DNA from: Methylomonas sp.
GTDB taxonomy: Bacteria > Pseudomonadota > Gammaproteobacteria > Methylococcales > Methylomonadaceae
DNA length: 57,476 nt
Assembly: GCA_026989395.1 (NCBI GenBank)
Contig: JALSJK010000116.1
Span: 1-57,476 of the forward strand
Reading direction: 5' to 3'
The notes under the pieces were generated by a model. The model saw only the letters and a list, made by a program, of their open reading frames with translations, had not been told where the DNA came from and did not search any database. A program made the position numbers and the translations under genes. Shown one piece after another: positions 1-57,476 of the stretch. Each line of letters begins with the position of its first letter. Position 1 is the stretch's first letter.

Positions 1-120
1 AAGGGGCAGGAATTATTCTCAGTTTAAGATCGCTTGTTCAATCCGGCGATCGATGGGAACAATTCTGGAATAAAATTAATCAATATGGGGCGCAATGTTA
101 TACATGAAACATCATATTGA

Positions 121-159
121 GGCTTCACTCGTGCCGTAGTGAAGTTACGGATCGGGTTA
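121..159 (+). repeat. REP-like repeat copy / hairpin downstream of the EVE gene
   Basis: 'GGCTTCACTCGTGCCGTAGTGAAGTTACGGATCGGGTT' has an internal stem CTTCACT/AGTGAAG and is related to the copies at 31.9 and 32.8-33.0 kb. Confidence 0.45.
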
Positions 160-163
160 TAAG

Positions 164-631
164 TTAACTTTTCTGCTCCAAAGATAGGATGAAATCCCAT
201 TGTTGCTTGGTGACTGGCATAATTGATAGTCGGTTGCCTCTTCTTACTAAAGGGAATTCTTCTAGTTCAGGCTTTTGTTTTAATTCTTTGAGAGGGATGG
301 TTCGATCGAGCTTTCTGTTAAATTTAATGTCAACCATAAACCAGCGAGGGTTGTTTGGGTCGCTTTTGGGGTCAAAGTGTTTATCATCAGGATCAAAGGC
401 GGTAAAGTCAGGATAACTTTCTCTAACAACTTCCATGATTCCAACAATGCCGGGTTCGTCACAATTGGAGTGGTAGAAAAACACTTGATCGCCTATTTTC
501 ATATCATCACGCATCATGTTTCTGGCTTGATAATTTCTGACTCCATCCCAGTGCTCTGTTTGATTCGGCATGTTTTGAAGATCGTCAATACTGAACTCGG
601 TGGGTTCAGATTTCATTAACCAGTATTTCAT
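164..631 (-). CDS. EVE (PUA-like) domain protein; true start likely the internal Met (MKYWLMKSEP...) at 631, not the ORF-track start at 706
   Basis: N-terminal 'MKYWLMKSEPTEFSIDDL' is typical of EVE/thymocyte-nuclear-protein-like proteins. The 25-codon upstream extension in the ORF track overlaps the predicted 6S RNA. Confidence 0.65.
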   Translation of the reverse strand: MKYWLMKSEPTEFSIDDLQNMPNQTEHWDGVRNYQARNMMRDDMKIGDQVFFYHSNCDEPGIVGIMEVVRESYPDFTAFDPDDKHFDPKSDPNNPRWFMVDIKFNRKLDRTIPLKELKQKPELEEFPLVRRGNRLSIMPVTKQQWDFILSLEQKS

Positions 632-652
632 GAGATTGTTTTGAAAGTAAGT

Positions 653-838
653 GAGTATCTCCCGCCTGCGCCGTAATAATCTTTCGTCCTTGAACCAAAG
701 GTTCAAGTGGGCACTTCACGGGCAAATCAGGCTTTCCGATAAAACGGACATGCACACCATCGCCAGGTATCAGTCCCCGGGGTTAATATAGGTTCAGGAA
801 ATACCCAGATTACCTCGAACGCCGCAGGAGATACTGTA
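653..838 (-). ncRNA. ssrS: 6S RNA (ssrS), ~186 nt, immediately downstream of zapA on the same strand
   Basis: zapA-ssrS synteny is conserved in gammaproteobacteria. The minus-strand sequence contains 'CACUUGAACCUUUGGUUCAAGG', which resembles the E. coli 6S 'CACCUUGAACCAAGGGUUCAAGG'. A closing stem pairs 5' 'GUAUCUCCUGCGGCG' (+821-834) with 3' 'CGGCGCAGGCGGGAGAUAC' (+656-674). Exact ends are uncertain. Confidence 0.55.
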
Positions 839-908
839 CTAGTTTAGCCTATTTTATAAATTTTGAAGAAACTTTTCTCCTAACCAAAAACAGAGAAATT
901 ACTTGGCA

Positions 909-1199
909 CTATTTTTCCAGTGCTGCTTCAATTTTTTGGCGCAACTGACTCAGTTGTTCGCTTATTCCATGATTAAGTGATTGATTTTTGTTTTGGGTGA
1001 ATTCGTGGGCTAAATTCAACGCCGCAACAATAGCAATTCGATCTGTACTGCTGACTTTTCCGGAATCCCGAATTTCGCGCATTTCATTGTCAAGTTTTTC
1101 GGCAGAGTTGAGCAAGTCTTCGCGGCCATTTTCAGTGCAGGCAATTTTATATTCTTTGCCTAAGATGGTCACTGTTACAGGGATTACGTCATTACTCAT
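909..1199 (-). CDS. zapA: cell division protein ZapA
   Basis: 96 aa with a ZapA-like sequence ('VTILGKEYKIACTENGREDLLNSAEKLDNEMREIR'). The zapA-ssrS and divergent ygfB-pepP-ubiH context matches the E. coli arrangement. Confidence 0.85.
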   Translation of the reverse strand: MSNDVIPVTVTILGKEYKIACTENGREDLLNSAEKLDNEMREIRDSGKVSSTDRIAIVAALNLAHEFTQNKNQSLNHGISEQLSQLRQKIEAALEK

Positions 1200-1201
1200 G
1201 T

Positions 1202-1423
1202 CTATTGCTCCATGGATTTGAGGCGTGAAATCATGGATTCTACCCGGAAGCGGGCTGTTGAAGTTTTTTCAATCAGTTTTGCCTTTTCACGCACCAGCTC
1301 CTCTTGTTTGGTTTTTAATAATTGGTTTTCTTTGAGTATGGCGTTGTAGCGGTTAAGCAGTTCATCCAGCTTTTCCTCAAGTAAAATTATTTCGGGTGTT
1401 TGTGTTGTGTTATTGTTGGTCAT
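1202..1423 (-). CDS. small coiled-coil protein (TIGR02449/ZapB-like) upstream of zapA; start probably the internal Met (MTNNNTTQ)
   Basis: ~73 aa heptad-rich sequence (LLEEKLDELLNRYNAILKENQLLKTKQEEL). A small coiled-coil gene commonly precedes zapA in gammaproteobacteria. Confidence 0.45.
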   Translation of the reverse strand: MTNNNTTQTPEIILLEEKLDELLNRYNAILKENQLLKTKQEELVREKAKLIEKTSTARFRVESMISRLKSMEQ

Positions 1424-1554
1424 GATAAAACCATTGCTGCAAAAAAATTGCACAAGAAAATTTTGTGTGAAGACTTAATTTATAATGTTAGCATAACTCT
1501 ATTGATATTTTTAATTTTTCAATGGTATTTTTTTGGAGATAGGAATTTAGCGGC

Positions 1555-2085
1555 ATGACGTACCAGGTGGTGGATGCAATAATTGAAAAAACTGAGCCTA
1601 CAGTTACTGCAGCGGAAGCACATGGCATGGCAACAGGTATGTTGTGTATTGATGCAAGCACTGATTCTATGACGTGGTTGAACGAAATGTTTCAAGATTC
1701 AGTGGCGTTGCTGGAAGAAGATAAACAGTTATTGGTGTCTTTGTTTGAGCAAACCCAAGAACTAATTAATGGAGACGACTTCGCTTTTGACCTGTTGCTT
1801 CCAGATGATGACGCTGAACTTGAACAGAGAATAGATGCGTTGAGAAATTGGAGCAAAGGGTTTTTGCTCGGAGTCGGTTATTCAACATCAGAAACAAAAT
1901 GGCCAGGGGAAACCCGGGAAATCCTCAAGGATATTGTTGAACTTTCCAAAATGGATGTTGATGGTGATGAGGATGATGAAGAAATCGAAACTGCTTTAAT
2001 GGAGATTCAGGAGTATTTACGGGCAGCAATTATGTTGTTTAAGACAGAATTTAACGTCAGCGATGACGGTAAGGTATTACATTGA
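1555..2085 (+). CDS. ygfB: UPF0149 family protein YgfB
   Basis: 176 aa acidic protein. Its position upstream of pepP-ubiH-ubiI matches the conserved ygfB-pepP-ubiH-ubiI order. Confidence 0.65.
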   Translation: MTYQVVDAIIEKTEPTVTAAEAHGMATGMLCIDASTDSMTWLNEMFQDSVALLEEDKQLLVSLFEQTQELINGDDFAFDLLLPDDDAELEQRIDALRNWSKGFLLGVGYSTSETKWPGETREILKDIVELSKMDVDGDEDDEEIETALMEIQEYLRAAIMLFKTEFNVSDDGKVLH

Positions 2086-2097
2086 TTTTGACAGAGA

Positions 2098-3408
2098 ATG
2101 AAGCAAGCTGAATTTAAACGCCGCCGCAAGCAATTGATGGCGCAAATTGGTAAAAACAATATTGCAATTATCAGTAGCGCAGCAATGCGGCCCAGAAATC
2201 GTGATGTTGATTATCCTTTTCGCCAGGATAGTGATTTTTATTATTTGACTGGCTTCAATGAACCAGATTCATTAGCAGTATTTATTCCTGAGCGTAAAGA
2301 AGGCGAGTACATCCTTTTTTGTCGTGAATTTGATGAAAAAAAGGCACTTTGGGAGGGCGCGCATGCTGGACTGGAGGGGGCTACCCAAGATTATGGCGCA
2401 GATGATTCTTTCCCAATTACGGATTTCGCTGATATTTTACCGGGGTTATTAGAAAACAAAGGCAAGGTTTTTTACCCGATGGGGCGGGATAGTGAGCTGG
2501 ATCATAATATACTGGAATGGTTGTTGCATATTCGCACCCAGTCACGAACAGGTGTAACCGCTCCGGGTGAATTAGTCTCATTAGAACATATTCTTCATGA
2601 AATGCGGCTTTTCAAAAGTGCTGCGGAAATTCAATTAATGAAACGTGCAGCAGAAGTTTCTGCCAAGGGGCATGTCCGAGCCATGCAAAAATGTCAGCCA
2701 GGCATGTTCGAATATCAGGTGGAATCTGAATTAATATATAGTTTCATGAGGCAAGGGTTGAGGGCAGTTGCATATCCATCGATTGTAGCAGGAGGCAAGA
2801 ATGCATGTGTGCTGCATTACACTGAAAATGACGCCAAAATAAAACGTGGGGATCTGTTGTTAATTGATGCAGGCGCAGAATGTGATCATTATGCGGCTGA
2901 TATTACCCGGACATTTCCTGTTAGTGGTCGTTTTTCACCAGCGCAAAAGCAATTATATCAATTGGTGCTGGATGCACAGCTTTCTGCAATCGAGCAGATC
3001 AAGCCCGGTTTGCCCTGGAATTTAGCTCATGAGACTGCAGTCGAAGTGATTACCGCTGGTTTGGTAGAACTGGGTTTGTTGAAAGGCCGGATTCCGAAAC
3101 TGATAAAAGATGAGAAATATAAGCAGTTTTTTATGCATCGAATTGGACATTGGCTGGGAATGGATGTGCATGATGTGGGCGATTACAAGGTTGATGGAGA
3201 ATGGCGGGCTCTAGAACCGGGAATGGTGTTAACGATAGAGCCCGGTTTATATATTCCTGTAAATTGCAAGACTGTTGACAAGAAATGGCAAGGGATTGGT
3301 ATTCGTATTGAAGATGATGTTTTGGTTACCAAAAATGGCTACGAGGTGTTAACAAATGGCGTTCCAAAAACCATTGCAGAGATTGAATCGATCATGCAGG
3401 CAGGCTGA
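2098..3408 (+). CDS. pepP: Xaa-Pro aminopeptidase (aminopeptidase P II)
   Basis: 436 aa M24B metallopeptidase with 'HRIGHWLGMDVHD' and 'GMVLTIEPGLY' metal-binding motifs. Synteny with ubiH. Confidence 0.85.
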   Translation: MKQAEFKRRRKQLMAQIGKNNIAIISSAAMRPRNRDVDYPFRQDSDFYYLTGFNEPDSLAVFIPERKEGEYILFCREFDEKKALWEGAHAGLEGATQDYGADDSFPITDFADILPGLLENKGKVFYPMGRDSELDHNILEWLLHIRTQSRTGVTAPGELVSLEHILHEMRLFKSAAEIQLMKRAAEVSAKGHVRAMQKCQPGMFEYQVESELIYSFMRQGLRAVAYPSIVAGGKNACVLHYTENDAKIKRGDLLLIDAGAECDHYAADITRTFPVSGRFSPAQKQLYQLVLDAQLSAIEQIKPGLPWNLAHETAVEVITAGLVELGLLKGRIPKLIKDEKYKQFFMHRIGHWLGMDVHDVGDYKVDGEWRALEPGMVLTIEPGLYIPVNCKTVDKKWQGIGIRIEDDVLVTKNGYEVLTNGVPKTIAEIESIMQAG

Positions 3409-4610
3409 TGCAAACTGATTATCAAATTATCATTGTAGGAGGCGGGTTGGCAGGTGGCTGTTTGGCAATCGCTTTAAAACAAGCGGGTTTGAACATCGCA
3501 GTAATTGAAGCTGCAAGTCGTGAACAAAGGGCTGGTTCTGGTGCGGGCGATAGAGCATTGGCTTTGGCGGCTGGAACTGTCAAAATGTTGGAGAGGCTCG
3601 GGATATGGCAAGGGGTGGCAATACAGGCAACAGCAATTAAAAACATTCATATTTCTGACCAGGGCCATTTTGGTAAAACCAGGCTATCTGCTGAACGTGA
3701 AGGGGTAAAAGCACTAGGTTTTGTTATTTCTGCTCGTGATATCGAGGGGCATGTTGCCCAGTTGCTAGATCAGTACCAAATTGATCAGATCTGTCCAGCC
3801 AGGGTTGTTGGGCTTGCCTCGGGTGGTGATTTGGCCCATCTGAGCATCAAGAGCAATGATGAGGCAAAAAACCTTTCTGCTCAGTTGATTATTGGCGCTG
3901 ATGGCGGCCAGTCTTCGGTCAGAAAATCATTGGAAATCAAACAAAAAGTTGTCGAATATGGGCAGACAGCCATCGTGACAACGGTAAAGACGGAAAAACA
4001 TCACCAGAATATTGCTTATGAGCGGTTTACCTCTTCTGGACCTTTAGCTTTATTACCTATGGGAAGCTCATTCGCAGTGGTCTGGACGAGAGCTCATGAG
4101 CAGGCGGAATTGTTATTGGGTTTAAGTGAAGCAGACTTTGTGGGCCAGCTCCAAGACTGTTTTGGTTATCGTTTGGGCAGGTTCACTTTGCAAGCGCCGA
4201 GGCGTGCGTTTCCTTTAACTTTAGTTCGCGCAGAGCGGATGATTGATGAGCGAGTTGTTATGATTGGCAATGCAGTTCATCAATTGCATCCAGTTGCCGG
4301 CCAAGGTTTTAATCTGGGTTTAAGAGATGTGGTGCAATTAGCTGAAATGATTATTGAACAACATCAAGCAGGGAGTGATGTTGGTGATGCTTCTGTTCTG
4401 AACCATTACGCGCAAGCCAGGCAGCAAGATCATGACCAAGTGGTTAATTTTACCAATAGCGTTGTGCGAATTTTTTCTAATCAATGGGGGGCAGTCGCAG
4501 CAGCAAGAAATGTAGGGCTGGCCTTGCTAGATCAGCTGCCTTTTGCAAAAACTCAGGTGGCCAGACATGCGATGGGTTTAGGTGGGCGAATGCCGCGACT
4601 CGGAAAGTAA
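3408..4610 (+). CDS. ubiH: FAD-dependent 2-octaprenyl-6-methoxyphenol hydroxylase
   Basis: N-terminal FAD-binding 'IIIVGGGLAGG', and 'GNAVHQLHPVAGQGFNLGLRD' (UbiH/Coq6 family). First of two tandem paralogs, as in E. coli ubiH-ubiI. Confidence 0.8.
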   Translation: MQTDYQIIIVGGGLAGGCLAIALKQAGLNIAVIEAASREQRAGSGAGDRALALAAGTVKMLERLGIWQGVAIQATAIKNIHISDQGHFGKTRLSAEREGVKALGFVISARDIEGHVAQLLDQYQIDQICPARVVGLASGGDLAHLSIKSNDEAKNLSAQLIIGADGGQSSVRKSLEIKQKVVEYGQTAIVTTVKTEKHHQNIAYERFTSSGPLALLPMGSSFAVVWTRAHEQAELLLGLSEADFVGQLQDCFGYRLGRFTLQAPRRAFPLTLVRAERMIDERVVMIGNAVHQLHPVAGQGFNLGLRDVVQLAEMIIEQHQAGSDVGDASVLNHYAQARQQDHDQVVNFTNSVVRIFSNQWGAVAAARNVGLALLDQLPFAKTQVARHAMGLGGRMPRLGK

Positions 4611-4618
4611 AGAATAAT

Positions 4619-5869
4619 ATGATTGAACGGTTTGAAGTAATTGTTGTAGGAGGCGGCATCGTAGGTGCGACGGCGGCATGTATTTTAGCCGAGGCGGGTG
4701 TCAAAACAGCATTAATTAACGACAAGCAACCGCAAAAAACGTGGCCTAAAGATACCGTTGACCTTCGGGTTTCGGCGCTAACCAAAGCTTCACAAAATAT
4801 TTTAGAAAAAATTGACGTTTGGCCTGCCATGAGAGAACGTGGTGTGGGCCCGTATTATCAGATGCAGGTTTGGGATGCCAATGGTCGTGGGGAATTACAC
4901 TTTGATTGTGCTGATACCGAGTTCGATCAGTTAGGTCATATTGTTGAAAACCGCATAACCGTTGCATCATTATGGGATAAGTTGGAGAAATTGTCAGATG
5001 CAAGCCTGATTTGTCCCGCCACAGTCAATGAATTGCAAGAGTTTAAGCAGGGCTGGCGGGTACAGATGGATGACGGCAGCGAATATGAAGCTGATTTGGT
5101 TATTGCTGCTGATGGTCGCGATTCCAAGTTAAGGAAGATGCGGGGGATTGAAACAACGGGCTGGGCTTATCAGCAGGATGGCCTGGTGGCTACGATAACA
5201 ACAGAGAAAAGCCACCAGAACACAGCATGGCAACGGTTTTTATCAGAAGGGCCATTGGCTTTTTTACCATTAGCTAATGGCCAGTGTTCAATTGTCTGGA
5301 CATTATCAACTGAGACTGCGGAAAAATATCAACAGTTGAAGGATGGCGATTTTCTGACTGTTCTTGAGCAGGCATCGGCAGGAATATTAGGAAAAATGCT
5401 TGCGGTTGGGCCAAGAGCGAAATTCCCACTTCGTTTTCAATTTGCTCAGCGGTATATTGATGAGCATTTTGTATTGATCGGCGATGCCGCGCATGCAATG
5501 CACCCTTTGGCGGGGCAAGGGGCAAATGCCGGGTTATTAGATGCCGCTGCGATTGCCGAATTAATCATACAAGCAAAAAAATTGCACAGACCGATTTCCA
5601 GTCGGCGTGTCTTGCGGCACTTTGAACGTTGGCGGAAAGGTGACAATATGGCTATGATGGCAAGTATGGATGCCATCAGCAGGGTTTATAAAATATCTGT
5701 TTCACCGTTTGTAACGCTGAGGTCTGGAGGTATGAACTGGATTAATAATCATGAATCGATTAAACAGTTTTTCAACCGGTATGCAATGGGATTGCGGAAC
5801 GATTTACCCGGTTTCGCATACGAAAATAATTCAAGCCAATTGCCCAACTTATTACGCGCACGTTCCTAA
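4619..5869 (+). CDS. ubiI: FAD-dependent 2-octaprenylphenol hydroxylase (UbiI/VisC); start at ATG 4619, not ORF-track 4484
   Basis: 'MIERFEVIVVGGGIVGA' Rossmann start and 'GDAAHAMHPLAGQGANAGLLD'. The 45-codon upstream extension overlaps the ubiH 3' end and is not credible. Confidence 0.75.
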   Translation: MIERFEVIVVGGGIVGATAACILAEAGVKTALINDKQPQKTWPKDTVDLRVSALTKASQNILEKIDVWPAMRERGVGPYYQMQVWDANGRGELHFDCADTEFDQLGHIVENRITVASLWDKLEKLSDASLICPATVNELQEFKQGWRVQMDDGSEYEADLVIAADGRDSKLRKMRGIETTGWAYQQDGLVATITTEKSHQNTAWQRFLSEGPLAFLPLANGQCSIVWTLSTETAEKYQQLKDGDFLTVLEQASAGILGKMLAVGPRAKFPLRFQFAQRYIDEHFVLIGDAAHAMHPLAGQGANAGLLDAAAIAELIIQAKKLHRPISSRRVLRHFERWRKGDNMAMMASMDAISRVYKISVSPFVTLRSGGMNWINNHESIKQFFNRYAMGLRNDLPGFAYENNSSQLPNLLRARS

Positions 5870-6060
5870 ATAATAAGCTTATTTTTAATGATATGGTTTA
5901 CCTTGCCGCGGCAGTTCTGGTATATTCAGCAATCAGGTGATCAATGAAGCGTTGGATTGCTGATAGTAAACAAGTGATTTTTTCAAATTCCCATGTTTTT
6001 GTGATGAGAAAAGCATGAAGAAAATTATAATAACATTCGAATGAATGATGGAGAGCAAAG

Positions 6061-6522
6061 ATGACTGAAGGCCTGTTTATTTTGACAACAATTTTTGTCG
6101 CTTACGTGGTATACGTTATTGTTAGTGATTCCAAGGCGGAAAAGGAAAAGACAGAATCAAACCCTGCCGAAGCAACCCCAGCCCCAGAAAAAACACCCCA
6201 GGTTGCAAAGCCGAGCAAGCCAAAGCCAGCGGCTAGTAAACCTAAACCTGCTCCCGTTAAAAAAGCCGAACAGGCAAAACCGGAACCCAAAACGGCAACG
6301 AAACAAGCTTCAAATGTTAAAGAGTTGCGTAATCCTGAAACCGGTGAAGTTTCGACTATTGCTGCAAATTATCGTTTCATGAAGCGATGGATAAAAGACG
6401 CAATGGTGACTGAGGGATTACTGGATAAAGTCTACAAGAATAATGAGCTGGATGATGCCGCTACCACAAAGATTAATGCAGCAGTTGAGAAATTAAAGGC
6501 TTTGGATAAATATAAAGCTTGA
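6061..6522 (+). CDS. hypothetical membrane-anchored protein with a Pro/Lys/Ala-rich linker
   Basis: N-terminal TM helix (GLFILTTIFVAYVVYVIV), a low-complexity 'KPKPAASKPKPAPVKK' linker and a C-terminal ~60-aa helical domain. No recognisable family. Confidence 0.4.
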   Translation: MTEGLFILTTIFVAYVVYVIVSDSKAEKEKTESNPAEATPAPEKTPQVAKPSKPKPAASKPKPAPVKKAEQAKPEPKTATKQASNVKELRNPETGEVSTIAANYRFMKRWIKDAMVTEGLLDKVYKNNELDDAATTKINAAVEKLKALDKYKA

Positions 6523-6595
6523 CTGTGCTAAGGCAGCTGGAGTTTCAGCAGGCTATCGATGCGTTAAGTGATTGAGATGAAGGCAAAGGCAGGCA

Positions 6596-7942
6596 TTATT
6601 CCAACCCCAGTTTCTTTAGGCGATAACGTAAGGATCTGAAGGTTAATCCCAGCTGTTTGGCAGTGGCTGTTTTATTCCATTTATTCTGTTCCAAAGCTTC
6701 ACTGATAGCCTGTTTTTCGATTTCTTCCAGATAATTTTCCAGTGAACCTTGAATTTGATCTTGAGGTTTTGAGGAAGGTGAGGGCGACGGTGGGCTGACA
6801 AGGTCAGGGAGGTTTAAATCTGTACTTTCAATGATATCTCCATCAAAAAGAGCGATGGCGCGCTCCAGAATGTTTTCAAGTTCACGTACATTGCCTGGGA
6901 AGAGGTATTGTTTCAATGCCGTGATAGCATCATTGGACAGTTTTGGTTTGGGCAAGCCACTTTTTCCAGTAATATTTTCCAGAAAATGTTGAGCGAGTTT
7001 CGGAATGTCTTCACGCCGTTCGCGCAAAGGTGGAACAATTAGCTCAATGACATTAATCCGGTAAAATAAGTCCTGTCGAAAGTGACCTTCTTGCACCATT
7101 TTAGCTAAGTCTTGGTGGGTGGCGCTCAGGATGCGGACATCGGTGCTAATTTCTTGATAGCCGCCTACCGGGCGGATTTTTTTCTCTTGAATGGCTCTGA
7201 GTAATTTTACTTGAAGTGCCGCAGGAAGGTCGCCAACTTCATCCAGGAATAAGGTTCCACCTTCAGCCGCTTGAAATAATCCTTCTTTGTCGCTATGCGC
7301 TCCTGTAAAGCTGCCTTTTTTATGACCGAAAAATTCGCTTTCAACCAGTTCGTGAGGAATGGCGCCGCAATTCACAGCAATAAAGGGTTGGTCATTACGA
7401 GGGCTTTGTTTGTGAATTTGTCTGGCAACTAATTCTTTTCCTGAACCTGATTCGCCGCTAATAAAAACTGGCGCCTGGCTGCGGGCAACTTTAGCAATTT
7501 TAGAGCGGATATAGCGCATGGCTTCGGATTCGCCCAGCAGTGTATCTCTGGATCTTCTTTCACGTGCTGCGGGGGAGCTTAGTTTTAATGCACTGTTAAC
7601 CAGTTGTCTTAGTGATTGTAAATCTACGGGTTTGGATAGAAAATCAAAAGCACCGGTTTTCATTGCCTTGACTGCAGTTTCAGTATTGCCATGTGCGGTA
7701 ATGACAGCAACAGGCAGATGACTATGTTGGGTTTGGATGAAATCTACCAGTCCCAGTCCATCGCCATCAGGTAATTTCATGTCGGTCAGGCATAGATTGA
7801 ACTTGTTGTCTTGAAGTAATGCTTTGGCAGAGGCAATGTTTTCAGCGCTAAGCGTATCAATTTTCATTCTGTTGAGCGTGATTTCCAGTAATTCACGAAT
7901 ATCTGGTTCATCATCAACAATCAAGGCGAGATAATGGCTCAT
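6596..7942 (-). CDS. pilR: sigma-54-dependent two-component response regulator (PilR/NtrC family)
   Basis: Receiver domain (LIVDDEPDIRELL...D), AAA+ sigma-54 interaction domain ('GESGSGKELVARQIH', 'GAFTGA') and C-terminal Fis-type HTH. Cotranscribed with the upstream PilS-like kinase. Confidence 0.75.
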   Translation of the reverse strand: MSHYLALIVDDEPDIRELLEITLNRMKIDTLSAENIASAKALLQDNKFNLCLTDMKLPDGDGLGLVDFIQTQHSHLPVAVITAHGNTETAVKAMKTGAFDFLSKPVDLQSLRQLVNSALKLSSPAARERRSRDTLLGESEAMRYIRSKIAKVARSQAPVFISGESGSGKELVARQIHKQSPRNDQPFIAVNCGAIPHELVESEFFGHKKGSFTGAHSDKEGLFQAAEGGTLFLDEVGDLPAALQVKLLRAIQEKKIRPVGGYQEISTDVRILSATHQDLAKMVQEGHFRQDLFYRINVIELIVPPLRERREDIPKLAQHFLENITGKSGLPKPKLSNDAITALKQYLFPGNVRELENILERAIALFDGDIIESTDLNLPDLVSPPSPSPSSKPQDQIQGSLENYLEEIEKQAISEALEQNKWNKTATAKQLGLTFRSLRYRLKKLGLE

Positions 7943-7945
7943 AAT

Positions 7946-9562
7946 TCAGTCGTTTTTGTTAGCATCAATCAGAACAAGGCGAAAGCAGCTTTGTCCGGCA
8001 GTATTATAATAGTCCAATTTAGCCTGATTGAGTTGGGCTAGTTCTCTGGAAATATACAGGCCAAGCCCTGTGCCTGACATTGAAGTGGTAAAAAAAGGCT
8101 CGAAAAGATGTTCAAGATCGTTAGGAGCTATTCCCTGTCCTGGATCCATCACGTCTATCACTAACTCTGTAAGCAGATAATAACATTTTATAGTTATTTT
8201 GCCTTTTTCAGGGCAGCCATAATTTAAAGCATTTCGGCATAAATTGTCCATAATCTGTTTAAGATGGCCGGGATCAGCTAATGCATATAAATCAATATTT
8301 TCAATGGATAGAATAAATTGATTTGGGTTGATATTGTGTTCAGAAAGAAAATTTTCCAAGTAATGGTGTAACCAGTTTCCGAGTTCTATTTTTTGCTTTT
8401 TTGAGGCATTTCTTCTAGATAGTTGTAAAATATCTTCAATAATAGTGTTAACCCTTTGGGCATGAGATTGAATAATGCCGGTTAAGCGTTGATCTTGAGG
8501 CGTTAAATCTGGGCATTCAGAAAGCAGTTGACCTGCATGGCTGATTGCTCCAAGTGGATTTCGTATTTCATGGGCAATACTTGCCGTTAATCTGCCAAGA
8601 GAGGCTAGTTTGCTTTGTTGCAATCTTTGATTATAGACGGCCATATCTTCAAGCATAATCAAAAAATAGGTTTCCTGGTTGACAGGTAATTTTTGAAAAT
8701 GAATTTGAATTTCATTTTGCTGACTGGTTTTTATGAAGAAAAAATGCTGAGAAGGATTTTTTCGCCATTTTCTGAAGATATCAGAAAGTTGGTTGTCGAT
8801 TTTGGGCAAGGCTTCAGGAGTGCCCGAAAAGCCTAATAAATAGCTTGCAGTTTCATTAATCATGCTGACACGCTGGTTTTTGTCGCAGATTATCATGCCT
8901 GATTGAAAATGCTGGATGATGACCTGGTTCAGCGTTTCCAGTTTGGAGATGGTTTTTTTTCTTTGATCGGCAAGTCGTTCGGATTTTTCGGTTCGTTCCG
9001 CTAAAATTACCGTGAGTAATGCGATAGTAAAAAAAGCAGCGCCTAGCATTCCTGCGTAAGTATAAGTTGTGCCATCAAAAGTATTATTGGTGTCGGCATA
9101 GATTTGTTCAGCCAGAATGGCCAGAGTGGCTAATGCCGCAAATAAGATAGCGCAGCGGCCGCCGATTAATAAACCTCCTGCTGCCATGGAAACCACTAAC
9201 AGCATACCTGTGCCGCTGGCAATGCCGCCACAGGCATGCATAATAAGAGTGATGAACAGAATGTCTGTGAAAATAAGTATTTGGGCTTGGGCAGCATAAG
9301 AAGTTAAGCGCCAGAATACTCCGATGGCCGATATTAAAGTAACCAGTAAAAAAAGTCCGCTGCTGATGATGTAAAGTTGCTGGTCATACGAGCCTAGCAA
9401 CGATGGGCCGAAACGGGAATGAAATAAAATTACAAACAAGCAAGCCAGAATAAAACGATAAACAAGATATATTTTTAATATCAACCATGCCTGGCGGCCT
9501 GGAATGCCATAAGATTTTGAAAAAGGGCAGGGATAAATGGTTTCAGGAATGGTTTTAGGCAT
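7946..9562 (-). CDS. pilS: sensor histidine kinase PilS (polytopic N-terminal domain + PAS + HisKA/HATPase)
   Basis: About six N-terminal TM helices, the H-box 'SIAHEIRNPLGAI', and 'GTGLGLYISRELAQLN' in the G-box. A 4-bp gap to the pilR start. Confidence 0.7.
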   Translation of the reverse strand: MPKTIPETIYPCPFSKSYGIPGRQAWLILKIYLVYRFILACLFVILFHSRFGPSLLGSYDQQLYIISSGLFLLVTLISAIGVFWRLTSYAAQAQILIFTDILFITLIMHACGGIASGTGMLLVVSMAAGGLLIGGRCAILFAALATLAILAEQIYADTNNTFDGTTYTYAGMLGAAFFTIALLTVILAERTEKSERLADQRKKTISKLETLNQVIIQHFQSGMIICDKNQRVSMINETASYLLGFSGTPEALPKIDNQLSDIFRKWRKNPSQHFFFIKTSQQNEIQIHFQKLPVNQETYFLIMLEDMAVYNQRLQQSKLASLGRLTASIAHEIRNPLGAISHAGQLLSECPDLTPQDQRLTGIIQSHAQRVNTIIEDILQLSRRNASKKQKIELGNWLHHYLENFLSEHNINPNQFILSIENIDLYALADPGHLKQIMDNLCRNALNYGCPEKGKITIKCYYLLTELVIDVMDPGQGIAPNDLEHLFEPFFTTSMSGTGLGLYISRELAQLNQAKLDYYNTAGQSCFRLVLIDANKND

Positions 9563-9774
9563 TGAATATCAGGTCAAGTGTGTTGACTTACAGGCTATGC
9601 AATTGACTGGTTAACTTATGATAAAGCATAGCGTTTTATCAAGACTTCGCTAGAATAGCGTTGTAAATGAATTTTTTACGATTTGCGAAATCGAGGTTAT
9701 ACCAGGTTTTTGCTTGGGAAAAACAGGTCGCGAAAAGTATAAAATACCACTTTAAGTATTATCAGGAGTCATAA

Positions 9775-10941
9775 ATGAACATCCATGAGTATCAGGCGAA
9801 GCAAATTTTTCAGGAATACGGTATCCCGGTACCGCCTGGAAAAGTGGTTCGCAGTGCCGCTGAAGTTTCATCAGCAATCAAGGATTTGGGGGGGCAAAGC
9901 TGGGCAGTGAAAGCGCAAGTCCATGCGGGTGGTCGCGGCAAGGTTGGAGGAGTAAAAATCGCTGAAAATGAACAGCAAGCAGCGGAGATTACCGAGGAAT
10001 TGTTAGGAAAGCGGCTGGTTACGCAACAGACCGATGCTCAGGGCTTGCCAATAGAATCAATTTTAATAGAAAAAACCTCACCTATTAAACGTGAATTCTA
10101 TCTTAGCCTGTTAGTTGACCGAGCCACCGAGCGCGTTAGTTTTATCGCTTCTGCGGCTGGCGGAATGGATATCGAAGCGGTAGCCGAACAAACGCCAGAA
10201 AAAATAATAGCTTTTTCAGTACATCCTGCCGCTGGTTTGCAATCGTATCAATGCCGAAAAGTTGGTTTTGCCTTGTTGCTTGATGGCCTGCAGATTAAGG
10301 CATTGGAAAAATTGATGCGCGGCATGTATCAATTATTTCTGGATAAAGATGCCAGTCAGGTGGAAATTAACCCGCTAATTGAAACAGAGCAAGGCGAAGT
10401 GATGGCTTTGGATGCAAAAATCAATTTTGATGATAACTCTTTGCCGCTTCATCAGGATATTCTGGCTATGCAAGATCCTAATCAGGAAGATGAAAAAGAG
10501 AATAAGGCGCAACAATTTGGCCTGAATTATATTACTTTGGATGGCAATATTGCTTGCATGGTTAATGGCGCTGGGCTCGCAATGGCGACCATGGATTTAA
10601 TCAAGCTGAAAGGGGGCGCTCCGGCAAATTTTCTGGATGTCGGCGGCGGCACGACTGCTGAAAAGGTTGCAGAAGCGTTCAAGCTGATCCTCTCAGACGG
10701 CAAGGTCAAAGCAGTTTTGGTTAATATTTTTGGCGGTATTGTGCAATGTGATGTAATTGCCAATGGAATTTTGGCGGCGGTAAAAGAAATAGATATTAAT
10801 GTTCCCGTTGTCGTTCGCTTGGAAGGTACTAATGCCGAAATTGGCAGAAAATTATTGAACGAGTCAGGGTTAGGTTTACTGGCGGCAGATGATTTGTCTT
10901 CAGCAGCAGAGCAAGTCGTAAAATTAGTGGAGGTTGCGTGA
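9775..10941 (+). CDS. sucC: succinyl-CoA synthetase beta subunit
   Basis: '[12 protein letters not shown]...[19 protein letters not shown]' ATP-grasp N-terminus; 388 aa. The start of sucD overlaps its stop. Confidence 0.9.
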
Positions 10942-11804
10942 GCATTTTAATCAACAAAGCAACAAAGGTTATTTGTCAGGGTTTTACCGGAAAACAAGGA
11001 ACATTCCATAGCCAACAAGCCATCGAATATGGCACTCAGTTAATGGGCGGTGTTACTCCAGGACGAGGCGGTTCTACCCATTTGGGTTTGCCGGTATTTG
11101 ACACCGTCGAGCAAGCGGTTGGTGAAACCGGAGCCGATGCCACGATGATCTATGTGCCGCCTTTTTTTGCCGCAGATGCCATTTTAGAAGCCGTTGATGC
11201 GGGTATCAAGCTGATTGTTTGTATAACTGAAGGCATCCCCGTCTTGCAAATGTTAAGAGTAAAGGCGGCTATGACTGGGACTGATGCTTTACTGGTCGGA
11301 CCTAACTGTCCTGGAGTTATTACCCCGGGCCAATGCAAGATCGGTATTATGCCTGGAAATATTCACCAGCCTGGCTCAATCGGAATTGTTTCAAGGTCTG
11401 GTACATTAACTTATGAAGCCGTCCATCAAACGACTAATCAAGGGCTGGGACAAAGTAGTTGTGTTGGTATTGGCGGAGATCCAATTCACGGAATGAATTT
11501 TGTAGATGTGTTGCGCTTGCTGCAAGCTGATGAACAAACCGAAGGTATCGTTATGGTTGGCGAGATTGGTGGCGGTGAAGAAGAAGATGCGGCGCAATTT
11601 ATTAAACAGCACGTAACCAAGCCGGTGGTTGCTTATATTGCGGGCCAAACTGCGCCTCCGGGGAAGCGTATGGGTCATGCAGGGGCAATTGTAACCGGAG
11701 GTAAGGGGACTGCAGCCAGTAAGGTGGAAGCGTTACGGGAAGCAGGGATTCATGTGGTGGATTCACCAACCGAACTGGGGCAAACAATTAAAGGGCTTTT
11801 ATAA
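10938..11804 (+). CDS. sucD: succinyl-CoA synthetase alpha subunit
   Basis: '[22 protein letters not shown]' CoA-binding motif, and 'GHAGAIV' containing the catalytic His. Confidence 0.9.
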
Positions 11805-11807
11805 TCC

Positions 11808-13427
11808 ATGTCAATGAAAGTTGCTCTGGCTCAAATCAATTTATTGGTTGGCGACATAGCTGGAAATGCTGCCAAAATTATCCACACCGCGATTCATGCC
11901 AGAGATCAGCTAGCTGCGGAAATTGTGGTATTTCCGGAGCTGACTGTTACTGGTTATCCGCCGGAAGATTTGTTGTTAAGAGCAGACTTCATCAATCAAA
12001 CTGAAAAAGCAGTTGAAAAAATTGTTTCGGAAGTTTCTGGAATAGATGTGGTGCTGGGGTGCCCTGAGCGGGTCCAAGATAAATTGTTCAATTCTGCCGT
12101 AGTGTTACGGGATGGGAAAATTATTGCCCGATACCGGAAAAATAAATTGCCCAATTATGGTGTTTTTGACGAACATCGCTATTTTGATTCTGGGCAGGAA
12201 ATTTGTATTTTTACCAAAAGCGGTAGCCGCTTGGGGTTGACGATTTGCGAGGATATTTGGCAAACCGATGTGGTGGGGCAATATCATGATGCTGGTGTTG
12301 ATATTTTATTGACCCTCAACGCGTCTCCCTTTCACTCCGGAAAAATTCTTGAAAGAGAAAATATTGTTCGGGAACGTGTTAAGGCTTCGGGAATACCTTT
12401 GGTTTATGTTAATCAAATTGGCGGACAGGACGAACTGGTGTTTGACGGCGCATCGTTCGTCATGGACAGGCGTGGCGAAGTGGTTTTCCGGGCGGAAGAA
12501 TTTGCTGAACAGACCAGTATTGTCGAATTTGTTGAAAATCAGCCAATAAAAGGCAATTGTGCGCCACTTTATAGCGAGGTTTCCAGTGACTACCAGGCAT
12601 TGGTTTTAGGGGTCAGGGATTATGTTAACAAAAATGGTTTTCAGGGGGCCGTTTTAGGCTTGTCAGGCGGCATTGATTCGGCCTTGGTTTTAGCGCTTGC
12701 AGTTGACGCCCTGGGGAAAGATAAGGTAACTGCAGTGCTCATGCCTTATCGTTATACTCAGCAAATGAGTATTGATGATGCAGAAGCGGAGGCAAAAGCA
12801 TTGGGAGTAAGCTACCACATTATTTCCATTGAGCCGGCAGTTCAGGCTTTTGAGGATATGTTAGCGAATATTTTTGCTGATACCCCTAAAGATGCCACTG
12901 AAGAAAATATTCAGGCGCGATGCCGGGGTATCGTACTAATGGCACTGTCAAACAAACAAGGGAAAATATTACTGACAACGGGTAATAAAAGCGAAATGAG
13001 TGTCGGCTATGCAACATTGTATGGCGATATGGCGGGAGGCTTTGCGCCAATAAAGGATGTTCCCAAATTGTTAGTATATAAGTTGGCTAATTATAGAAAC
13101 AGTATTTCTCCCGTTATTCCTGAGCGAGTTATTATCCGGCCACCTTCTGCCGAATTAGCGCCTGACCAGATCGATGAAGATTCCTTGCCGCCTTATACAA
13201 TATTGGACCCTATTCTGGAAATGTATGTTGAGCAGGATAAATCAGTAGAAGAAATAATTGCCGCAGGTTTCCCCCGAAAAGATGTGATCAGGGCAATTTC
13301 TTTGGTTGATCGTAATGAATACAAAAGAAGGCAATCTCCTCCTGGAATCAGGATTACACCCCGGGCTTTTGGGCGGGACAGGCGCTATCCAATTACTTCA
13401 GGTTTCAAAGGCTGCAAAATAGATTAA
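11808..13427 (+). CDS. nadE: glutamine-dependent NAD+ synthetase
   Basis: N-terminal CN-hydrolase domain fused to an NAD synthetase domain with 'GLSGGIDSALV' P-loop; 539 aa. Confidence 0.85.
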   Translation: MSMKVALAQINLLVGDIAGNAAKIIHTAIHARDQLAAEIVVFPELTVTGYPPEDLLLRADFINQTEKAVEKIVSEVSGIDVVLGCPERVQDKLFNSAVVLRDGKIIARYRKNKLPNYGVFDEHRYFDSGQEICIFTKSGSRLGLTICEDIWQTDVVGQYHDAGVDILLTLNASPFHSGKILERENIVRERVKASGIPLVYVNQIGGQDELVFDGASFVMDRRGEVVFRAEEFAEQTSIVEFVENQPIKGNCAPLYSEVSSDYQALVLGVRDYVNKNGFQGAVLGLSGGIDSALVLALAVDALGKDKVTAVLMPYRYTQQMSIDDAEAEAKALGVSYHIISIEPAVQAFEDMLANIFADTPKDATEENIQARCRGIVLMALSNKQGKILLTTGNKSEMSVGYATLYGDMAGGFAPIKDVPKLLVYKLANYRNSISPVIPERVIIRPPSAELAPDQIDEDSLPPYTILDPILEMYVEQDKSVEEIIAAGFPRKDVIRAISLVDRNEYKRRQSPPGIRITPRAFGRDRRYPITSGFKGCKID

Positions 13428-13552
13428 TATTTCAAGATATTGATTTGCCCCGTTTTTTGAATGTTCCGGTGGTAGTTTCGCTATATCCGGTGCTTTATTG
13501 ACGGAAAAAGGAAAATTTCCCATAAAAAATGAATTGGGGTTCTTTCCAAAGT

Positions 13553-13722
13553 ATTATACTTCGCGCGGCCACGACTGCGGATTTCTAACGACTGAGTTTT
13601 TGCCGATAGCTGCGTTACTAAAATAGTTGCGTAGCTTGCTATGCGCCTATTTTAGTGCCTTGCTCTCGACAAAAATCAGTATGCTATAAATTCCGCATCC
13701 GTGGCCGCGCGAAGTATGCTAT
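13553..13722. repeat. ~170-bp nested inverted-repeat element (MITE-like, or a structured RNA)
   Basis: Outer arms 'ATACTTCGCGCGGCCACGACTGCGGATTTC' (13553-13585) and 'AATTCCGCATCCGTGGCCGCGCGAAGTAT' (13689-13720) are near-perfect reverse complements. An inner palindrome 'ACTAAAATAG...CTATTTTAGT' lies at 13617-13656. Confidence 0.5.
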
Positions 13723-13989
13723 TTACGGTCAAAAATACCTCGCTACATTCATAATAATTAATTTACATTCAGTATGTTACATAACGTCAAAAGTGCATTT
13801 TTCAGCGTAAACAGTATATATTCAAAAAATTTGCACTTCTTCACATTCTTGTAGCCTCTACCCAATATTATGATCAATAATTGCCTTGAATTAGGGGGGT
13901 TATTGGCTAGACTAAAAGTAGCCACGTCTATATTTACTGTGTTTCCATTTTCTAAACGCTTAAAGGAAAATTAATCAAAGCTGATCTGT

Positions 13990-16900
13990 ATGACTATTAA
14001 AGAAAAAATCAAGGTCTTCACGTTTGTTTTGATGATTGCTGTCGTTTTGACTGCACTTTTTATCAGTTCAAAAAATGCAGATAATATTAATCATCTTGAT
14101 ATTCTTGAGAACCTTAGAAGTGGTGATGCTTTGGTGGCAAAGCTGCAACAGCAGGTTTTGGTTTTACAGAATGGTTTGATTGATAAAAAAGTTGAAACAT
14201 TGCCTTTTAGTAACGGGATACTAAAGTCAATCGACAAATTAAAACAAGAAAAATACCGGCTGTATTTGCATGGTCAACCAGGAATTGATGCCAGTATTGA
14301 TGAGATTATTGCAGAAACTAATAAGCTAGATCGGGCAGTGCAGCAATTTTTGAAGCAAATTTCCCCGCAAATAGATGCAGAAATATACCTTCAGGGCAAA
14401 AAAAACACATCGGATATTGCGCTAAATTCTATTTTCAATAGTACCCAAATAATTGCAAAACATATTGATAACATTAGAGAAACGTATTTAGCAGATTTCA
14501 AGAGTAAACAGGAGTTGGAAAAATACTATAAGCTCGGTATTTTTTTGATTTCTTTAATCCTTTTGCTGATTATTATGAGCTATATGCTTCGACTACGCAG
14601 CTCAGAGCAATCCTTGCGTTCAGCTAATACCCGATTAACAAAAGAAAATGCCCAGCGGAATAAGGTTGAGCATATTCAAAAACAACAAAGTGCATTTCTT
14701 GAATCTGTTTTGGATAATATTACTGATGCAGTCGCTGCTTGTGACAAATATGGAAATATAAAGTTATTGAATCGCACGGCACGCAAGATGTTTGGATTCA
14801 CCACGGATTTTCCGGAAATCAATTCGTGGCAAAACTATTGTCGTTTTTATGATGCTGAAAATAAAGAAATTTCTGAGCCAAAAGATAATCCGCTAATAAA
14901 AACATTACGTGGAGAAGATGTTAAGAATGTCGAGATATTAATTAGGCCCAAATTGGGGCAGCCGATTTCTGCAATCGTTAATGCCGAAAGAATTATTGAT
15001 GATCAAGGTGAAACCTTTGGTGCAGTCATATCAATTCGTGATGTTACGGCAATGAAAGCAGCTGAAGTTGAGTTGCGTATTTCTGCAGTTGCGTTTGAAG
15101 CGCACGAAGCCATTATGATCACTGATCATGAAACTAATATTGTTAGGGTTAATGAGCGCTTTCGAGATTTAACTGGGTTTAGTCTGGATGAGGTTTATGG
15201 CCAGAAGCCAAGTTTATTTAAGTCTGGACTGCATGATCAGGACTTCTATAAGCAGATGTGGCGGGATTTGAATTTATATGGTTATTGGCAGGGAGAAATT
15301 TATAATAAAAAGAAAAGTGGCGATATTTTTCCGGAATGGCTAAGTATTTCAGTTGTAAAGGATAAAAAAGGCCAGATTTCTCATTATGTTTCTCATTTCA
15401 GGGATATCACCGAAATCAAGCTGCAAGAAGAGCATATTCGCAGAACGGTTGGCGAAGAGAAGGTGTTAAGCAAGTTGCTGCAATTATCATTTGAACCATT
15501 GGAATTATTTTTACAGCATGCCGCTGAAGAGCTGGTATCTGTAGACTGGCTAAATATTTTGCCGCATTGCGGTATTTTTCTAAACGAAAATAATGGTGAA
15601 GGGTGGGTTTTAAAATTAATTGCCAATCACAATTTGCCAATGGAGCTGGTTGAAAGTTGTACTAAAGTCTCTTTTGGAAAGTGTTTTTGCGGCAAAGCGG
15701 CGGCAGAACAGCAGCTTCAGTTTATTAATTATTCCGAAAATAAATCTTCTGAAAGATGTAAAAACATGGCTCCGCAAGGTCATTTTAATGTTCCGATTTT
15801 GGACGGCGAAAAAGTTTTGGGCGTTATTGTGTTATTTGTTGCACAGGAGCATCAGCAAAAAGATTATGAGGCCAATTTTCTTAAGCGTGTTGCTGACACA
15901 TTAAGTTTATGTATTTCCAGAAAGCAAGCAGAGGCTCAGGCTCAGTATTTGGCATACCACGACGGTCTGACCAAATTGCCAAATCGCTTATTATTGATCG
16001 ACAGACTAAAACAAATAATTGCAAGCGATAAACGTAATAATCGTTATAGCGCATTAATGTACATTGACTTTGATCGGTTCAAAAATATCAACGATTCGCT
16101 CGGCCATCCAGTGGGTGATGCATTGCTAATTGAAATCGCAAAACGATTTAGCCGTATCGTCAGGGCGGAAGATACAGTCGCGCGATTGGGTGGTGATGAG
16201 TTTGTTGTGGTCATTACAGATATTGTTCCTGAGCATGATGCGGCCATACTGGAAGCGCGTACTGTCGCGGAAAAATTACAGGCCACGATCGCAGAAGAGT
16301 TTCATGTGATGGAGCATGTTTTATTTACCTCTCTGAGTGCCGGTATTGTGATTATAACGGGTGAAGAAAGTGATCCTGACACTTTGCTAATGCAGGCTGA
16401 TACTGCCATGTACAAGGCGAAAGAAAGTGGCCGCGATAAGGTGAAGTTTTTTCTCCCGGAAATGCAGGATGTCGCGGATAAGCGGCTTAATTTGGAAAAA
16501 GAATTGCGCTATGCGCTTGAGCGCGATGAATTACATCTTTTTTATCAGCCCCAGTTTAATCAGCACAATGAGTTATTTGGGGCAGAGGCATTGCTACGTT
16601 GGCAGCATAAAAAACATGGCATGATTTCACCAGCAGATTTTATTCCCATTGCTGAAGAGACGGGGCTTATACTTCCTATTGGTGAATGGGTGTTGCATAC
16701 TGCTTGTGAGCAAATAAAAGCATGGCAGCACCTTCAAGGGTTCAGGCATATTTCAGTGAATGTCAGTCCCGCTCAATTCAGGCAAGCGGATTTTGTCGAA
16801 ACAGTGAAGCATGTAGTTGCAGCGACGCGCATCGACCCAAAGAAGTTGACGCTGGAAATCACCGAGGGAATTATGGTTAGTCAGGGAGATGAAGTGATAA

Positions 16901-17265
16901 AAAAGATGGCTGCTCTGAAAAGACTAGGGGTGCATTTTTCAATTGATGATTTTGGCACTGGGTTTTCTTCATTAGCTTATTTAAAGCGTTTTCCTGTTGA
17001 TCAATTAAAAATAGATAAGTCTTTTGTCGATGATATTTGCAGTGAAGATGAAAACGCGCAGGTCATAATTGAAACTATCATTGTCATGGCGGAACGGTTG
17101 GGATTTGAAATCATTGCTGAAGGAGTGGAGACAAAGGAACAATTAACTTTCCTTAAATCCAGAAAATGCTGGAATTATCAAGGTTATTATTTCAGCAAGG
17201 CGCTAGAAAGAAAGGATTTTGAGCATAAATATTTGGCTTTGACGGAAATGGATGGTGACAAATAA
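13990..17265 (+). CDS. membrane-bound multi-sensor c-di-GMP signalling protein (periplasmic sensor-TM-PAS-PAS-GAF-GGDEF-EAL)
   Basis: Two TM segments flank a ~150-aa periplasmic region. Two PAS-like segments follow, then a GAF-like region with a Cys cluster 'CTKVSFGKCFCGK'. 'RLGGDEFVV' marks the GGDEF domain, and 'EALLRW' and 'QLKIDKSFV' mark the EAL domain. Confidence 0.85.
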   Translation: MTIKEKIKVFTFVLMIAVVLTALFISSKNADNINHLDILENLRSGDALVAKLQQQVLVLQNGLIDKKVETLPFSNGILKSIDKLKQEKYRLYLHGQPGIDASIDEIIAETNKLDRAVQQFLKQISPQIDAEIYLQGKKNTSDIALNSIFNSTQIIAKHIDNIRETYLADFKSKQELEKYYKLGIFLISLILLLIIMSYMLRLRSSEQSLRSANTRLTKENAQRNKVEHIQKQQSAFLESVLDNITDAVAACDKYGNIKLLNRTARKMFGFTTDFPEINSWQNYCRFYDAENKEISEPKDNPLIKTLRGEDVKNVEILIRPKLGQPISAIVNAERIIDDQGETFGAVISIRDVTAMKAAEVELRISAVAFEAHEAIMITDHETNIVRVNERFRDLTGFSLDEVYGQKPSLFKSGLHDQDFYKQMWRDLNLYGYWQGEIYNKKKSGDIFPEWLSISVVKDKKGQISHYVSHFRDITEIKLQEEHIRRTVGEEKVLSKLLQLSFEPLELFLQHAAEELVSVDWLNILPHCGIFLNENNGEGWVLKLIANHNLPMELVESCTKVSFGKCFCGKAAAEQQLQFINYSENKSSERCKNMAPQGHFNVPILDGEKVLGVIVLFVAQEHQQKDYEANFLKRVADTLSLCISRKQAEAQAQYLAYHDGLTKLPNRLLLIDRLKQIIASDKRNNRYSALMYIDFDRFKNINDSLGHPVGDALLIEIAKRFSRIVRAEDTVARLGGDEFVVVITDIVPEHDAAILEARTVAEKLQATIAEEFHVMEHVLFTSLSAGIVIITGEESDPDTLLMQADTAMYKAKESGRDKVKFFLPEMQDVADKRLNLEKELRYALERDELHLFYQPQFNQHNELFGAEALLRWQHKKHGMISPADFIPIAEETGLILPIGEWVLHTACEQIKAWQHLQGFRHISVNVSPAQFRQADFVETVKHVVAATRIDPKKLTLEITEGIMVSQGDEVIKKMAALKRLGVHFSIDDFGTGFSSLAYLKRFPVDQLKIDKSFVDDICSEDENAQVIIETIIVMAERLGFEIIAEGVETKEQLTFLKSRKCWNYQGYYFSKALERKDFEHKYLALTEMDGDK

Positions 17266-17354
17266 CCTTGTTTGTTATTTGGGGCGTTAAAAGCGCCTTG
17301 CATTTTTATAGTTAAAATCTGACCTTAAACTTTAAAGTTCAAACTGAGATCTAA

Positions 17355-17864
17355 ATGACAATGAATCGGGAATTGCTATTATTAAGGCATGGGAAGTCAA
17401 ATTGGAAGGTAGATGTTGATGATTTTTCTCGGCCATTAAAAAAAAGAGGTATACGTGCTGCCAGACAAGTGGGAAAGTGGCTTTATAAGCAGAATTTAAT
17501 CCCGGACCTCATTATCAGTTCTCCGGCAGAAAGGGCAATTTCTACAGCAGAAATTACATCTGAGGCAATGGGTGTGGATGCGCAAGTCATACAACATGAA
17601 AAGCGGCTTTATGAGTCTGATATTGAAAGCCTGTTGAACGTCCTAATTGAATTGCCGGACAATGCTGTCAGGGTGCTAATGGTTGGCCATAATCCAGAGT
17701 TCGAAGAATTGCTGATTTTTTTGTCAGCAAAAAAAATTATAATCCCCGAAGACGGCAAGCTTCTGCCAACTGCTGCTTTGGCGAGGCTTAATATTTCTTG
17801 TGAATGGAGTGAAGTTGCAAAAAAATGTGCAAAAGTGCTTGAGGTGAAGCGTCCGGATCGTTAA
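17355..17864 (+). CDS. sixA: histidine phosphatase family protein (SixA-like phosphohistidine phosphatase)
   Basis: 'LLLLRHGKS' catalytic RHG motif at the N-terminus. 169 aa, which is SixA size. Confidence 0.6.
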   Translation: MTMNRELLLLRHGKSNWKVDVDDFSRPLKKRGIRAARQVGKWLYKQNLIPDLIISSPAERAISTAEITSEAMGVDAQVIQHEKRLYESDIESLLNVLIELPDNAVRVLMVGHNPEFEELLIFLSAKKIIIPEDGKLLPTAALARLNISCEWSEVAKKCAKVLEVKRPDR

Positions 17865-17953
17865 GTTGCAGGAAGGTGTGTTTAATTAGATGATAGCTTA
17901 CTGGAGAGATTTTTTTCAGAGTCAGGCTGGATGTTGGGCGGTGAGTTTACAAT

Positions 17954-17979
17954 AACCCAGCTAACGAATTAGCTGGGTT
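17954..17979. terminator. weak stem-loop between convergent genes (sixA-like and the small lipoprotein gene); weak terminator candidate
   Basis: 'AACCCAGCT-aacgaatt-AGCTGGGTT' is a perfect 9-bp stem. No clean U-run follows on either strand. Confidence 0.35.
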
Positions 17980-17995
17980 ATATAAAGCCTATACC

Positions 17996-18115
17996 TTATT
18001 TAATTTGAGATATAGAGCTTGAAACTCTTTGTTGTGATCCATCAGGATCATCCATGCAGCCAGTCAAACCTACTACCATAAGAGTCGCAGCTAATAAAGT
18101 TACGATTTTTTTCAT
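17996..18115 (-). CDS. 39-aa small lipoprotein (entericidin-like architecture), not in ORF track
   Basis: Translation: MKKIVTLLAATLMVVGLTGCMDDPDGSQQRVSSSISQIK. It has a signal peptide with lipobox 'LTGC'. A canonical 'AGGAGG' SD lies 7 nt upstream of the ATG. Confidence 0.6.
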   Translation of the reverse strand: MKKIVTLLAATLMVVGLTGCMDDPDGSQQRVSSSISQIK

Positions 18116-18327
18116 TATATATCCTCCTAAAGAATTTTATTTTTTTACAAACCCTCAAAGCAAGGGTAGATAATTTATATCATGACTCTATTTATGATGC
18201 AATAATAAATTTCAGGTCTTGTTAAAATTGTTGGGCTAATTTTCCAATTAAAAGCCGTGTTGAATAGCTTTACGCTGAATTTGAATATTACCCAAATAAG
18301 GATCTTAGTTTTCTACCCTTGTGTTTT

Positions 18328-20292
18328 TCAAGGTGTTTCTTGTTTATGGGATGAATGGTGCTTATAAGAATTGCTGGAGATTGAAAAGATAGCAGGATCT
18401 AGTTGCCATTGAATTTCTATTTGATGATTTTTCCAGGTTGCGATTCCGACATTTTGCCATTTTCCCTGTAGATTTTTTTTTCTTAAATCTTTTTGCCATT
18501 GACTTGGCATTATAATTTTCTTTCTTTTAATAATAAATTGGGTTTTATTCAAATTTAAATTCAGTTTGGTTCCCCAGAAAGCAGTGACCTTCATAATGAA
18601 TTTTTCAAGACGTGGCGTATTTATCGTTGGAGTGACAGCAATATTGGCCCACATGGAGTGAACGCGTCCCCAGTTGGGGGCTAACATTCTTCCTTGCTCA
18701 TTGATGAAAGGAAGCCACTTTTCAATGCCTTTTTCATCCAAATAAGTAATTGCTAGAATATCATCATAACCTTCAAAATGATCGTGTAAATAAAGGGCAT
18801 GTGGAGTGATGCCAATAAAGGTATGAGAGAGCATAAGTAATGCATTACTCGCGCCATTTAATGGACTCAATATTGTAGAATTTCTTAGATCAATTCCTAG
18901 TCTATAGAGAAGGCCATAATGGATGGTGCAGTTCAATTGTAGAAGAGTGATGATAATAAGAATTTTGCTGAATTGTCTGGAAAACTTCTTAGGGAAAGAT
19001 TTTGCATAATTATCGAATAAATAATCATGCCATGTCGAAATATTCCGAGAAGCTTTATTGTCGGATACACATAGTTCATTGCAAGGTTGCCGCACACGAT
19101 TATCAGCGATTTTTCGATAAAGATAAGATGCAATTCGATTGATTCCTGGTGCTTTAAGCAAGTGGCCAATTAAAGCTGGATAACGCATTTTAAGTAGAAT
19201 CTGAATGTAGGTATCCAGGCCAGAAAAAAGTTTGTTTTGTTTGTCCAAAGCGTATAGGTCGCTGAGAAGAATTTCCTGATTTATTCCGTTTAGGGCGGGG
19301 GTGTTCGCTGCATAAGTTTGTAATCCTTTAAACTCAATGGCTTTGAGGATATCAAAATGATTAATAATAATGACGGTTTTATTGCATAAAGGGCATTGTT
19401 CGTCGTAAAACACGGTTAGCTGAGAAGTAGGGAAAGTGGAGGCTCGTTTGAGTGTTTCCCAAAAATTAAATGGCACCATCAAGAAGTAAAAAAAGAGCAT
19501 TCCTAACCCAAATGGATAAATATTGAATGAAATAGTAATTCCCAGGTGGAGCGCGATACCTATTACAAGCAATATTGGTCTGAAATATCGTTTAGTAAAA
19601 AGGAAAATGAAAGAGAATTGAAAAACTAAAATTAAATAACCAATGAATTTTTGGAGCCATTCAATATTCAAAAGCGGTGTCATGTCGACTGCAGAAATGT
19701 AATAAGGCATTGAAGATGGAAGCCAAGCTCCTAATCCATTTCTCCAATGTTCTGCAAATAATTTATGGATAGCTGAATCGAAATATAAATAACCCAGGCA
19801 AACCAAAACAGGGATTTGATAGGCGAGAATTGTTGTTGTATTTGGCAGACTTGGTTTTAATGAAAAGAAATTAACGGACAATTTTTTTCTTAAGTTATCA
19901 AGAGAAAACGAGCGATCAAGAGGTAAGAAAAGCAGAAAAAAACCCACACCGATCATAAAGGTGTCAAATCCCCCGTCAAAGTCGCGCTGCATGGAAGTGA
20001 AATTGACGAAAATCAACCAGAAAATATAGTTGCTGATGGCTGCAAATTGAGTTCGATAGCCAATTGTTAGAAAAGCTGCTGTGATTCCCCATAGACACAA
20101 AAAAAATGGAATCATGGGGTATTCCACATCGAAAAAGGGGGTGGGATCAAAAATCAGGTGATTGAAATATAGAAGAAACAATATTTCCATGAAGGTAAGC
20201 AGTCCATAGAATATTCGGAGCAGGCCAATTCCAGTGGTTGGAGCTTGTTTGGATAAGCTTTTTAGAATGAGATAGTTGAGATATTTCACCAT
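18328..20292 (-). CDS. HTTM-domain (vitamin-K-dependent gamma-carboxylase-like) polytopic membrane protein fused to a DCC-family (DUF393) thiol-disulfide oxidoreductase, plus an uncharacterised ~300-aa C-terminal domain
   Basis: N-terminal 'GIGLLRIFYGLLTFMEILFLLYF' is typical of HTTM, followed by multiple TM helices. The central 'VFYDEQCPLCNKTVIIINHFD' matches the DCC CxxC signature. The C-terminal region has no recognisable family. Confidence 0.55.
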   Translation of the reverse strand: MVKYLNYLILKSLSKQAPTTGIGLLRIFYGLLTFMEILFLLYFNHLIFDPTPFFDVEYPMIPFFLCLWGITAAFLTIGYRTQFAAISNYIFWLIFVNFTSMQRDFDGGFDTFMIGVGFFLLFLPLDRSFSLDNLRKKLSVNFFSLKPSLPNTTTILAYQIPVLVCLGYLYFDSAIHKLFAEHWRNGLGAWLPSSMPYYISAVDMTPLLNIEWLQKFIGYLILVFQFSFIFLFTKRYFRPILLVIGIALHLGITISFNIYPFGLGMLFFYFLMVPFNFWETLKRASTFPTSQLTVFYDEQCPLCNKTVIIINHFDILKAIEFKGLQTYAANTPALNGINQEILLSDLYALDKQNKLFSGLDTYIQILLKMRYPALIGHLLKAPGINRIASYLYRKIADNRVRQPCNELCVSDNKASRNISTWHDYLFDNYAKSFPKKFSRQFSKILIIITLLQLNCTIHYGLLYRLGIDLRNSTILSPLNGASNALLMLSHTFIGITPHALYLHDHFEGYDDILAITYLDEKGIEKWLPFINEQGRMLAPNWGRVHSMWANIAVTPTINTPRLEKFIMKVTAFWGTKLNLNLNKTQFIIKRKKIIMPSQWQKDLRKKNLQGKWQNVGIATWKNHQIEIQWQLDPAIFSISSNSYKHHSSHKQETP

Positions 20293-20430
20293 TACATTTT
20301 GACAATGAAAAACATTATAAAATGAAAGGAATTATATATGAATGGGGTGTGCCGTACGAACTAAATTATTTTAGGTTGAAGAGATGGGGAGTAGAGATGA
20401 ATTGAACGAGGAGGAGGATAATTTCAGGCA

Positions 20431-20478
20431 CAAAAAAGGCCACCCTTTTAAAATGGTAATTTTAAAAGGGTGGCCTTT
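20431..20478 (-). terminator. rho-independent terminator for the minus-strand micro-gene
   Basis: Perfect 19-bp stem 'AAAGGCCACCCTTTTAAAA / TTTTAAAAGGGTGGCCTTT' with a 6-nt loop. A U-tract (TTTTTTG) follows on the minus strand, 24 nt past the stop codon. Confidence 0.65.
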
Positions 20479-20502
20479 GGGACTGTAAGAATATGCTTTA
20501 GC

Positions 20503-20631
20503 TTACTCTTCGTCGTCTGGCTCAGAGAATACCCATTTTACCAGGAAGTAGCCAGCTGCAATAACAACGACTGCGCCTACCATACCTGCAGGTTCTTTAA
20601 GCATTTCTGTGATATCTAAAATTGCTCCCAT
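20503..20631 (-). CDS. 42-aa single-pass membrane micro-protein with acidic C-terminus, not in ORF track
   Basis: Translation: MGAILDITEMLKEPAGMVGAVVVIAAGYFLVKWVFSEPDDEE. SD-like 'AAGGTAGGA' upstream. A strong terminator lies immediately downstream. Function unknown. Confidence 0.45.
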   Translation of the reverse strand: MGAILDITEMLKEPAGMVGAVVVIAAGYFLVKWVFSEPDDEE

Positions 20632-21195
20632 GATATTCCTACCTTAATAAAGTTAATATTTATTGTAAAGATACTGACGTGTCAGCATTTGAGAGTCACA
20701 TGGTACTTGAAGCTGAGTTAAAGTCAAGAATTATTAACCTTTGGGCTGGTGAGGGTATGCATTTTGATTGTCTAGGCGAGATGATTTTTGAGCAAAATCA
20801 TGTGGGTTTTGGGGGTGCTCTGAGGGTAAGGGGGTGTGCTGTAACAGGTTGATATTAAATTAAAAAAACTTGATTGTTGTTTGGTGGTTAGGCTGGCTAA
20901 ATTAAAATTTTGGGCGACGAAAACAAGTAGGTTTATTGAATGTATTGTCAGTTAAAAAATTAACAATTTCTAAGATGCTTATATGCGGATTGCATGTTGA
21001 ATGAGTTTCTGTCAAATTGATTCTAAATCTATCTATGGTTGATATTTTTGTTAAACATGTTGATAATTAGGTCCGCATTTATGGATATAACAATAATAAA
21101 TTAAGCTCTTTACATTGTGAGGAATAAATAAACGCAGTATGATCAAGTAAGGTTTTGATCATGTTTTTGAATTTTAATAAAAATGGGATAAAAAA

Positions 21196-21630
21196 ATGAT
21201 TGGTGGTGTATTTATAGTTTTAGTTGCTATCTGGATGTATCAGGCAGCAGTCAAGGCGCAGAAAGATAATGCGCTTCTTTGGGTGGTTATAGGATGTGTT
21301 GTATTTTTTGTGGTGCAATTTGCAGTGGTAAAACTTAACGCAACATTGGCTGAAACAATGATGTCGGCCTCAGTAGATAAAGACCCGGCCTATGCGGGTG
21401 AGCTATATAATCGTACTGGGCCAATTAATTCACAAAGTTCAGGTGGTGTTCGTGCTTTTTTTCTGTTCTTACTAGTTGAAATTCTTCCTCCATTTTTGGG
21501 AGTTGTTGGGGCTGGTTTTGTCCGAACTATGTTTGTACTTAAAGAAAAATTGACATTAAAAAATATTTTTGGCGGCATCAAGGAAATGTTTATCGATATT
21601 GGGCGAAGTTTTAAAACAAGCCAGCAGTAG
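21196..21630 (+). CDS. hypothetical integral membrane protein
   Basis: 144 aa with 3-4 predicted TM helices. A terminator follows. No recognisable family. Confidence 0.45.
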   Translation: MIGGVFIVLVAIWMYQAAVKAQKDNALLWVVIGCVVFFVVQFAVVKLNATLAETMMSASVDKDPAYAGELYNRTGPINSQSSGGVRAFFLFLLVEILPPFLGVVGAGFVRTMFVLKEKLTLKNIFGGIKEMFIDIGRSFKTSQQ

Positions 21631-21653
21631 ACTTTTTAAATTTAGATTTAATA

Positions 21654-21683
21654 AAAAGCCCAAGCTTTGCTTGGGCTTTTTTG
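21654..21683 (+). terminator. rho-independent terminator
   Basis: 'AAAAGCCCAAGC-tttg-CTTGGGCTTTTTTG' is a GC-rich stem followed by a T-tract. Confidence 0.6.
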
Positions 21684-21976
21684 TTTGGCAATTTAGTGGT
21701 AGAAGATCAGCAAGAAGAATTGAAAAAATTTACATTTGAGAAATTAGAACTCAGGTCCAGCAAAAATGTACTTTAATTCATTTTAGTATTTATACTAGTG
21801 TAATTGACTTGAAATGAATAAATCGATCTAAAAATCATCAGGAAAATCAGTTAGCAGTATTTCCAATTTGCTCTCTGTTTTAATATTCCTTCCTTGTTCA
21901 AGAATACCTATTTTTAACTCGTGTGAGGTTATGGCGTTATCGTTTAATCACGACCAAATAATATTGACAGAAATTT

Positions 21977-24900
21977 ATGAATAGCAACGACTTGTTTAAG
22001 CAGCAGCTTTCAAAGCGAATCCTGTTTCTGGACGGGGCAATGGGCACTATGATCCAAAGCTACAAACTGGAAGAAAAGGATTATCGGGGCCAGCGTTTTG
22101 CTGATTGGCAATCCGATTTAAAAGGTAATAATGATCTGCTTTCCTTAACCCAGCCAGAGATTATTAAAGCAATCCATAAAGCCTATTTCGATGTTGGCGT
22201 TGATATTGTTGAGACAAATACTTTTAACGCAACGACTATTGCCATGGCTGATTATAATATGGAGTCACTGGCTTATGAAATTAATGTTGAATCTGCCAGG
22301 CTGGCTAAAGAAGTTGCCCGGGAATTTACACAGAAGACACCTGAAAAACCCAGGTTTGTAGCTGGTGTTCTTGGTCCCACAAATCGAACTGCCTCAATTT
22401 CACCGGATGTTAATGATCCCGGTTTCAGAAATGTTTCTTTTGACGAATTGGTCTCTGCTTATACTGAAGCGGTACGTGGTTTGATTGAAGGTGGCGCTGA
22501 TACTATTCTGATTGAGACAGTATTTGATACGCTCAATGCCAAGGCCGCAATTTTTGCCGTTGATCAATATTTTGTAGAGCTTGGCTATAAACTGCCAGTA
22601 ATGATTTCCGGCACCATTACGGATGCGTCAGGCCGAACGTTGTCGGGTCAAACGGCTGAAGCATTCTGGAATTCTTTAAACCATATCGAACCTATTTCCT
22701 TTGGCTTCAATTGTGCTTTGGGAGCAAAAGAATTACGGCAATATATTGAAGAGTTATCGAATATTGCCAATACCCACGTTTCTGCACATCCCAATGCAGG
22801 CTTGCCTAATGAATTTGGAGAGTATGATGAATCTCCCGAAGATATGGCTAAAGAGCTTGAGGACTGGGCAAAAAATGGTTATCTGAATATCATCGGTGGA
22901 TGTTGCGGAACATCTCCAGATCATATTAGGGCAATCATTGAAGCAGTTCAAAAACATCCGCCGCGAGTTGTTCCTCAAATTGAAAAGCAATCTCGGCTGG
23001 CGGGGCTGGAGCCAATGAATATTGGTCCTGACTCACTGTTTGTAAATGTGGGGGAGAGAACTAATGTTACTGGCTCAGCCAAATTCAAGCGGTTGATTGT
23101 TGAAGAAGATTTTGAAGCGGCATTGGATGTGGCGCGACAACAAGTTGAGAATGGCGCGCAAATTATCGATATCAACATGGATGAAGGAATGCTGGATTCC
23201 AAGGAAGCGATGGTGCGTTTTTTAAATCTGATTGCATCAGAACCTGATATTTCGAAAGTCCCCATTATGATTGATTCCTCAAAATGGGAGATTCTTGAGG
23301 CGGGATTAAAGTGTATCCAGGGCAAAGGGGTCGTTAACTCAATTTCACTCAAGGAAGGTGAGGAAAATTTTATCCGTCAGGCAAAATTGGTTCGTCGTTA
23401 TGGTGCGGCCGCTATCATTATGGCTTTTGATGAGGAAGGCCAGGCCGATACTAAAGAAAGAAAAATAGAAATTTGTCATCGTGCTTATCGAATACTGACT
23501 GAGCAGATAGGATTCCCTCCTGAAGATATCATTTTTGATCCCAATATTTTTGCAATCGCCACAGGTATTGAAGAACACAATAATTATGGCGTCGACTTTA
23601 TCGAGGCAACCCAGGAAATCAAAAAAACCTTGCCTTATGCGCTGGTTTCCGGTGGCGTTTCAAATGTTTCATTTTCTTTCCGGGGCAATAATCCGGTTAG
23701 AGAGGCGATTCATGCGGTATTTCTTTATCATGCCATTAAAGCGGGTATGGACATGGGAATTGTTAATGCAGGGCAGTTGGCAATATATGATGATATTCCT
23801 GAAGAATTACGAAATACAGTTGAGGATGTGGTATTAAACCGTCATCCTGGCGCTACAGAAAAATTACTGGATATCGCTGAAAAATATCGTGGCGATGGTT
23901 CAACAGCAGAAAAAAAGGAAGATCTGGAGTGGCGCAGTTGGCCTGCTCATAAACGGCTTGAACATGCGCTTGTTAAAGGTATTGCTGATTTTATCGAAGA
24001 AGATACCGAAGAAGCGCGGCAACAAGCGGACAAGCCTTTGCATGTTATTGAAGGGCCGTTAATGGATGGCATGAATGTAGTCGGTGATTTGTTTGGCGAA
24101 GGTAAAATGTTTTTGCCCCAGGTTGTGAAATCGGCGCGGGTGATGAAAAAAGCCGTGGCCTACCTGATGCCTTTTATGGATGCTGAAAAAGATGGAGAAA
24201 GAGAGGCAAACGGAAAAATTTTGATGGCCACGGTAAAGGGCGATGTTCACGATATTGGCAAGAATATTGTTGCCGTTGTTTTGCAATGTAACAATTATGA
24301 TATTGTCGATTTGGGGGTCATGGTGCCAACCGAGAAAATTTTGCAAACGGCCAGGGAGGAAAATGTTGATATTATCGGTTTGAGTGGTCTCATAACACCT
24401 TCTTTGGATGAAATGGTTCATGTCGCAAAGGAAATGGAGCGACAAGGTTTTGATATCCCGGTTATGATCGGAGGAGCAACTACATCACGCGCTCATACCG
24501 CTGTTAAAATAGATCAGAACTATCATGGCGTGACAGTTTATGTGCCTGATGCTTCGCGTAGCGTGGGTGTGGCAGGGAATTTACTCACTCCGGAACTAAA
24601 AGATGAGTTCGTCCAAAAAATTCAGGAAGAATATGAACAGGTCAGAGTTCGTCATAAGGGCAAAAAAGCAAAGACCAAACAACATGCTTTGGAGAAAGCA
24701 CGCCAAAACCGTTTTGTTTATGATGGTCATGAACCAGTAAGGCCAAACTTTCTGGGAACCAAGGTTATTGATAATTTGTCGTTAGAGGCATTGGTTGACT
24801 ATATTGACTGGACGCCTTTTTTCCAAACCTGGGAGTTAGCGGGGAAGTATCCAAAAATTCTTGATGACGTAGTGGTTGGTGAGCAGGCAAAAGTCTTGCT

Positions 24901-25648
24901 GGCAGATGCAAAAAAAATGCTGGATCAAATTGTTTCTGAAAAATGGCTAACCGCCAGAGCCGTGATTGGCTTTTTTCCGGCAAATAGCGAAGGCGATGAT
25001 ATTATTCTTTATCGTGATGAGACAGCTAAGGAAAAATTAGCAACCCTACATCATTTAAGACAGCAGAATGTCAAGGCGCCCGGCCAGCCTAATTATTGTC
25101 TGGCCGATTTTGTTGCGCCTGTCGATAGCGGAAAAGTTGATTACATCGGGGGGTTTGCTGTTACCACCGGTATTGGAATCGAAGAAAAAATACAGCAATT
25201 TGAGAAAGACCATGATGATTACAACTCGATCATGTTAAAAGCGTTGGCAGATCGTTTGGCCGAGGCATTCGCAGAATATATGCATGCAAAAGTCAGAAAA
25301 GAATATTGGGGATATGCCAAGAACGAAGATTATCCAAATGATCAACTTATTGAGGAGGTCTATCAAGGAATCAGACCCGCGCCTGGGTATCCCGCTTGTC
25401 CAGACCATACCGAAAAAGGTAAATTGTTTGAACTGCTGAATGTGACAGAAAATACCAGTATTGAGCTAACAGAAAGTTTTGCGATGTACCCCACAGCAGC
25501 CGTTAGTGGCTGGTATTTTGCACATCCGGAATCCCGCTATTTTAATGTTGGAAAAATCACACAAGATCAGCTGGAAGACTATGCAAAGCGAAAAGGTATG
25601 AGCCGGGATGTTGCAGAACGTTGGTTATCTGCACATTTGCATCATTAA
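21977..25648 (+). CDS. metH: cobalamin-dependent methionine synthase
   Basis: 1223 aa. Homocysteine-binding '[11 protein letters not shown]', pterin-binding, B12-binding '[11 protein letters not shown]' and C-terminal AdoMet-activation domains are all present. Confidence 0.9.
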
Positions 25649-25686
25649 TTATGCATAAAAAAGACGGCAGTTCTTCGCTGGAAAGA

Positions 25687-26169
25687 ATGATGGAAAGGGC
25701 CTTATATGCTAGCCGCTGGATTTTGGCGCCTATCTATTTTGGTATGAGTTTGATTTTGATCATGTTGACCATCAAGTTTTTCCAGGAAGTCTTTCATGTT
25801 TTTCCTCAGATTATGGAAATCAAGGAGTCGCAGCTTATTCTTACCGCCTTGTCGTTGATTGATTTGATTTTGGTGGGCAGTTTACTGGTTATTGTTATGT
25901 TTAGTGGCTATGAAAATTTTGTTTCCCAGTTGAGCCTCACTGAGGATACCGAAAAGCTTGATTGGCTGGGAAAGCATGATTATGGGTCATTGAAGTTGAA
26001 GGTGGCTTCTTCGGTTGTCGCTATTTCGTCCATACATTTGTTGAAAATTTTTATGAACGTAGAGCATACTAATAATGACAAGATTATGTGGTATGTGATT
26101 ACCCATTTAACATTGGTTGTATCGGCATTGTTTATGGGTTATCTCGAAAAAATTGCAAAAAGTTCTTAG
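25687..26169 (+). CDS. yqhA: UPF0114 family inner-membrane protein YqhA
   Basis: '[33 protein letters not shown]' closely parallels the E. coli YqhA N-terminus. Start is uncertain (Met at 25651, 25687 or 25690); the ORF-track start overlaps metH. Confidence 0.6.
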
Positions 26170-26175
26170 CTAACA

Positions 26176-26418
26176 GTGGCGTTTATTTTATTTGGTACTT
26201 CTGGTTGCCATCTTTGTGAAGAAGCAGAGGTTATTCTCGCTAATAGAATTCAGCAGCAGGAGCTGGAATATGTTGATATAGCGGAGCAAGGAAAGTGGCA
26301 GGAAAAATACGCCATCAAAATCCCGGTTCTATATCACAAAGATTCAGGGAAAGAATTATTTTGGCCTTTTTCTGCGGCTGATGTTGATTCTTTTGTTGAC
26401 GGTTTTCAGTCAAGCTAG
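26176..26418 (+). CDS. glutaredoxin-like (thioredoxin-fold, DUF836-type) protein
   Basis: 80 aa with an N-terminal 'GCHLCEEA' CxxC motif in a thioredoxin-fold context. Confidence 0.5.
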   Translation: MAFILFGTSGCHLCEEAEVILANRIQQQELEYVDIAEQGKWQEKYAIKIPVLYHKDSGKELFWPFSAADVDSFVDGFQSS

Positions 26419-26448
26419 ACACTATATTAACTAATAACGCTCAAAAAA

Positions 26449-27507
26449 GTGTCAAAAACATTTGAAGTAATCATTGGTTGGGATATTGGCGGTGCTCATC
26501 TTAAGGTTGCCATGATGGATGTATCCGGAAAAATTATAGCCGTTATCCAGCAACCCTGCCCTTTGTGGAAAGGTTTGGAGGAATTGGGTGCGGCAATTGA
26601 TACAGTCATGGAATCTTTTCCTAAAAAGACTTTTTTGCATGCTGTAACCATGACTGGTGAGTTGGTGGATTTGTTTTCCAGCAGAGAGCAGGGAGTTACC
26701 GCCATTGTTGATTATATTGTTGGTCGATTAGGCCATGAAAACATCACTTTGTTTGCTGGAAGCAAAGGTTTTATCAGTCCAGAACAACTTTCGCCAGATG
26801 TTACGAATGATATTGCCTCAGCAAACTGGTTGGCGAGTGCCACCATTGTGGCAAAGAAAGTCAAAACCGGACTATTTGTCGATATTGGCAGTACCACCAC
26901 AGACATTATTGTTTGTCACGATGTAACAGTTAAAATGCGTGGAGCCAGTGATTTCGAACGACTGGCATTTGAGGAAATGGTTTATACTGGAATCGTTCGA
27001 ACGCCTGTGATGTCAGTTTCGCAGGAGGTGGAATTTAATGGGCACAGAGTTGGTTTGATGGCAGAATATTTTGCCACAATGGCAGACGTGTACCGATTGA
27101 CTGGTGAGTTGAATGAATCACATGATCAGATGGCAGCGGCAGATAATGGAGAAAAAACCGAGGTGGGCAGTGGCAGAAGGCTGGCTCGCATGATCGGCTG
27201 TGATTATCAGGATAATACGCATGAACAATGGTTGCGGTTAGCCAAAAACCTTCGGTCTAAACAATTGGCCAGGCTTCAACAAGCCTGCGAGAGACAGCTT
27301 TCAAGAGGTTTTATGGATTCTAAGTCCTGTTTTGTCGGTGCCGGCATTGGCAGGTTTTTAGTCAAAGAGTTGGCAAGTCGTTTGGATTATCCCTATATTG
27401 ATTTTGAGGACTTGTTTAAATCATCTTCATTCGAATCTGGAATGAGTGTTGCCGATTGCGCCCCTGCTGTTGCAGTTGGCGATCTGGCAAGGATGTCATT
27501 AAACTAA
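26449..27507 (+). CDS. hydantoinase/oxoprolinase-like protein of the H4MPT-linked C1 transfer pathway (TIGR03123-type; assignment tentative)
   Basis: 'IGWDIGGAHLKVAMMD' and 'FVDIGSTTTDIIV' are ASKHA/hydantoinase-A-like phosphate-binding motifs. A pabB-like gene follows, as in methylotroph methanopterin clusters. Confidence 0.45.
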   Translation: MSKTFEVIIGWDIGGAHLKVAMMDVSGKIIAVIQQPCPLWKGLEELGAAIDTVMESFPKKTFLHAVTMTGELVDLFSSREQGVTAIVDYIVGRLGHENITLFAGSKGFISPEQLSPDVTNDIASANWLASATIVAKKVKTGLFVDIGSTTTDIIVCHDVTVKMRGASDFERLAFEEMVYTGIVRTPVMSVSQEVEFNGHRVGLMAEYFATMADVYRLTGELNESHDQMAAADNGEKTEVGSGRRLARMIGCDYQDNTHEQWLRLAKNLRSKQLARLQQACERQLSRGFMDSKSCFVGAGIGRFLVKELASRLDYPYIDFEDLFKSSSFESGMSVADCAPAVAVGDLARMSLN

Positions 27508-27511
27508 CTGA

Positions 27512-28885
27512 ATGTCGTCGTCAAATATCAAGCCAATCAAGCTACCTTATTTTACAGATAGTGCAAAACTATTTGCTCCTTTAGCAGGCAAGCCTTGGTC
27601 TGTTTTTCTCGACAGTGGCGCGCCTAAAAGTCAGCATGGTCGTTTTGATATCTTAGCGGCTGATCCTTTTTGTACTCTGCTAACAAAGGGAGAAATAACA
27701 GAAATTAGTCAGAATGGTTTAGTCAATCAGTCGACCGAAGATCCGTTTTTTTTGCTCAAACAGCAACTAGGAGAAAATCAGCCAGGAATAAAGGGCTTGC
27801 CCTTCAATGGAGGTGCGATAGGTTATTTTTCTTATGATTTGGCGCGTCGATTGGAACAGTTACCAAAGATTGCCAAATTTTCAGAAAAAATCCCTGAAAT
27901 GGCGGTAGGCATATACCGCTGGGCAGTTATTGTTGATCATAAATTAAAACAAACCTGGTTGGTTGGACAGGAGCATTCCGATCTTGATTGGTCCAAGTTG
28001 CAAGAGCAATTTAGTACTATACAAAACCCGCCAGAAACAGATAGTTTTAAAGTGTTGGCCGATGTAACGTCGAATATGAGCAGGGAAACCTATGCACAAG
28101 CCTTTTCCAAGGTCAAATATTATTTGCGGGAAGGTGATTGTTATCAAGTCAATTTGTCTCAGCGATTCAGTGTGCAATGTTCAGGCAGCCCCTGGCAAGC
28201 TTACTTGAAATTAAGGGAACTAAATGCAGCGCCTTTCGGAAGTTATCTTAATATTCCAGGTGTACAAGTTTTGAGTTCTTCACCCGAACGCTTTTTGCAA
28301 GTGACTGGAGATTTTGTTGAAACCCGGCCAATCAAAGGGACGCGGCCTCGTAAAAAAGATCCGGCTGAGAACCAGCGCCAGATTGATCAGCTTCAGCAAA
28401 GTGAAAAAGATCGAGCAGAAAATGTCATGATTGTTGATTTATTGCGTAATGATTTAAGCAAAACCTGTAAAGTAGGATCAGTCAAAGTACCGAGATTGTT
28501 CGCAGTCGAAAGTTATGCCACAGTCCACCATTTGGTCAGTACGGTTATAGGCGTGCTGGAGAAAGGAAGACACGCTCTGGATATACTCAGAAGCTGTTTT
28601 CCCGGTGGTTCCATAACTGGTGCGCCGAAAATCAGGGCTATGGAAATTATTGAAGAACTAGAACCAGATCGACGCGGTGTTTATTGTGGTTCGATCGGTT
28701 ATATTGGTTTTGATGGCAATATGGATACCAATATTGCCATTCGTACCATGACCTATCACCAAAACAAAATTTATTTTTCTGCTGGCGGCGGTATTGTTCA
28801 GGACTCAGTATTAGAGGAAGAGTATCAGGAGAGCTTTGACAAGGCCGCCGCCCTTATTGAGGTAATCAATCAGATGAAGGGGTAG
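27512..28885 (+). CDS. pabB: aminodeoxychorismate synthase component I-like (chorismate-binding enzyme; PabB/TrpE family)
   Basis: 457 aa with 'FPGGSITGAPKIRAMEIIEELE' and 'RGVYCGSIGYIGFDGNMD' chorismate-binding motifs. The TrpE alternative is not excluded. Confidence 0.55.
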   Translation: MSSSNIKPIKLPYFTDSAKLFAPLAGKPWSVFLDSGAPKSQHGRFDILAADPFCTLLTKGEITEISQNGLVNQSTEDPFFLLKQQLGENQPGIKGLPFNGGAIGYFSYDLARRLEQLPKIAKFSEKIPEMAVGIYRWAVIVDHKLKQTWLVGQEHSDLDWSKLQEQFSTIQNPPETDSFKVLADVTSNMSRETYAQAFSKVKYYLREGDCYQVNLSQRFSVQCSGSPWQAYLKLRELNAAPFGSYLNIPGVQVLSSSPERFLQVTGDFVETRPIKGTRPRKKDPAENQRQIDQLQQSEKDRAENVMIVDLLRNDLSKTCKVGSVKVPRLFAVESYATVHHLVSTVIGVLEKGRHALDILRSCFPGGSITGAPKIRAMEIIEELEPDRRGVYCGSIGYIGFDGNMDTNIAIRTMTYHQNKIYFSAGGGIVQDSVLEEEYQESFDKAAALIEVINQMKG

Positions 28886-28888
28886 TTT

Positions 28889-29476
28889 GTGTCACAAATC
28901 TGGGTGGTCAAGCTGGGAGGGAGTTTAGCAAAATCACCTTCGTTAAAAACTTGGCTGGATAGGATTGCACAACACAAGCAACCCAGGATTGTTATTGTCC
29001 CCGGCGGCGGTGGTTTTGCTGATCAGGTGCGCATTGCTCAAAAACAATGGGGTTTTCAGGATCAGTATGCCCATCAAATGGCGCTTCTGGCAATGCGGCA
29101 GATGGCTTTGCTTTTCCAAGGTATTCAGCCAAAGTTGGCATTGGCAAGTTCATTCTTAAAAATTAATACGTTACTTGACGCAGAAAAACCTGTTGTCTGG
29201 ATGCCGGAGCTGGAAATGTTGAATAAGGCAGGGATTCCAGCAAGCTGGGATATTACCTCAGATAGCCTGGCGGCATGGCTTGCGGAACAGCTATCGGTGA
29301 CTGATCTGGTTTTGGTAAAATCAGCTTTAATTCCCAATTACTGTTCAATTGAGGAATTAATGCAAATGGGTATTGTCGATAAAGCCTTTACCCAGTATGC
29401 TAACAAGCTTAACTCTCAGATCAAGGTTATAAACCATGAGTATATTGATACATTTAGCTCCTGGTTAGTAAAATAA
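28889..29476 (+). CDS. amino-acid-kinase-fold protein (H4MPT/methanopterin-cluster associated)
   Basis: 'IWVVKLGGSL' and 'VIVPGGGGFAD' are the hallmark amino acid kinase nucleotide-binding motifs. 195 aa; translationally adjacent to its neighbours. Confidence 0.45.
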   Translation: MSQIWVVKLGGSLAKSPSLKTWLDRIAQHKQPRIVIVPGGGGFADQVRIAQKQWGFQDQYAHQMALLAMRQMALLFQGIQPKLALASSFLKINTLLDAEKPVVWMPELEMLNKAGIPASWDITSDSLAAWLAEQLSVTDLVLVKSALIPNYCSIEELMQMGIVDKAFTQYANKLNSQIKVINHEYIDTFSSWLVK

Positions 29477-30190
29477 ATGGCAGAATCCAAAAAACAACAA
29501 AATTCCACCCATAGTGTTCAAGAAGAAATGGCGAAGCAAACCCTGGATTTATTGCTCGGATATTTCTTAAGGAAATGTCGGCATCTTTATTACCGGGCAA
29601 AAGAATCCGTCGGTCATCACAAACGAGACATTGTTGTTTGCCGGGTTGAAGAAGCCTGTGAAAGTCTGGAAGAAACCAAAGTCCAGTTCGAAGATGCATT
29701 GGAACGTTTCAGAGATTTAATGCAGGTCGAAGCAGGTGGGCTGGACGTTCGCTATAAAATTCTTAAGCATCAGTTAGATCTCAGTCAGGCCAAAGCCAAT
29801 ACAGTCAGAGACAGAATTTTATCGATTGAAGAAGTTTCTGAGGCATTGTTTATAGAATGGGAAGCAGAACTGGAACAATACACAAATCGTTCCTTACGCG
29901 CACAAAGTCGCACCAAATTAAAATCATCACGGCAACGATATAGCCGATTAATAAAAACCATGCGCCAGGCCGAAGACAAAATTCAGCCAGTTTTAGCCGC
30001 TTTTAAAGATCAGGTGCTGTTTTTAAAACATAATCTGAATGCGCAGGCCATTGCGGCATTGCAACATGAATTTCTTGAAATCAGTCTGGATATTGCCCAG
30101 CTTATCAGGGCTATGGAAAAATCAATTGAAGAAGCTAATGGCTTTGTACTGACTTTGGTTGAGCAGAGGGCGTTGCCTGGTCCTCAATAA
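29477..30190 (+). CDS. hypothetical helical protein (possibly DUF2959-like)
   Basis: 237 aa, soluble and predicted alpha-helical. Its ATG abuts the upstream stop codon (TAAATG). Confidence 0.35.
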   Translation: MAESKKQQNSTHSVQEEMAKQTLDLLLGYFLRKCRHLYYRAKESVGHHKRDIVVCRVEEACESLEETKVQFEDALERFRDLMQVEAGGLDVRYKILKHQLDLSQAKANTVRDRILSIEEVSEALFIEWEAELEQYTNRSLRAQSRTKLKSSRQRYSRLIKTMRQAEDKIQPVLAAFKDQVLFLKHNLNAQAIAALQHEFLEISLDIAQLIRAMEKSIEEANGFVLTLVEQRALPGPQ

Positions 30191-30351
30191 TAGTTGTTTG
30201 CTAGGTTTTTACTGCACTAAATCCAGGGATAACATCTTGAATTGACTGCATGAAATGAAACCGGGAAAAATTCCCGCGTATTCGCAAGAAGCATTCCCGT
30301 TACATTTTTGGTTTTATGTTTGATAATGCTGGATTTTTACACGGGATTATC

Positions 30352-30870
30352 ATGAAACCAAACAGACTATTTTTCTTAATGTTGTTCCTTGTTTCTCTGG
30401 GAGTTAATGCTCATGGACCCACTCCCCAAAAGGCCGATGAAAGTATTATTATTAATGCGCCAATTGACAAAGTCTGGGTGGCGATAAAGAATTTTGACAA
30501 AATTTCAGACTGGCATCCTGATGTGCAAGCAAGTACCGGAGATGGCCAAAATAAATCAGATGGCGAGCGTATTCTGACATTATCAAATGGGGAGATTAAA
30601 GAAAGTCTGGATTATTATAGCGATGCCGATCATGAATACAGTTATCGTTTGAAAACTGAAAATACCGAAGCTTTTCCAGTGAGTTCCTATACAACTTCTA
30701 TACAATTGATAGAGGAGGGAGATAAAACCAAGGTTAAATGGAAAAGCCGGTTTTATCGGGGTGATACTGGAAACACTCCTTCAGAAAAACTGAACGATGA
30801 AGCCGCAGTGAAAGCCATGAAAGGTTTTATTCAAAATGGTTTGAAGGGTTTGAAAGAGACCTTGGAATAG
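30352..30870 (+). CDS. mxaD: MxaD-like SRPBCC-fold periplasmic protein (methanol dehydrogenase accessory)
   Basis: Signal peptide, then 'IINAPIDKVWVAIKNFDKISDWHP', typical of the polyketide-cyclase/SRPBCC fold. Lies next to mxaB and the mxa cluster. Start at the internal Met (MKPNRLFF). Confidence 0.55.
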   Translation: MKPNRLFFLMLFLVSLGVNAHGPTPQKADESIIINAPIDKVWVAIKNFDKISDWHPDVQASTGDGQNKSDGERILTLSNGEIKESLDYYSDADHEYSYRLKTENTEAFPVSSYTTSIQLIEEGDKTKVKWKSRFYRGDTGNTPSEKLNDEAAVKAMKGFIQNGLKGLKETLE

Positions 30871-30871
30871 C

Positions 30872-31852
30872 ATGTTCCGTTTAGTGTTGATCTTGTTGAT
30901 GTATTGCAATAGCGCTATCAGCAGTTCCTATTTGTTTATAAACCAGCAACAAGGAGATACTGTTAGTGTATTTGATCGTGATACGTTAAGTTTCAAGACA
31001 AAAATGCCCGCACTGGAAGGTCCTGCGGGCATTGCCATACATGGTGATAAGCCATGGATTGCTGTTACTTATCCAGAGCAGGGCATGGTCAGCTTTTTTG
31101 ATACTGAAAAACTCATTCCTTTGGAGCACCTCAGTGTTGGAGGTAGCCCTTTTGGTGTTGTTTTTGCCAACAAGCTGCTTTTTTATTCCGATTGGGATGC
31201 CGGCATAGTGGGGGTGATTCAGCCCAGTACGGGGCGAGTAATAAAAAAAATTATAGTTGGAAAATCACCGGCAGGAATAGCGACTGACGCTTGTGAATCC
31301 CAGGTCTGGGTATTAAACAGGGAAAGTAATGATGTTTTTGTGATTGACAGTAATCGGCTTAAAGTCATAAAAAAAATAACTGTTGGAGCGGCGCCTTTTG
31401 CACTTGCTTTAGATGAGCAGTTTGCCTATATCGCGAATTCTCAGGAAAACACGCTAAGTATTGTTGATTTATCAGATTTCACAGAAATAAAGCGTATAAA
31501 GGTCGGGCGTATGCCTTATGGTGTCGCAATAGACAGAAAACAGCAAAAAGTTTATGTGAGCAACCAACTGGAGAATACGGTTACTGTGCTGGACTCCCGC
31601 TCTCATAAGGTTATTAAAAGCATCGCTACCGGAGCCTATCCCGAAAACATTGCTGTCGATGAAAAAAATCGGCGATTATTTGTATTGAACTGGATGGATG
31701 CGAATATAAGTGTATTTGACAGTCAGACAGGTAAAGAGATCAAGAAAATTAATGTCGCTGAAGGAAGTCGTGCTTTTGGGCAATTTGTAAGTAATCCTGA
31801 AAAATGTCAGGCTGTGAAGGGTCTATTGAAAAAACAAGCCATGAGGAGATAG
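30872..31852 (+). CDS. YVTN-family beta-propeller repeat protein (periplasmic)
   Basis: Repeated 'V.V.D......I.VG..P.G.A' blocks (e.g. 'VWVLNRESNDVFVIDSNRLKVIKKITVGAAPFALA'). Signal peptide present. Translationally coupled to mxaD. Confidence 0.55.
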   Translation: MFRLVLILLMYCNSAISSSYLFINQQQGDTVSVFDRDTLSFKTKMPALEGPAGIAIHGDKPWIAVTYPEQGMVSFFDTEKLIPLEHLSVGGSPFGVVFANKLLFYSDWDAGIVGVIQPSTGRVIKKIIVGKSPAGIATDACESQVWVLNRESNDVFVIDSNRLKVIKKITVGAAPFALALDEQFAYIANSQENTLSIVDLSDFTEIKRIKVGRMPYGVAIDRKQQKVYVSNQLENTVTVLDSRSHKVIKSIATGAYPENIAVDEKNRRLFVLNWMDANISVFDSQTGKEIKKINVAEGSRAFGQFVSNPEKCQAVKGLLKKQAMRR

Positions 31853-31897
31853 TTGCCAAGAAAGATTCGGCATAACGATCGCCCTTATTTATTTTAC

Positions 31898-31932
31898 CAC
31901 CTGTGATCCGTATTGCAATCACGGATTCAGGT
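31898..31932. terminator. bidirectional hairpin between the convergent YVTN gene and mxaB; also a copy of the REP-like repeat
   Basis: 'CACCTGTGATCCG-tattgcaa-TCACGGATTCAGGTG' is an imperfect 13-bp stem. Confidence 0.45.
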
Positions 31933-32586
31933 GTCAGAATGTATTAACCCTTGACGGTTAGCCAGCAGTGTAAATTCGGCAACTGTTTTGGCCGCAAGTT
32001 TTTCTTTGATGGCTGTGCTGTGGTTACATACGGTTTTATAGCTTAAATGCAGTTTGGCTGCTACTTCACGAGGACTGTTGCCATTGGCCAGTAAACAAAA
32101 AACATCGAATTCACGCGGTGAAAGCAGTTTTATTTTATATTCATCGTCTTGTTCAGTAATCATGTTGACAGCAAGTTGCTGCGCCATATTCGCATCAATA
32201 TAATATTCTCCTTTAGCGATTGAACAAACAGCGGTTACTAAAGTTTCAGGTACACTGCTTTTGCTGATAAAACCTTTTGCTCCCGACTTAATAGCCCGCG
32301 TCGCATAGACAAGTTCATTGTGAATGCTGAATACCAATATTTTGCATTGAGGGTCTCGGGTAATTAGTCGCCGAATACATTCCAGTCCCCCCATTCCAGG
32401 CATTGATAAGTCCATTACTACAACATCGACAGGTTGTTGTATGTAACGTTGGCAAGCTGTTTCTCCGCAGTCTGCCTCAATAATTTCACCAATTTTTTCC
32501 GAGAAAGATAGATAAGACTTATAACCTTCTCTAACTACCGCATGGTCATCTACAAGTAATACACTGATTTTTGACATGATCAACAA
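31927..32586 (-). CDS. mxaB: NarL/FixJ-family orphan response regulator MxaB
   Basis: Receiver 'VLLVDDHAVVREGY...D' plus a C-terminal LuxR-type HTH 'LSPREFDVFCLLANGNSPREVAAKLHLSYKTVCNH'. Divergent from mxaF, as in other methylotrophs. Confidence 0.7.
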   Translation of the reverse strand: MLIMSKISVLLVDDHAVVREGYKSYLSFSEKIGEIIEADCGETACQRYIQQPVDVVVMDLSMPGMGGLECIRRLITRDPQCKILVFSIHNELVYATRAIKSGAKGFISKSSVPETLVTAVCSIAKGEYYIDANMAQQLAVNMITEQDDEYKIKLLSPREFDVFCLLANGNSPREVAAKLHLSYKTVCNHSTAIKEKLAAKTVAEFTLLANRQGLIHSDT

Positions 32587-32806
32587 AGAAAAAAATGGGC
32601 ATGATGAATAACTTTGTTGTTAAAAGAAATAGGAGCTTTTCCTTTTTGTAGCAATTATTTTATATCAGGAATTTTTCATAGACTCCTGAGTGGTTTTTTC
32701 CTGACTGGTTTGGTTATTTATTCCGTATTAAAGCCGTAGTCAAAAAACTAGAATGTATCAAAGCATTTGCCGGAATGAAGTTGGCTTGATCAGGCGGCTC
32801 GTTTTA

Positions 32807-32845
32807 AACCTGAACCCGTGACTTCACTACGGCACAGGTGACAAG
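32807..32845 (-). repeat. REP-like ~30-bp repeat copy (inverted relative to the other copies) in the mxaB-mxaF intergenic region
   Basis: 'AACCTGAACCCGTGACTTCACTACGGCACAGGTGA' is ~85% identical to the reverse complement of 121-159. Its first 15 nt are the exact reverse complement of 32958-32972. Confidence 0.5.
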
Positions 32846-32946
32846 CTTTTGATTCATCATGGGTTGAAAAAATGCTCGCTTAACCTAAGGGTGAAGCTAA
32901 GATTTTTTCAAATCCCGTGCTAAACCAATATCTTGCCCCCTGCTAT

Positions 32947-32972
32947 CCGCATTGAAATCACGGGTTCAGGTT
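32947..32972 (+). repeat. REP-like repeat copy ~70 bp upstream of the mxaF start
   Basis: 'CCGCATTGAAATCACGGGTTCAGGTT' vs 31906-31931 'CCGTATTGCAATCACGGATTCAGGTG' (22/26 identical). Confidence 0.5.
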
Positions 32973-33043
32973 AAACAAACATTTAACTGTGTCTGGCAGA
33001 TGCTTTTTTTAATCAAAAGAACTAAAGTCAATCAGGAGGAAAC

Positions 33044-34852
33044 ATGCAAATTTTAAAATTTGCTCGAAAACTGGGAACTACCGTGTTGGTTTCCAGTGCC
33101 GTTATTTCGGTGTCACAACAGGCAAATGCCAATAAAGAGCTTGATTCGCTCTCTAAGCAGAATACTAACTGGGTTATGCAAACGAAGGATTACAGTGCCA
33201 CCCATTTTAGTGAGATGTATCAAATCAACATCCAAAATGTACATAATCTAAAACCGGTGTGGTCCTTTTCAACAGGAGTTTTGAATGGTCATGAGGGAGG
33301 TCCGTTAGTTGTTGATGGGGTGATGTATATTCATTCACCGTTCCCAAATAATGTTTTTGCTCTTGATCTGGACAATCCAGATAAAATTCTATGGCAGTAT
33401 AAACCCAAACAAAACCCTGCCGCACGCGCCGTTGCCTGCTGTGATGTAGTTAACAGGGGGTTGGCTTATGCGCCTGGAACAAAAGATTACCCAGCAACAA
33501 TTTTGCTTGATCAGCTGGATGGTCATGTTGTTGCAATAGATGCTAAAACCGGAAAGTTACGATGGAAAATGGAGAACTCTGACATTGCAATGGGTTCGAC
33601 ATTGACATCAGCGCCGTTTGTTGTCAAGGATATGGTAATTGTTGGCAGCGCAGGTGCTGAGCTTGGGGTACGTGGATATGCCACCGCTTATAGCATCAAA
33701 GATGGAAAGCAGAGATGGCGTGTTTATGCCACAGGGCCGGACAAAGACCTCAAGTTAGCTTCTGATTTTAACCGACACAATCCGCACTATGGTCAATTTG
33801 GTCTTGGATTGAAAACCTGGGAGGGCGATGCCTGGAAGATTGGCGGTGGAACTAATTGGGGTTGGTATGCTTATGATCCCGAATTGGAAATGATTTATTA
33901 CGGATCGGGGAACCCGGCACCCTGGAATGAAACCATGCGTCCAGGCGACAATAAATGGACGATGACAATCTGGGGCAGAGATGTCAATAGCGGTGAGGCA
34001 AAATTCGGTTATCAAAAAACACCGCATGATGAATGGGACTATGCCGGAGTCAATTATATGGGGCTTTCTGAACAGGAAGTCAACGGCAAAATAACTAAGC
34101 TGTTAACACATCCTGATCGTAATGGATTGGTATATACATTGAACCGTGAAACCGGTGATTTGGTTAATGCATTCAAAATTGATGATACCGTAAATTGGGT
34201 TAAAAAAGTCGATTTAAAAACTGGCCTTCCAATTCGCGATCCGGAATATTCAACACATATGGATCATGAGGCAAAAGGGATTTGTCCTTCAGCAATGGGT
34301 TACCACAATCAGGGTATTGAATCTTACGATCCTAACAAAAAATTATTCTTTATGGGAACCAATCATATTTGTATGGATTGGGAGCCGTTCATGCTTCCTT
34401 ACCGTGCCGGCCAGTTTTTTGTTGGCGCAACATTGAATATGTATCCTGGACCAAAAGGCACATTAGGTCAGGTTAAAGCGATGAACTCTGTCACTGGTGA
34501 GTTTGAGTGGGAAGTACAAGAAAAATTTGCTGTTTGGGGCGGTACGATGGCGACAGCAGGTGATTTGGTTTTCTATGGCACTTTGGATGGCTACATAAAA
34601 GCACTTAACTCCAAAAATGGTGAAGAACTTTGGAAGTTTAAATTGCCTTCCGGTGTTATAGGGCATCCAATTACCTACAAACATAATGGTAAGCAGTATG
34701 TTGCTATTTATTATGGCGTAGGCGGTTGGCCAGGTGTGGGGCTGGTTTTTGATCTCCAAGATCCAACTGCCGGTCTTGGTGCAGTAGGGGCATTTAAAGA
34801 GTTGGCGCACTATACCCAAATGGGTGGTGGTGTCATGGTTTTCGCTCTGTAA
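33044..34852 (+). CDS. mxaF: PQQ-dependent methanol dehydrogenase large subunit (MxaF)
   Basis: 602 aa. Signal peptide, then mature N-terminus '[21 protein letters not shown]'. Vicinal disulfide '[12 protein letters not shown]'. W-rich PQQ propeller motifs. The 'AGGAGGA' SD lies 5 nt upstream of the ATG. mxaJ-mxaG-mxaI follow. Confidence 0.9.
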
Positions 34853-34864
34853 ATAACGATTAGT

Positions 34865-34897
34865 TACCGCTGAAAATGAGCGTTGTTTTCAGCGGTA
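34865..34897 (+). terminator. intercistronic stem-loop between mxaF and mxaJ (transcript stabiliser or partial terminator)
   Basis: Perfect 12-bp stem 'TACCGCTGAAAA-tgagcgttg-TTTTCAGCGGTA'. No U-tract follows. Confidence 0.5.
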
Positions 34898-34922
34898 TCC
34901 CCTATCCGATTAAAAAAAGAAA

Positions 34923-35765
34923 ATGAAGATAAAAATAGTTTGCCTAATTGGGCTGGTAATTGTTTCAGGGTGTGCTGCAACATCAACTGAAAGAGCAAGG
35001 GTTAGTGCTCAGGATAAACCGATTCGAGTTTGTGCGGCAGAAAACGAAATGCCATATTCCAATAATCAAGGTGAAGGTTTTGAAAACAAACTGGCCGAAT
35101 TATTGGGACAGTATCTCAATCGTAAAGTTAAATATATTTACTGGAAAGATCCCCGTTACTTCATCCGCGATTTTCTGGATAAAGGTGAGTGCGATGTTGT
35201 GATTGGAGTTGATGCTGGTGATCCCCGAGTGCTGACAACCAAGCCGTACTACCGGTCTGGGTATGTCTTCATTTCACGGGAACAGGATAATCTGGATCTT
35301 GAAAACTGGGACAGCGAGATTTTACGTTCTGTTCGTCGTATAGGATTCATACCGGGTACACCTGCGGAAGTAATGATCCGTGCGATCGGTCGATACAGCG
35401 ATATGTTTAATTACAACAAGGAGCTGGTGGGTTTCAAGTCTCGCCGGAACCAGTATGTAAAATATGAAAACAGCAAGCTGGTGAATGATGTTGCCAGTGG
35501 CAAAGCAGAAGTTGCAGTAATGTGGGGCCCTGCGGCTGCACGTTATGTAAAAGCTTCATCAACACCCCTGCGTATGATAGTGATACCTGATAATAACACT
35601 CGGGCAGATGGGCAAAAAGTTGGGCATCACTATAGTACCTCAATGGCAGTTCGCAAAGAGGATGGGCGGTTGTTAAAACAGCTTGATCAATTTATTGAAC
35701 AGAAAAAATCAGAAATCGAAGAAATTCTGGAACAAGAAGGAATTCCACTGTTATCAGAAAATTAA
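34923..35765 (+). CDS. mxaJ: MxaJ, periplasmic solute-binding-protein-like methanol dehydrogenase-associated protein
   Basis: 280 aa with a signal peptide and a type-II periplasmic binding protein fold. Sits between mxaF and mxaG, as in other methylotrophs. Confidence 0.8.
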   Translation: MKIKIVCLIGLVIVSGCAATSTERARVSAQDKPIRVCAAENEMPYSNNQGEGFENKLAELLGQYLNRKVKYIYWKDPRYFIRDFLDKGECDVVIGVDAGDPRVLTTKPYYRSGYVFISREQDNLDLENWDSEILRSVRRIGFIPGTPAEVMIRAIGRYSDMFNYNKELVGFKSRRNQYVKYENSKLVNDVASGKAEVAVMWGPAAARYVKASSTPLRMIVIPDNNTRADGQKVGHHYSTSMAVRKEDGRLLKQLDQFIEQKKSEIEEILEQEGIPLLSEN

Positions 35766-35778
35766 AACAGGATAAGTA

Positions 35779-36252
35779 ATGAAATTTAAACAATTATTAG
35801 GTAGTGCACTGGTGGCAAGCGTTTTATGCTCAACGACCACCTATGCCGATATTACTTTAAGACACGCATTGACTGGCGCTGAGCTAGATTTGAGTTTTGC
35901 CAAAAAAGGAGGTGACACTGAAGCTTTTAAAGAATTTATGAAGACAGGAAAAAACCCGTATAACACGGATAAAGAAGCCATCAAAGAGGGTGAAAGTCTT
36001 TATATGACTGGGTGCTCGGGCTGTCATGGTCATGAAGCAGAAGGTAAATTAGGCCCTGGTCTGGCCGATGATTATTGGACTTACCCGCGTAACGAAACGG
36101 ATCAGGGCTTGTTCGAGCTCTTGTTTGGCGGTGCCAACGGTATGATGGGGCCACAATATGTCAATTTCAATACTGATGAAATGCTCCGCATTATGGCCTG
36201 GATACGCTCGATTTATAACGGTAATCCAAAAAAGGCGAAATGGTTAAAGTAG
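35779..36252 (+). CDS. mxaG: cytochrome cL (MxaG), electron acceptor of methanol dehydrogenase
   Basis: Signal peptide and a single 'CSGCH' heme c-binding motif; 157 aa. Confidence 0.85.
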
Positions 36253-36271
36253 ATACGAGGAGAAATTTAAC

Positions 36272-36550
36272 ATGAAAAATAGTTTAAAAATGAGTGGCTT
36301 ATTAGCAGCAACAATATCTTTTTCAGTACAAGCTTATGATGGAACAAATTGTAAAGAACCGGGAAACTGCTGGGAGCCCAAGCCGGGTTATCCCGCTCAA
36401 GTGGCGGGAAGCAAGTATGATCCCAAGCATGATCCCAATGAACTGAATAAACAATCACAGTCTATTAAAGAGATGGAAGCGCGTAATCAAAAGCGTTGGG
36501 AGCATCTTAATAAAACGGGTGAGTTTGTTTATGACGTGGATGAGATCTGA
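36272..36550 (+). CDS. mxaI: methanol dehydrogenase small (beta) subunit MxaI
   Basis: 'YDGTNCKEPGNCWEPKPGYPAQVAGSKYDPKHDPNELNKQ' matches the conserved MxaI mature sequence; 92 aa precursor. Confidence 0.9.
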   Translation: MKNSLKMSGLLAATISFSVQAYDGTNCKEPGNCWEPKPGYPAQVAGSKYDPKHDPNELNKQSQSIKEMEARNQKRWEHLNKTGEFVYDVDEI

Positions 36551-36665
36551 AGCATCTCCTCTCTGGCAAGTTTAATCTTGCCTCCTCATGGGTGTTAGAC
36601 AAATCTGTCTATGCCGAACTGGAAACAGCCGAGCTGATTCCAGCAAAGACTAATATTAGGCTCAT

Positions 36666-36698
36666 ACTCCAGTCCTCCTTCTGGGCTGGAGTTTTTTT
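36666..36698 (+). terminator. rho-independent terminator/attenuator between mxaI and mxaR
   Basis: Stem 'ACTCCAG...CTGGAGT' followed by 'TTTTTTT', ending 12 nt before the mxaR start codon (TTG). Confidence 0.6.
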
Positions 36699-36709
36699 GG
36701 ACGATAGTT

Positions 36710-37723
36710 TTGAATAATCAACTTAGCGATTGGCGTGAACAAGCCTTACAATTTGAACAACAAATCAACCGGACTGTTTTAGGTCAGCAACAAGCGATAA
36801 GAAATTGCATTATCTCGGTTTTTGCGCGCGGCCATGTGTTATTGGAAGGGGGTGTTGGCGTGGGAAAAACAACACTGCTAAGAGCAATAGCGCAGGGACT
36901 TGGAGGAGCTTATCAGCGTATCGAGGGAACGATAGATTTAATGCCTGCCGATTTGATTTATTACACTTATCTCGATAATAAAGGCAAGCCGCAGGTGGAC
37001 CCCGGGCCTCTGCTTAAACAAGGTGAAAACCTGGCAACCTTTTTCTTTAATGAGATAAACCGGGCTAGACCCCAAGTTCATTCTCTGCTGCTCAGAGTGA
37101 TGGCTGAGCGCAGTGTTAGTGCCTTTAATCAAGTGTATCAGTTTCCCCATATACAGGTTTTTGCAGACAGAAACCGGATAGAAAAAGAAGAAACATTTGA
37201 ATTGCCTGCTGCTGCTCGTGATCGTTTCATGATGGAAATTAACATTGACATGCCGGATGATGATGTTCATTTGACTGAGCTGGCTTTTAATTCCCGTTTT
37301 CACGATGTTGATAAGTTGATTGGCGCAGTAGAGCCAGGAAAGATTGCATATTTTGAATTGAATGAATTGGCAATGCAGATTCAACAGACTATTCAATCAA
37401 GCTCGGCATTGAAAAAATATGTTCTTGATTTATGGAAAGCAAGCAAACACCCTGAAAAATACGGTATCAGACTCAGTGATACTGAGATGGAGCAATTAAT
37501 TCAGTCGGGAGCCAGCCCCAGAGGGGTTAGTTATTTAATCAGAGCGGCCAAGGTCAATGCCTGGATGGCAAACAGGACATCTTTATTGCCAGAAGATATA
37601 CAAGCAGTATTTCCCGTGACTATGGGACACCGAATTTTTTTAAGTCCAGTTTATAGCTATCGCAAAGAGCAGCTGCTACCCGAACTAATCACAAATATTC
37701 TTGAAAGGATTGCCGCGCCGTAG
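36710..37723 (+). CDS. mxaR: MoxR-family AAA+ ATPase MxaR
   Basis: Walker A 'GGVGVGKTTLLRAIAQ' and Walker B 'LATFFFNEINRARPQV'; 337 aa. Apparent TTG start. Confidence 0.85.
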   Translation: MNNQLSDWREQALQFEQQINRTVLGQQQAIRNCIISVFARGHVLLEGGVGVGKTTLLRAIAQGLGGAYQRIEGTIDLMPADLIYYTYLDNKGKPQVDPGPLLKQGENLATFFFNEINRARPQVHSLLLRVMAERSVSAFNQVYQFPHIQVFADRNRIEKEETFELPAAARDRFMMEINIDMPDDDVHLTELAFNSRFHDVDKLIGAVEPGKIAYFELNELAMQIQQTIQSSSALKKYVLDLWKASKHPEKYGIRLSDTEMEQLIQSGASPRGVSYLIRAAKVNAWMANRTSLLPEDIQAVFPVTMGHRIFLSPVYSYRKEQLLPELITNILERIAAP

Positions 37724-37757
37724 TGGAACAACTCATTATTATAAAAAATATCAAGTC

Positions 37758-38387
37758 ATGACCAAACAACAATTAATTAAAGTTATCACACCTGCCAGTG
37801 GGTTTAGTGATTTGCTGGGAGTGTATTTAAACTGGACTGGTGTCGGTTTTATCAGCGCAATAATTGCCGAACGGCTTGATCATTTTAGCGGGGTTACTTA
37901 TGCCACTTTTTATACAAGCTCACTAAATTCAGCGATTGGAGTGAAGTTCTGGGCATTAATCAGTATTATCGGATTATTGCTTTTTTGTCTAAGTCTTCCG
38001 TTTATCTATTTAGCCAATTATCGTACCCAGTTTAAAACCAGTTGCCAGCGTCTGCGTTATTTTACCTATGGTTTTTTTCTGGTCGCTTTTGATGAAGGGG
38101 CTTTAATATTAGGTATCTTGATAGCTAATATGATTCACGTCAATGAGCGGGCAGAATTATTATCCAGTCAGTCATTTTTGTTCACTGAGGCAAGTGTATT
38201 GAGTATCGTGGCATTAATAGTTGGCAATTCAGTACTCTGGTTGTTGGGAGAGTCGTTATATAACCGGCAGAGTAAGGACTATTCGGGGGTTGTTAATCTT
38301 ATAATCAACAGCCCTTTGAAATACAGTTTGCCGGTGTATTTATTGTTTACGTCATTGTTTGTTGCACTGGTCATCAATCAATCTTGA
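37758..38387 (+). CDS. hypothetical polytopic membrane protein inserted between mxaR and mxaS
   Basis: ~209 aa from the internal Met 'MTKQQLIKVI', with 4-5 TM helices. The ORF is AT-rich compared with flanking mxa genes. Its stop abuts the mxaS start (TGAAATG). Confidence 0.45.
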   Translation: MTKQQLIKVITPASGFSDLLGVYLNWTGVGFISAIIAERLDHFSGVTYATFYTSSLNSAIGVKFWALISIIGLLLFCLSLPFIYLANYRTQFKTSCQRLRYFTYGFFLVAFDEGALILGILIANMIHVNERAELLSSQSFLFTEASVLSIVALIVGNSVLWLLGESLYNRQSKDYSGVVNLIINSPLKYSLPVYLLFTSLFVALVINQS

Positions 38388-38388
38388 A

Positions 38389-39243
38389 ATGTCGGAAAAC
38401 AATATTTTTCATTATCGAAAACCAGCCCAATACAATGTTTTTCCAGGGGCGCATTCAGGAAAAGTTATTGGTAACGGCCTGGTTTTTAATCAGCACAAAC
38501 CTTTAATTGCCTTCCCGGATCCAAGGCATCTGGATTTGAGAGCCAGCTTTCTAAATCCATTTTCGCATTATCAGGTCAGAGTTTTTCGGCAGCTTTCCCG
38601 CTTGGATGTGTTTTTACTGGCAGATTTGTCTGCTTCCATGAGTTTTACCGGAAAATACAGTAAAAAACAGATCATCGTGGACTGTTTATTTTCAGCTGCC
38701 GAGTCCGCTCATGCGACAGGAGATCGGTTTGGTTTTGTAGGTTGTGGTCAAACGCTAGATCCGCAACTCTTAATATCACCGGCGAGCCAGCAATACGGCA
38801 GGGTGGTAGACATTGCAACCCGAATTAAATCATCACGCCTAACAGGGCGGGCGGATGGTTTATTGCAGGCCGCTAATTATTTGCCAGACAGGTCGGCATT
38901 GGTGTTTTTGTTGTCTGATTTCTATTTGCCGATGGCAATGGTTCGGCAAATTATGCGGCGACTTAACCAGCATATGGTCGTGCCATTGGTTATTTGGGAT
39001 AAACAGGAAAGCAGTGATTTGCCCGCTTGGGGTTTGCTTAAATTTTCTGATTTAGAGCTGGGTAAAACACGCACATTATTGATGCGGCCTTCCTTGCGGG
39101 AAAAGATTTATGCCTCATATTTAAATCGAAAGCAGCAGTTGCGGAAGTGTTTCAGAAGTTTTGGCGCAGAGCCATTGTTTATTGAACAAGGGTTTCAAGC
39201 AGAACTGATCAGCCAATATTTTTTTCAATATGCAACTAGTTAA
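38389..39243 (+). CDS. mxaS: DUF58-family protein MxaS
   Basis: 'GAHSGKVIGNGLVFNQHKPLIAFPDPRHLDLRAS' and 'VFLLADLSASMSF' are DUF58-like. Sits between mxaR and mxaA. Start may instead be 38359. Confidence 0.6.
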   Translation: MSENNIFHYRKPAQYNVFPGAHSGKVIGNGLVFNQHKPLIAFPDPRHLDLRASFLNPFSHYQVRVFRQLSRLDVFLLADLSASMSFTGKYSKKQIIVDCLFSAAESAHATGDRFGFVGCGQTLDPQLLISPASQQYGRVVDIATRIKSSRLTGRADGLLQAANYLPDRSALVFLLSDFYLPMAMVRQIMRRLNQHMVVPLVIWDKQESSDLPAWGLLKFSDLELGKTRTLLMRPSLREKIYASYLNRKQQLRKCFRSFGAEPLFIEQGFQAELISQYFFQYATS

Positions 39244-40135
39244 GATACTGATTAAATCGTTTTTTATTGTCTTGCTGCTGAACGCATGCTCCAGTTCATT
39301 TCATCAGCCCATTACCTTTTTTCAGGTACAATCGCCTCGTCCATTTGGGTATGTTATTGGCGATGAAATTAAACGGCGTATTATCGTGGAAGTCAGGGAC
39401 GGATTGGCTTTACAATACCGCAGCCTTCCAGGCAAGGGGGAAATAAATCGATGGCTGAACTTGAAAAAGGTTGCTGTCAATAAAATTAAAACCAGCCGGG
39501 GAACTCGTTATCAAATTGACCTGACTTATCAACTGTTTTACGCGCCTTTAGAAGTTAAAATGCTTGAATTACCAGGTTTTACCTTGCAATTTAGACAGTT
39601 TGGCAAAATGACTGATAAGCAGGTTCCGCCTTGGTATTTTACTGCGGCGCCACTGCGCGAATTGGCCATTCGGAAACAGGATGGCAAGGAATACATGCGC
39701 CCCGATACACCGGCGCCGTTCTTGGATAATACTGCCAACCAGATACGTTTTGCTATGTTTTTGTGCATTGCTATGCTTGCAGCAATCTATCTGGCATGGG
39801 TTTACGGCTTGTTAAGCTTTTTGCCAAAATATCAGGTTTTCAAACGCCCTTGTCGGCAACTGGGGAAGCTTTCAGAGCGTGAGTTTGCCAGTATGCTGAA
39901 TATGATGCACGGGGCGCTAAATCAATTGAATGGTAAACCTTTATTTCAGCACCGGTTGACGGATTTTTTTCAACGTTTTCCAGATTATCAGCAGCTTGAA
40001 AATGAATTCAGGTGGTTTTTTGAATGTTCAAATCGCTACTTTTTTGGTTCAGCTAAACAAGTCGATAAGGCCGATGTTGAACGCATTAAAATATTTTGCC
40101 AGCATTGTTTGCAGGTAGAACGAGGGCAGCGATGA
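39230..40135 (+). CDS. mxaA: MxaA (methanol dehydrogenase Ca2+-insertion/maturation protein)
   Basis: 301 aa, N-terminal signal/lipobox-like 'LLLNAC', C-terminal TM helix. Position between mxaS and mxaC. Confidence 0.55.
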   Translation: MQLVKILIKSFFIVLLLNACSSSFHQPITFFQVQSPRPFGYVIGDEIKRRIIVEVRDGLALQYRSLPGKGEINRWLNLKKVAVNKIKTSRGTRYQIDLTYQLFYAPLEVKMLELPGFTLQFRQFGKMTDKQVPPWYFTAAPLRELAIRKQDGKEYMRPDTPAPFLDNTANQIRFAMFLCIAMLAAIYLAWVYGLLSFLPKYQVFKRPCRQLGKLSEREFASMLNMMHGALNQLNGKPLFQHRLTDFFQRFPDYQQLENEFRWFFECSNRYFFGSAKQVDKADVERIKIFCQHCLQVERGQR

Positions 40136-41115
40136 ATCTAGCTGTTGACCATCCATTGATGTTGCTTGCATTAGTTCTGGCCCTGCTGCCTTTGTTGAAT
40201 AATGGCGTTAGTGAAAGTGCATATCCGGCAGTTCAGGTTTTGCCGTTTGATGGCTTGTCGACCTTGATTTCTGTGCTAATCAAGTGTATCGCTTTTTCGG
40301 CAATTGTTTGTTTGGTACTGGGGCTAGCAGGTTTGAACAGAGGCGAACAACAGCGTGAAAGAATCGGTTACGGGGCGCATATAGTGTTATTGCTGGATCG
40401 CAGTAAAAGCATGGATTACACCTTTGCGGGTAAAGCGCCTGATGGCAGTGAGGAGTCAAAAGCCAGAGCTGCAAAACGTTTATTGACCGAGTTTATCAAA
40501 GGGCGGGATCATGATCGTATTGGTGTTGCCGGTTACAGTACATCACCCTTACTTTTCATGCCACTGACAGAAAATAAACAGGCGGTACTGGCAGCTATTT
40601 CTGCTACTGACTTACCTGCGCTGGCTTATACGAATATAAGTAAAGGACTGGCGATGGCCTTGTCTTTTTTTCAGAGCCAGAGTTCTCAATCTGGTTCGCG
40701 CATTATTTTGCTGGTTTCTGATGGGGCGGCGGTGATTGATCCAGACAGCGAGGCCAAAATCAGGCGGTGGGTAAAGCAAATGAACATTCGTTTGTACTGG
40801 ATATTTATGCGGAGTCAGAATAGCCCGGGTTTGTATGAAAAACCAGAAGACCCAAGGGATGATAATGCCGCTGCCATGCCCGAGCGTTATCTGAATCTGT
40901 TTTTTGAAAGCTTGAATATTCCTTATAAAGCGTACCAGGCTGAAAACCCAGATGCCGTACAAAAAGCCATTAACGATATTAATCAACTGGAAAACATGCC
41001 GTTGCATTATCTGGAAAAAATACCAAAACAGGAACTCTCAACACTTTGTTATCAACTAGCAGGGTTTTTTATTGGTTTGTTATTGGCATTAAAATTTGTT
41101 GAGGCCAGGGTATGA
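40132..41115 (+). CDS. mxaC: von Willebrand factor A domain protein MxaC
   Basis: MIDAS 'LLLDRSKSM' (DxSxS) VWA motif with two N-terminal TM helices. Start ATGA overlaps the mxaA stop. Confidence 0.7.
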   Translation: MNLAVDHPLMLLALVLALLPLLNNGVSESAYPAVQVLPFDGLSTLISVLIKCIAFSAIVCLVLGLAGLNRGEQQRERIGYGAHIVLLLDRSKSMDYTFAGKAPDGSEESKARAAKRLLTEFIKGRDHDRIGVAGYSTSPLLFMPLTENKQAVLAAISATDLPALAYTNISKGLAMALSFFQSQSSQSGSRIILLVSDGAAVIDPDSEAKIRRWVKQMNIRLYWIFMRSQNSPGLYEKPEDPRDDNAAAMPERYLNLFFESLNIPYKAYQAENPDAVQKAINDINQLENMPLHYLEKIPKQELSTLCYQLAGFFIGLLLALKFVEARV

Positions 41116-41675
41116 AAAAAACCATGCAGCACTTTACATATTGGATAGTGTTTTTTATTGCTTTAACTGGTGCAATTTATACGGCCTATTCAGGTTACAA
41201 AACAGCGCAAATTAACCAACTGATCAGTCAGCTTAATCAGGGCAGGGATATTGAGCCAAAGCAAATGAAAAATGCAACGCCGGAGCTGCAATTGGCGAGA
41301 GCGATTTATCTTAAAAACAAAAAGCGTTATAAAGAGGCGCAAGCCACTTTGAGTTTGATTATCAATCAGGGCACACAACAGCTGCAAGCTATTAGTCGCT
41401 ACAATCTTGGCAACACGTATTTGATACAAGCCATCGAATTTGCAGAGGCCTTGCAAATTAATGAGGCATCAGCGTTGGCGGCACTGGCCAAGCAAGCATA
41501 TCGGCAAGCATTGGCTTTGGACAGTCACTATTGGGATGCAAAATACAATTTAGAAGTGGCTGTGCGTTTGTTGCCGGAAATGGATCGTATCACGATGGAG
41601 CGAGATGACCCCGTCCCGCAGGAAAAAGCAAAGCTATGGGCGACAGTCCCAGGTTTTCCTCGCGGGTTGCCATAA
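41112..41675 (+). CDS. mxaK: MxaK (TPR-like membrane-anchored protein)
   Basis: 187 aa with an N-terminal TM helix and TPR-like helical repeats (AIYLKNKKRYKEAQATLSLII). Start ATGA overlaps the mxaC stop. Confidence 0.5.
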   Translation: MKKTMQHFTYWIVFFIALTGAIYTAYSGYKTAQINQLISQLNQGRDIEPKQMKNATPELQLARAIYLKNKKRYKEAQATLSLIINQGTQQLQAISRYNLGNTYLIQAIEFAEALQINEASALAALAKQAYRQALALDSHYWDAKYNLEVAVRLLPEMDRITMERDDPVPQEKAKLWATVPGFPRGLP

Positions 41676-41682
41676 ATCCGCC

Positions 41683-42657
41683 ATGAATGTTAGTTTTATT
41701 TCAAAAAATCTTAAAGATTACCGGTTTTATTGCCTGAGTCTGGCGTTTTTGGCTATGCTGATTTTGTTTTTAAATCCGGAGGTTATCAGGTCTCGTCCAG
41801 TTTATAATTTTACCTTTATTGTTGATATTACCCGAAGCATGAATGCTCGGGATTATCAAATCGAAGGTGAAGCGGTCAGCCGTTTACAATTTGTTAAAAA
41901 GGCGTTAATTAAAGCGGTGGTTAACTTGCCTTGTCAGTCCAAAGTAGGTTTGGGAGTTTTTACAGAGAGAAAATCTACTTTATTGTTCGAGCCCATCGAG
42001 GTTTGTTCGTCATTCACAGAAATTGATAGTGTTATTAATGCATTAGACTGGCGAATGGCTTGGGCAGCCGATAGCCGTATCAGTAAAGGCATAGCCAGCA
42101 TTATTGAGCAATTAAAAGGCAGCGATTCTCAAATTATTTTTTTGACTGATGGACAGGAAGCGCCGCCAGTGAATCCACGCTATAAAATGGATTTTAGTGA
42201 CTTGAAAGGTAAGTTGAATGGGATGCTGGTTGGTGTGGGTGGGCTGCAAAATGTACCTATCCCAAAATATAATGCCCAGGGAAAACAGCAGGGGTTTTAT
42301 CAGCCTGATGATGTTCCCCATCGATCAACATTTGGTTTGGCGCCAACATCATCTGCTCCGGTAGGAAATTATAATGCAAGAAATGCCCCCTTTGGCGGTG
42401 CAAAAGTAGTAGGCGATCAGCATTTAACACGTCTCTATGAATCCTATTTACAGGAGTTGAGTAAAGATATTGATTGGTTTTATCATCGACTGGAAACCAG
42501 AGAATTACTCGGTAAAGCGCTGCTAAGGCCTCAGTTTGCAAAGCAAAAGCAAGTATTGTCAGATATGCGTGCATATCCAGCATTATTTGCCTTGATTATG
42601 TTAAGTCTGGTTTATTTGCCGCAATTGAAAAGTAAATCAAACAAGAATACTCCTTGA
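41683..42657 (+). CDS. mxaL: von Willebrand factor A domain protein MxaL
   Basis: 'FIVDITRSMNARD' (DxTxS MIDAS) and a C-terminal TM helix. Start at the internal Met (MNVSF); the ORF-track start overlaps mxaK. Confidence 0.7.
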   Translation: MNVSFISKNLKDYRFYCLSLAFLAMLILFLNPEVIRSRPVYNFTFIVDITRSMNARDYQIEGEAVSRLQFVKKALIKAVVNLPCQSKVGLGVFTERKSTLLFEPIEVCSSFTEIDSVINALDWRMAWAADSRISKGIASIIEQLKGSDSQIIFLTDGQEAPPVNPRYKMDFSDLKGKLNGMLVGVGGLQNVPIPKYNAQGKQQGFYQPDDVPHRSTFGLAPTSSAPVGNYNARNAPFGGAKVVGDQHLTRLYESYLQELSKDIDWFYHRLETRELLGKALLRPQFAKQKQVLSDMRAYPALFALIMLSLVYLPQLKSKSNKNTP

Positions 42658-42855
42658 CGATGGATTTTTTGATGTTTAGCCTAAAAATTATCGAATTTTA
42701 AAGCCCTTACTTGAACTTTTAGGCCATTTGACGGAAACAATAGTTAAATGTGGTTCAATAAAAGCCAATGAACCCTAAAATGTCGATTCCAGTTTGATAC
42801 AAATAATTGAATTTGATACGCTGCTCGACTGGGACATAGAAACTTAGGTGGTGCT

Positions 42856-43494
42856 TTGGGTAATCCTGTAGATGAAAAGGTTGGAGTAGCATTACTTCAG
42901 CGCATCGCGGCAAAAGACCGTAAGGCATTTGAGGAGTTTTATTATTTGTATGCTGAGGGTTTCGGCCGATTTTTGATGAAAATGCTCAAGCAACACGAAT
43001 GGGTAGATGAAGCGGTGAATGATGTGATGCTAACTGTCTGGCAAATAGCAGATCGTTACGATCCTGAACGGGGACGGTTATCCACTTGGTTGTTCGGTAT
43101 TGCCCACAATAAAGGTCTCAAGCTATTGGAACGCAACGGACGTTACTGGGAAGAGTCACTTGAGGACCATCCAGTTGAGATCGACAGAGATGAAAAGGTC
43201 GATGACAGTTCTTACGGTTCTGTTCTCCCTTCGACTTTCAAACCAGAGCGCGAGGTGATGGGATGGGAATTAGGCGATGCGATGAGTTGGGCATTTGAAA
43301 AACTTTCACCGAATCATCAGGCGGTTATCGAATTGTGCTTTAGTGAAAACTTCACTTACCAGGAGATCGCCAATATTATGGATTGCCCGTTAAATACCGT
43401 GAAAACCCGCTTATTTCATGCACGCAAGCGGTTGGCTGAAATATTGGCGAGCAAAGGTTTTTCGCTGTCTGATCAGGTAAAAATTGAACTATGA
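42856..43494 (+). CDS. ECF (sigma-70 family group IV) RNA polymerase sigma factor
   Basis: Region 2 'FEEFYYLYAEGFGRFL' and region 4 'ELCFSENFTYQEIANIMDCPLNTVKTRLFHARKRL'. Apparent TTG start preceded by 'TAGGTGG' SD. Confidence 0.8.
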   Translation: MGNPVDEKVGVALLQRIAAKDRKAFEEFYYLYAEGFGRFLMKMLKQHEWVDEAVNDVMLTVWQIADRYDPERGRLSTWLFGIAHNKGLKLLERNGRYWEESLEDHPVEIDRDEKVDDSSYGSVLPSTFKPEREVMGWELGDAMSWAFEKLSPNHQAVIELCFSENFTYQEIANIMDCPLNTVKTRLFHARKRLAEILASKGFSLSDQVKIEL

Positions 43495-44198
43495 TAAAGC
43501 GTCAAGACAACAAGATTTCGTCTTACGATCACGATGAATTAATCAACTTAATACCTTGGTACGTTAAAGGTAAGTTAACGGCTAACGAAAATGCTGCGGT
43601 TAAGCAACACCTGGACGATTGCGAAAGTTGCAGACAAGAAGTATCGAGGTGTCAAGCATTAGCAGGTTCACTGCCTAAACCTGCTGAACCATGGAAGCCA
43701 TCCGCCGCACATTTTGCTGAAATATTAGTTGGTGTGGATAAACTTGAAGCAGCGGAAAAACTGAATTCATCTGACATTACTGTTCCGAAAGTCGGGTTTT
43801 TCGACCGGGTTCGTCAATTATTAGCCCAAACGCCACGGCCAGTACGTTGGACTTTGGCGGCAGAAACGTTGGCTTTTGCCATCCTTGCCGTTGTGTTATT
43901 GCCTGGGCAACTCAATATAGCTAAAACCGGCACATTTGAGACACTATCCAATGCTGAAACGCCAACGTCTTCTTCAGGCCTAATGCTACGCTTGGTCATA
44001 TCAGATGATATGACAGCAAAGGAGCTATCCGAATTATTACTGCAAACAAACGCACAAATACGCCAAGGCCCTTCCGAAATTGGTGTGTACACGCTTGAAA
44101 TACCTGCTGGAGATGCCGCCAAAGCGCAGTCAACTTTACGGGCGCATCCTAAGGTCAGGCTGGCATTGCCAGTAGAAACAGCTACGCCTAGGCCATGA
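43491..44198 (+). CDS. zinc-finger (ZAS-type, HxxxCxxC) transmembrane anti-sigma factor
   Basis: N-terminal 'HLDDCESCRQ' H-x3-C-x2-C motif, one TM helix 'LAFAILAVVLLPG', and a ~90-aa C-terminal periplasmic domain. ATGA overlap with the sigma factor. Confidence 0.6.
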   Translation: MIKRQDNKISSYDHDELINLIPWYVKGKLTANENAAVKQHLDDCESCRQEVSRCQALAGSLPKPAEPWKPSAAHFAEILVGVDKLEAAEKLNSSDITVPKVGFFDRVRQLLAQTPRPVRWTLAAETLAFAILAVVLLPGQLNIAKTGTFETLSNAETPTSSSGLMLRLVISDDMTAKELSELLLQTNAQIRQGPSEIGVYTLEIPAGDAAKAQSTLRAHPKVRLALPVETATPRP

Positions 44199-45421
44199 AG
44201 CAATATAGGTATTTCAGCCTCCTGTGTGCCGCCATACTGACAGGTATAACAGGATGTTCACAGTTGTCAGGCATATCATCGGATAATCCGGCTTTACCCA
44301 AGCAAATGTTGGCACGGCAAGTGCTGGTGACGTTGCCGGATTCACTTAAGCCAAAATGGTCTTCTATACGGCAAGAGCTCGCTAATCAACACAAAATTTC
44401 GGTAACAGGCGAGTTTCCACTACCCTCCATAGGTGTTGATTGCCTGGTTTATAAGGTCCCTGATCAACTTCCTATGGATCAAGTTATAGCCAGGCTACGC
44501 TCAGATAAGCGCGTAGGCTTGGTGCAGGAAAATCAAGTATTTGAAGGCATTCAAAGTGGAAAAAGCGACATTTTTGCTGCTATCAGTTATGCCGCAAAAT
44601 TAACGCACGTTGAAAGCGCGCATAGGATCACGACTGGTAAGGGTATCAAGATTGCTGTCGTTGATACTGGGGTTGAAAAAGAACACCCTGATTTAAAAGG
44701 GCAAATTGGGCAAACCGCTAATTTTGTTGAAGGTGGTGACCGTAGCTTTGCCCGTGATAAACATGGTACGGCTGTTACAGGTGTGATTGCCGCGCGCGCG
44801 AATGATGGCATTGGAATCTATGGTATCGCACCAGAAGCTGACATTAGCGTATTGAAAGCCTGCTGGTATCAGAGCCAAGACGATGCCAAGGCGCAATGCA
44901 GTAGTTGGACATTAGCCAAGGCGCTTGATTCAGCAATTACTAGCGGGGCGCGTATTATCAACCTTAGTCTGGCTGGTCCAGACGATGAATTAATGACCAA
45001 GCTGCTTGAGACGGCTCATGCCCGCGGCATCAACATAGTGGCGGCAACTTTAGAGCAACAGGAACAACCGGGTTTTCCCGCCAATTTACCGGAAACTATC
45101 CCTGTTATTTCTACAGGACCGGATGGAAATCCTCCTCAACCAACCTGGGTAGCCCAATTTCCAAGTACAGTCGCTGCGCCAGGGAAGGAGATTTTGACCA
45201 CAGTGCCTAAGGAAGGGTATGATTTTGTCTCCGGCAGCTCTTTGGCTGCCGGCCATGTCAGCGGTATTATTGCGTTACTGCTGGAATTGAACCCCGAGCT
45301 TACTCCGGATCAAATCAAGGAATTACTCCATGACAATAGCAAAAGGGGTGCCGCCAATTCCCTGTCTGTACTTGATATTTGCGCTATCATAAAAATACTC
45401 CTAAAAGGTGAAGGTTGCTGA
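44195..45421 (+). CDS. subtilisin-like serine protease (peptidase S8) lipoprotein with N-terminal propeptide
   Basis: Lipobox 'ITGCSQ'. Catalytic triad motifs 'VAVVDTGVEKEH' (Asp), 'HGTAVTGVIAA' (His) and 'GSSLAAGHVSG' (Ser). ATGA overlap with the anti-sigma gene. Confidence 0.8.
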   Translation: MKQYRYFSLLCAAILTGITGCSQLSGISSDNPALPKQMLARQVLVTLPDSLKPKWSSIRQELANQHKISVTGEFPLPSIGVDCLVYKVPDQLPMDQVIARLRSDKRVGLVQENQVFEGIQSGKSDIFAAISYAAKLTHVESAHRITTGKGIKIAVVDTGVEKEHPDLKGQIGQTANFVEGGDRSFARDKHGTAVTGVIAARANDGIGIYGIAPEADISVLKACWYQSQDDAKAQCSSWTLAKALDSAITSGARIINLSLAGPDDELMTKLLETAHARGINIVAATLEQQEQPGFPANLPETIPVISTGPDGNPPQPTWVAQFPSTVAAPGKEILTTVPKEGYDFVSGSSLAAGHVSGIIALLLELNPELTPDQIKELLHDNSKRGAANSLSVLDICAIIKILLKGEGC

Positions 45422-45433
45422 ATGAGGAAGTAA

Positions 45434-46777
45434 ATGGTCTCATGGGATGCTATTTGGCACCGATCATGCCGCCAGAATAACTGGATTGCTAGCAATAGAG
45501 TTTGGGCAAGTTGCTGTTTTGTTTTGGTGTTGACAGTTCCCCTGGCAGCTTGGCCTGCTGAGAGTTTCTGGCAAAGTTTGATCGGCGGTAAGCCAGACCT
45601 GTCCCTGCGCTATCGTTTTGAATATGCCGATGACGCCAAACCGGGGCTTAAAGAAGCTTACGCGTCTACTTTGCGTACCGCGACAGGGTATCGTACGGAT
45701 ACTTTTTACAACTTAAGCGCCTACTTCCAAATCCAAGATGTCAGGGTTATCGGTAATGATGACTGGTACAATGACGGTTCCAACAATGTTTTAGACCGGG
45801 CAGTCATAGCAGATGCGGAAGGCACAGAAATTCAGCAATATTATCTGCGTTACGGCGGTTTGCCCAAGACAGTCGTAACCTTAGGCCGTCAGGAAATTAA
45901 CCATCGACCAGGTACGCAACAGCGCTTTCTGGGTAATGTGAGTTGGCGACAGCATTTTCAAAGTTTTGATGCCGCGAACTTAGTGAGTCTGGCAATTCCA
46001 CATACAGTAGTTGATTACAGTTATATCTGGAACGTCAACCGTATTTTTGGCGAGAGTAACCCGCTGCCAGATGCTGATGACTTTCGCTCCAACAGCCATG
46101 CTTTGAATGTTCAATACAGCGGATTGCCTGGCTTGAAACTTGAAAGTTACCTTTATCTGCTGGAATTCACCTCAACTACCGCACGACGGTTTTCAACTGC
46201 AACTACTGGATTGCGTGCTCAGGGCGACCGCATTATCGCAACGGGCTTACGCCTTAACTATACAGGGGAATTTGCCTATCAGCAGGATTACAGCAATAAC
46301 CCAAATGCGGTTTCAGTCAATTATGCGTTTGCTGAACTTGGTTTAAATTATGTCGTAGACGGAGTGCTAGAATCCATCGGACTAAAATACGGCTATGAAC
46401 GCCTGGAAGGTGAGGGCGGGCAGCGATCTTTTCAAACTCCATTGGGAACCAATCACGCCTTCCAGGGTTTTGCCGACCGTTTTTTGGTGACTCCTGGTGA
46501 TGGAATACAGGATCATTGTGTTACACTTTCCGGTAAATTGGCAAATACGCAAGTAAGCATCGCCTATCACCATTTCCTTTCGGATAAAGACAATTATCAA
46601 TATGGCTATGAATGGGATGTCTTTGCCGAACATTCCTTCAATAAGTATTATTTGGCAGGCCTAAAATTCTCATATTATCACGCTAATTCTAATAGCATTA
46701 ATCTCACCCGCAATGCTGCAACAGGTCAAGCATTCGACCTTACCCGTTTTTGGACTTATCTCCAGTTTTCTTATTAG
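45434..46777 (+). CDS. outer-membrane beta-barrel protein (alginate-export/porin-like)
   Basis: 447 aa with alternating amphipathic beta-strands rich in Y/G/T. C-terminal 'TYLQFSY' has an aromatic terminus. 'GAGGAAG' SD. Unusually long signal n-region. Confidence 0.5.
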   Translation: MVSWDAIWHRSCRQNNWIASNRVWASCCFVLVLTVPLAAWPAESFWQSLIGGKPDLSLRYRFEYADDAKPGLKEAYASTLRTATGYRTDTFYNLSAYFQIQDVRVIGNDDWYNDGSNNVLDRAVIADAEGTEIQQYYLRYGGLPKTVVTLGRQEINHRPGTQQRFLGNVSWRQHFQSFDAANLVSLAIPHTVVDYSYIWNVNRIFGESNPLPDADDFRSNSHALNVQYSGLPGLKLESYLYLLEFTSTTARRFSTATTGLRAQGDRIIATGLRLNYTGEFAYQQDYSNNPNAVSVNYAFAELGLNYVVDGVLESIGLKYGYERLEGEGGQRSFQTPLGTNHAFQGFADRFLVTPGDGIQDHCVTLSGKLANTQVSIAYHHFLSDKDNYQYGYEWDVFAEHSFNKYYLAGLKFSYYHANSNSINLTRNAATGQAFDLTRFWTYLQFSY

Positions 46778-46900
46778 TAGAAAATTTTTCGAAAAATAAT
46801 TTGAACAATTTCGATCCTTAACCGGAATCATGAGTCAGGGAGGAATTAAAACTTCCTAAACTCAACATTTGTTAATTATTTATTATTTGGAGATTCCATT

Positions 46901-47515
46901 ATGAAAAATCAAACTCATTCATTTAAGGCTATTGCATCCTTGGCGCTTGTTAGTTCCGTACTACTTTGTTCTCAGGCAAGTGCTACTGACTGGAAAAGAC
47001 TTAAATTTCCGCTCGTCCGTCCAGCTGTTTTGGACGATTCCTGTGCTCCACATGCCAGAGGTAAGGTAAGGGTCACTACCCTTGGCAATGTTGAGGTTAT
47101 GGATGTAAAAATCGTAGGGTTGCCAAAAAATACCGAATTCGATGTCTTTGTCATTCAGGTACCTGATTTTCCGTTTGGTATGTCCTGGTATCAAGGCGAT
47201 ATTCAAACCAATCACAGAGGCAAGGGTTATGCTCGATTTGTTGGCCGTTTCAATGAAGAAACTTTTATCGTGGCACCCGGTACACCTGCTGTTGCACCGC
47301 TGACACATGATGCTGACGCAGGAGAGAACCCTGTTACCAATCCGGTTCACACCTACCATATCGGCATTTGGTTTAATTCTCCAGCTGATGCAGTGAAAGC
47401 TGGTTGTCCTGGCGCAGTAACACCGTTTAATGGGGAGCATAATGCAGGTATACAGATATTGAATACCAGTACGTTTGCGGATGAAGAAGGGCCATTATTA
47501 AAGATTAAGCCTTAA
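46901..47515 (+). CDS. secreted hypothetical protein
   Basis: 204 aa with signal peptide 'LALVSSVLLCSQASA' and 3 Cys in the mature part. No recognisable family. Confidence 0.4.
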   Translation: MKNQTHSFKAIASLALVSSVLLCSQASATDWKRLKFPLVRPAVLDDSCAPHARGKVRVTTLGNVEVMDVKIVGLPKNTEFDVFVIQVPDFPFGMSWYQGDIQTNHRGKGYARFVGRFNEETFIVAPGTPAVAPLTHDADAGENPVTNPVHTYHIGIWFNSPADAVKAGCPGAVTPFNGEHNAGIQILNTSTFADEEGPLLKIKP

Positions 47516-47795
47516 GTAAAAATTGTGACCTATGGAGTAGGTTGTGCTAACCGGTTGAGTTGGAGATCAGGTAGATCCCAACTCGCCTACCCTATGTGTC
47601 AGCCTATTAGACGCCAATTATCTTGACCAGTTGAGTGTAGCCATTTCACTTGTACGAATACCGATCGTAGATCGACTGATCCATCATTCACATATTTTTA
47701 TTTTGGGAGCTGAAAGCTATCGATTAAAAGCAAAACTGAGTCACTAATTTTACCACGAAAAAGTGGCTCAATTTTGGTGGCCATTGACAAATGGC

Positions 47796-49196
47796 TTATT
47801 GCAGCCCCACTTTTCCAATTTTTCTTGAATTGGTAGTGGTTGCTAACGCCTCAAGTCCAAAATTTTCAGACAATTCCCGTTCCTGGGGCGTTGTGCTATT
47901 GGCTTCATTTAATAATGCCTGTAGCTTATCTCTTTTATTACTGCTATTGTTTTTTTCTGGTTGCTCTGTTACAAGTTGAGTATTGTGCGGGCCTGAGCGA
48001 AGCACCGGGTCATTTTTTGAATCTACCAGACCGGAAATCACCGAGATCAGATTGTCTTGTAATCTCTCTGGGAAGCCGCTTTGACAAAGCGCCTCAATGG
48101 CGGAATTTATTTGTTGAATTCCTTCGGCAGCAATATCAAATTTTTGTTTCTCCAATTCGTTTAGTTGCTTTGATGCCTTAATTGTTGCTTCGGCTTTGAT
48201 TTGTTCGGCCTCCGCAAGGATCGCTGCGGCTTGCTTTTCTGCTTGAGCGATTTCCAGAATCTGCTTGATTTTCTGTTCGGCCATTTGTTTTTTCTTGGCC
48301 AATTCAAATTCTGTTTCTTGTTCGGCCAGGTCAATTTCCTTGGTTTTCTGGATTTCTGCCCGAAGCTTTAATGTTTCTTGTCTTTGTTTTTCCAGTTCAT
48401 GCTGTTCTGCCAATTTAGCTTTAGACAGCCTATGCTGTTTGCTTAATTGTTCTTTGGCAACATCGGACTCGATTGCAATACGACATAAATTAATCTGTTT
48501 TTCTTGTTCAAGCCGCATGGTTTGTTTTTTTCTTTCAATTTCGAGCAGTAATTTTTCAGACTCGATTTCCTGGCTTTTTAGTTCGACATTTATTTTGGAT
48601 GTTAGCAGGGCTTTTGCTTTTTGTTCTATTGGGTTGGTTTCTTGATAAAACTCAAGCGCTGTTGGGGTGATAGTTTGGAGTGTTACTGATTCGAGCATTA
48701 AGCCGTTCTGTTGTAATTCAGTTTCCAGATGGTTATGAATTTTCTCTGCAAAATTTCTCTGTTGTTCGAGGATTTCCTTCATGGAAAGAGATGCTGCGGT
48801 TTGGCGTAAACTGTTCTCCAGTTTGCCTTTCAGAAATTTTTTTAAAGCCGACTTTTTTGTGGTTAATTTTCCCAGCGTTTGGCCAGCTTTAACAATGTGT
48901 TTTTCATCCGCAGGAACCCGGATGTAAAAATCAACCGAGACATCAAGTTTCAGGTGATCTTTTGTCAATAAAGCAGAATTTTCCCTGGTTTTAATGTTCA
49001 AGCATTGGCTATTCAAATTAATGGGGATAACCTGATGAAGAAGCGGCAGCGCAAAAGCGCTTTTATCAAGGAGGATTTGCTCGCCGCCATAGCCAGAAAG
49101 GATATAGGCAGTTTTTTTACTGCCACGTTTATATCTATTGGAAAACAGGAAGACAGTAGCCAAAAAAGCAGCTAAAAGAAAAGTAGTTAAGCCCAT
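47796..49196 (-). CDS. flotillin-like SPFH/band-7 domain membrane protein (YqiK/FloA-like)
   Basis: N-terminal TM helix, SPFH core, then a long E/K/Q/A-rich coiled coil (EQKIKQILEIAQAEKQAAAILAEAEQIKAEA). Confidence 0.65.
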   Translation of the reverse strand: MGLTTFLLAAFLATVFLFSNRYKRGSKKTAYILSGYGGEQILLDKSAFALPLLHQVIPINLNSQCLNIKTRENSALLTKDHLKLDVSVDFYIRVPADEKHIVKAGQTLGKLTTKKSALKKFLKGKLENSLRQTAASLSMKEILEQQRNFAEKIHNHLETELQQNGLMLESVTLQTITPTALEFYQETNPIEQKAKALLTSKINVELKSQEIESEKLLLEIERKKQTMRLEQEKQINLCRIAIESDVAKEQLSKQHRLSKAKLAEQHELEKQRQETLKLRAEIQKTKEIDLAEQETEFELAKKKQMAEQKIKQILEIAQAEKQAAAILAEAEQIKAEATIKASKQLNELEKQKFDIAAEGIQQINSAIEALCQSGFPERLQDNLISVISGLVDSKNDPVLRSGPHNTQLVTEQPEKNNSSNKRDKLQALLNEANSTTPQERELSENFGLEALATTTNSRKIGKVGLQ

Positions 49197-49489
49197 GTTT
49201 GACCCTCTAAAATCAAAATACTGCGGGGTTTTATTATAATTAGATAAGGAATTAATTACATTAAGTGGTTCGTGTAATTAATTGATAATATAGCTTGAAA
49301 TGATACTGTAAAAAAAGTTGACAGGCAACTGTTTTTTGGAGGAACGGCTGAAGAGTTATTGTGGGGAAAAGGTGTTAAATTTAGGTGTTAAATTTCAAAT
49401 AGATAGTATCATTATTTTTTTATGGACAGATTGGGATTTTAGCAGGGTGCTGTATTATTTTTAGACAATTTTATTAAGGAACAAAGATG

Positions 49490-50347
49490 TCAGTTAATTT
49501 TACCTAATGATTGCCCCAATTTTACGGGGCTGCCAGTATTCAGGTTTTCCGACCAATTTATCTTATCTTTCGCAAATAAAACGATAATGGTTGAGCCCAT
49601 ATTGAAACGGCCCATTTCTTCACCACGTCTCAAAATTGGCGGGTTATTTTCATAAACCCAGGTTTGAATGGTAGAGGATGTAGGTGGCGTCACTACGCCA
49701 TGCCAGACAGTTTCAATACTGGCAACAAAGATAGCGCCGACTAAAACCAGAGCCATTGGCCCAACTTCGGTATCAAACAAAGCAACAACACGTTCATTTC
49801 TGGCAAACAAGCGAGGAACGGAATTGGCCGTAGCATTATTGACGCTAAACAAACGTCCGGGAATATGGATCATTTGTTTTAATGTGCCGTCAAAAGGCAT
49901 GTGCAGGCGATGATAATCTTTTGGAGAAAGATAAATGGTTGCAAAATCGCCATCTTCAAATAATGTCGCTCGCGTAGGGTCGCCGCCCAGTAATTCGTTG
50001 ACCGTATAATATTTACCTTTGGCCTGAAGAATATCAAAGTTATTGATTTTGCCATACTGACTAATTGCGCCATCAGCAGGGCAGGCAATAGCGTCAGGCT
50101 GGCTGACAAATGGCCGAACGCCTGGCTTTAGTTCACGGGTAAAGAAATCATTGAAGCAAGCGTAACTATCCAGATTCGGCTTTCGCGCTTCATCCATGTT
50201 GACGTGATAGTGGCGAATAATTTGCTGGATAAAGAAATTCTTCCAGATTTTGTTTTTAGAATGGGTCAGCATGCCCATTAACCTCGATAGCGGGTGATGA
50301 GGAAGAATGTATTGAGGCAGTGTAGTTAAAGCTTCTTTAAAGGTCAT
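49490..50347 (-). CDS. psd: phosphatidylserine decarboxylase proenzyme
   Basis: 285 aa with the 'GRFNMGSTIIVLF' self-cleavage LGST-type motif. Confidence 0.85.
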   Translation of the reverse strand: MTFKEALTTLPQYILPHHPLSRLMGMLTHSKNKIWKNFFIQQIIRHYHVNMDEARKPNLDSYACFNDFFTRELKPGVRPFVSQPDAIACPADGAISQYGKINNFDILQAKGKYYTVNELLGGDPTRATLFEDGDFATIYLSPKDYHRLHMPFDGTLKQMIHIPGRLFSVNNATANSVPRLFARNERVVALFDTEVGPMALVLVGAIFVASIETVWHGVVTPPTSSTIQTWVYENNPPILRRGEEMGRFNMGSTIIVLFAKDKINWSENLNTGSPVKLGQSLGKIN

Positions 50348-50621
50348 GGTTTTCCGGGGTTTTACCGTTCAAGTAAAAAGCAAAGGCAATGACTTCAGCA
50401 ACAGCAACATAAAGTTCATGGGGGATCTCATCGCCAAGCGGAATCTGCGCGAGTATTTTAGCCAGTTCCGGCTCGGTATGCAGCGGAATATCATGCTCTT
50501 TTGCAATTGCAAGAATTTGTTCAGCTGTTAGGTCATTGCCTTTGGCTGTTACCTTGGGTGCATTTTTGCCGTCATATTTTAAAGCGACAGCAATATCAGT
50601 GGTATTGTAAGTTTTACTCAT
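50337..50621 (-). CDS. FlhB-C-terminal-domain-like protein (EscU/YscU/HrcU family, YlqH-like)
   Basis: 'NAPKVTAKGNDLTAEQILAIAKEHDIPLHTEPELAKIL' matches the FlhB C-terminal domain. Start at the internal Met (MSKTYNTTD), which avoids overlap with queF. Confidence 0.55.
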   Translation of the reverse strand: MSKTYNTTDIAVALKYDGKNAPKVTAKGNDLTAEQILAIAKEHDIPLHTEPELAKILAQIPLGDEIPHELYVAVAEVIAFAFYLNGKTPENHDL

Positions 50622-50632
50622 TCCCTGAAAAT

Positions 50633-51022
50633 TTAGGGTAATGTAACAACGCTGGGAATCTGCCACTCAGGGTGGCGATGTTCAGCAATTACTGTCGTGT
50701 AAATTCCACCTCGAACATTAAATTCTGCGCGGATTCTGATGAAATTGGGATTGATAGCCTTAACAAGATCATCAAGAATTTCGTTAGTCACAGCTTCATG
50801 AAATGCGCCTTGTTCGCGAAAAGTCCACATATAAAGTTTCAGTGCTTTTAATTCAACGCACAGATCCAATGGCACATATTCAATTGTAATAGTGGCAAAG
50901 TCAGGCTGACCAGTCATTGGGCATAAACAGGTAAACTCGGGAACATCAATCCGGATCGTGAAATCACGGCCCGGCTTGGGGTTGGGAAAAGTATCTAGAT
51001 CTTTACTGGGTCTTGTGGTCAT
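50633..51022 (-). CDS. queF: NADPH-dependent 7-cyano-7-deazaguanine reductase (type I QueF)
   Basis: 'MTTRPSK...[22 protein letters not shown]' contains the catalytic Cys and the QueF motif '[13 protein letters not shown]'. Start at the internal Met. Confidence 0.8.
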
Positions 51023-51113
51023 ATGGTAGATTTCAGATTTTGTGCTTAAAACACAATGGATCAATATTAAGTATAATAGTTCGTTTTTTCAAAAAGCAGG
51101 CATTTTACCAGTA

Positions 51114-54100
51114 ATGAAGCTGGAAAAAATTAAACTTTCAGGCTTTAAATCCTTTGTTGATCCAACCATTATCCCGATCAGCGGCAATTTGATCGCGATT
51201 GTCGGGCCTAATGGTTGCGGTAAATCGAATATTATTGATGCGGTTCGCTGGGTCATGGGCGAGAGTTCGGCGAAGCATTTACGTGGCGGTAATATGGCCG
51301 ATGTTATTTTTAACGGTTCTTCAACCAGAAAACCGGTCGGTCAGGCTTCTGTGGAATTGATTTTTGATAATAGCGAAGGCCGGGCCGGTGGTGAATTTGC
51401 CAAATACAATACTATTTCCATAAAACGACAGGTTAGTCGGGATGGACAGTCTCTTTATATATTAAATGGTTCCAGATGCCGCCGTAAAGATATAACTGAT
51501 TTGTTCCTAGGTACAGGTTTAGGTGCTAGAAGTTATGCCATTATTGAGCAGGGAACCATATCCCGTATGGTAGAAGCGAAGCCTGAAGATTTGCGTATGC
51601 ATATTGAAGAGGCGGCTGGAATTTCAAAATACAAGGAGCGTCGACATGAAACTGAAACCCGCATGCGCCATACCCGGGAAAATCTGGAACGCCTTGAAGA
51701 TTTGCGTGATGAAGTCGAAAAACAACTGAATCATCTCCAAAAACAGGCGCAAAAAGCAGAAAAATATACCGCATTAAAAGCCGAAGAACGGCAATACAAG
51801 CTGGAATTATTGGCAATGCGTTGGCAAGCGCATCATCAGTCTGCCCAGGAAATGGAATTGCAATTACAAAGTGTGGCGGAAAAGCATAACCAACTATTTT
51901 CCGAGCAGCGGGAACTGGATCAGCAAATTACTCAAAAACGCGATGATTATAAAGCTCAGCAGGAACAATTGAATGCCATTCAGGGCGAGTATTACCATGC
52001 TGTTTCAGAGGTTAGTCGTTTGGAACAGGCGATCAAACATAGCCGCCAAACCCAGGAAGAAACCAATCTGGAGTTGGAACGGCTTAGGCAGCAGTCGCAG
52101 CAGTCGCTGGTTGATCTGGAAGATGACAAATTACAATTAGAGACCATCATTCAGGAGTTAGTGGAAGCCAATGAAGCGTTAACTGAGGCGAAAACAACAG
52201 AAACAGAAGCTTTTGATGCGCAGCAAGACGCCCAGCAAGAGCAGCAAATCTGGCAGTCAGACTGGGAGATTTTTCGCACCCAAAGTGCGACATTTCAGGA
52301 GCAGTTGGAAGTACAGCGAACCAAAATCAGTCATTTGCAAAATCATAATCAGCAACTGCAAGTCCGGTTTGATCGCTTGCAGCAGGAGCGAGAAACCTTG
52401 TCCGATAATGATTTGCAGGAAAATATTGCTGCTTTGGAAGAATCGATTGAAAGCATAAGCGCCAGCAGGGATGAAATGCATCAGCAATTGCAGGCGCTAC
52501 ATCTGCAAACCCAGGAGTTACGGCAACAGGTTAAAAGTTTCCATGACAAACTCCATACTTCACGCGCCGAATTACACGATATCAATGGCAAGATCAGTTC
52601 TTTGGAATTATTGCAGCAGCACGCCATGGGCAAGGATAATAAAAAGCTGGGGCAATGGCTGGAGCAAGCGCAACTTTCTGACAAACAACGTTTAGCCGAG
52701 TTTATTGAAGTTGAAAATGGTTGGGAAGCGGCAGTGGAGACAGTGTTGGGGAGTTATCTGGAGGCAATTTGTATTGACGATCTTGGGCAGGTGATGTTGC
52801 AATTGTCGGCTCTAGAGGATGAATCAGTTTCAATTTTTCAAATTCAGGGGGAAACAATAAATTCTGAAGAAGGCTTTTTGCCTCGTCTGATTGATAAGCT
52901 TAAGACTCCTTGGTCTGTTGATACGCTGTTGAACGGTGTTTTTTGTGCTGAAGATGCAGAAACTGCAAAGCAACATTTGTCCAGTTTAAAACCCTATCAG
53001 TCGATTATTACCCCTGAATGCGTATGGTTGGGTTCTGACTGGATTAAAGTGGTTAGAACGAATGACGGTAAAAGTGGGGTTTTACAGCGGCAAAAAGAAT
53101 TGCGTTTGCTTCAGGGGCGACAGAATTTATTACAGGATCAAATCGCTGATTTGGAGCAACAGCTTAAAGATACTGAAGATAATCTGCGGCAGGTCGAGCA
53201 ACAAAGAGAAGAATTACAGCAACAAGAAAAAATGCTGGGTGGTGAGCTTTCCAATAAAAAATCTGAATTAAGCGCCCAATCAGCACGTCTGGAGCAGCAA
53301 CAACAGCGCTTGCAGCAGGTTTGCGATGAAATGGATGATATTAGCCAGGAAATTTCTGAGAATACTGAAGTGATGGTTGAAGCAGAAACATTAAAAGACC
53401 AGGCAGAAAAGGAAATTCAACAACTTAATCTACAAAAACAGCAGCTTGAAAATAGCCGCCTAAGTGTCCAGGAAAAAAACCAACAAGTGGAGGCCAGGTT
53501 GACAGAAACCCGGCAACAAGTTCATCAATATCAGGCGCAGATTGCCTCGCTACAGACTTCTGAAGCGGCTTTAAAAACCCAAATTGAGAGATTGCAGGCC
53601 CAGCATCAAAATTTTGTTGATCGAATTGCCGATTTGGAAAATAAATTGCAACAGACTTTGACGCCGCTTGATGATGAGCAATTAGAGCTGGAAACCTTGC
53701 AGACGACCAAGACTGACCTTGATGAGACCTTGAAAAAATCTCGGAGTCAACTGGAGGCAGTCGAGGCTGAAATCTCGATATTATCTGAGCGGCATCTTCA
53801 AGTTCAACGAAACCTTGAAAAGCAAAAAGAAAAACTGGATAAATTACGTTTTGAACAACAGGAAAGTATTGTTCGCCAGCAAACTGTTACGGAACAGCTA
53901 AAAGAAATTGATGCTGATGCCGAGCAGGTGTTGACAGAGCTGCCGGAGCACGCCAATCAACAGGAATGGAAGGCTAAGGTAGAACAGCTAACGTCCCAAA
54001 TCGAACGTTTGGGCGCCATTAATCTGAGTGCTATAGAAGAATATCAATCACAATTTGAACGCATGAATTTTTTGAACGAGCAACATGCGGATTTGGTAGA

Positions 54101-54623
54101 CGCACTGAATACGCTTGAGCAGGCAATCAGCAAAATAGATAAGGAAAGTCGGCAACGGTTCAAGGAAACCTTTGATAAAATCAATGGCGGCTTGCAAGAC
54201 AAGTTTCCCAAGTTGTTTGGAGGTGGGCAAGCCTATCTGGAACTGACAGAGCAGGATTTATTGGAGGCAGGAGTCAATATTGTTGCGCGGCCGCCAGGTA
54301 AGCGGAATAGCTCAATTCATCTACTGTCCGGCGGAGAGAAAGCCTTGACGGCCGTGGCGTTGGTTTTTTCTATTTTTGACCTGAATCCGGCGCCATTTTG
54401 TTTACTTGATGAGGTGGATGCGCCTCTTGATGACGCCAATGTGGTTCGGTTTTCCAAAATGGTTGAAGAAATGGCTGAATCGGTACAATTTTTGTTCATT
54501 TCACATAATAAAGTGACAATGGAAATTGCAAAACAACTCGCTGGTGTTACCATGAAAGAACCAGGAGTTTCTCGCATGGTTGCGGTTGATATTGAAGACG
54601 CGGTAGAGATGGCGGAAAGTTAA
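51114..54623 (+). CDS. smc: chromosome partition protein Smc
   Basis: 'MKLEKIKLSGFKSF...GPNGCGKSNIIDA' Walker A, a long coiled coil, a hinge, and C-terminal 'LSGGEKALTAVALVFSIF' signature/Walker B. Start at the internal Met. Confidence 0.9.
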   Translation: MKLEKIKLSGFKSFVDPTIIPISGNLIAIVGPNGCGKSNIIDAVRWVMGESSAKHLRGGNMADVIFNGSSTRKPVGQASVELIFDNSEGRAGGEFAKYNTISIKRQVSRDGQSLYILNGSRCRRKDITDLFLGTGLGARSYAIIEQGTISRMVEAKPEDLRMHIEEAAGISKYKERRHETETRMRHTRENLERLEDLRDEVEKQLNHLQKQAQKAEKYTALKAEERQYKLELLAMRWQAHHQSAQEMELQLQSVAEKHNQLFSEQRELDQQITQKRDDYKAQQEQLNAIQGEYYHAVSEVSRLEQAIKHSRQTQEETNLELERLRQQSQQSLVDLEDDKLQLETIIQELVEANEALTEAKTTETEAFDAQQDAQQEQQIWQSDWEIFRTQSATFQEQLEVQRTKISHLQNHNQQLQVRFDRLQQERETLSDNDLQENIAALEESIESISASRDEMHQQLQALHLQTQELRQQVKSFHDKLHTSRAELHDINGKISSLELLQQHAMGKDNKKLGQWLEQAQLSDKQRLAEFIEVENGWEAAVETVLGSYLEAICIDDLGQVMLQLSALEDESVSIFQIQGETINSEEGFLPRLIDKLKTPWSVDTLLNGVFCAEDAETAKQHLSSLKPYQSIITPECVWLGSDWIKVVRTNDGKSGVLQRQKELRLLQGRQNLLQDQIADLEQQLKDTEDNLRQVEQQREELQQQEKMLGGELSNKKSELSAQSARLEQQQQRLQQVCDEMDDISQEISENTEVMVEAETLKDQAEKEIQQLNLQKQQLENSRLSVQEKNQQVEARLTETRQQVHQYQAQIASLQTSEAALKTQIERLQAQHQNFVDRIADLENKLQQTLTPLDDEQLELETLQTTKTDLDETLKKSRSQLEAVEAEISILSERHLQVQRNLEKQKEKLDKLRFEQQESIVRQQTVTEQLKEIDADAEQVLTELPEHANQQEWKAKVEQLTSQIERLGAINLSAIEEYQSQFERMNFLNEQHADLVDALNTLEQAISKIDKESRQRFKETFDKINGGLQDKFPKLFGGGQAYLELTEQDLLEAGVNIVARPPGKRNSSIHLLSGGEKALTAVALVFSIFDLNPAPFCLLDEVDAPLDDANVVRFSKMVEEMAESVQFLFISHNKVTMEIAKQLAGVTMKEPGVSRMVAVDIEDAVEMAES

Positions 54624-55363
54624 TGGATAAAGATATATTAAGAATAGTAATAATAGCTATCGGGGTATTGGTGATTGCCGGAATGTTGGCTTGGCATTTT
54701 TTTAAAAGCAGACGAGGGCGTGGAATCGGTTTTTTTGATGATGGCGATCCATTGGAAAAGATTGATGAATCCTTAGTAATCGATACTAAAGATGATGATT
54801 TTGACATAATTCCATTGGGGAGTGTCAACTCGGAGGATAGTCTGGATGGCTCACAGTTAAATGATTCGTTTAATTCTGTTGAAAAGGTCGCAGATGCTTA
54901 TCAACCCGAATTAAAACATCATGCGGCAGAAGTTGAGCCCGAGCCTTTAAAAGAGGTTCCCGATATTATGCAGTTTGGAATTGTGGCGGTTGAGGGAAAA
55001 AGTTTTAATGGCAAGCAATTACTCCAGGCATTTGAAAAAGTGGGCTTGAAATTTGGTTCCAACCAGATTTTCGAGCGTCTGGACGAATATGACCAGGTTG
55101 ATTTTGCTGTCGCCAGTATTGTTGAGCCAGGCATTTTCCCGAAACAAGATTTTGATTCATTCACTTGCCCTGGAATCACCTTCTTTTTTCAGCCGAAGTT
55201 GGTTAATGATGCATTGGTAGTTTTTGATGATCTTATTGAAACCATTCATATCATTTCCAGTGAGCTGGGAGGTATTAGATGGGATGGGAGACGCCAGATT
55301 CTGACATCGGATACTGAGAAGCAACTGCGGGATTTGCTGGTTCAGAAAAATTTAAAATTATAA
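54623..55363 (+). CDS. zipA: cell division protein ZipA
   Basis: N-terminal TM helix, charged/acidic linker, C-terminal FtsZ-binding domain. smc-zipA-ligA synteny; TAATG overlap with the smc stop. Confidence 0.7.
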   Translation: MDKDILRIVIIAIGVLVIAGMLAWHFFKSRRGRGIGFFDDGDPLEKIDESLVIDTKDDDFDIIPLGSVNSEDSLDGSQLNDSFNSVEKVADAYQPELKHHAAEVEPEPLKEVPDIMQFGIVAVEGKSFNGKQLLQAFEKVGLKFGSNQIFERLDEYDQVDFAVASIVEPGIFPKQDFDSFTCPGITFFFQPKLVNDALVVFDDLIETIHIISSELGGIRWDGRRQILTSDTEKQLRDLLVQKNLKL

Positions 55364-55378
55364 TATCTAACGGCCTGT

Positions 55379-57340
55379 TTGTTATCTGTGTTTACCCCTA
55401 GTCAGCTTGAAATAATAAAACAGGCCAACCTTGATCGATATCTGGAAGACCAAGAGTCATTTCAAAAAGCGGTCCAGAGCAACAATGCGGATTTTTTATC
55501 TGACCAGTCTCTGCTTGGTTTTTTGCAAATAACCAATGCGCTTTATCGTGCGGGCGAACCCGTTATTTCTGATGATCTTTACGATCATGTTTTCCTGGAA
55601 GAGCTAAAAAAACGACATCCAAATCATCCCTATCTACATACTGTAGAACCTGAGCCGGTTTTTGCAGGTAAAACCGTAAGATTGCCGGTGCAAATGTTGT
55701 CTACCGAAAAAGCGTATGATTTGGAAAGTATTAAAAAATGGCTGGAAAAAATTGAAAAAGCAGCCATTGAAATAGGTTTGGAGCCAGATAAACTGGTTTA
55801 TCGAATAACCCCAAAACTGGATGGCTATGCCGCTTACGATGATGGCGAACATTTATATACACGGGGGGATGGACGTAAGGGAACTGATATTACCCGGGTA
55901 TTTGATCGTGGTCTGGTTGTCGCAGGAAATGGACGGCGAGGGCAGGGGGCTGGGGAAATTGTCGTCAGCAAAACCTATTTCAAGGAAAATCTGGCTCAAT
56001 ATTTTGACAATGCCAGAAATTTTCAGGCCAGTATTATCAAGGAAAAGGACTTAAATGAACATGCTTTAGCTGCAATTAAGTCAAAGGCTGCAGTTTTTTA
56101 TCCATTTTCCCAATTGCCGGCGTGGACTGGCTCGGCATCTGAAATGATATCTAATTTTGATGAAATAGTGGCTAAAGTTAGCGCTATGGTGGATTATGAT
56201 GTCGATGGCGTAGTCATCGAAGTAACCGATGATGTTTTGAGGCAGCATTTGGGCGCTACAAGACATCATCACCGTTGGCAGATTGCCTTTAAAAGTAACC
56301 TGGAAAGTGCCGAAGTCAAGGTCTTAAAAGTGACCCCGCAAACGTCCCGTTCCGGCAGGGTCAATCCGGTTGCAGAACTGGAACCGACGCGTTTAAGCGG
56401 CGCGTTGATAAGCAGAGCAACAGCGCATCATTACGGCATGGTAAAGGAACTCGGTATTGGCCCGGGAACCATTATTGAGTTGACACGCAGCGGTATGGTG
56501 ATTCCCAAAATTGAACGGGTGATAGTGCCGCGCAAACCGCAAATTCCAGATAGTTGTCCCAGTTGCGGCCATGAATTAATTTGGGAAGGCGATTATTTAT
56601 ATTGTCCCAATTCAGTTTATTGTCCGGCTCAGATTGAACATACCATGGAACATTTCTTCAAAACCTTGGGGAATGTAGATGGGTTTGGCCGGAAAACCAT
56701 CGAAAAAATACATGCTGCGGGGGTTCGTTCAGTTTACGAAATTTACCAGTTGACCCAGGAACAACTTGAAGCTATGGGGTTTGGCGAGAAAACTTCCAGG
56801 AATCTTATTAATGAATTGATACGAAGCCGAACTGAGCCAATAGAAGATTGGCGTTTTTTAGGTGCTTTCGGTATTTATCGGATGGGCCTCGGAAATTGTG
56901 AAAGATTGCTACAACATCATCATTTGCTCGATATATTCTCTTTAACGATTGATGAGATTATCGAGATAGAAGGGTTTGCAGAAAAAACTGCACAAGTCAT
57001 TGTCGAGTGCCTGGAAAATATCAAGGAAGATTTCTTTAAAATCTATAATCTGGGGTTTAACCTGATAGCAACGCCATTGTTGTCTGAACAACCTGAAAAT
57101 CAAGCCAGCCCGATTTGGGGCAAGGTCATTGTGTTTACGGGAACCATGAGGCATGGTACCCGTGAAGAAATGAAAAAGCAGGCTAAAAAGATGGGTGCAA
57201 AAGTCGCATCATCAGTCACCGGTAAAACAGATTATTTGGTTGCCGGTGAAAAAGTAGGTGAGGCAAAAATTCGCGCTGCGCAAGAAAAAGGAGTTACGGT
57301 ACTGACTGAAGATCAGTATATAAAAATGATTGCAGGTTAA
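55379..57340 (+). CDS. ligA: NAD-dependent DNA ligase (LigA-like, divergent N-terminus)
   Basis: Adenylation motif 'TPKLDGYA' (KxDG), Zn finger 'CPSCGHELIWEGDYLYCPNSVYCP', HhH region, and C-terminal BRCT 'VIVFTGTMRHGTREEMKKQAKKMGAKVASSVTGKTDYLVAG'. Confidence 0.65.
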   Translation: MLSVFTPSQLEIIKQANLDRYLEDQESFQKAVQSNNADFLSDQSLLGFLQITNALYRAGEPVISDDLYDHVFLEELKKRHPNHPYLHTVEPEPVFAGKTVRLPVQMLSTEKAYDLESIKKWLEKIEKAAIEIGLEPDKLVYRITPKLDGYAAYDDGEHLYTRGDGRKGTDITRVFDRGLVVAGNGRRGQGAGEIVVSKTYFKENLAQYFDNARNFQASIIKEKDLNEHALAAIKSKAAVFYPFSQLPAWTGSASEMISNFDEIVAKVSAMVDYDVDGVVIEVTDDVLRQHLGATRHHHRWQIAFKSNLESAEVKVLKVTPQTSRSGRVNPVAELEPTRLSGALISRATAHHYGMVKELGIGPGTIIELTRSGMVIPKIERVIVPRKPQIPDSCPSCGHELIWEGDYLYCPNSVYCPAQIEHTMEHFFKTLGNVDGFGRKTIEKIHAAGVRSVYEIYQLTQEQLEAMGFGEKTSRNLINELIRSRTEPIEDWRFLGAFGIYRMGLGNCERLLQHHHLLDIFSLTIDEIIEIEGFAEKTAQVIVECLENIKEDFFKIYNLGFNLIATPLLSEQPENQASPIWGKVIVFTGTMRHGTREEMKKQAKKMGAKVASSVTGKTDYLVAGEKVGEAKIRAAQEKGVTVLTEDQYIKMIAG

Positions 57341-57476
57341 TAATCTTCGCTTAGAGCCTGTTCAAGATCTATTCAGTAAAATTCTAATAAATGCGAGTAC
57401 GACCATGTGTAAACTTGAATTCAAGAGCCTTTCACAGTTCTTCCAGAGTCGACGGCATTTCTCTATCCATGCAAAA

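Follow-up and report, generated by a model that had tools for sequence, protein, structure and literature searches.

What is a five-gene module headed by an ECF sigma factor doing directly behind mxaL in a Methylomonas genome, and does it belong to methanol oxidation or to a signalling system of its own? ECF sigma/anti-sigma pairs constitute the third major mode of bacterial signal transduction, and for most ECF groups, to our knowledge, neither signal nor site-1 protease is known; the locus offers a concrete case in which a candidate site-1 protease is encoded in the sigma operon. In the window (the whole stretch of DNA that was analysed, 57,476 nt), the mxa genes run in the order mxaFJGIRSACKL. 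The original prediction placed five same-strand genes directly 3' of mxaL and saw mxaD displaced to the side of mxaB, and both observations hold:

30316-30870, MxaD-like gene, adjoining mxaB
31927-32586, minus strand, mxaB
41605-42657, mxaL, directly 5' of the module, with a 198-nt gap to the sigma gene
42856-43494, plus strand, ECF sigma gene (212 aa; TTG start, AGGTGG just before it)
43491-44198, plus strand, anti-sigma gene (235 aa)
44195-45421, plus strand, S8 gene (408 aa)
45434-46777, plus strand, OMP447 gene (447 aa)
46901-47515, plus strand, sec204 gene (204 aa)

The junctions had been described less accurately, in that two of them and not three are ATGA overlaps (sigma/anti-sigma and anti-sigma/S8), but the remaining gaps are 12 and 123 nt as claimed. 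The domain calls for an ECF sigma factor, a single-pass ZAS anti-sigma factor with an HxxxCxxC motif, an S8 lipoprotein with a pro-region and a secreted protein were all borne out.

Comparison across genomes establishes that the conserved unit is the first three genes and not all five. Sigma, anti-sigma and S8 genes stand in the same order and on the same strand at 63 of 72 testable independent loci from Proteobacteria and Acidobacteriota, a recurrence by which the arrangement is not due to chance, and the sigma gene lies immediately 5' of the anti-sigma gene at 75 of 77 loci. Many phyla are represented among these loci. OMP447 and sec204 are lineage-specific additions to this triad, with OMP447 adjoining it only at loci L081-L084, L011, L005, L009 and L002. 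The S8 position is filled by a Peptidase_C14 caspase at L064 and L077, where the anti-sigma keeps its sensor domain, and by a TPR-CHAT protein at L065, where the anti-sigma differs in its C-terminal part. A 409-aa match (P0436) that looks like a chimeric gene call was left out. A plasmid megablast with the whole module as query returned no match, as did Rfam at E <= 1 over 42400-48000. PADLOC recognised no known anti-phage defence system; the S8 protein alone matched, to a generic 'subtilase' model and weakly to IetS, and the other four module proteins gave no PADLOC match.

If the module were tied to methanol oxidation, it would be co-transcribed with mxa, would control or mature methanol dehydrogenase components and would have taken mxaD's place after mxaL. 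Physical adjacency to mxaL argues for such a tie, as does the 198-nt mxaL-sigma gap: a terminator and sigma-70 promoter scan gave nothing above shuffle expectation, with no terminator 3' of mxaL or sec204, and since none was detected read-through from mxaL may occur. However, apart from the window, the adjacency is kept in a 98%-identical contig alone, whereas unrelated genes lie 5' of the cassette at loci with 81%, 76% and 75% S8 identity. No mxa gene lies within 10 kb of the triad at any of 80 genome loci (0/80), mxa adjacency was looked for and found absent at L011, L083 and L084, and the triad is present in many non-methylotrophs, including Dyella, Lysobacter, Caulobacter, Sphingomonas and Acidobacteriota. 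Moreover, the cassette carries a predicted promoter of its own. A search of 42658-42855 for an ECF promoter of the GGAAC-N16-17-GTC type had been proposed, and an ECF-type promoter does lie there, but of a different sequence; a second copy lies further downstream:

42712..42737, plus strand, P1, ECF-type promoter TGAAC-N15-CGGAAA, 143 nt 5' of the sigma start
42738..42855, plus strand, sigma-operon 5' leader, 69% mean column identity over 6 loci (alignment A6)
46802..46828, plus strand, P2, ECF-type promoter TGAAC-N17-GGAAT, about 73 nt 5' of the sec204 start
46836..46861, plus strand, sec204 leader hairpin (MFE z = -1.85)

The P1 motif, which has a background of about 0.05 occurrences per kb, recurs 100-165 nt 5' of the sigma gene at L081, L082, L011, L083, L084, L002, L006, L007 and L008, and the genes 5' of it differ among those loci. 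By this conservation the cassette is shown to have its own predicted ECF-type promoter, whatever adjoins it 5'. The leader that follows contains the direct repeat TTTGATAC at 42793-42800 and 42812-42819. The motif is not functionally placed 5' of any mxa gene; pattern matches at 33019 and 36342 were rejected, since one coincides with the ribosome-binding site of mxaF and the other falls within mxaI. The functional tie to mxa that had been entertained is thus contradicted by the module's absence from the mxa loci of relatives, and we regard it as very improbable. With a promoter of its own and no mxa genes beside it in relatives, the position next to mxaL is best read as a recent strain-level accident without functional meaning, and annotators of methanotroph genomes should not read the module as part of the mxa system.

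What, then, does the triad encode? The sigma protein matches Sigma70_r2 (E = 1e-11) and Sigma70_r4_2 (E = 7e-13) in Pfam, where Sigma70_ECF was also matched, and it scores 80.2 bits against TIGR02937 (cutoff 42.9). Its possession of σ2 and σ4 only, with no σ3 or σ1, in about 200 aa places it among the ECF (group IV) factors. The closest solved relative is RpoE of R. sphaeroides (2q1z_A, E = 6e-16), and the best NCBIfam subfamily, PRK12515, scored below that model's cutoff. ECF54, the only ECF group tied in the literature to subtilase/CHAT neighbours (PMC8999054), was rejected as home group, being actinobacterial and without an anti-sigma factor.

The anti-sigma protein is divided as follows:

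43530-43772, plus strand, ASD (anti-sigma residues 14-94; zf-HC2 E = 5e-8)
43836-43895, plus strand, TM helix, one helix (residues 116-135)
43935-43949, plus strand, linker motif [FY]-[ER]-T-L-[ST] within a disordered linker (residues 149-153)
43980-44174, plus strand, propeptide-like βαββαβ domain (anti-sigma residues 164-228)

Its zinc motif (zf-HC2) is H14/H40/C44/C47, that is, H40-x3-C44-x2-C47, and an N-terminal helical ASD with H-x3-C-x2-C encoded beside the sigma gene points to ZAS class I. The ASD matches that of ChrR (E = 6e-6, residues 14-94), and binding of zinc and of the sigma factor is predicted; in the AF2 model, pLDDT exceeds 90 in the ASD and is 83-93 in the C-terminal domain. 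Among solved structures, the σE–ChrR pair of Rhodobacter sphaeroides (ECF11; 2q1z/2z2s) matches both sigma and anti-sigma best and shares the His/His-Cys-Cys zinc ligand pattern. ChrR, however, is soluble and senses singlet oxygen through a C-terminal cupin domain, whereas the anti-sigma factor here spans the membrane, has a propeptide-like domain in the periplasm and is accompanied by a gene for a dedicated protease. Between helix and sensor, the motif [FY]-[ER]-T-L-[ST] is kept in 40 diverse anti-sigmas, and the rest of the linker is variable and disordered.

The third gene encodes a subtilase with the following parts:

44195-44257, plus strand, signal and lipobox, ending at C21
44300-44575, plus strand, S8 pro-region (about residues 36-127)
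44636-45349, plus strand, S8 catalytic domain (residues 148-385)

The Asp-His-Ser order, the DTG, HGT and GxSxA motifs and the oxyanion Asn identify it as such, in agreement with the match to Peptidase_S8 (E = 7.5e-38, Pfam) and to PDB subtilisins and thermitase (E = 1e-45 to 1e-49). D157, H190 and S349 and the oxyanion N256 are invariant among 71 homologs, and so is C21 (71/71) of the lipobox ITGC (...LTGITG-C21; pattern [LVI][ASTVI][GAS]C). Serine at +2 suggests, by the E. coli rule, that the lipoprotein is sorted to the outer membrane.

The original prediction had also likened the periplasmic domain of the anti-sigma to a subtilase prodomain, and this likeness stands. PF22148 (Fervidolysin N-terminal prodomain) is matched at 22.4 bits by the whole anti-sigma and at 24.4 bits by the domain alone, above the gathering cutoff of 21; the same family is matched by 5 of 71 partner S8 pro-regions and reached at E <= 0.01 by only 4 of 45 anti-sigmas. 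Aligned with hhalign, the domain and the S8 pro-region share 70 columns in register (P = 2e-4), and a sensor-domain HMM gave 89 position-specific positive matches to S8 pro-regions, compared with 0 when reversed sequences served as control. Foldseek superposed the sensor on subtilisin propeptides at 2.1-2.5 Å (TMt 0.66-0.75), although ACT-like ligand-binding domains score about as well and the fold is generic. An exhaustive search with the domain listed no subtilase N-termini among the best 150 matches and so does not by itself prove propeptide homology. On the βαββαβ fold and profile membership, the domain nevertheless answers to a subtilase propeptide/I9-like description, and from profiles and models it does resemble a paralogue of the subtilase propeptide. 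Such a likeness would give the sensor an obvious structural reason to bind S8, as we predict it does, though not as a strictly S8-specific binder, since the domain is kept where a caspase replaces S8. At 50% identity the sensor-domain family falls into about 3000 clusters, of which 390 have E <= 1e-10; the cassette defines a large unannotated family of anti-sigma sensor domains.

Set beside known subtilase propeptides and I9 inhibitors (the BPN' prosegment, the Tk-subtilisin propeptide and POIA1; PF22148/PF05922), the domain differs in sitting at the anti-sigma C-terminus and not at a protease N-terminus. In true propeptides the C-terminal tail enters the protease active site. Behind the last sensor strand the tail runs to 0-10 unconserved residues, and several members have little or none of it. 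This bears on one alternative, in which the sensor would hold mature S8 in the manner of a tethered I9-like pseudo-propeptide, either protecting the anti-sigma or keeping the protease inactive; a lack of S8, its misfolding or its diversion to substrates would then free the sigma factor, and the level of the protease would be under homeostatic control. The tail required for product-like inhibition of the active site is missing or variable, S8 is predicted to reside in the outer membrane and the anti-sigma in the inner membrane, and the caspase partners have no I9-type inhibitors; we consider such titration improbable.

A second alternative makes S8 a mere output of the sigma factor, co-transcribed with its regulators as a regulon member, with the sensor detecting something else (for instance a small ligand, a peptide or envelope damage) and a housekeeping protease of the DegS/Prc type performing the site-1 cut. 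Many ECF operons do have target genes directly downstream, other secreted-protein genes in relatives also carry the promoter motif, and both the generic fold with its ACT-like matches and the persistence of the sensor beside C14 partners would suit such an arrangement. What it leaves unexplained is that sensor and partner pro-region share a Pfam prodomain family, and that the slot after the anti-sigma always holds a protease, of three classes, while the other neighbours vary. We therefore judge it rather unlikely, if less so than titration.

The protease-gated sigma/anti-sigma switch first suggested for this locus is still the best mechanistic reading, given the prodomain likeness and the conservation of the triad, with cleavage as its predicted step. 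Matured, outer-membrane-anchored S8 would dock on the propeptide-like domain and would cut or degrade the anti-sigma, most likely at the juxtamembrane [FY]-[ER]-T-L-[ST] about 14 residues past the TM helix. This motif resembles the predicted pro/mature junction of S8, [YFL]-A-x-L-[QS], a likeness that amounts to three positions. The short stub left behind would pass to site-2 (RseP-type) and cytoplasmic proteolysis, and the freed sigma factor would transcribe from P1 (autoregulation, and more protease) and from P2 (sec204). We give roughly an even chance to the whole of this, namely an autonomous, self-promoted ECF sigma/ZAS anti-sigma/S8 signalling cassette that acts as a protease-coupled switch, with S8 as likely site-1 protease and the adjacency to mxaL incidental.

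With the σE–RseA–DegS–RseP and σW–RsiW–PrsW systems, the latter using PrsW as another site-1 protease, the cassette shares a single-pass anti-sigma factor, a cytoplasmic ASD and an autoregulated ECF promoter; the subsequent steps, cleavage at site 1 in the periplasm and then site-2 and Clp degradation, as for RseA and RsiW, are only proposed here. In the activation of SREBP and ATF6, luminal cleavage by S1P/SKI-1, an S8 subtilase, licenses S2P to release the transcription factor. By analogy, a subtilase may likewise make the extracytoplasmic cut ahead of an S2P-family protease here, although the substrates are unrelated, SREBP has no propeptide-like docking domain and there is no evidence for common descent of the pathways. 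We advance only tentatively, then, that the cassette is a bacterial counterpart of S1P→S2P in which an operon-encoded subtilase serves as site-1 protease and is recruited by a propeptide-mimicking sensor. By mimicking the propeptide, the sensor would let the switch report whether the protease is mature or active, and the design would be modular, since C14 caspase-like proteases replace the subtilase in some lineages. The S8 class is absent from the bacterial site-1 proteases of a 2020 review, which are DegS, DegP, signal peptidases and Prc (PMC7593790). None of these, nor PrsW, is a subtilase, is encoded in a sigma operon or is recruited via a propeptide mimic. Dedicated proteases beside an ECF sigma factor, proposed or shown to free it, occur in CalpL–CalpT–CalpS, in Craspase (TPR-CHAT–Csx30–RpoE), which the TPR-CHAT variant at L065 recalls, and in ECF54, and the protease classes involved there are CHAT/caspase and subtilase (PMC8999054). 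The CRISPR-linked switches are cytoplasmic and defence-linked, whereas the cassette would act in the periplasm through a ZAS anti-sigma factor.

The two accessory genes remain to be placed. The 447-aa protein had been called a β-barrel porin or exporter, and outer-membrane barrel features are present (a hydrophobic signal at the N-terminus, hydrophobic runs of at most 4 beyond residue 50 and the C-terminus ...YLQFSY), but no family profile matches. OMP447 is probably a secreted outer-membrane protein with a putative β-barrel fold. Since searches of Pfam at E <= 10, NCBIfam and PDB sequences were empty, the Alginate_exp suggestion is unsupported, and an Alginate_exp/AlgE-type or other known barrel family was rejected for it; hhalign found no relation to the porin-like neighbour clusters c8, c3 and c31 of other phyla.

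The sec204 protein has a Sec signal peptide and more than 3400 homologs. Its AF2 model (pLDDT 77, pTM 0.70) retrieved from the PDB with Foldseek only Cu,Zn SODs or CCS domain II among the top 50 (best E = 1.5e-4, TM about 0.5). Cu,Zn SODs bind their metals through six His and one Asp. Conserved positions in sec204 include C48/C169, and the only His among them are H150, H153 and H180; no Pfam match (Sod_Cu included) was found at E <= 10, nor any in NCBIfam or PDB sequences. A true Cu,Zn SOD was rejected on these grounds, and the protein is SOD-like in fold but outside the SOD family, as ligand set and profile match are missing. P2 is the sole exact match of its pattern in the window, and its motif recurs 5' of sec204 at L011, L005, L001, L002, L004, L006, L012 and L009, by which it is shown to be a second, predicted copy of the promoter in Methylococcales. 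As a putative regulon output, sec204 would make the cassette the first to tie a very large unannotated SOD-fold periplasmic family to a regulator. The sequence of the sec204 leader hairpin is kept in 7 loci, which speaks only weakly for a structural role; with no two-sided compensatory changes and its modest z, we do not claim a structured RNA. At L002, sec204 is divergently oriented.

Five same-strand genes follow mxaL, and the ORF listing places them exactly where the original prediction did:

42856-43494, plus strand: ORF1, ECF sigma factor
43491-44198, plus strand: ORF2, anti-sigma factor
44195-45421, plus strand: ORF3, S8 subtilase
45434-46777, plus strand: ORF4
46901-47515, plus strand: ORF5, sec204

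The predicted gaps of 12 nt (S8/ORF4) and 123 nt (ORF4/ORF5) are likewise present, while of three expected ATGA overlaps only two were found, at the sigma/anti-sigma and anti-sigma/S8 junctions. Upstream, the order is mxaF (33044), J, G, I (36272), R, S, A, C, K and L (41605-42657). At 30316-31852, an MxaD-like Polyketide_cyc2 protein (184 aa) and a YNCE-like β-propeller protein (326 aa) are encoded in succession, 1 nt apart; the two genes lie beside mxaB and upstream of it, on the other strand and in divergent orientation, which is consistent with the suggested relocation of mxaD next to mxaB. A hydrophobic 228-aa ORF without a Pfam match lies between mxaR and mxaS (37701-38387) and, as called mechanically, shares a few codons with each; at this place, a contig with 98%-identical proteins carries a gene call of 209 aa. 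The window is matched by an 84-kb metagenome contig (ENA ERZ27262642), and the named relatives closest to it are Methylococcales MAGs.

The adjacency to mxaL had raised the possibility of a functional tie to methanol oxidation, which was not borne out. The adjacency is kept in the 98%-identical contig, and no mxa linkage was found in loci beyond it: no gene of the set mxaF, R, S, A, C, K and L occurs within 10 kb in any of 80 loci. Unrelated genes precede the sigma/anti-sigma/S8 triad in L011, L083 and L084 (loci with 81, 76 and 75% S8 identity to the window, respectively), and no mxaL match was found in the 800 nt available for L082 (83%). The proposed link had been made to depend on conservation of the module next to mxaL in relatives, and its absence from their mxa loci contradicts the link on those terms. 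Since no terminator was detected downstream of mxaL, read-through from mxaL is possible, but it is unnecessary to account for cassette expression.

The 80 loci were collected by a scan with the anti-sigma alignment, taking one genome per species. The same-strand order sigma, anti-sigma, S8 is found in 63 of the 72 with enough downstream sequence, and in 75 of 77 the anti-sigma has a sigma gene immediately before it. Among the hosts are Methylococcales, Xanthomonadales (Dyella, Lysobacter, Rhodanobacteraceae), Burkholderiales, Sphingomonas, Caulobacter, Cohaesibacter, Rhodospirillum and several Acidobacteriota. The genes around the triad vary, encoding small putative outer-membrane proteins, CxxCH porin-like proteins and CHRD/cytochrome c proteins. 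Outside Methylococcales, a signal-peptide protein of ~240 aa without a Pfam match, possibly a small outer-membrane barrel, flanks the triad in 17 loci (cluster c3; L018, L024, L042, L044, L050, L056, L080 and others); CxxCH porin-like, Ig-like and CHRD-domain proteins flank it in L027, L057, L061, L075 and L076 (clusters c5, c8 and c7). The protease itself can be exchanged. In L064 (10698-11591) and L077 (10648-11520), from Rhizobacter and Rhodocyclaceae, the slot 3' of the anti-sigma gene holds a Peptidase_C14 caspase (E = 1e-32 to 1e-39), and in L065 (Holophagae, 2023-4680) the S8 slot holds an 886-aa TPR-CHAT protein. Because these proteases take the place of S8 while the anti-sigmas of L064 and L077 keep the same C-terminal domain, the constant element is a sigma factor, an anti-sigma factor and a protease. 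The anti-sigmas of L064, L077 and L065 lack the HxxxCxxC motif.

Most of the predicted protein identities held. ORF1 matches Sigma70_r2, Sigma70_r4_2 and an ECF profile, with Rhodobacter sphaeroides RpoE as its best solved relative. ORF2 matches zf-HC2 and carries H40-x3-C44-x2-C47 plus H14, the same ligand pattern as ChrR; a profile built from 66 homologs matches the ChrR anti-sigma domain (ASD) at E = 6e-6, alongside RsiW, RslA and DdvA. In an AlphaFold model of ORF2 built from these 66 sequences, the ASD helices are confident, a single transmembrane helix spans residues 116-135, the linker (138-159) is disordered and a βαββαβ domain (164-228) is again confident. ORF3 is a canonical subtilase with a lipobox, its D157/H190/S349/N256 and Cys21 being invariant in 71 homologs. 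Further conserved cysteines in the S8 family, among them C83 in the pro-region, C223/C235 on either side of an inserted loop (KACWY...KAQCSSW) and a pair close to the C-terminus (ending ...GEGC), suggest periplasmic disulfides. ORF4 (447 aa) matched nothing in the libraries searched and has the features of a putative outer-membrane barrel.

The periplasmic domain of the anti-sigma had been said to resemble the S8 prodomain, and this likeness proved real though weak. The domain matches Pfam PF22148 (Fervidolysin N-terminal prodomain) with a score exceeding the gathering threshold. Among 71 partner S8 proteins, 5 have a pro-region that matches this family; of 45 diverse anti-sigmas, it is reached by only 4. 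Profile-profile alignment of the anti-sigma domain with the S8 pro-region covers the entire βαββαβ unit (70 columns, P = 2e-4). An HMM of the domain scores positively in 95 of 176 partner S8s, 89 of them between residues 1 and 150, in each case on the α2-β4 segment, with no matches in the reversed-sequence control. Foldseek superposes the domain on subtilisin propeptides at 2.1-2.5 Å (TM 0.66-0.75), scores that RRM, ACT and S6 domains of the common ferredoxin-like fold similarly reach. Sequence and predicted fold thus support the idea that the anti-sigma mimics a prodomain. An exhaustive search returned 3003 cluster representatives at E <= 1e-3 (390 at <= 1e-10), making this a large family; nearly all of the best 150 matches are proteins of ~230 aa that end in the domain, and no subtilases were found among these 150.

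We propose that the S8 protease would act on the anti-sigma through this propeptide-like domain. An additional hint is a [FY]-[ER]-T-L-[ST] motif ~14 residues past the transmembrane helix, kept in 40 diverse anti-sigmas within an otherwise variable, disordered linker and resembling the predicted pro/mature junction of S8 itself, D-P-[YFL]-A-x-L-[QS]-Y. That junction corresponds to the Y↓AQSVPYG site of subtilisin. Alternatively, S8 may simply be an output of the sigma factor, or the sensor domain may serve as a tethered inhibitor or titration sensor. Replacement of S8 by a caspase favours a protease that cleaves the sensor over a sensor that inhibits the subtilase. Cleavage at the linker motif would leave a stub fit for an RseP-type site-2 protease.

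The bacterial site-1 proteases listed in a 2020 review are DegS, DegP, signal peptidases and Prc, with subtilases unmentioned (PMC7593790), and the main text of the ECF reclassification paper mentions no subtilase-linked group with an anti-sigma (PMC7826278). ECF54 has subtilase/CHAT neighbours (PMC8999054), but it is actinobacterial and lacks an anti-sigma, whereas the present cassette has one. Literature searches on anti-sigma factors with subtilisin, subtilases or methanotrophs found no description of the cassette. Its architecture and conservation, its promoters, and the fold and family assignments rest on observation. The cassette represents a widely distributed form of ECF/anti-sigma signalling whose dedicated protease can be swapped, not a new kind of system, and is a good candidate for experiment.

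A search of 42658-42855 did recover an ECF-type promoter, of a sequence unlike the proposed GGAAC-N16-17-GTC:

42712-42737: P1, conserved motif TTGAAC-N15-C(C/G)G(G/A)AA(T/C), 143 nt upstream of sigma
46802-46828: P2, second copy of the motif, in front of sec204

The P1 motif recurs at comparable spacing in nine or more further loci with differing upstream genes, on a background of ~0.05 per kb. P2 is the sole exact match in the window. All Methylococcales loci have the motif ahead of sec204, even where sec204 is divergent from sigma (L002) or other genes intervene (L001, L012), and so does a Burkholderiales locus. Since the motif precedes sec204 and, in relatives, other small secreted proteins, the sigma factor probably controls sec204 directly in this lineage. 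Extra copies of the P2 type (L001:12080 and 13040; L003:9098; L082:4762 and 6719) lie in front of a 164-aa protein with DxDxDG-like repeats, two-Cys proteins of 147/150 aa, a 173-aa protein, and an 84-aa plus HEAT_2 180-aa pair, all putative further regulon members.

As anticipated, sec204 is secreted, carrying a Sec signal peptide. Its family (~205 aa, >3400 members) has no Pfam or NCBIfam model and is unusually conserved, with 55-60% identity between Methylococcales, Paraburkholderia, Halioxenophilus, Chthoniobacterales and Steroidobacteraceae and with invariant FGMSWYQGD, GRFNEETFIVAP, HTYHxGxWFNSPxDA and TPFNGEHNAG motifs. The best 50 PDB matches to its predicted structure (pTM 0.70) are all Cu,Zn superoxide dismutases, yet only three histidines are conserved, so the protein is SOD-like in its predicted fold and not a canonical SOD. 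Distant homologs are solitary, without the triad, and the link between the two is therefore lineage-specific.

The leader between P1 and sigma (42738-42855) shows 69% column identity across six loci, contains a direct repeat, TTTGATAC, at 42793-42800 and 42812-42819, and has no Rfam match; it could be an RNA element, or an operator at which another regulator acts. At 47557-47584, 40 nt past the sec204 stop, a near-perfect 11-bp inverted repeat (GAGTTGGAGATC...GATCCCAACTC) without a T tract could act as a terminator, factor-dependent or bidirectional, that also serves the convergently transcribed flotillin-like gene (47796-49196, minus strand).
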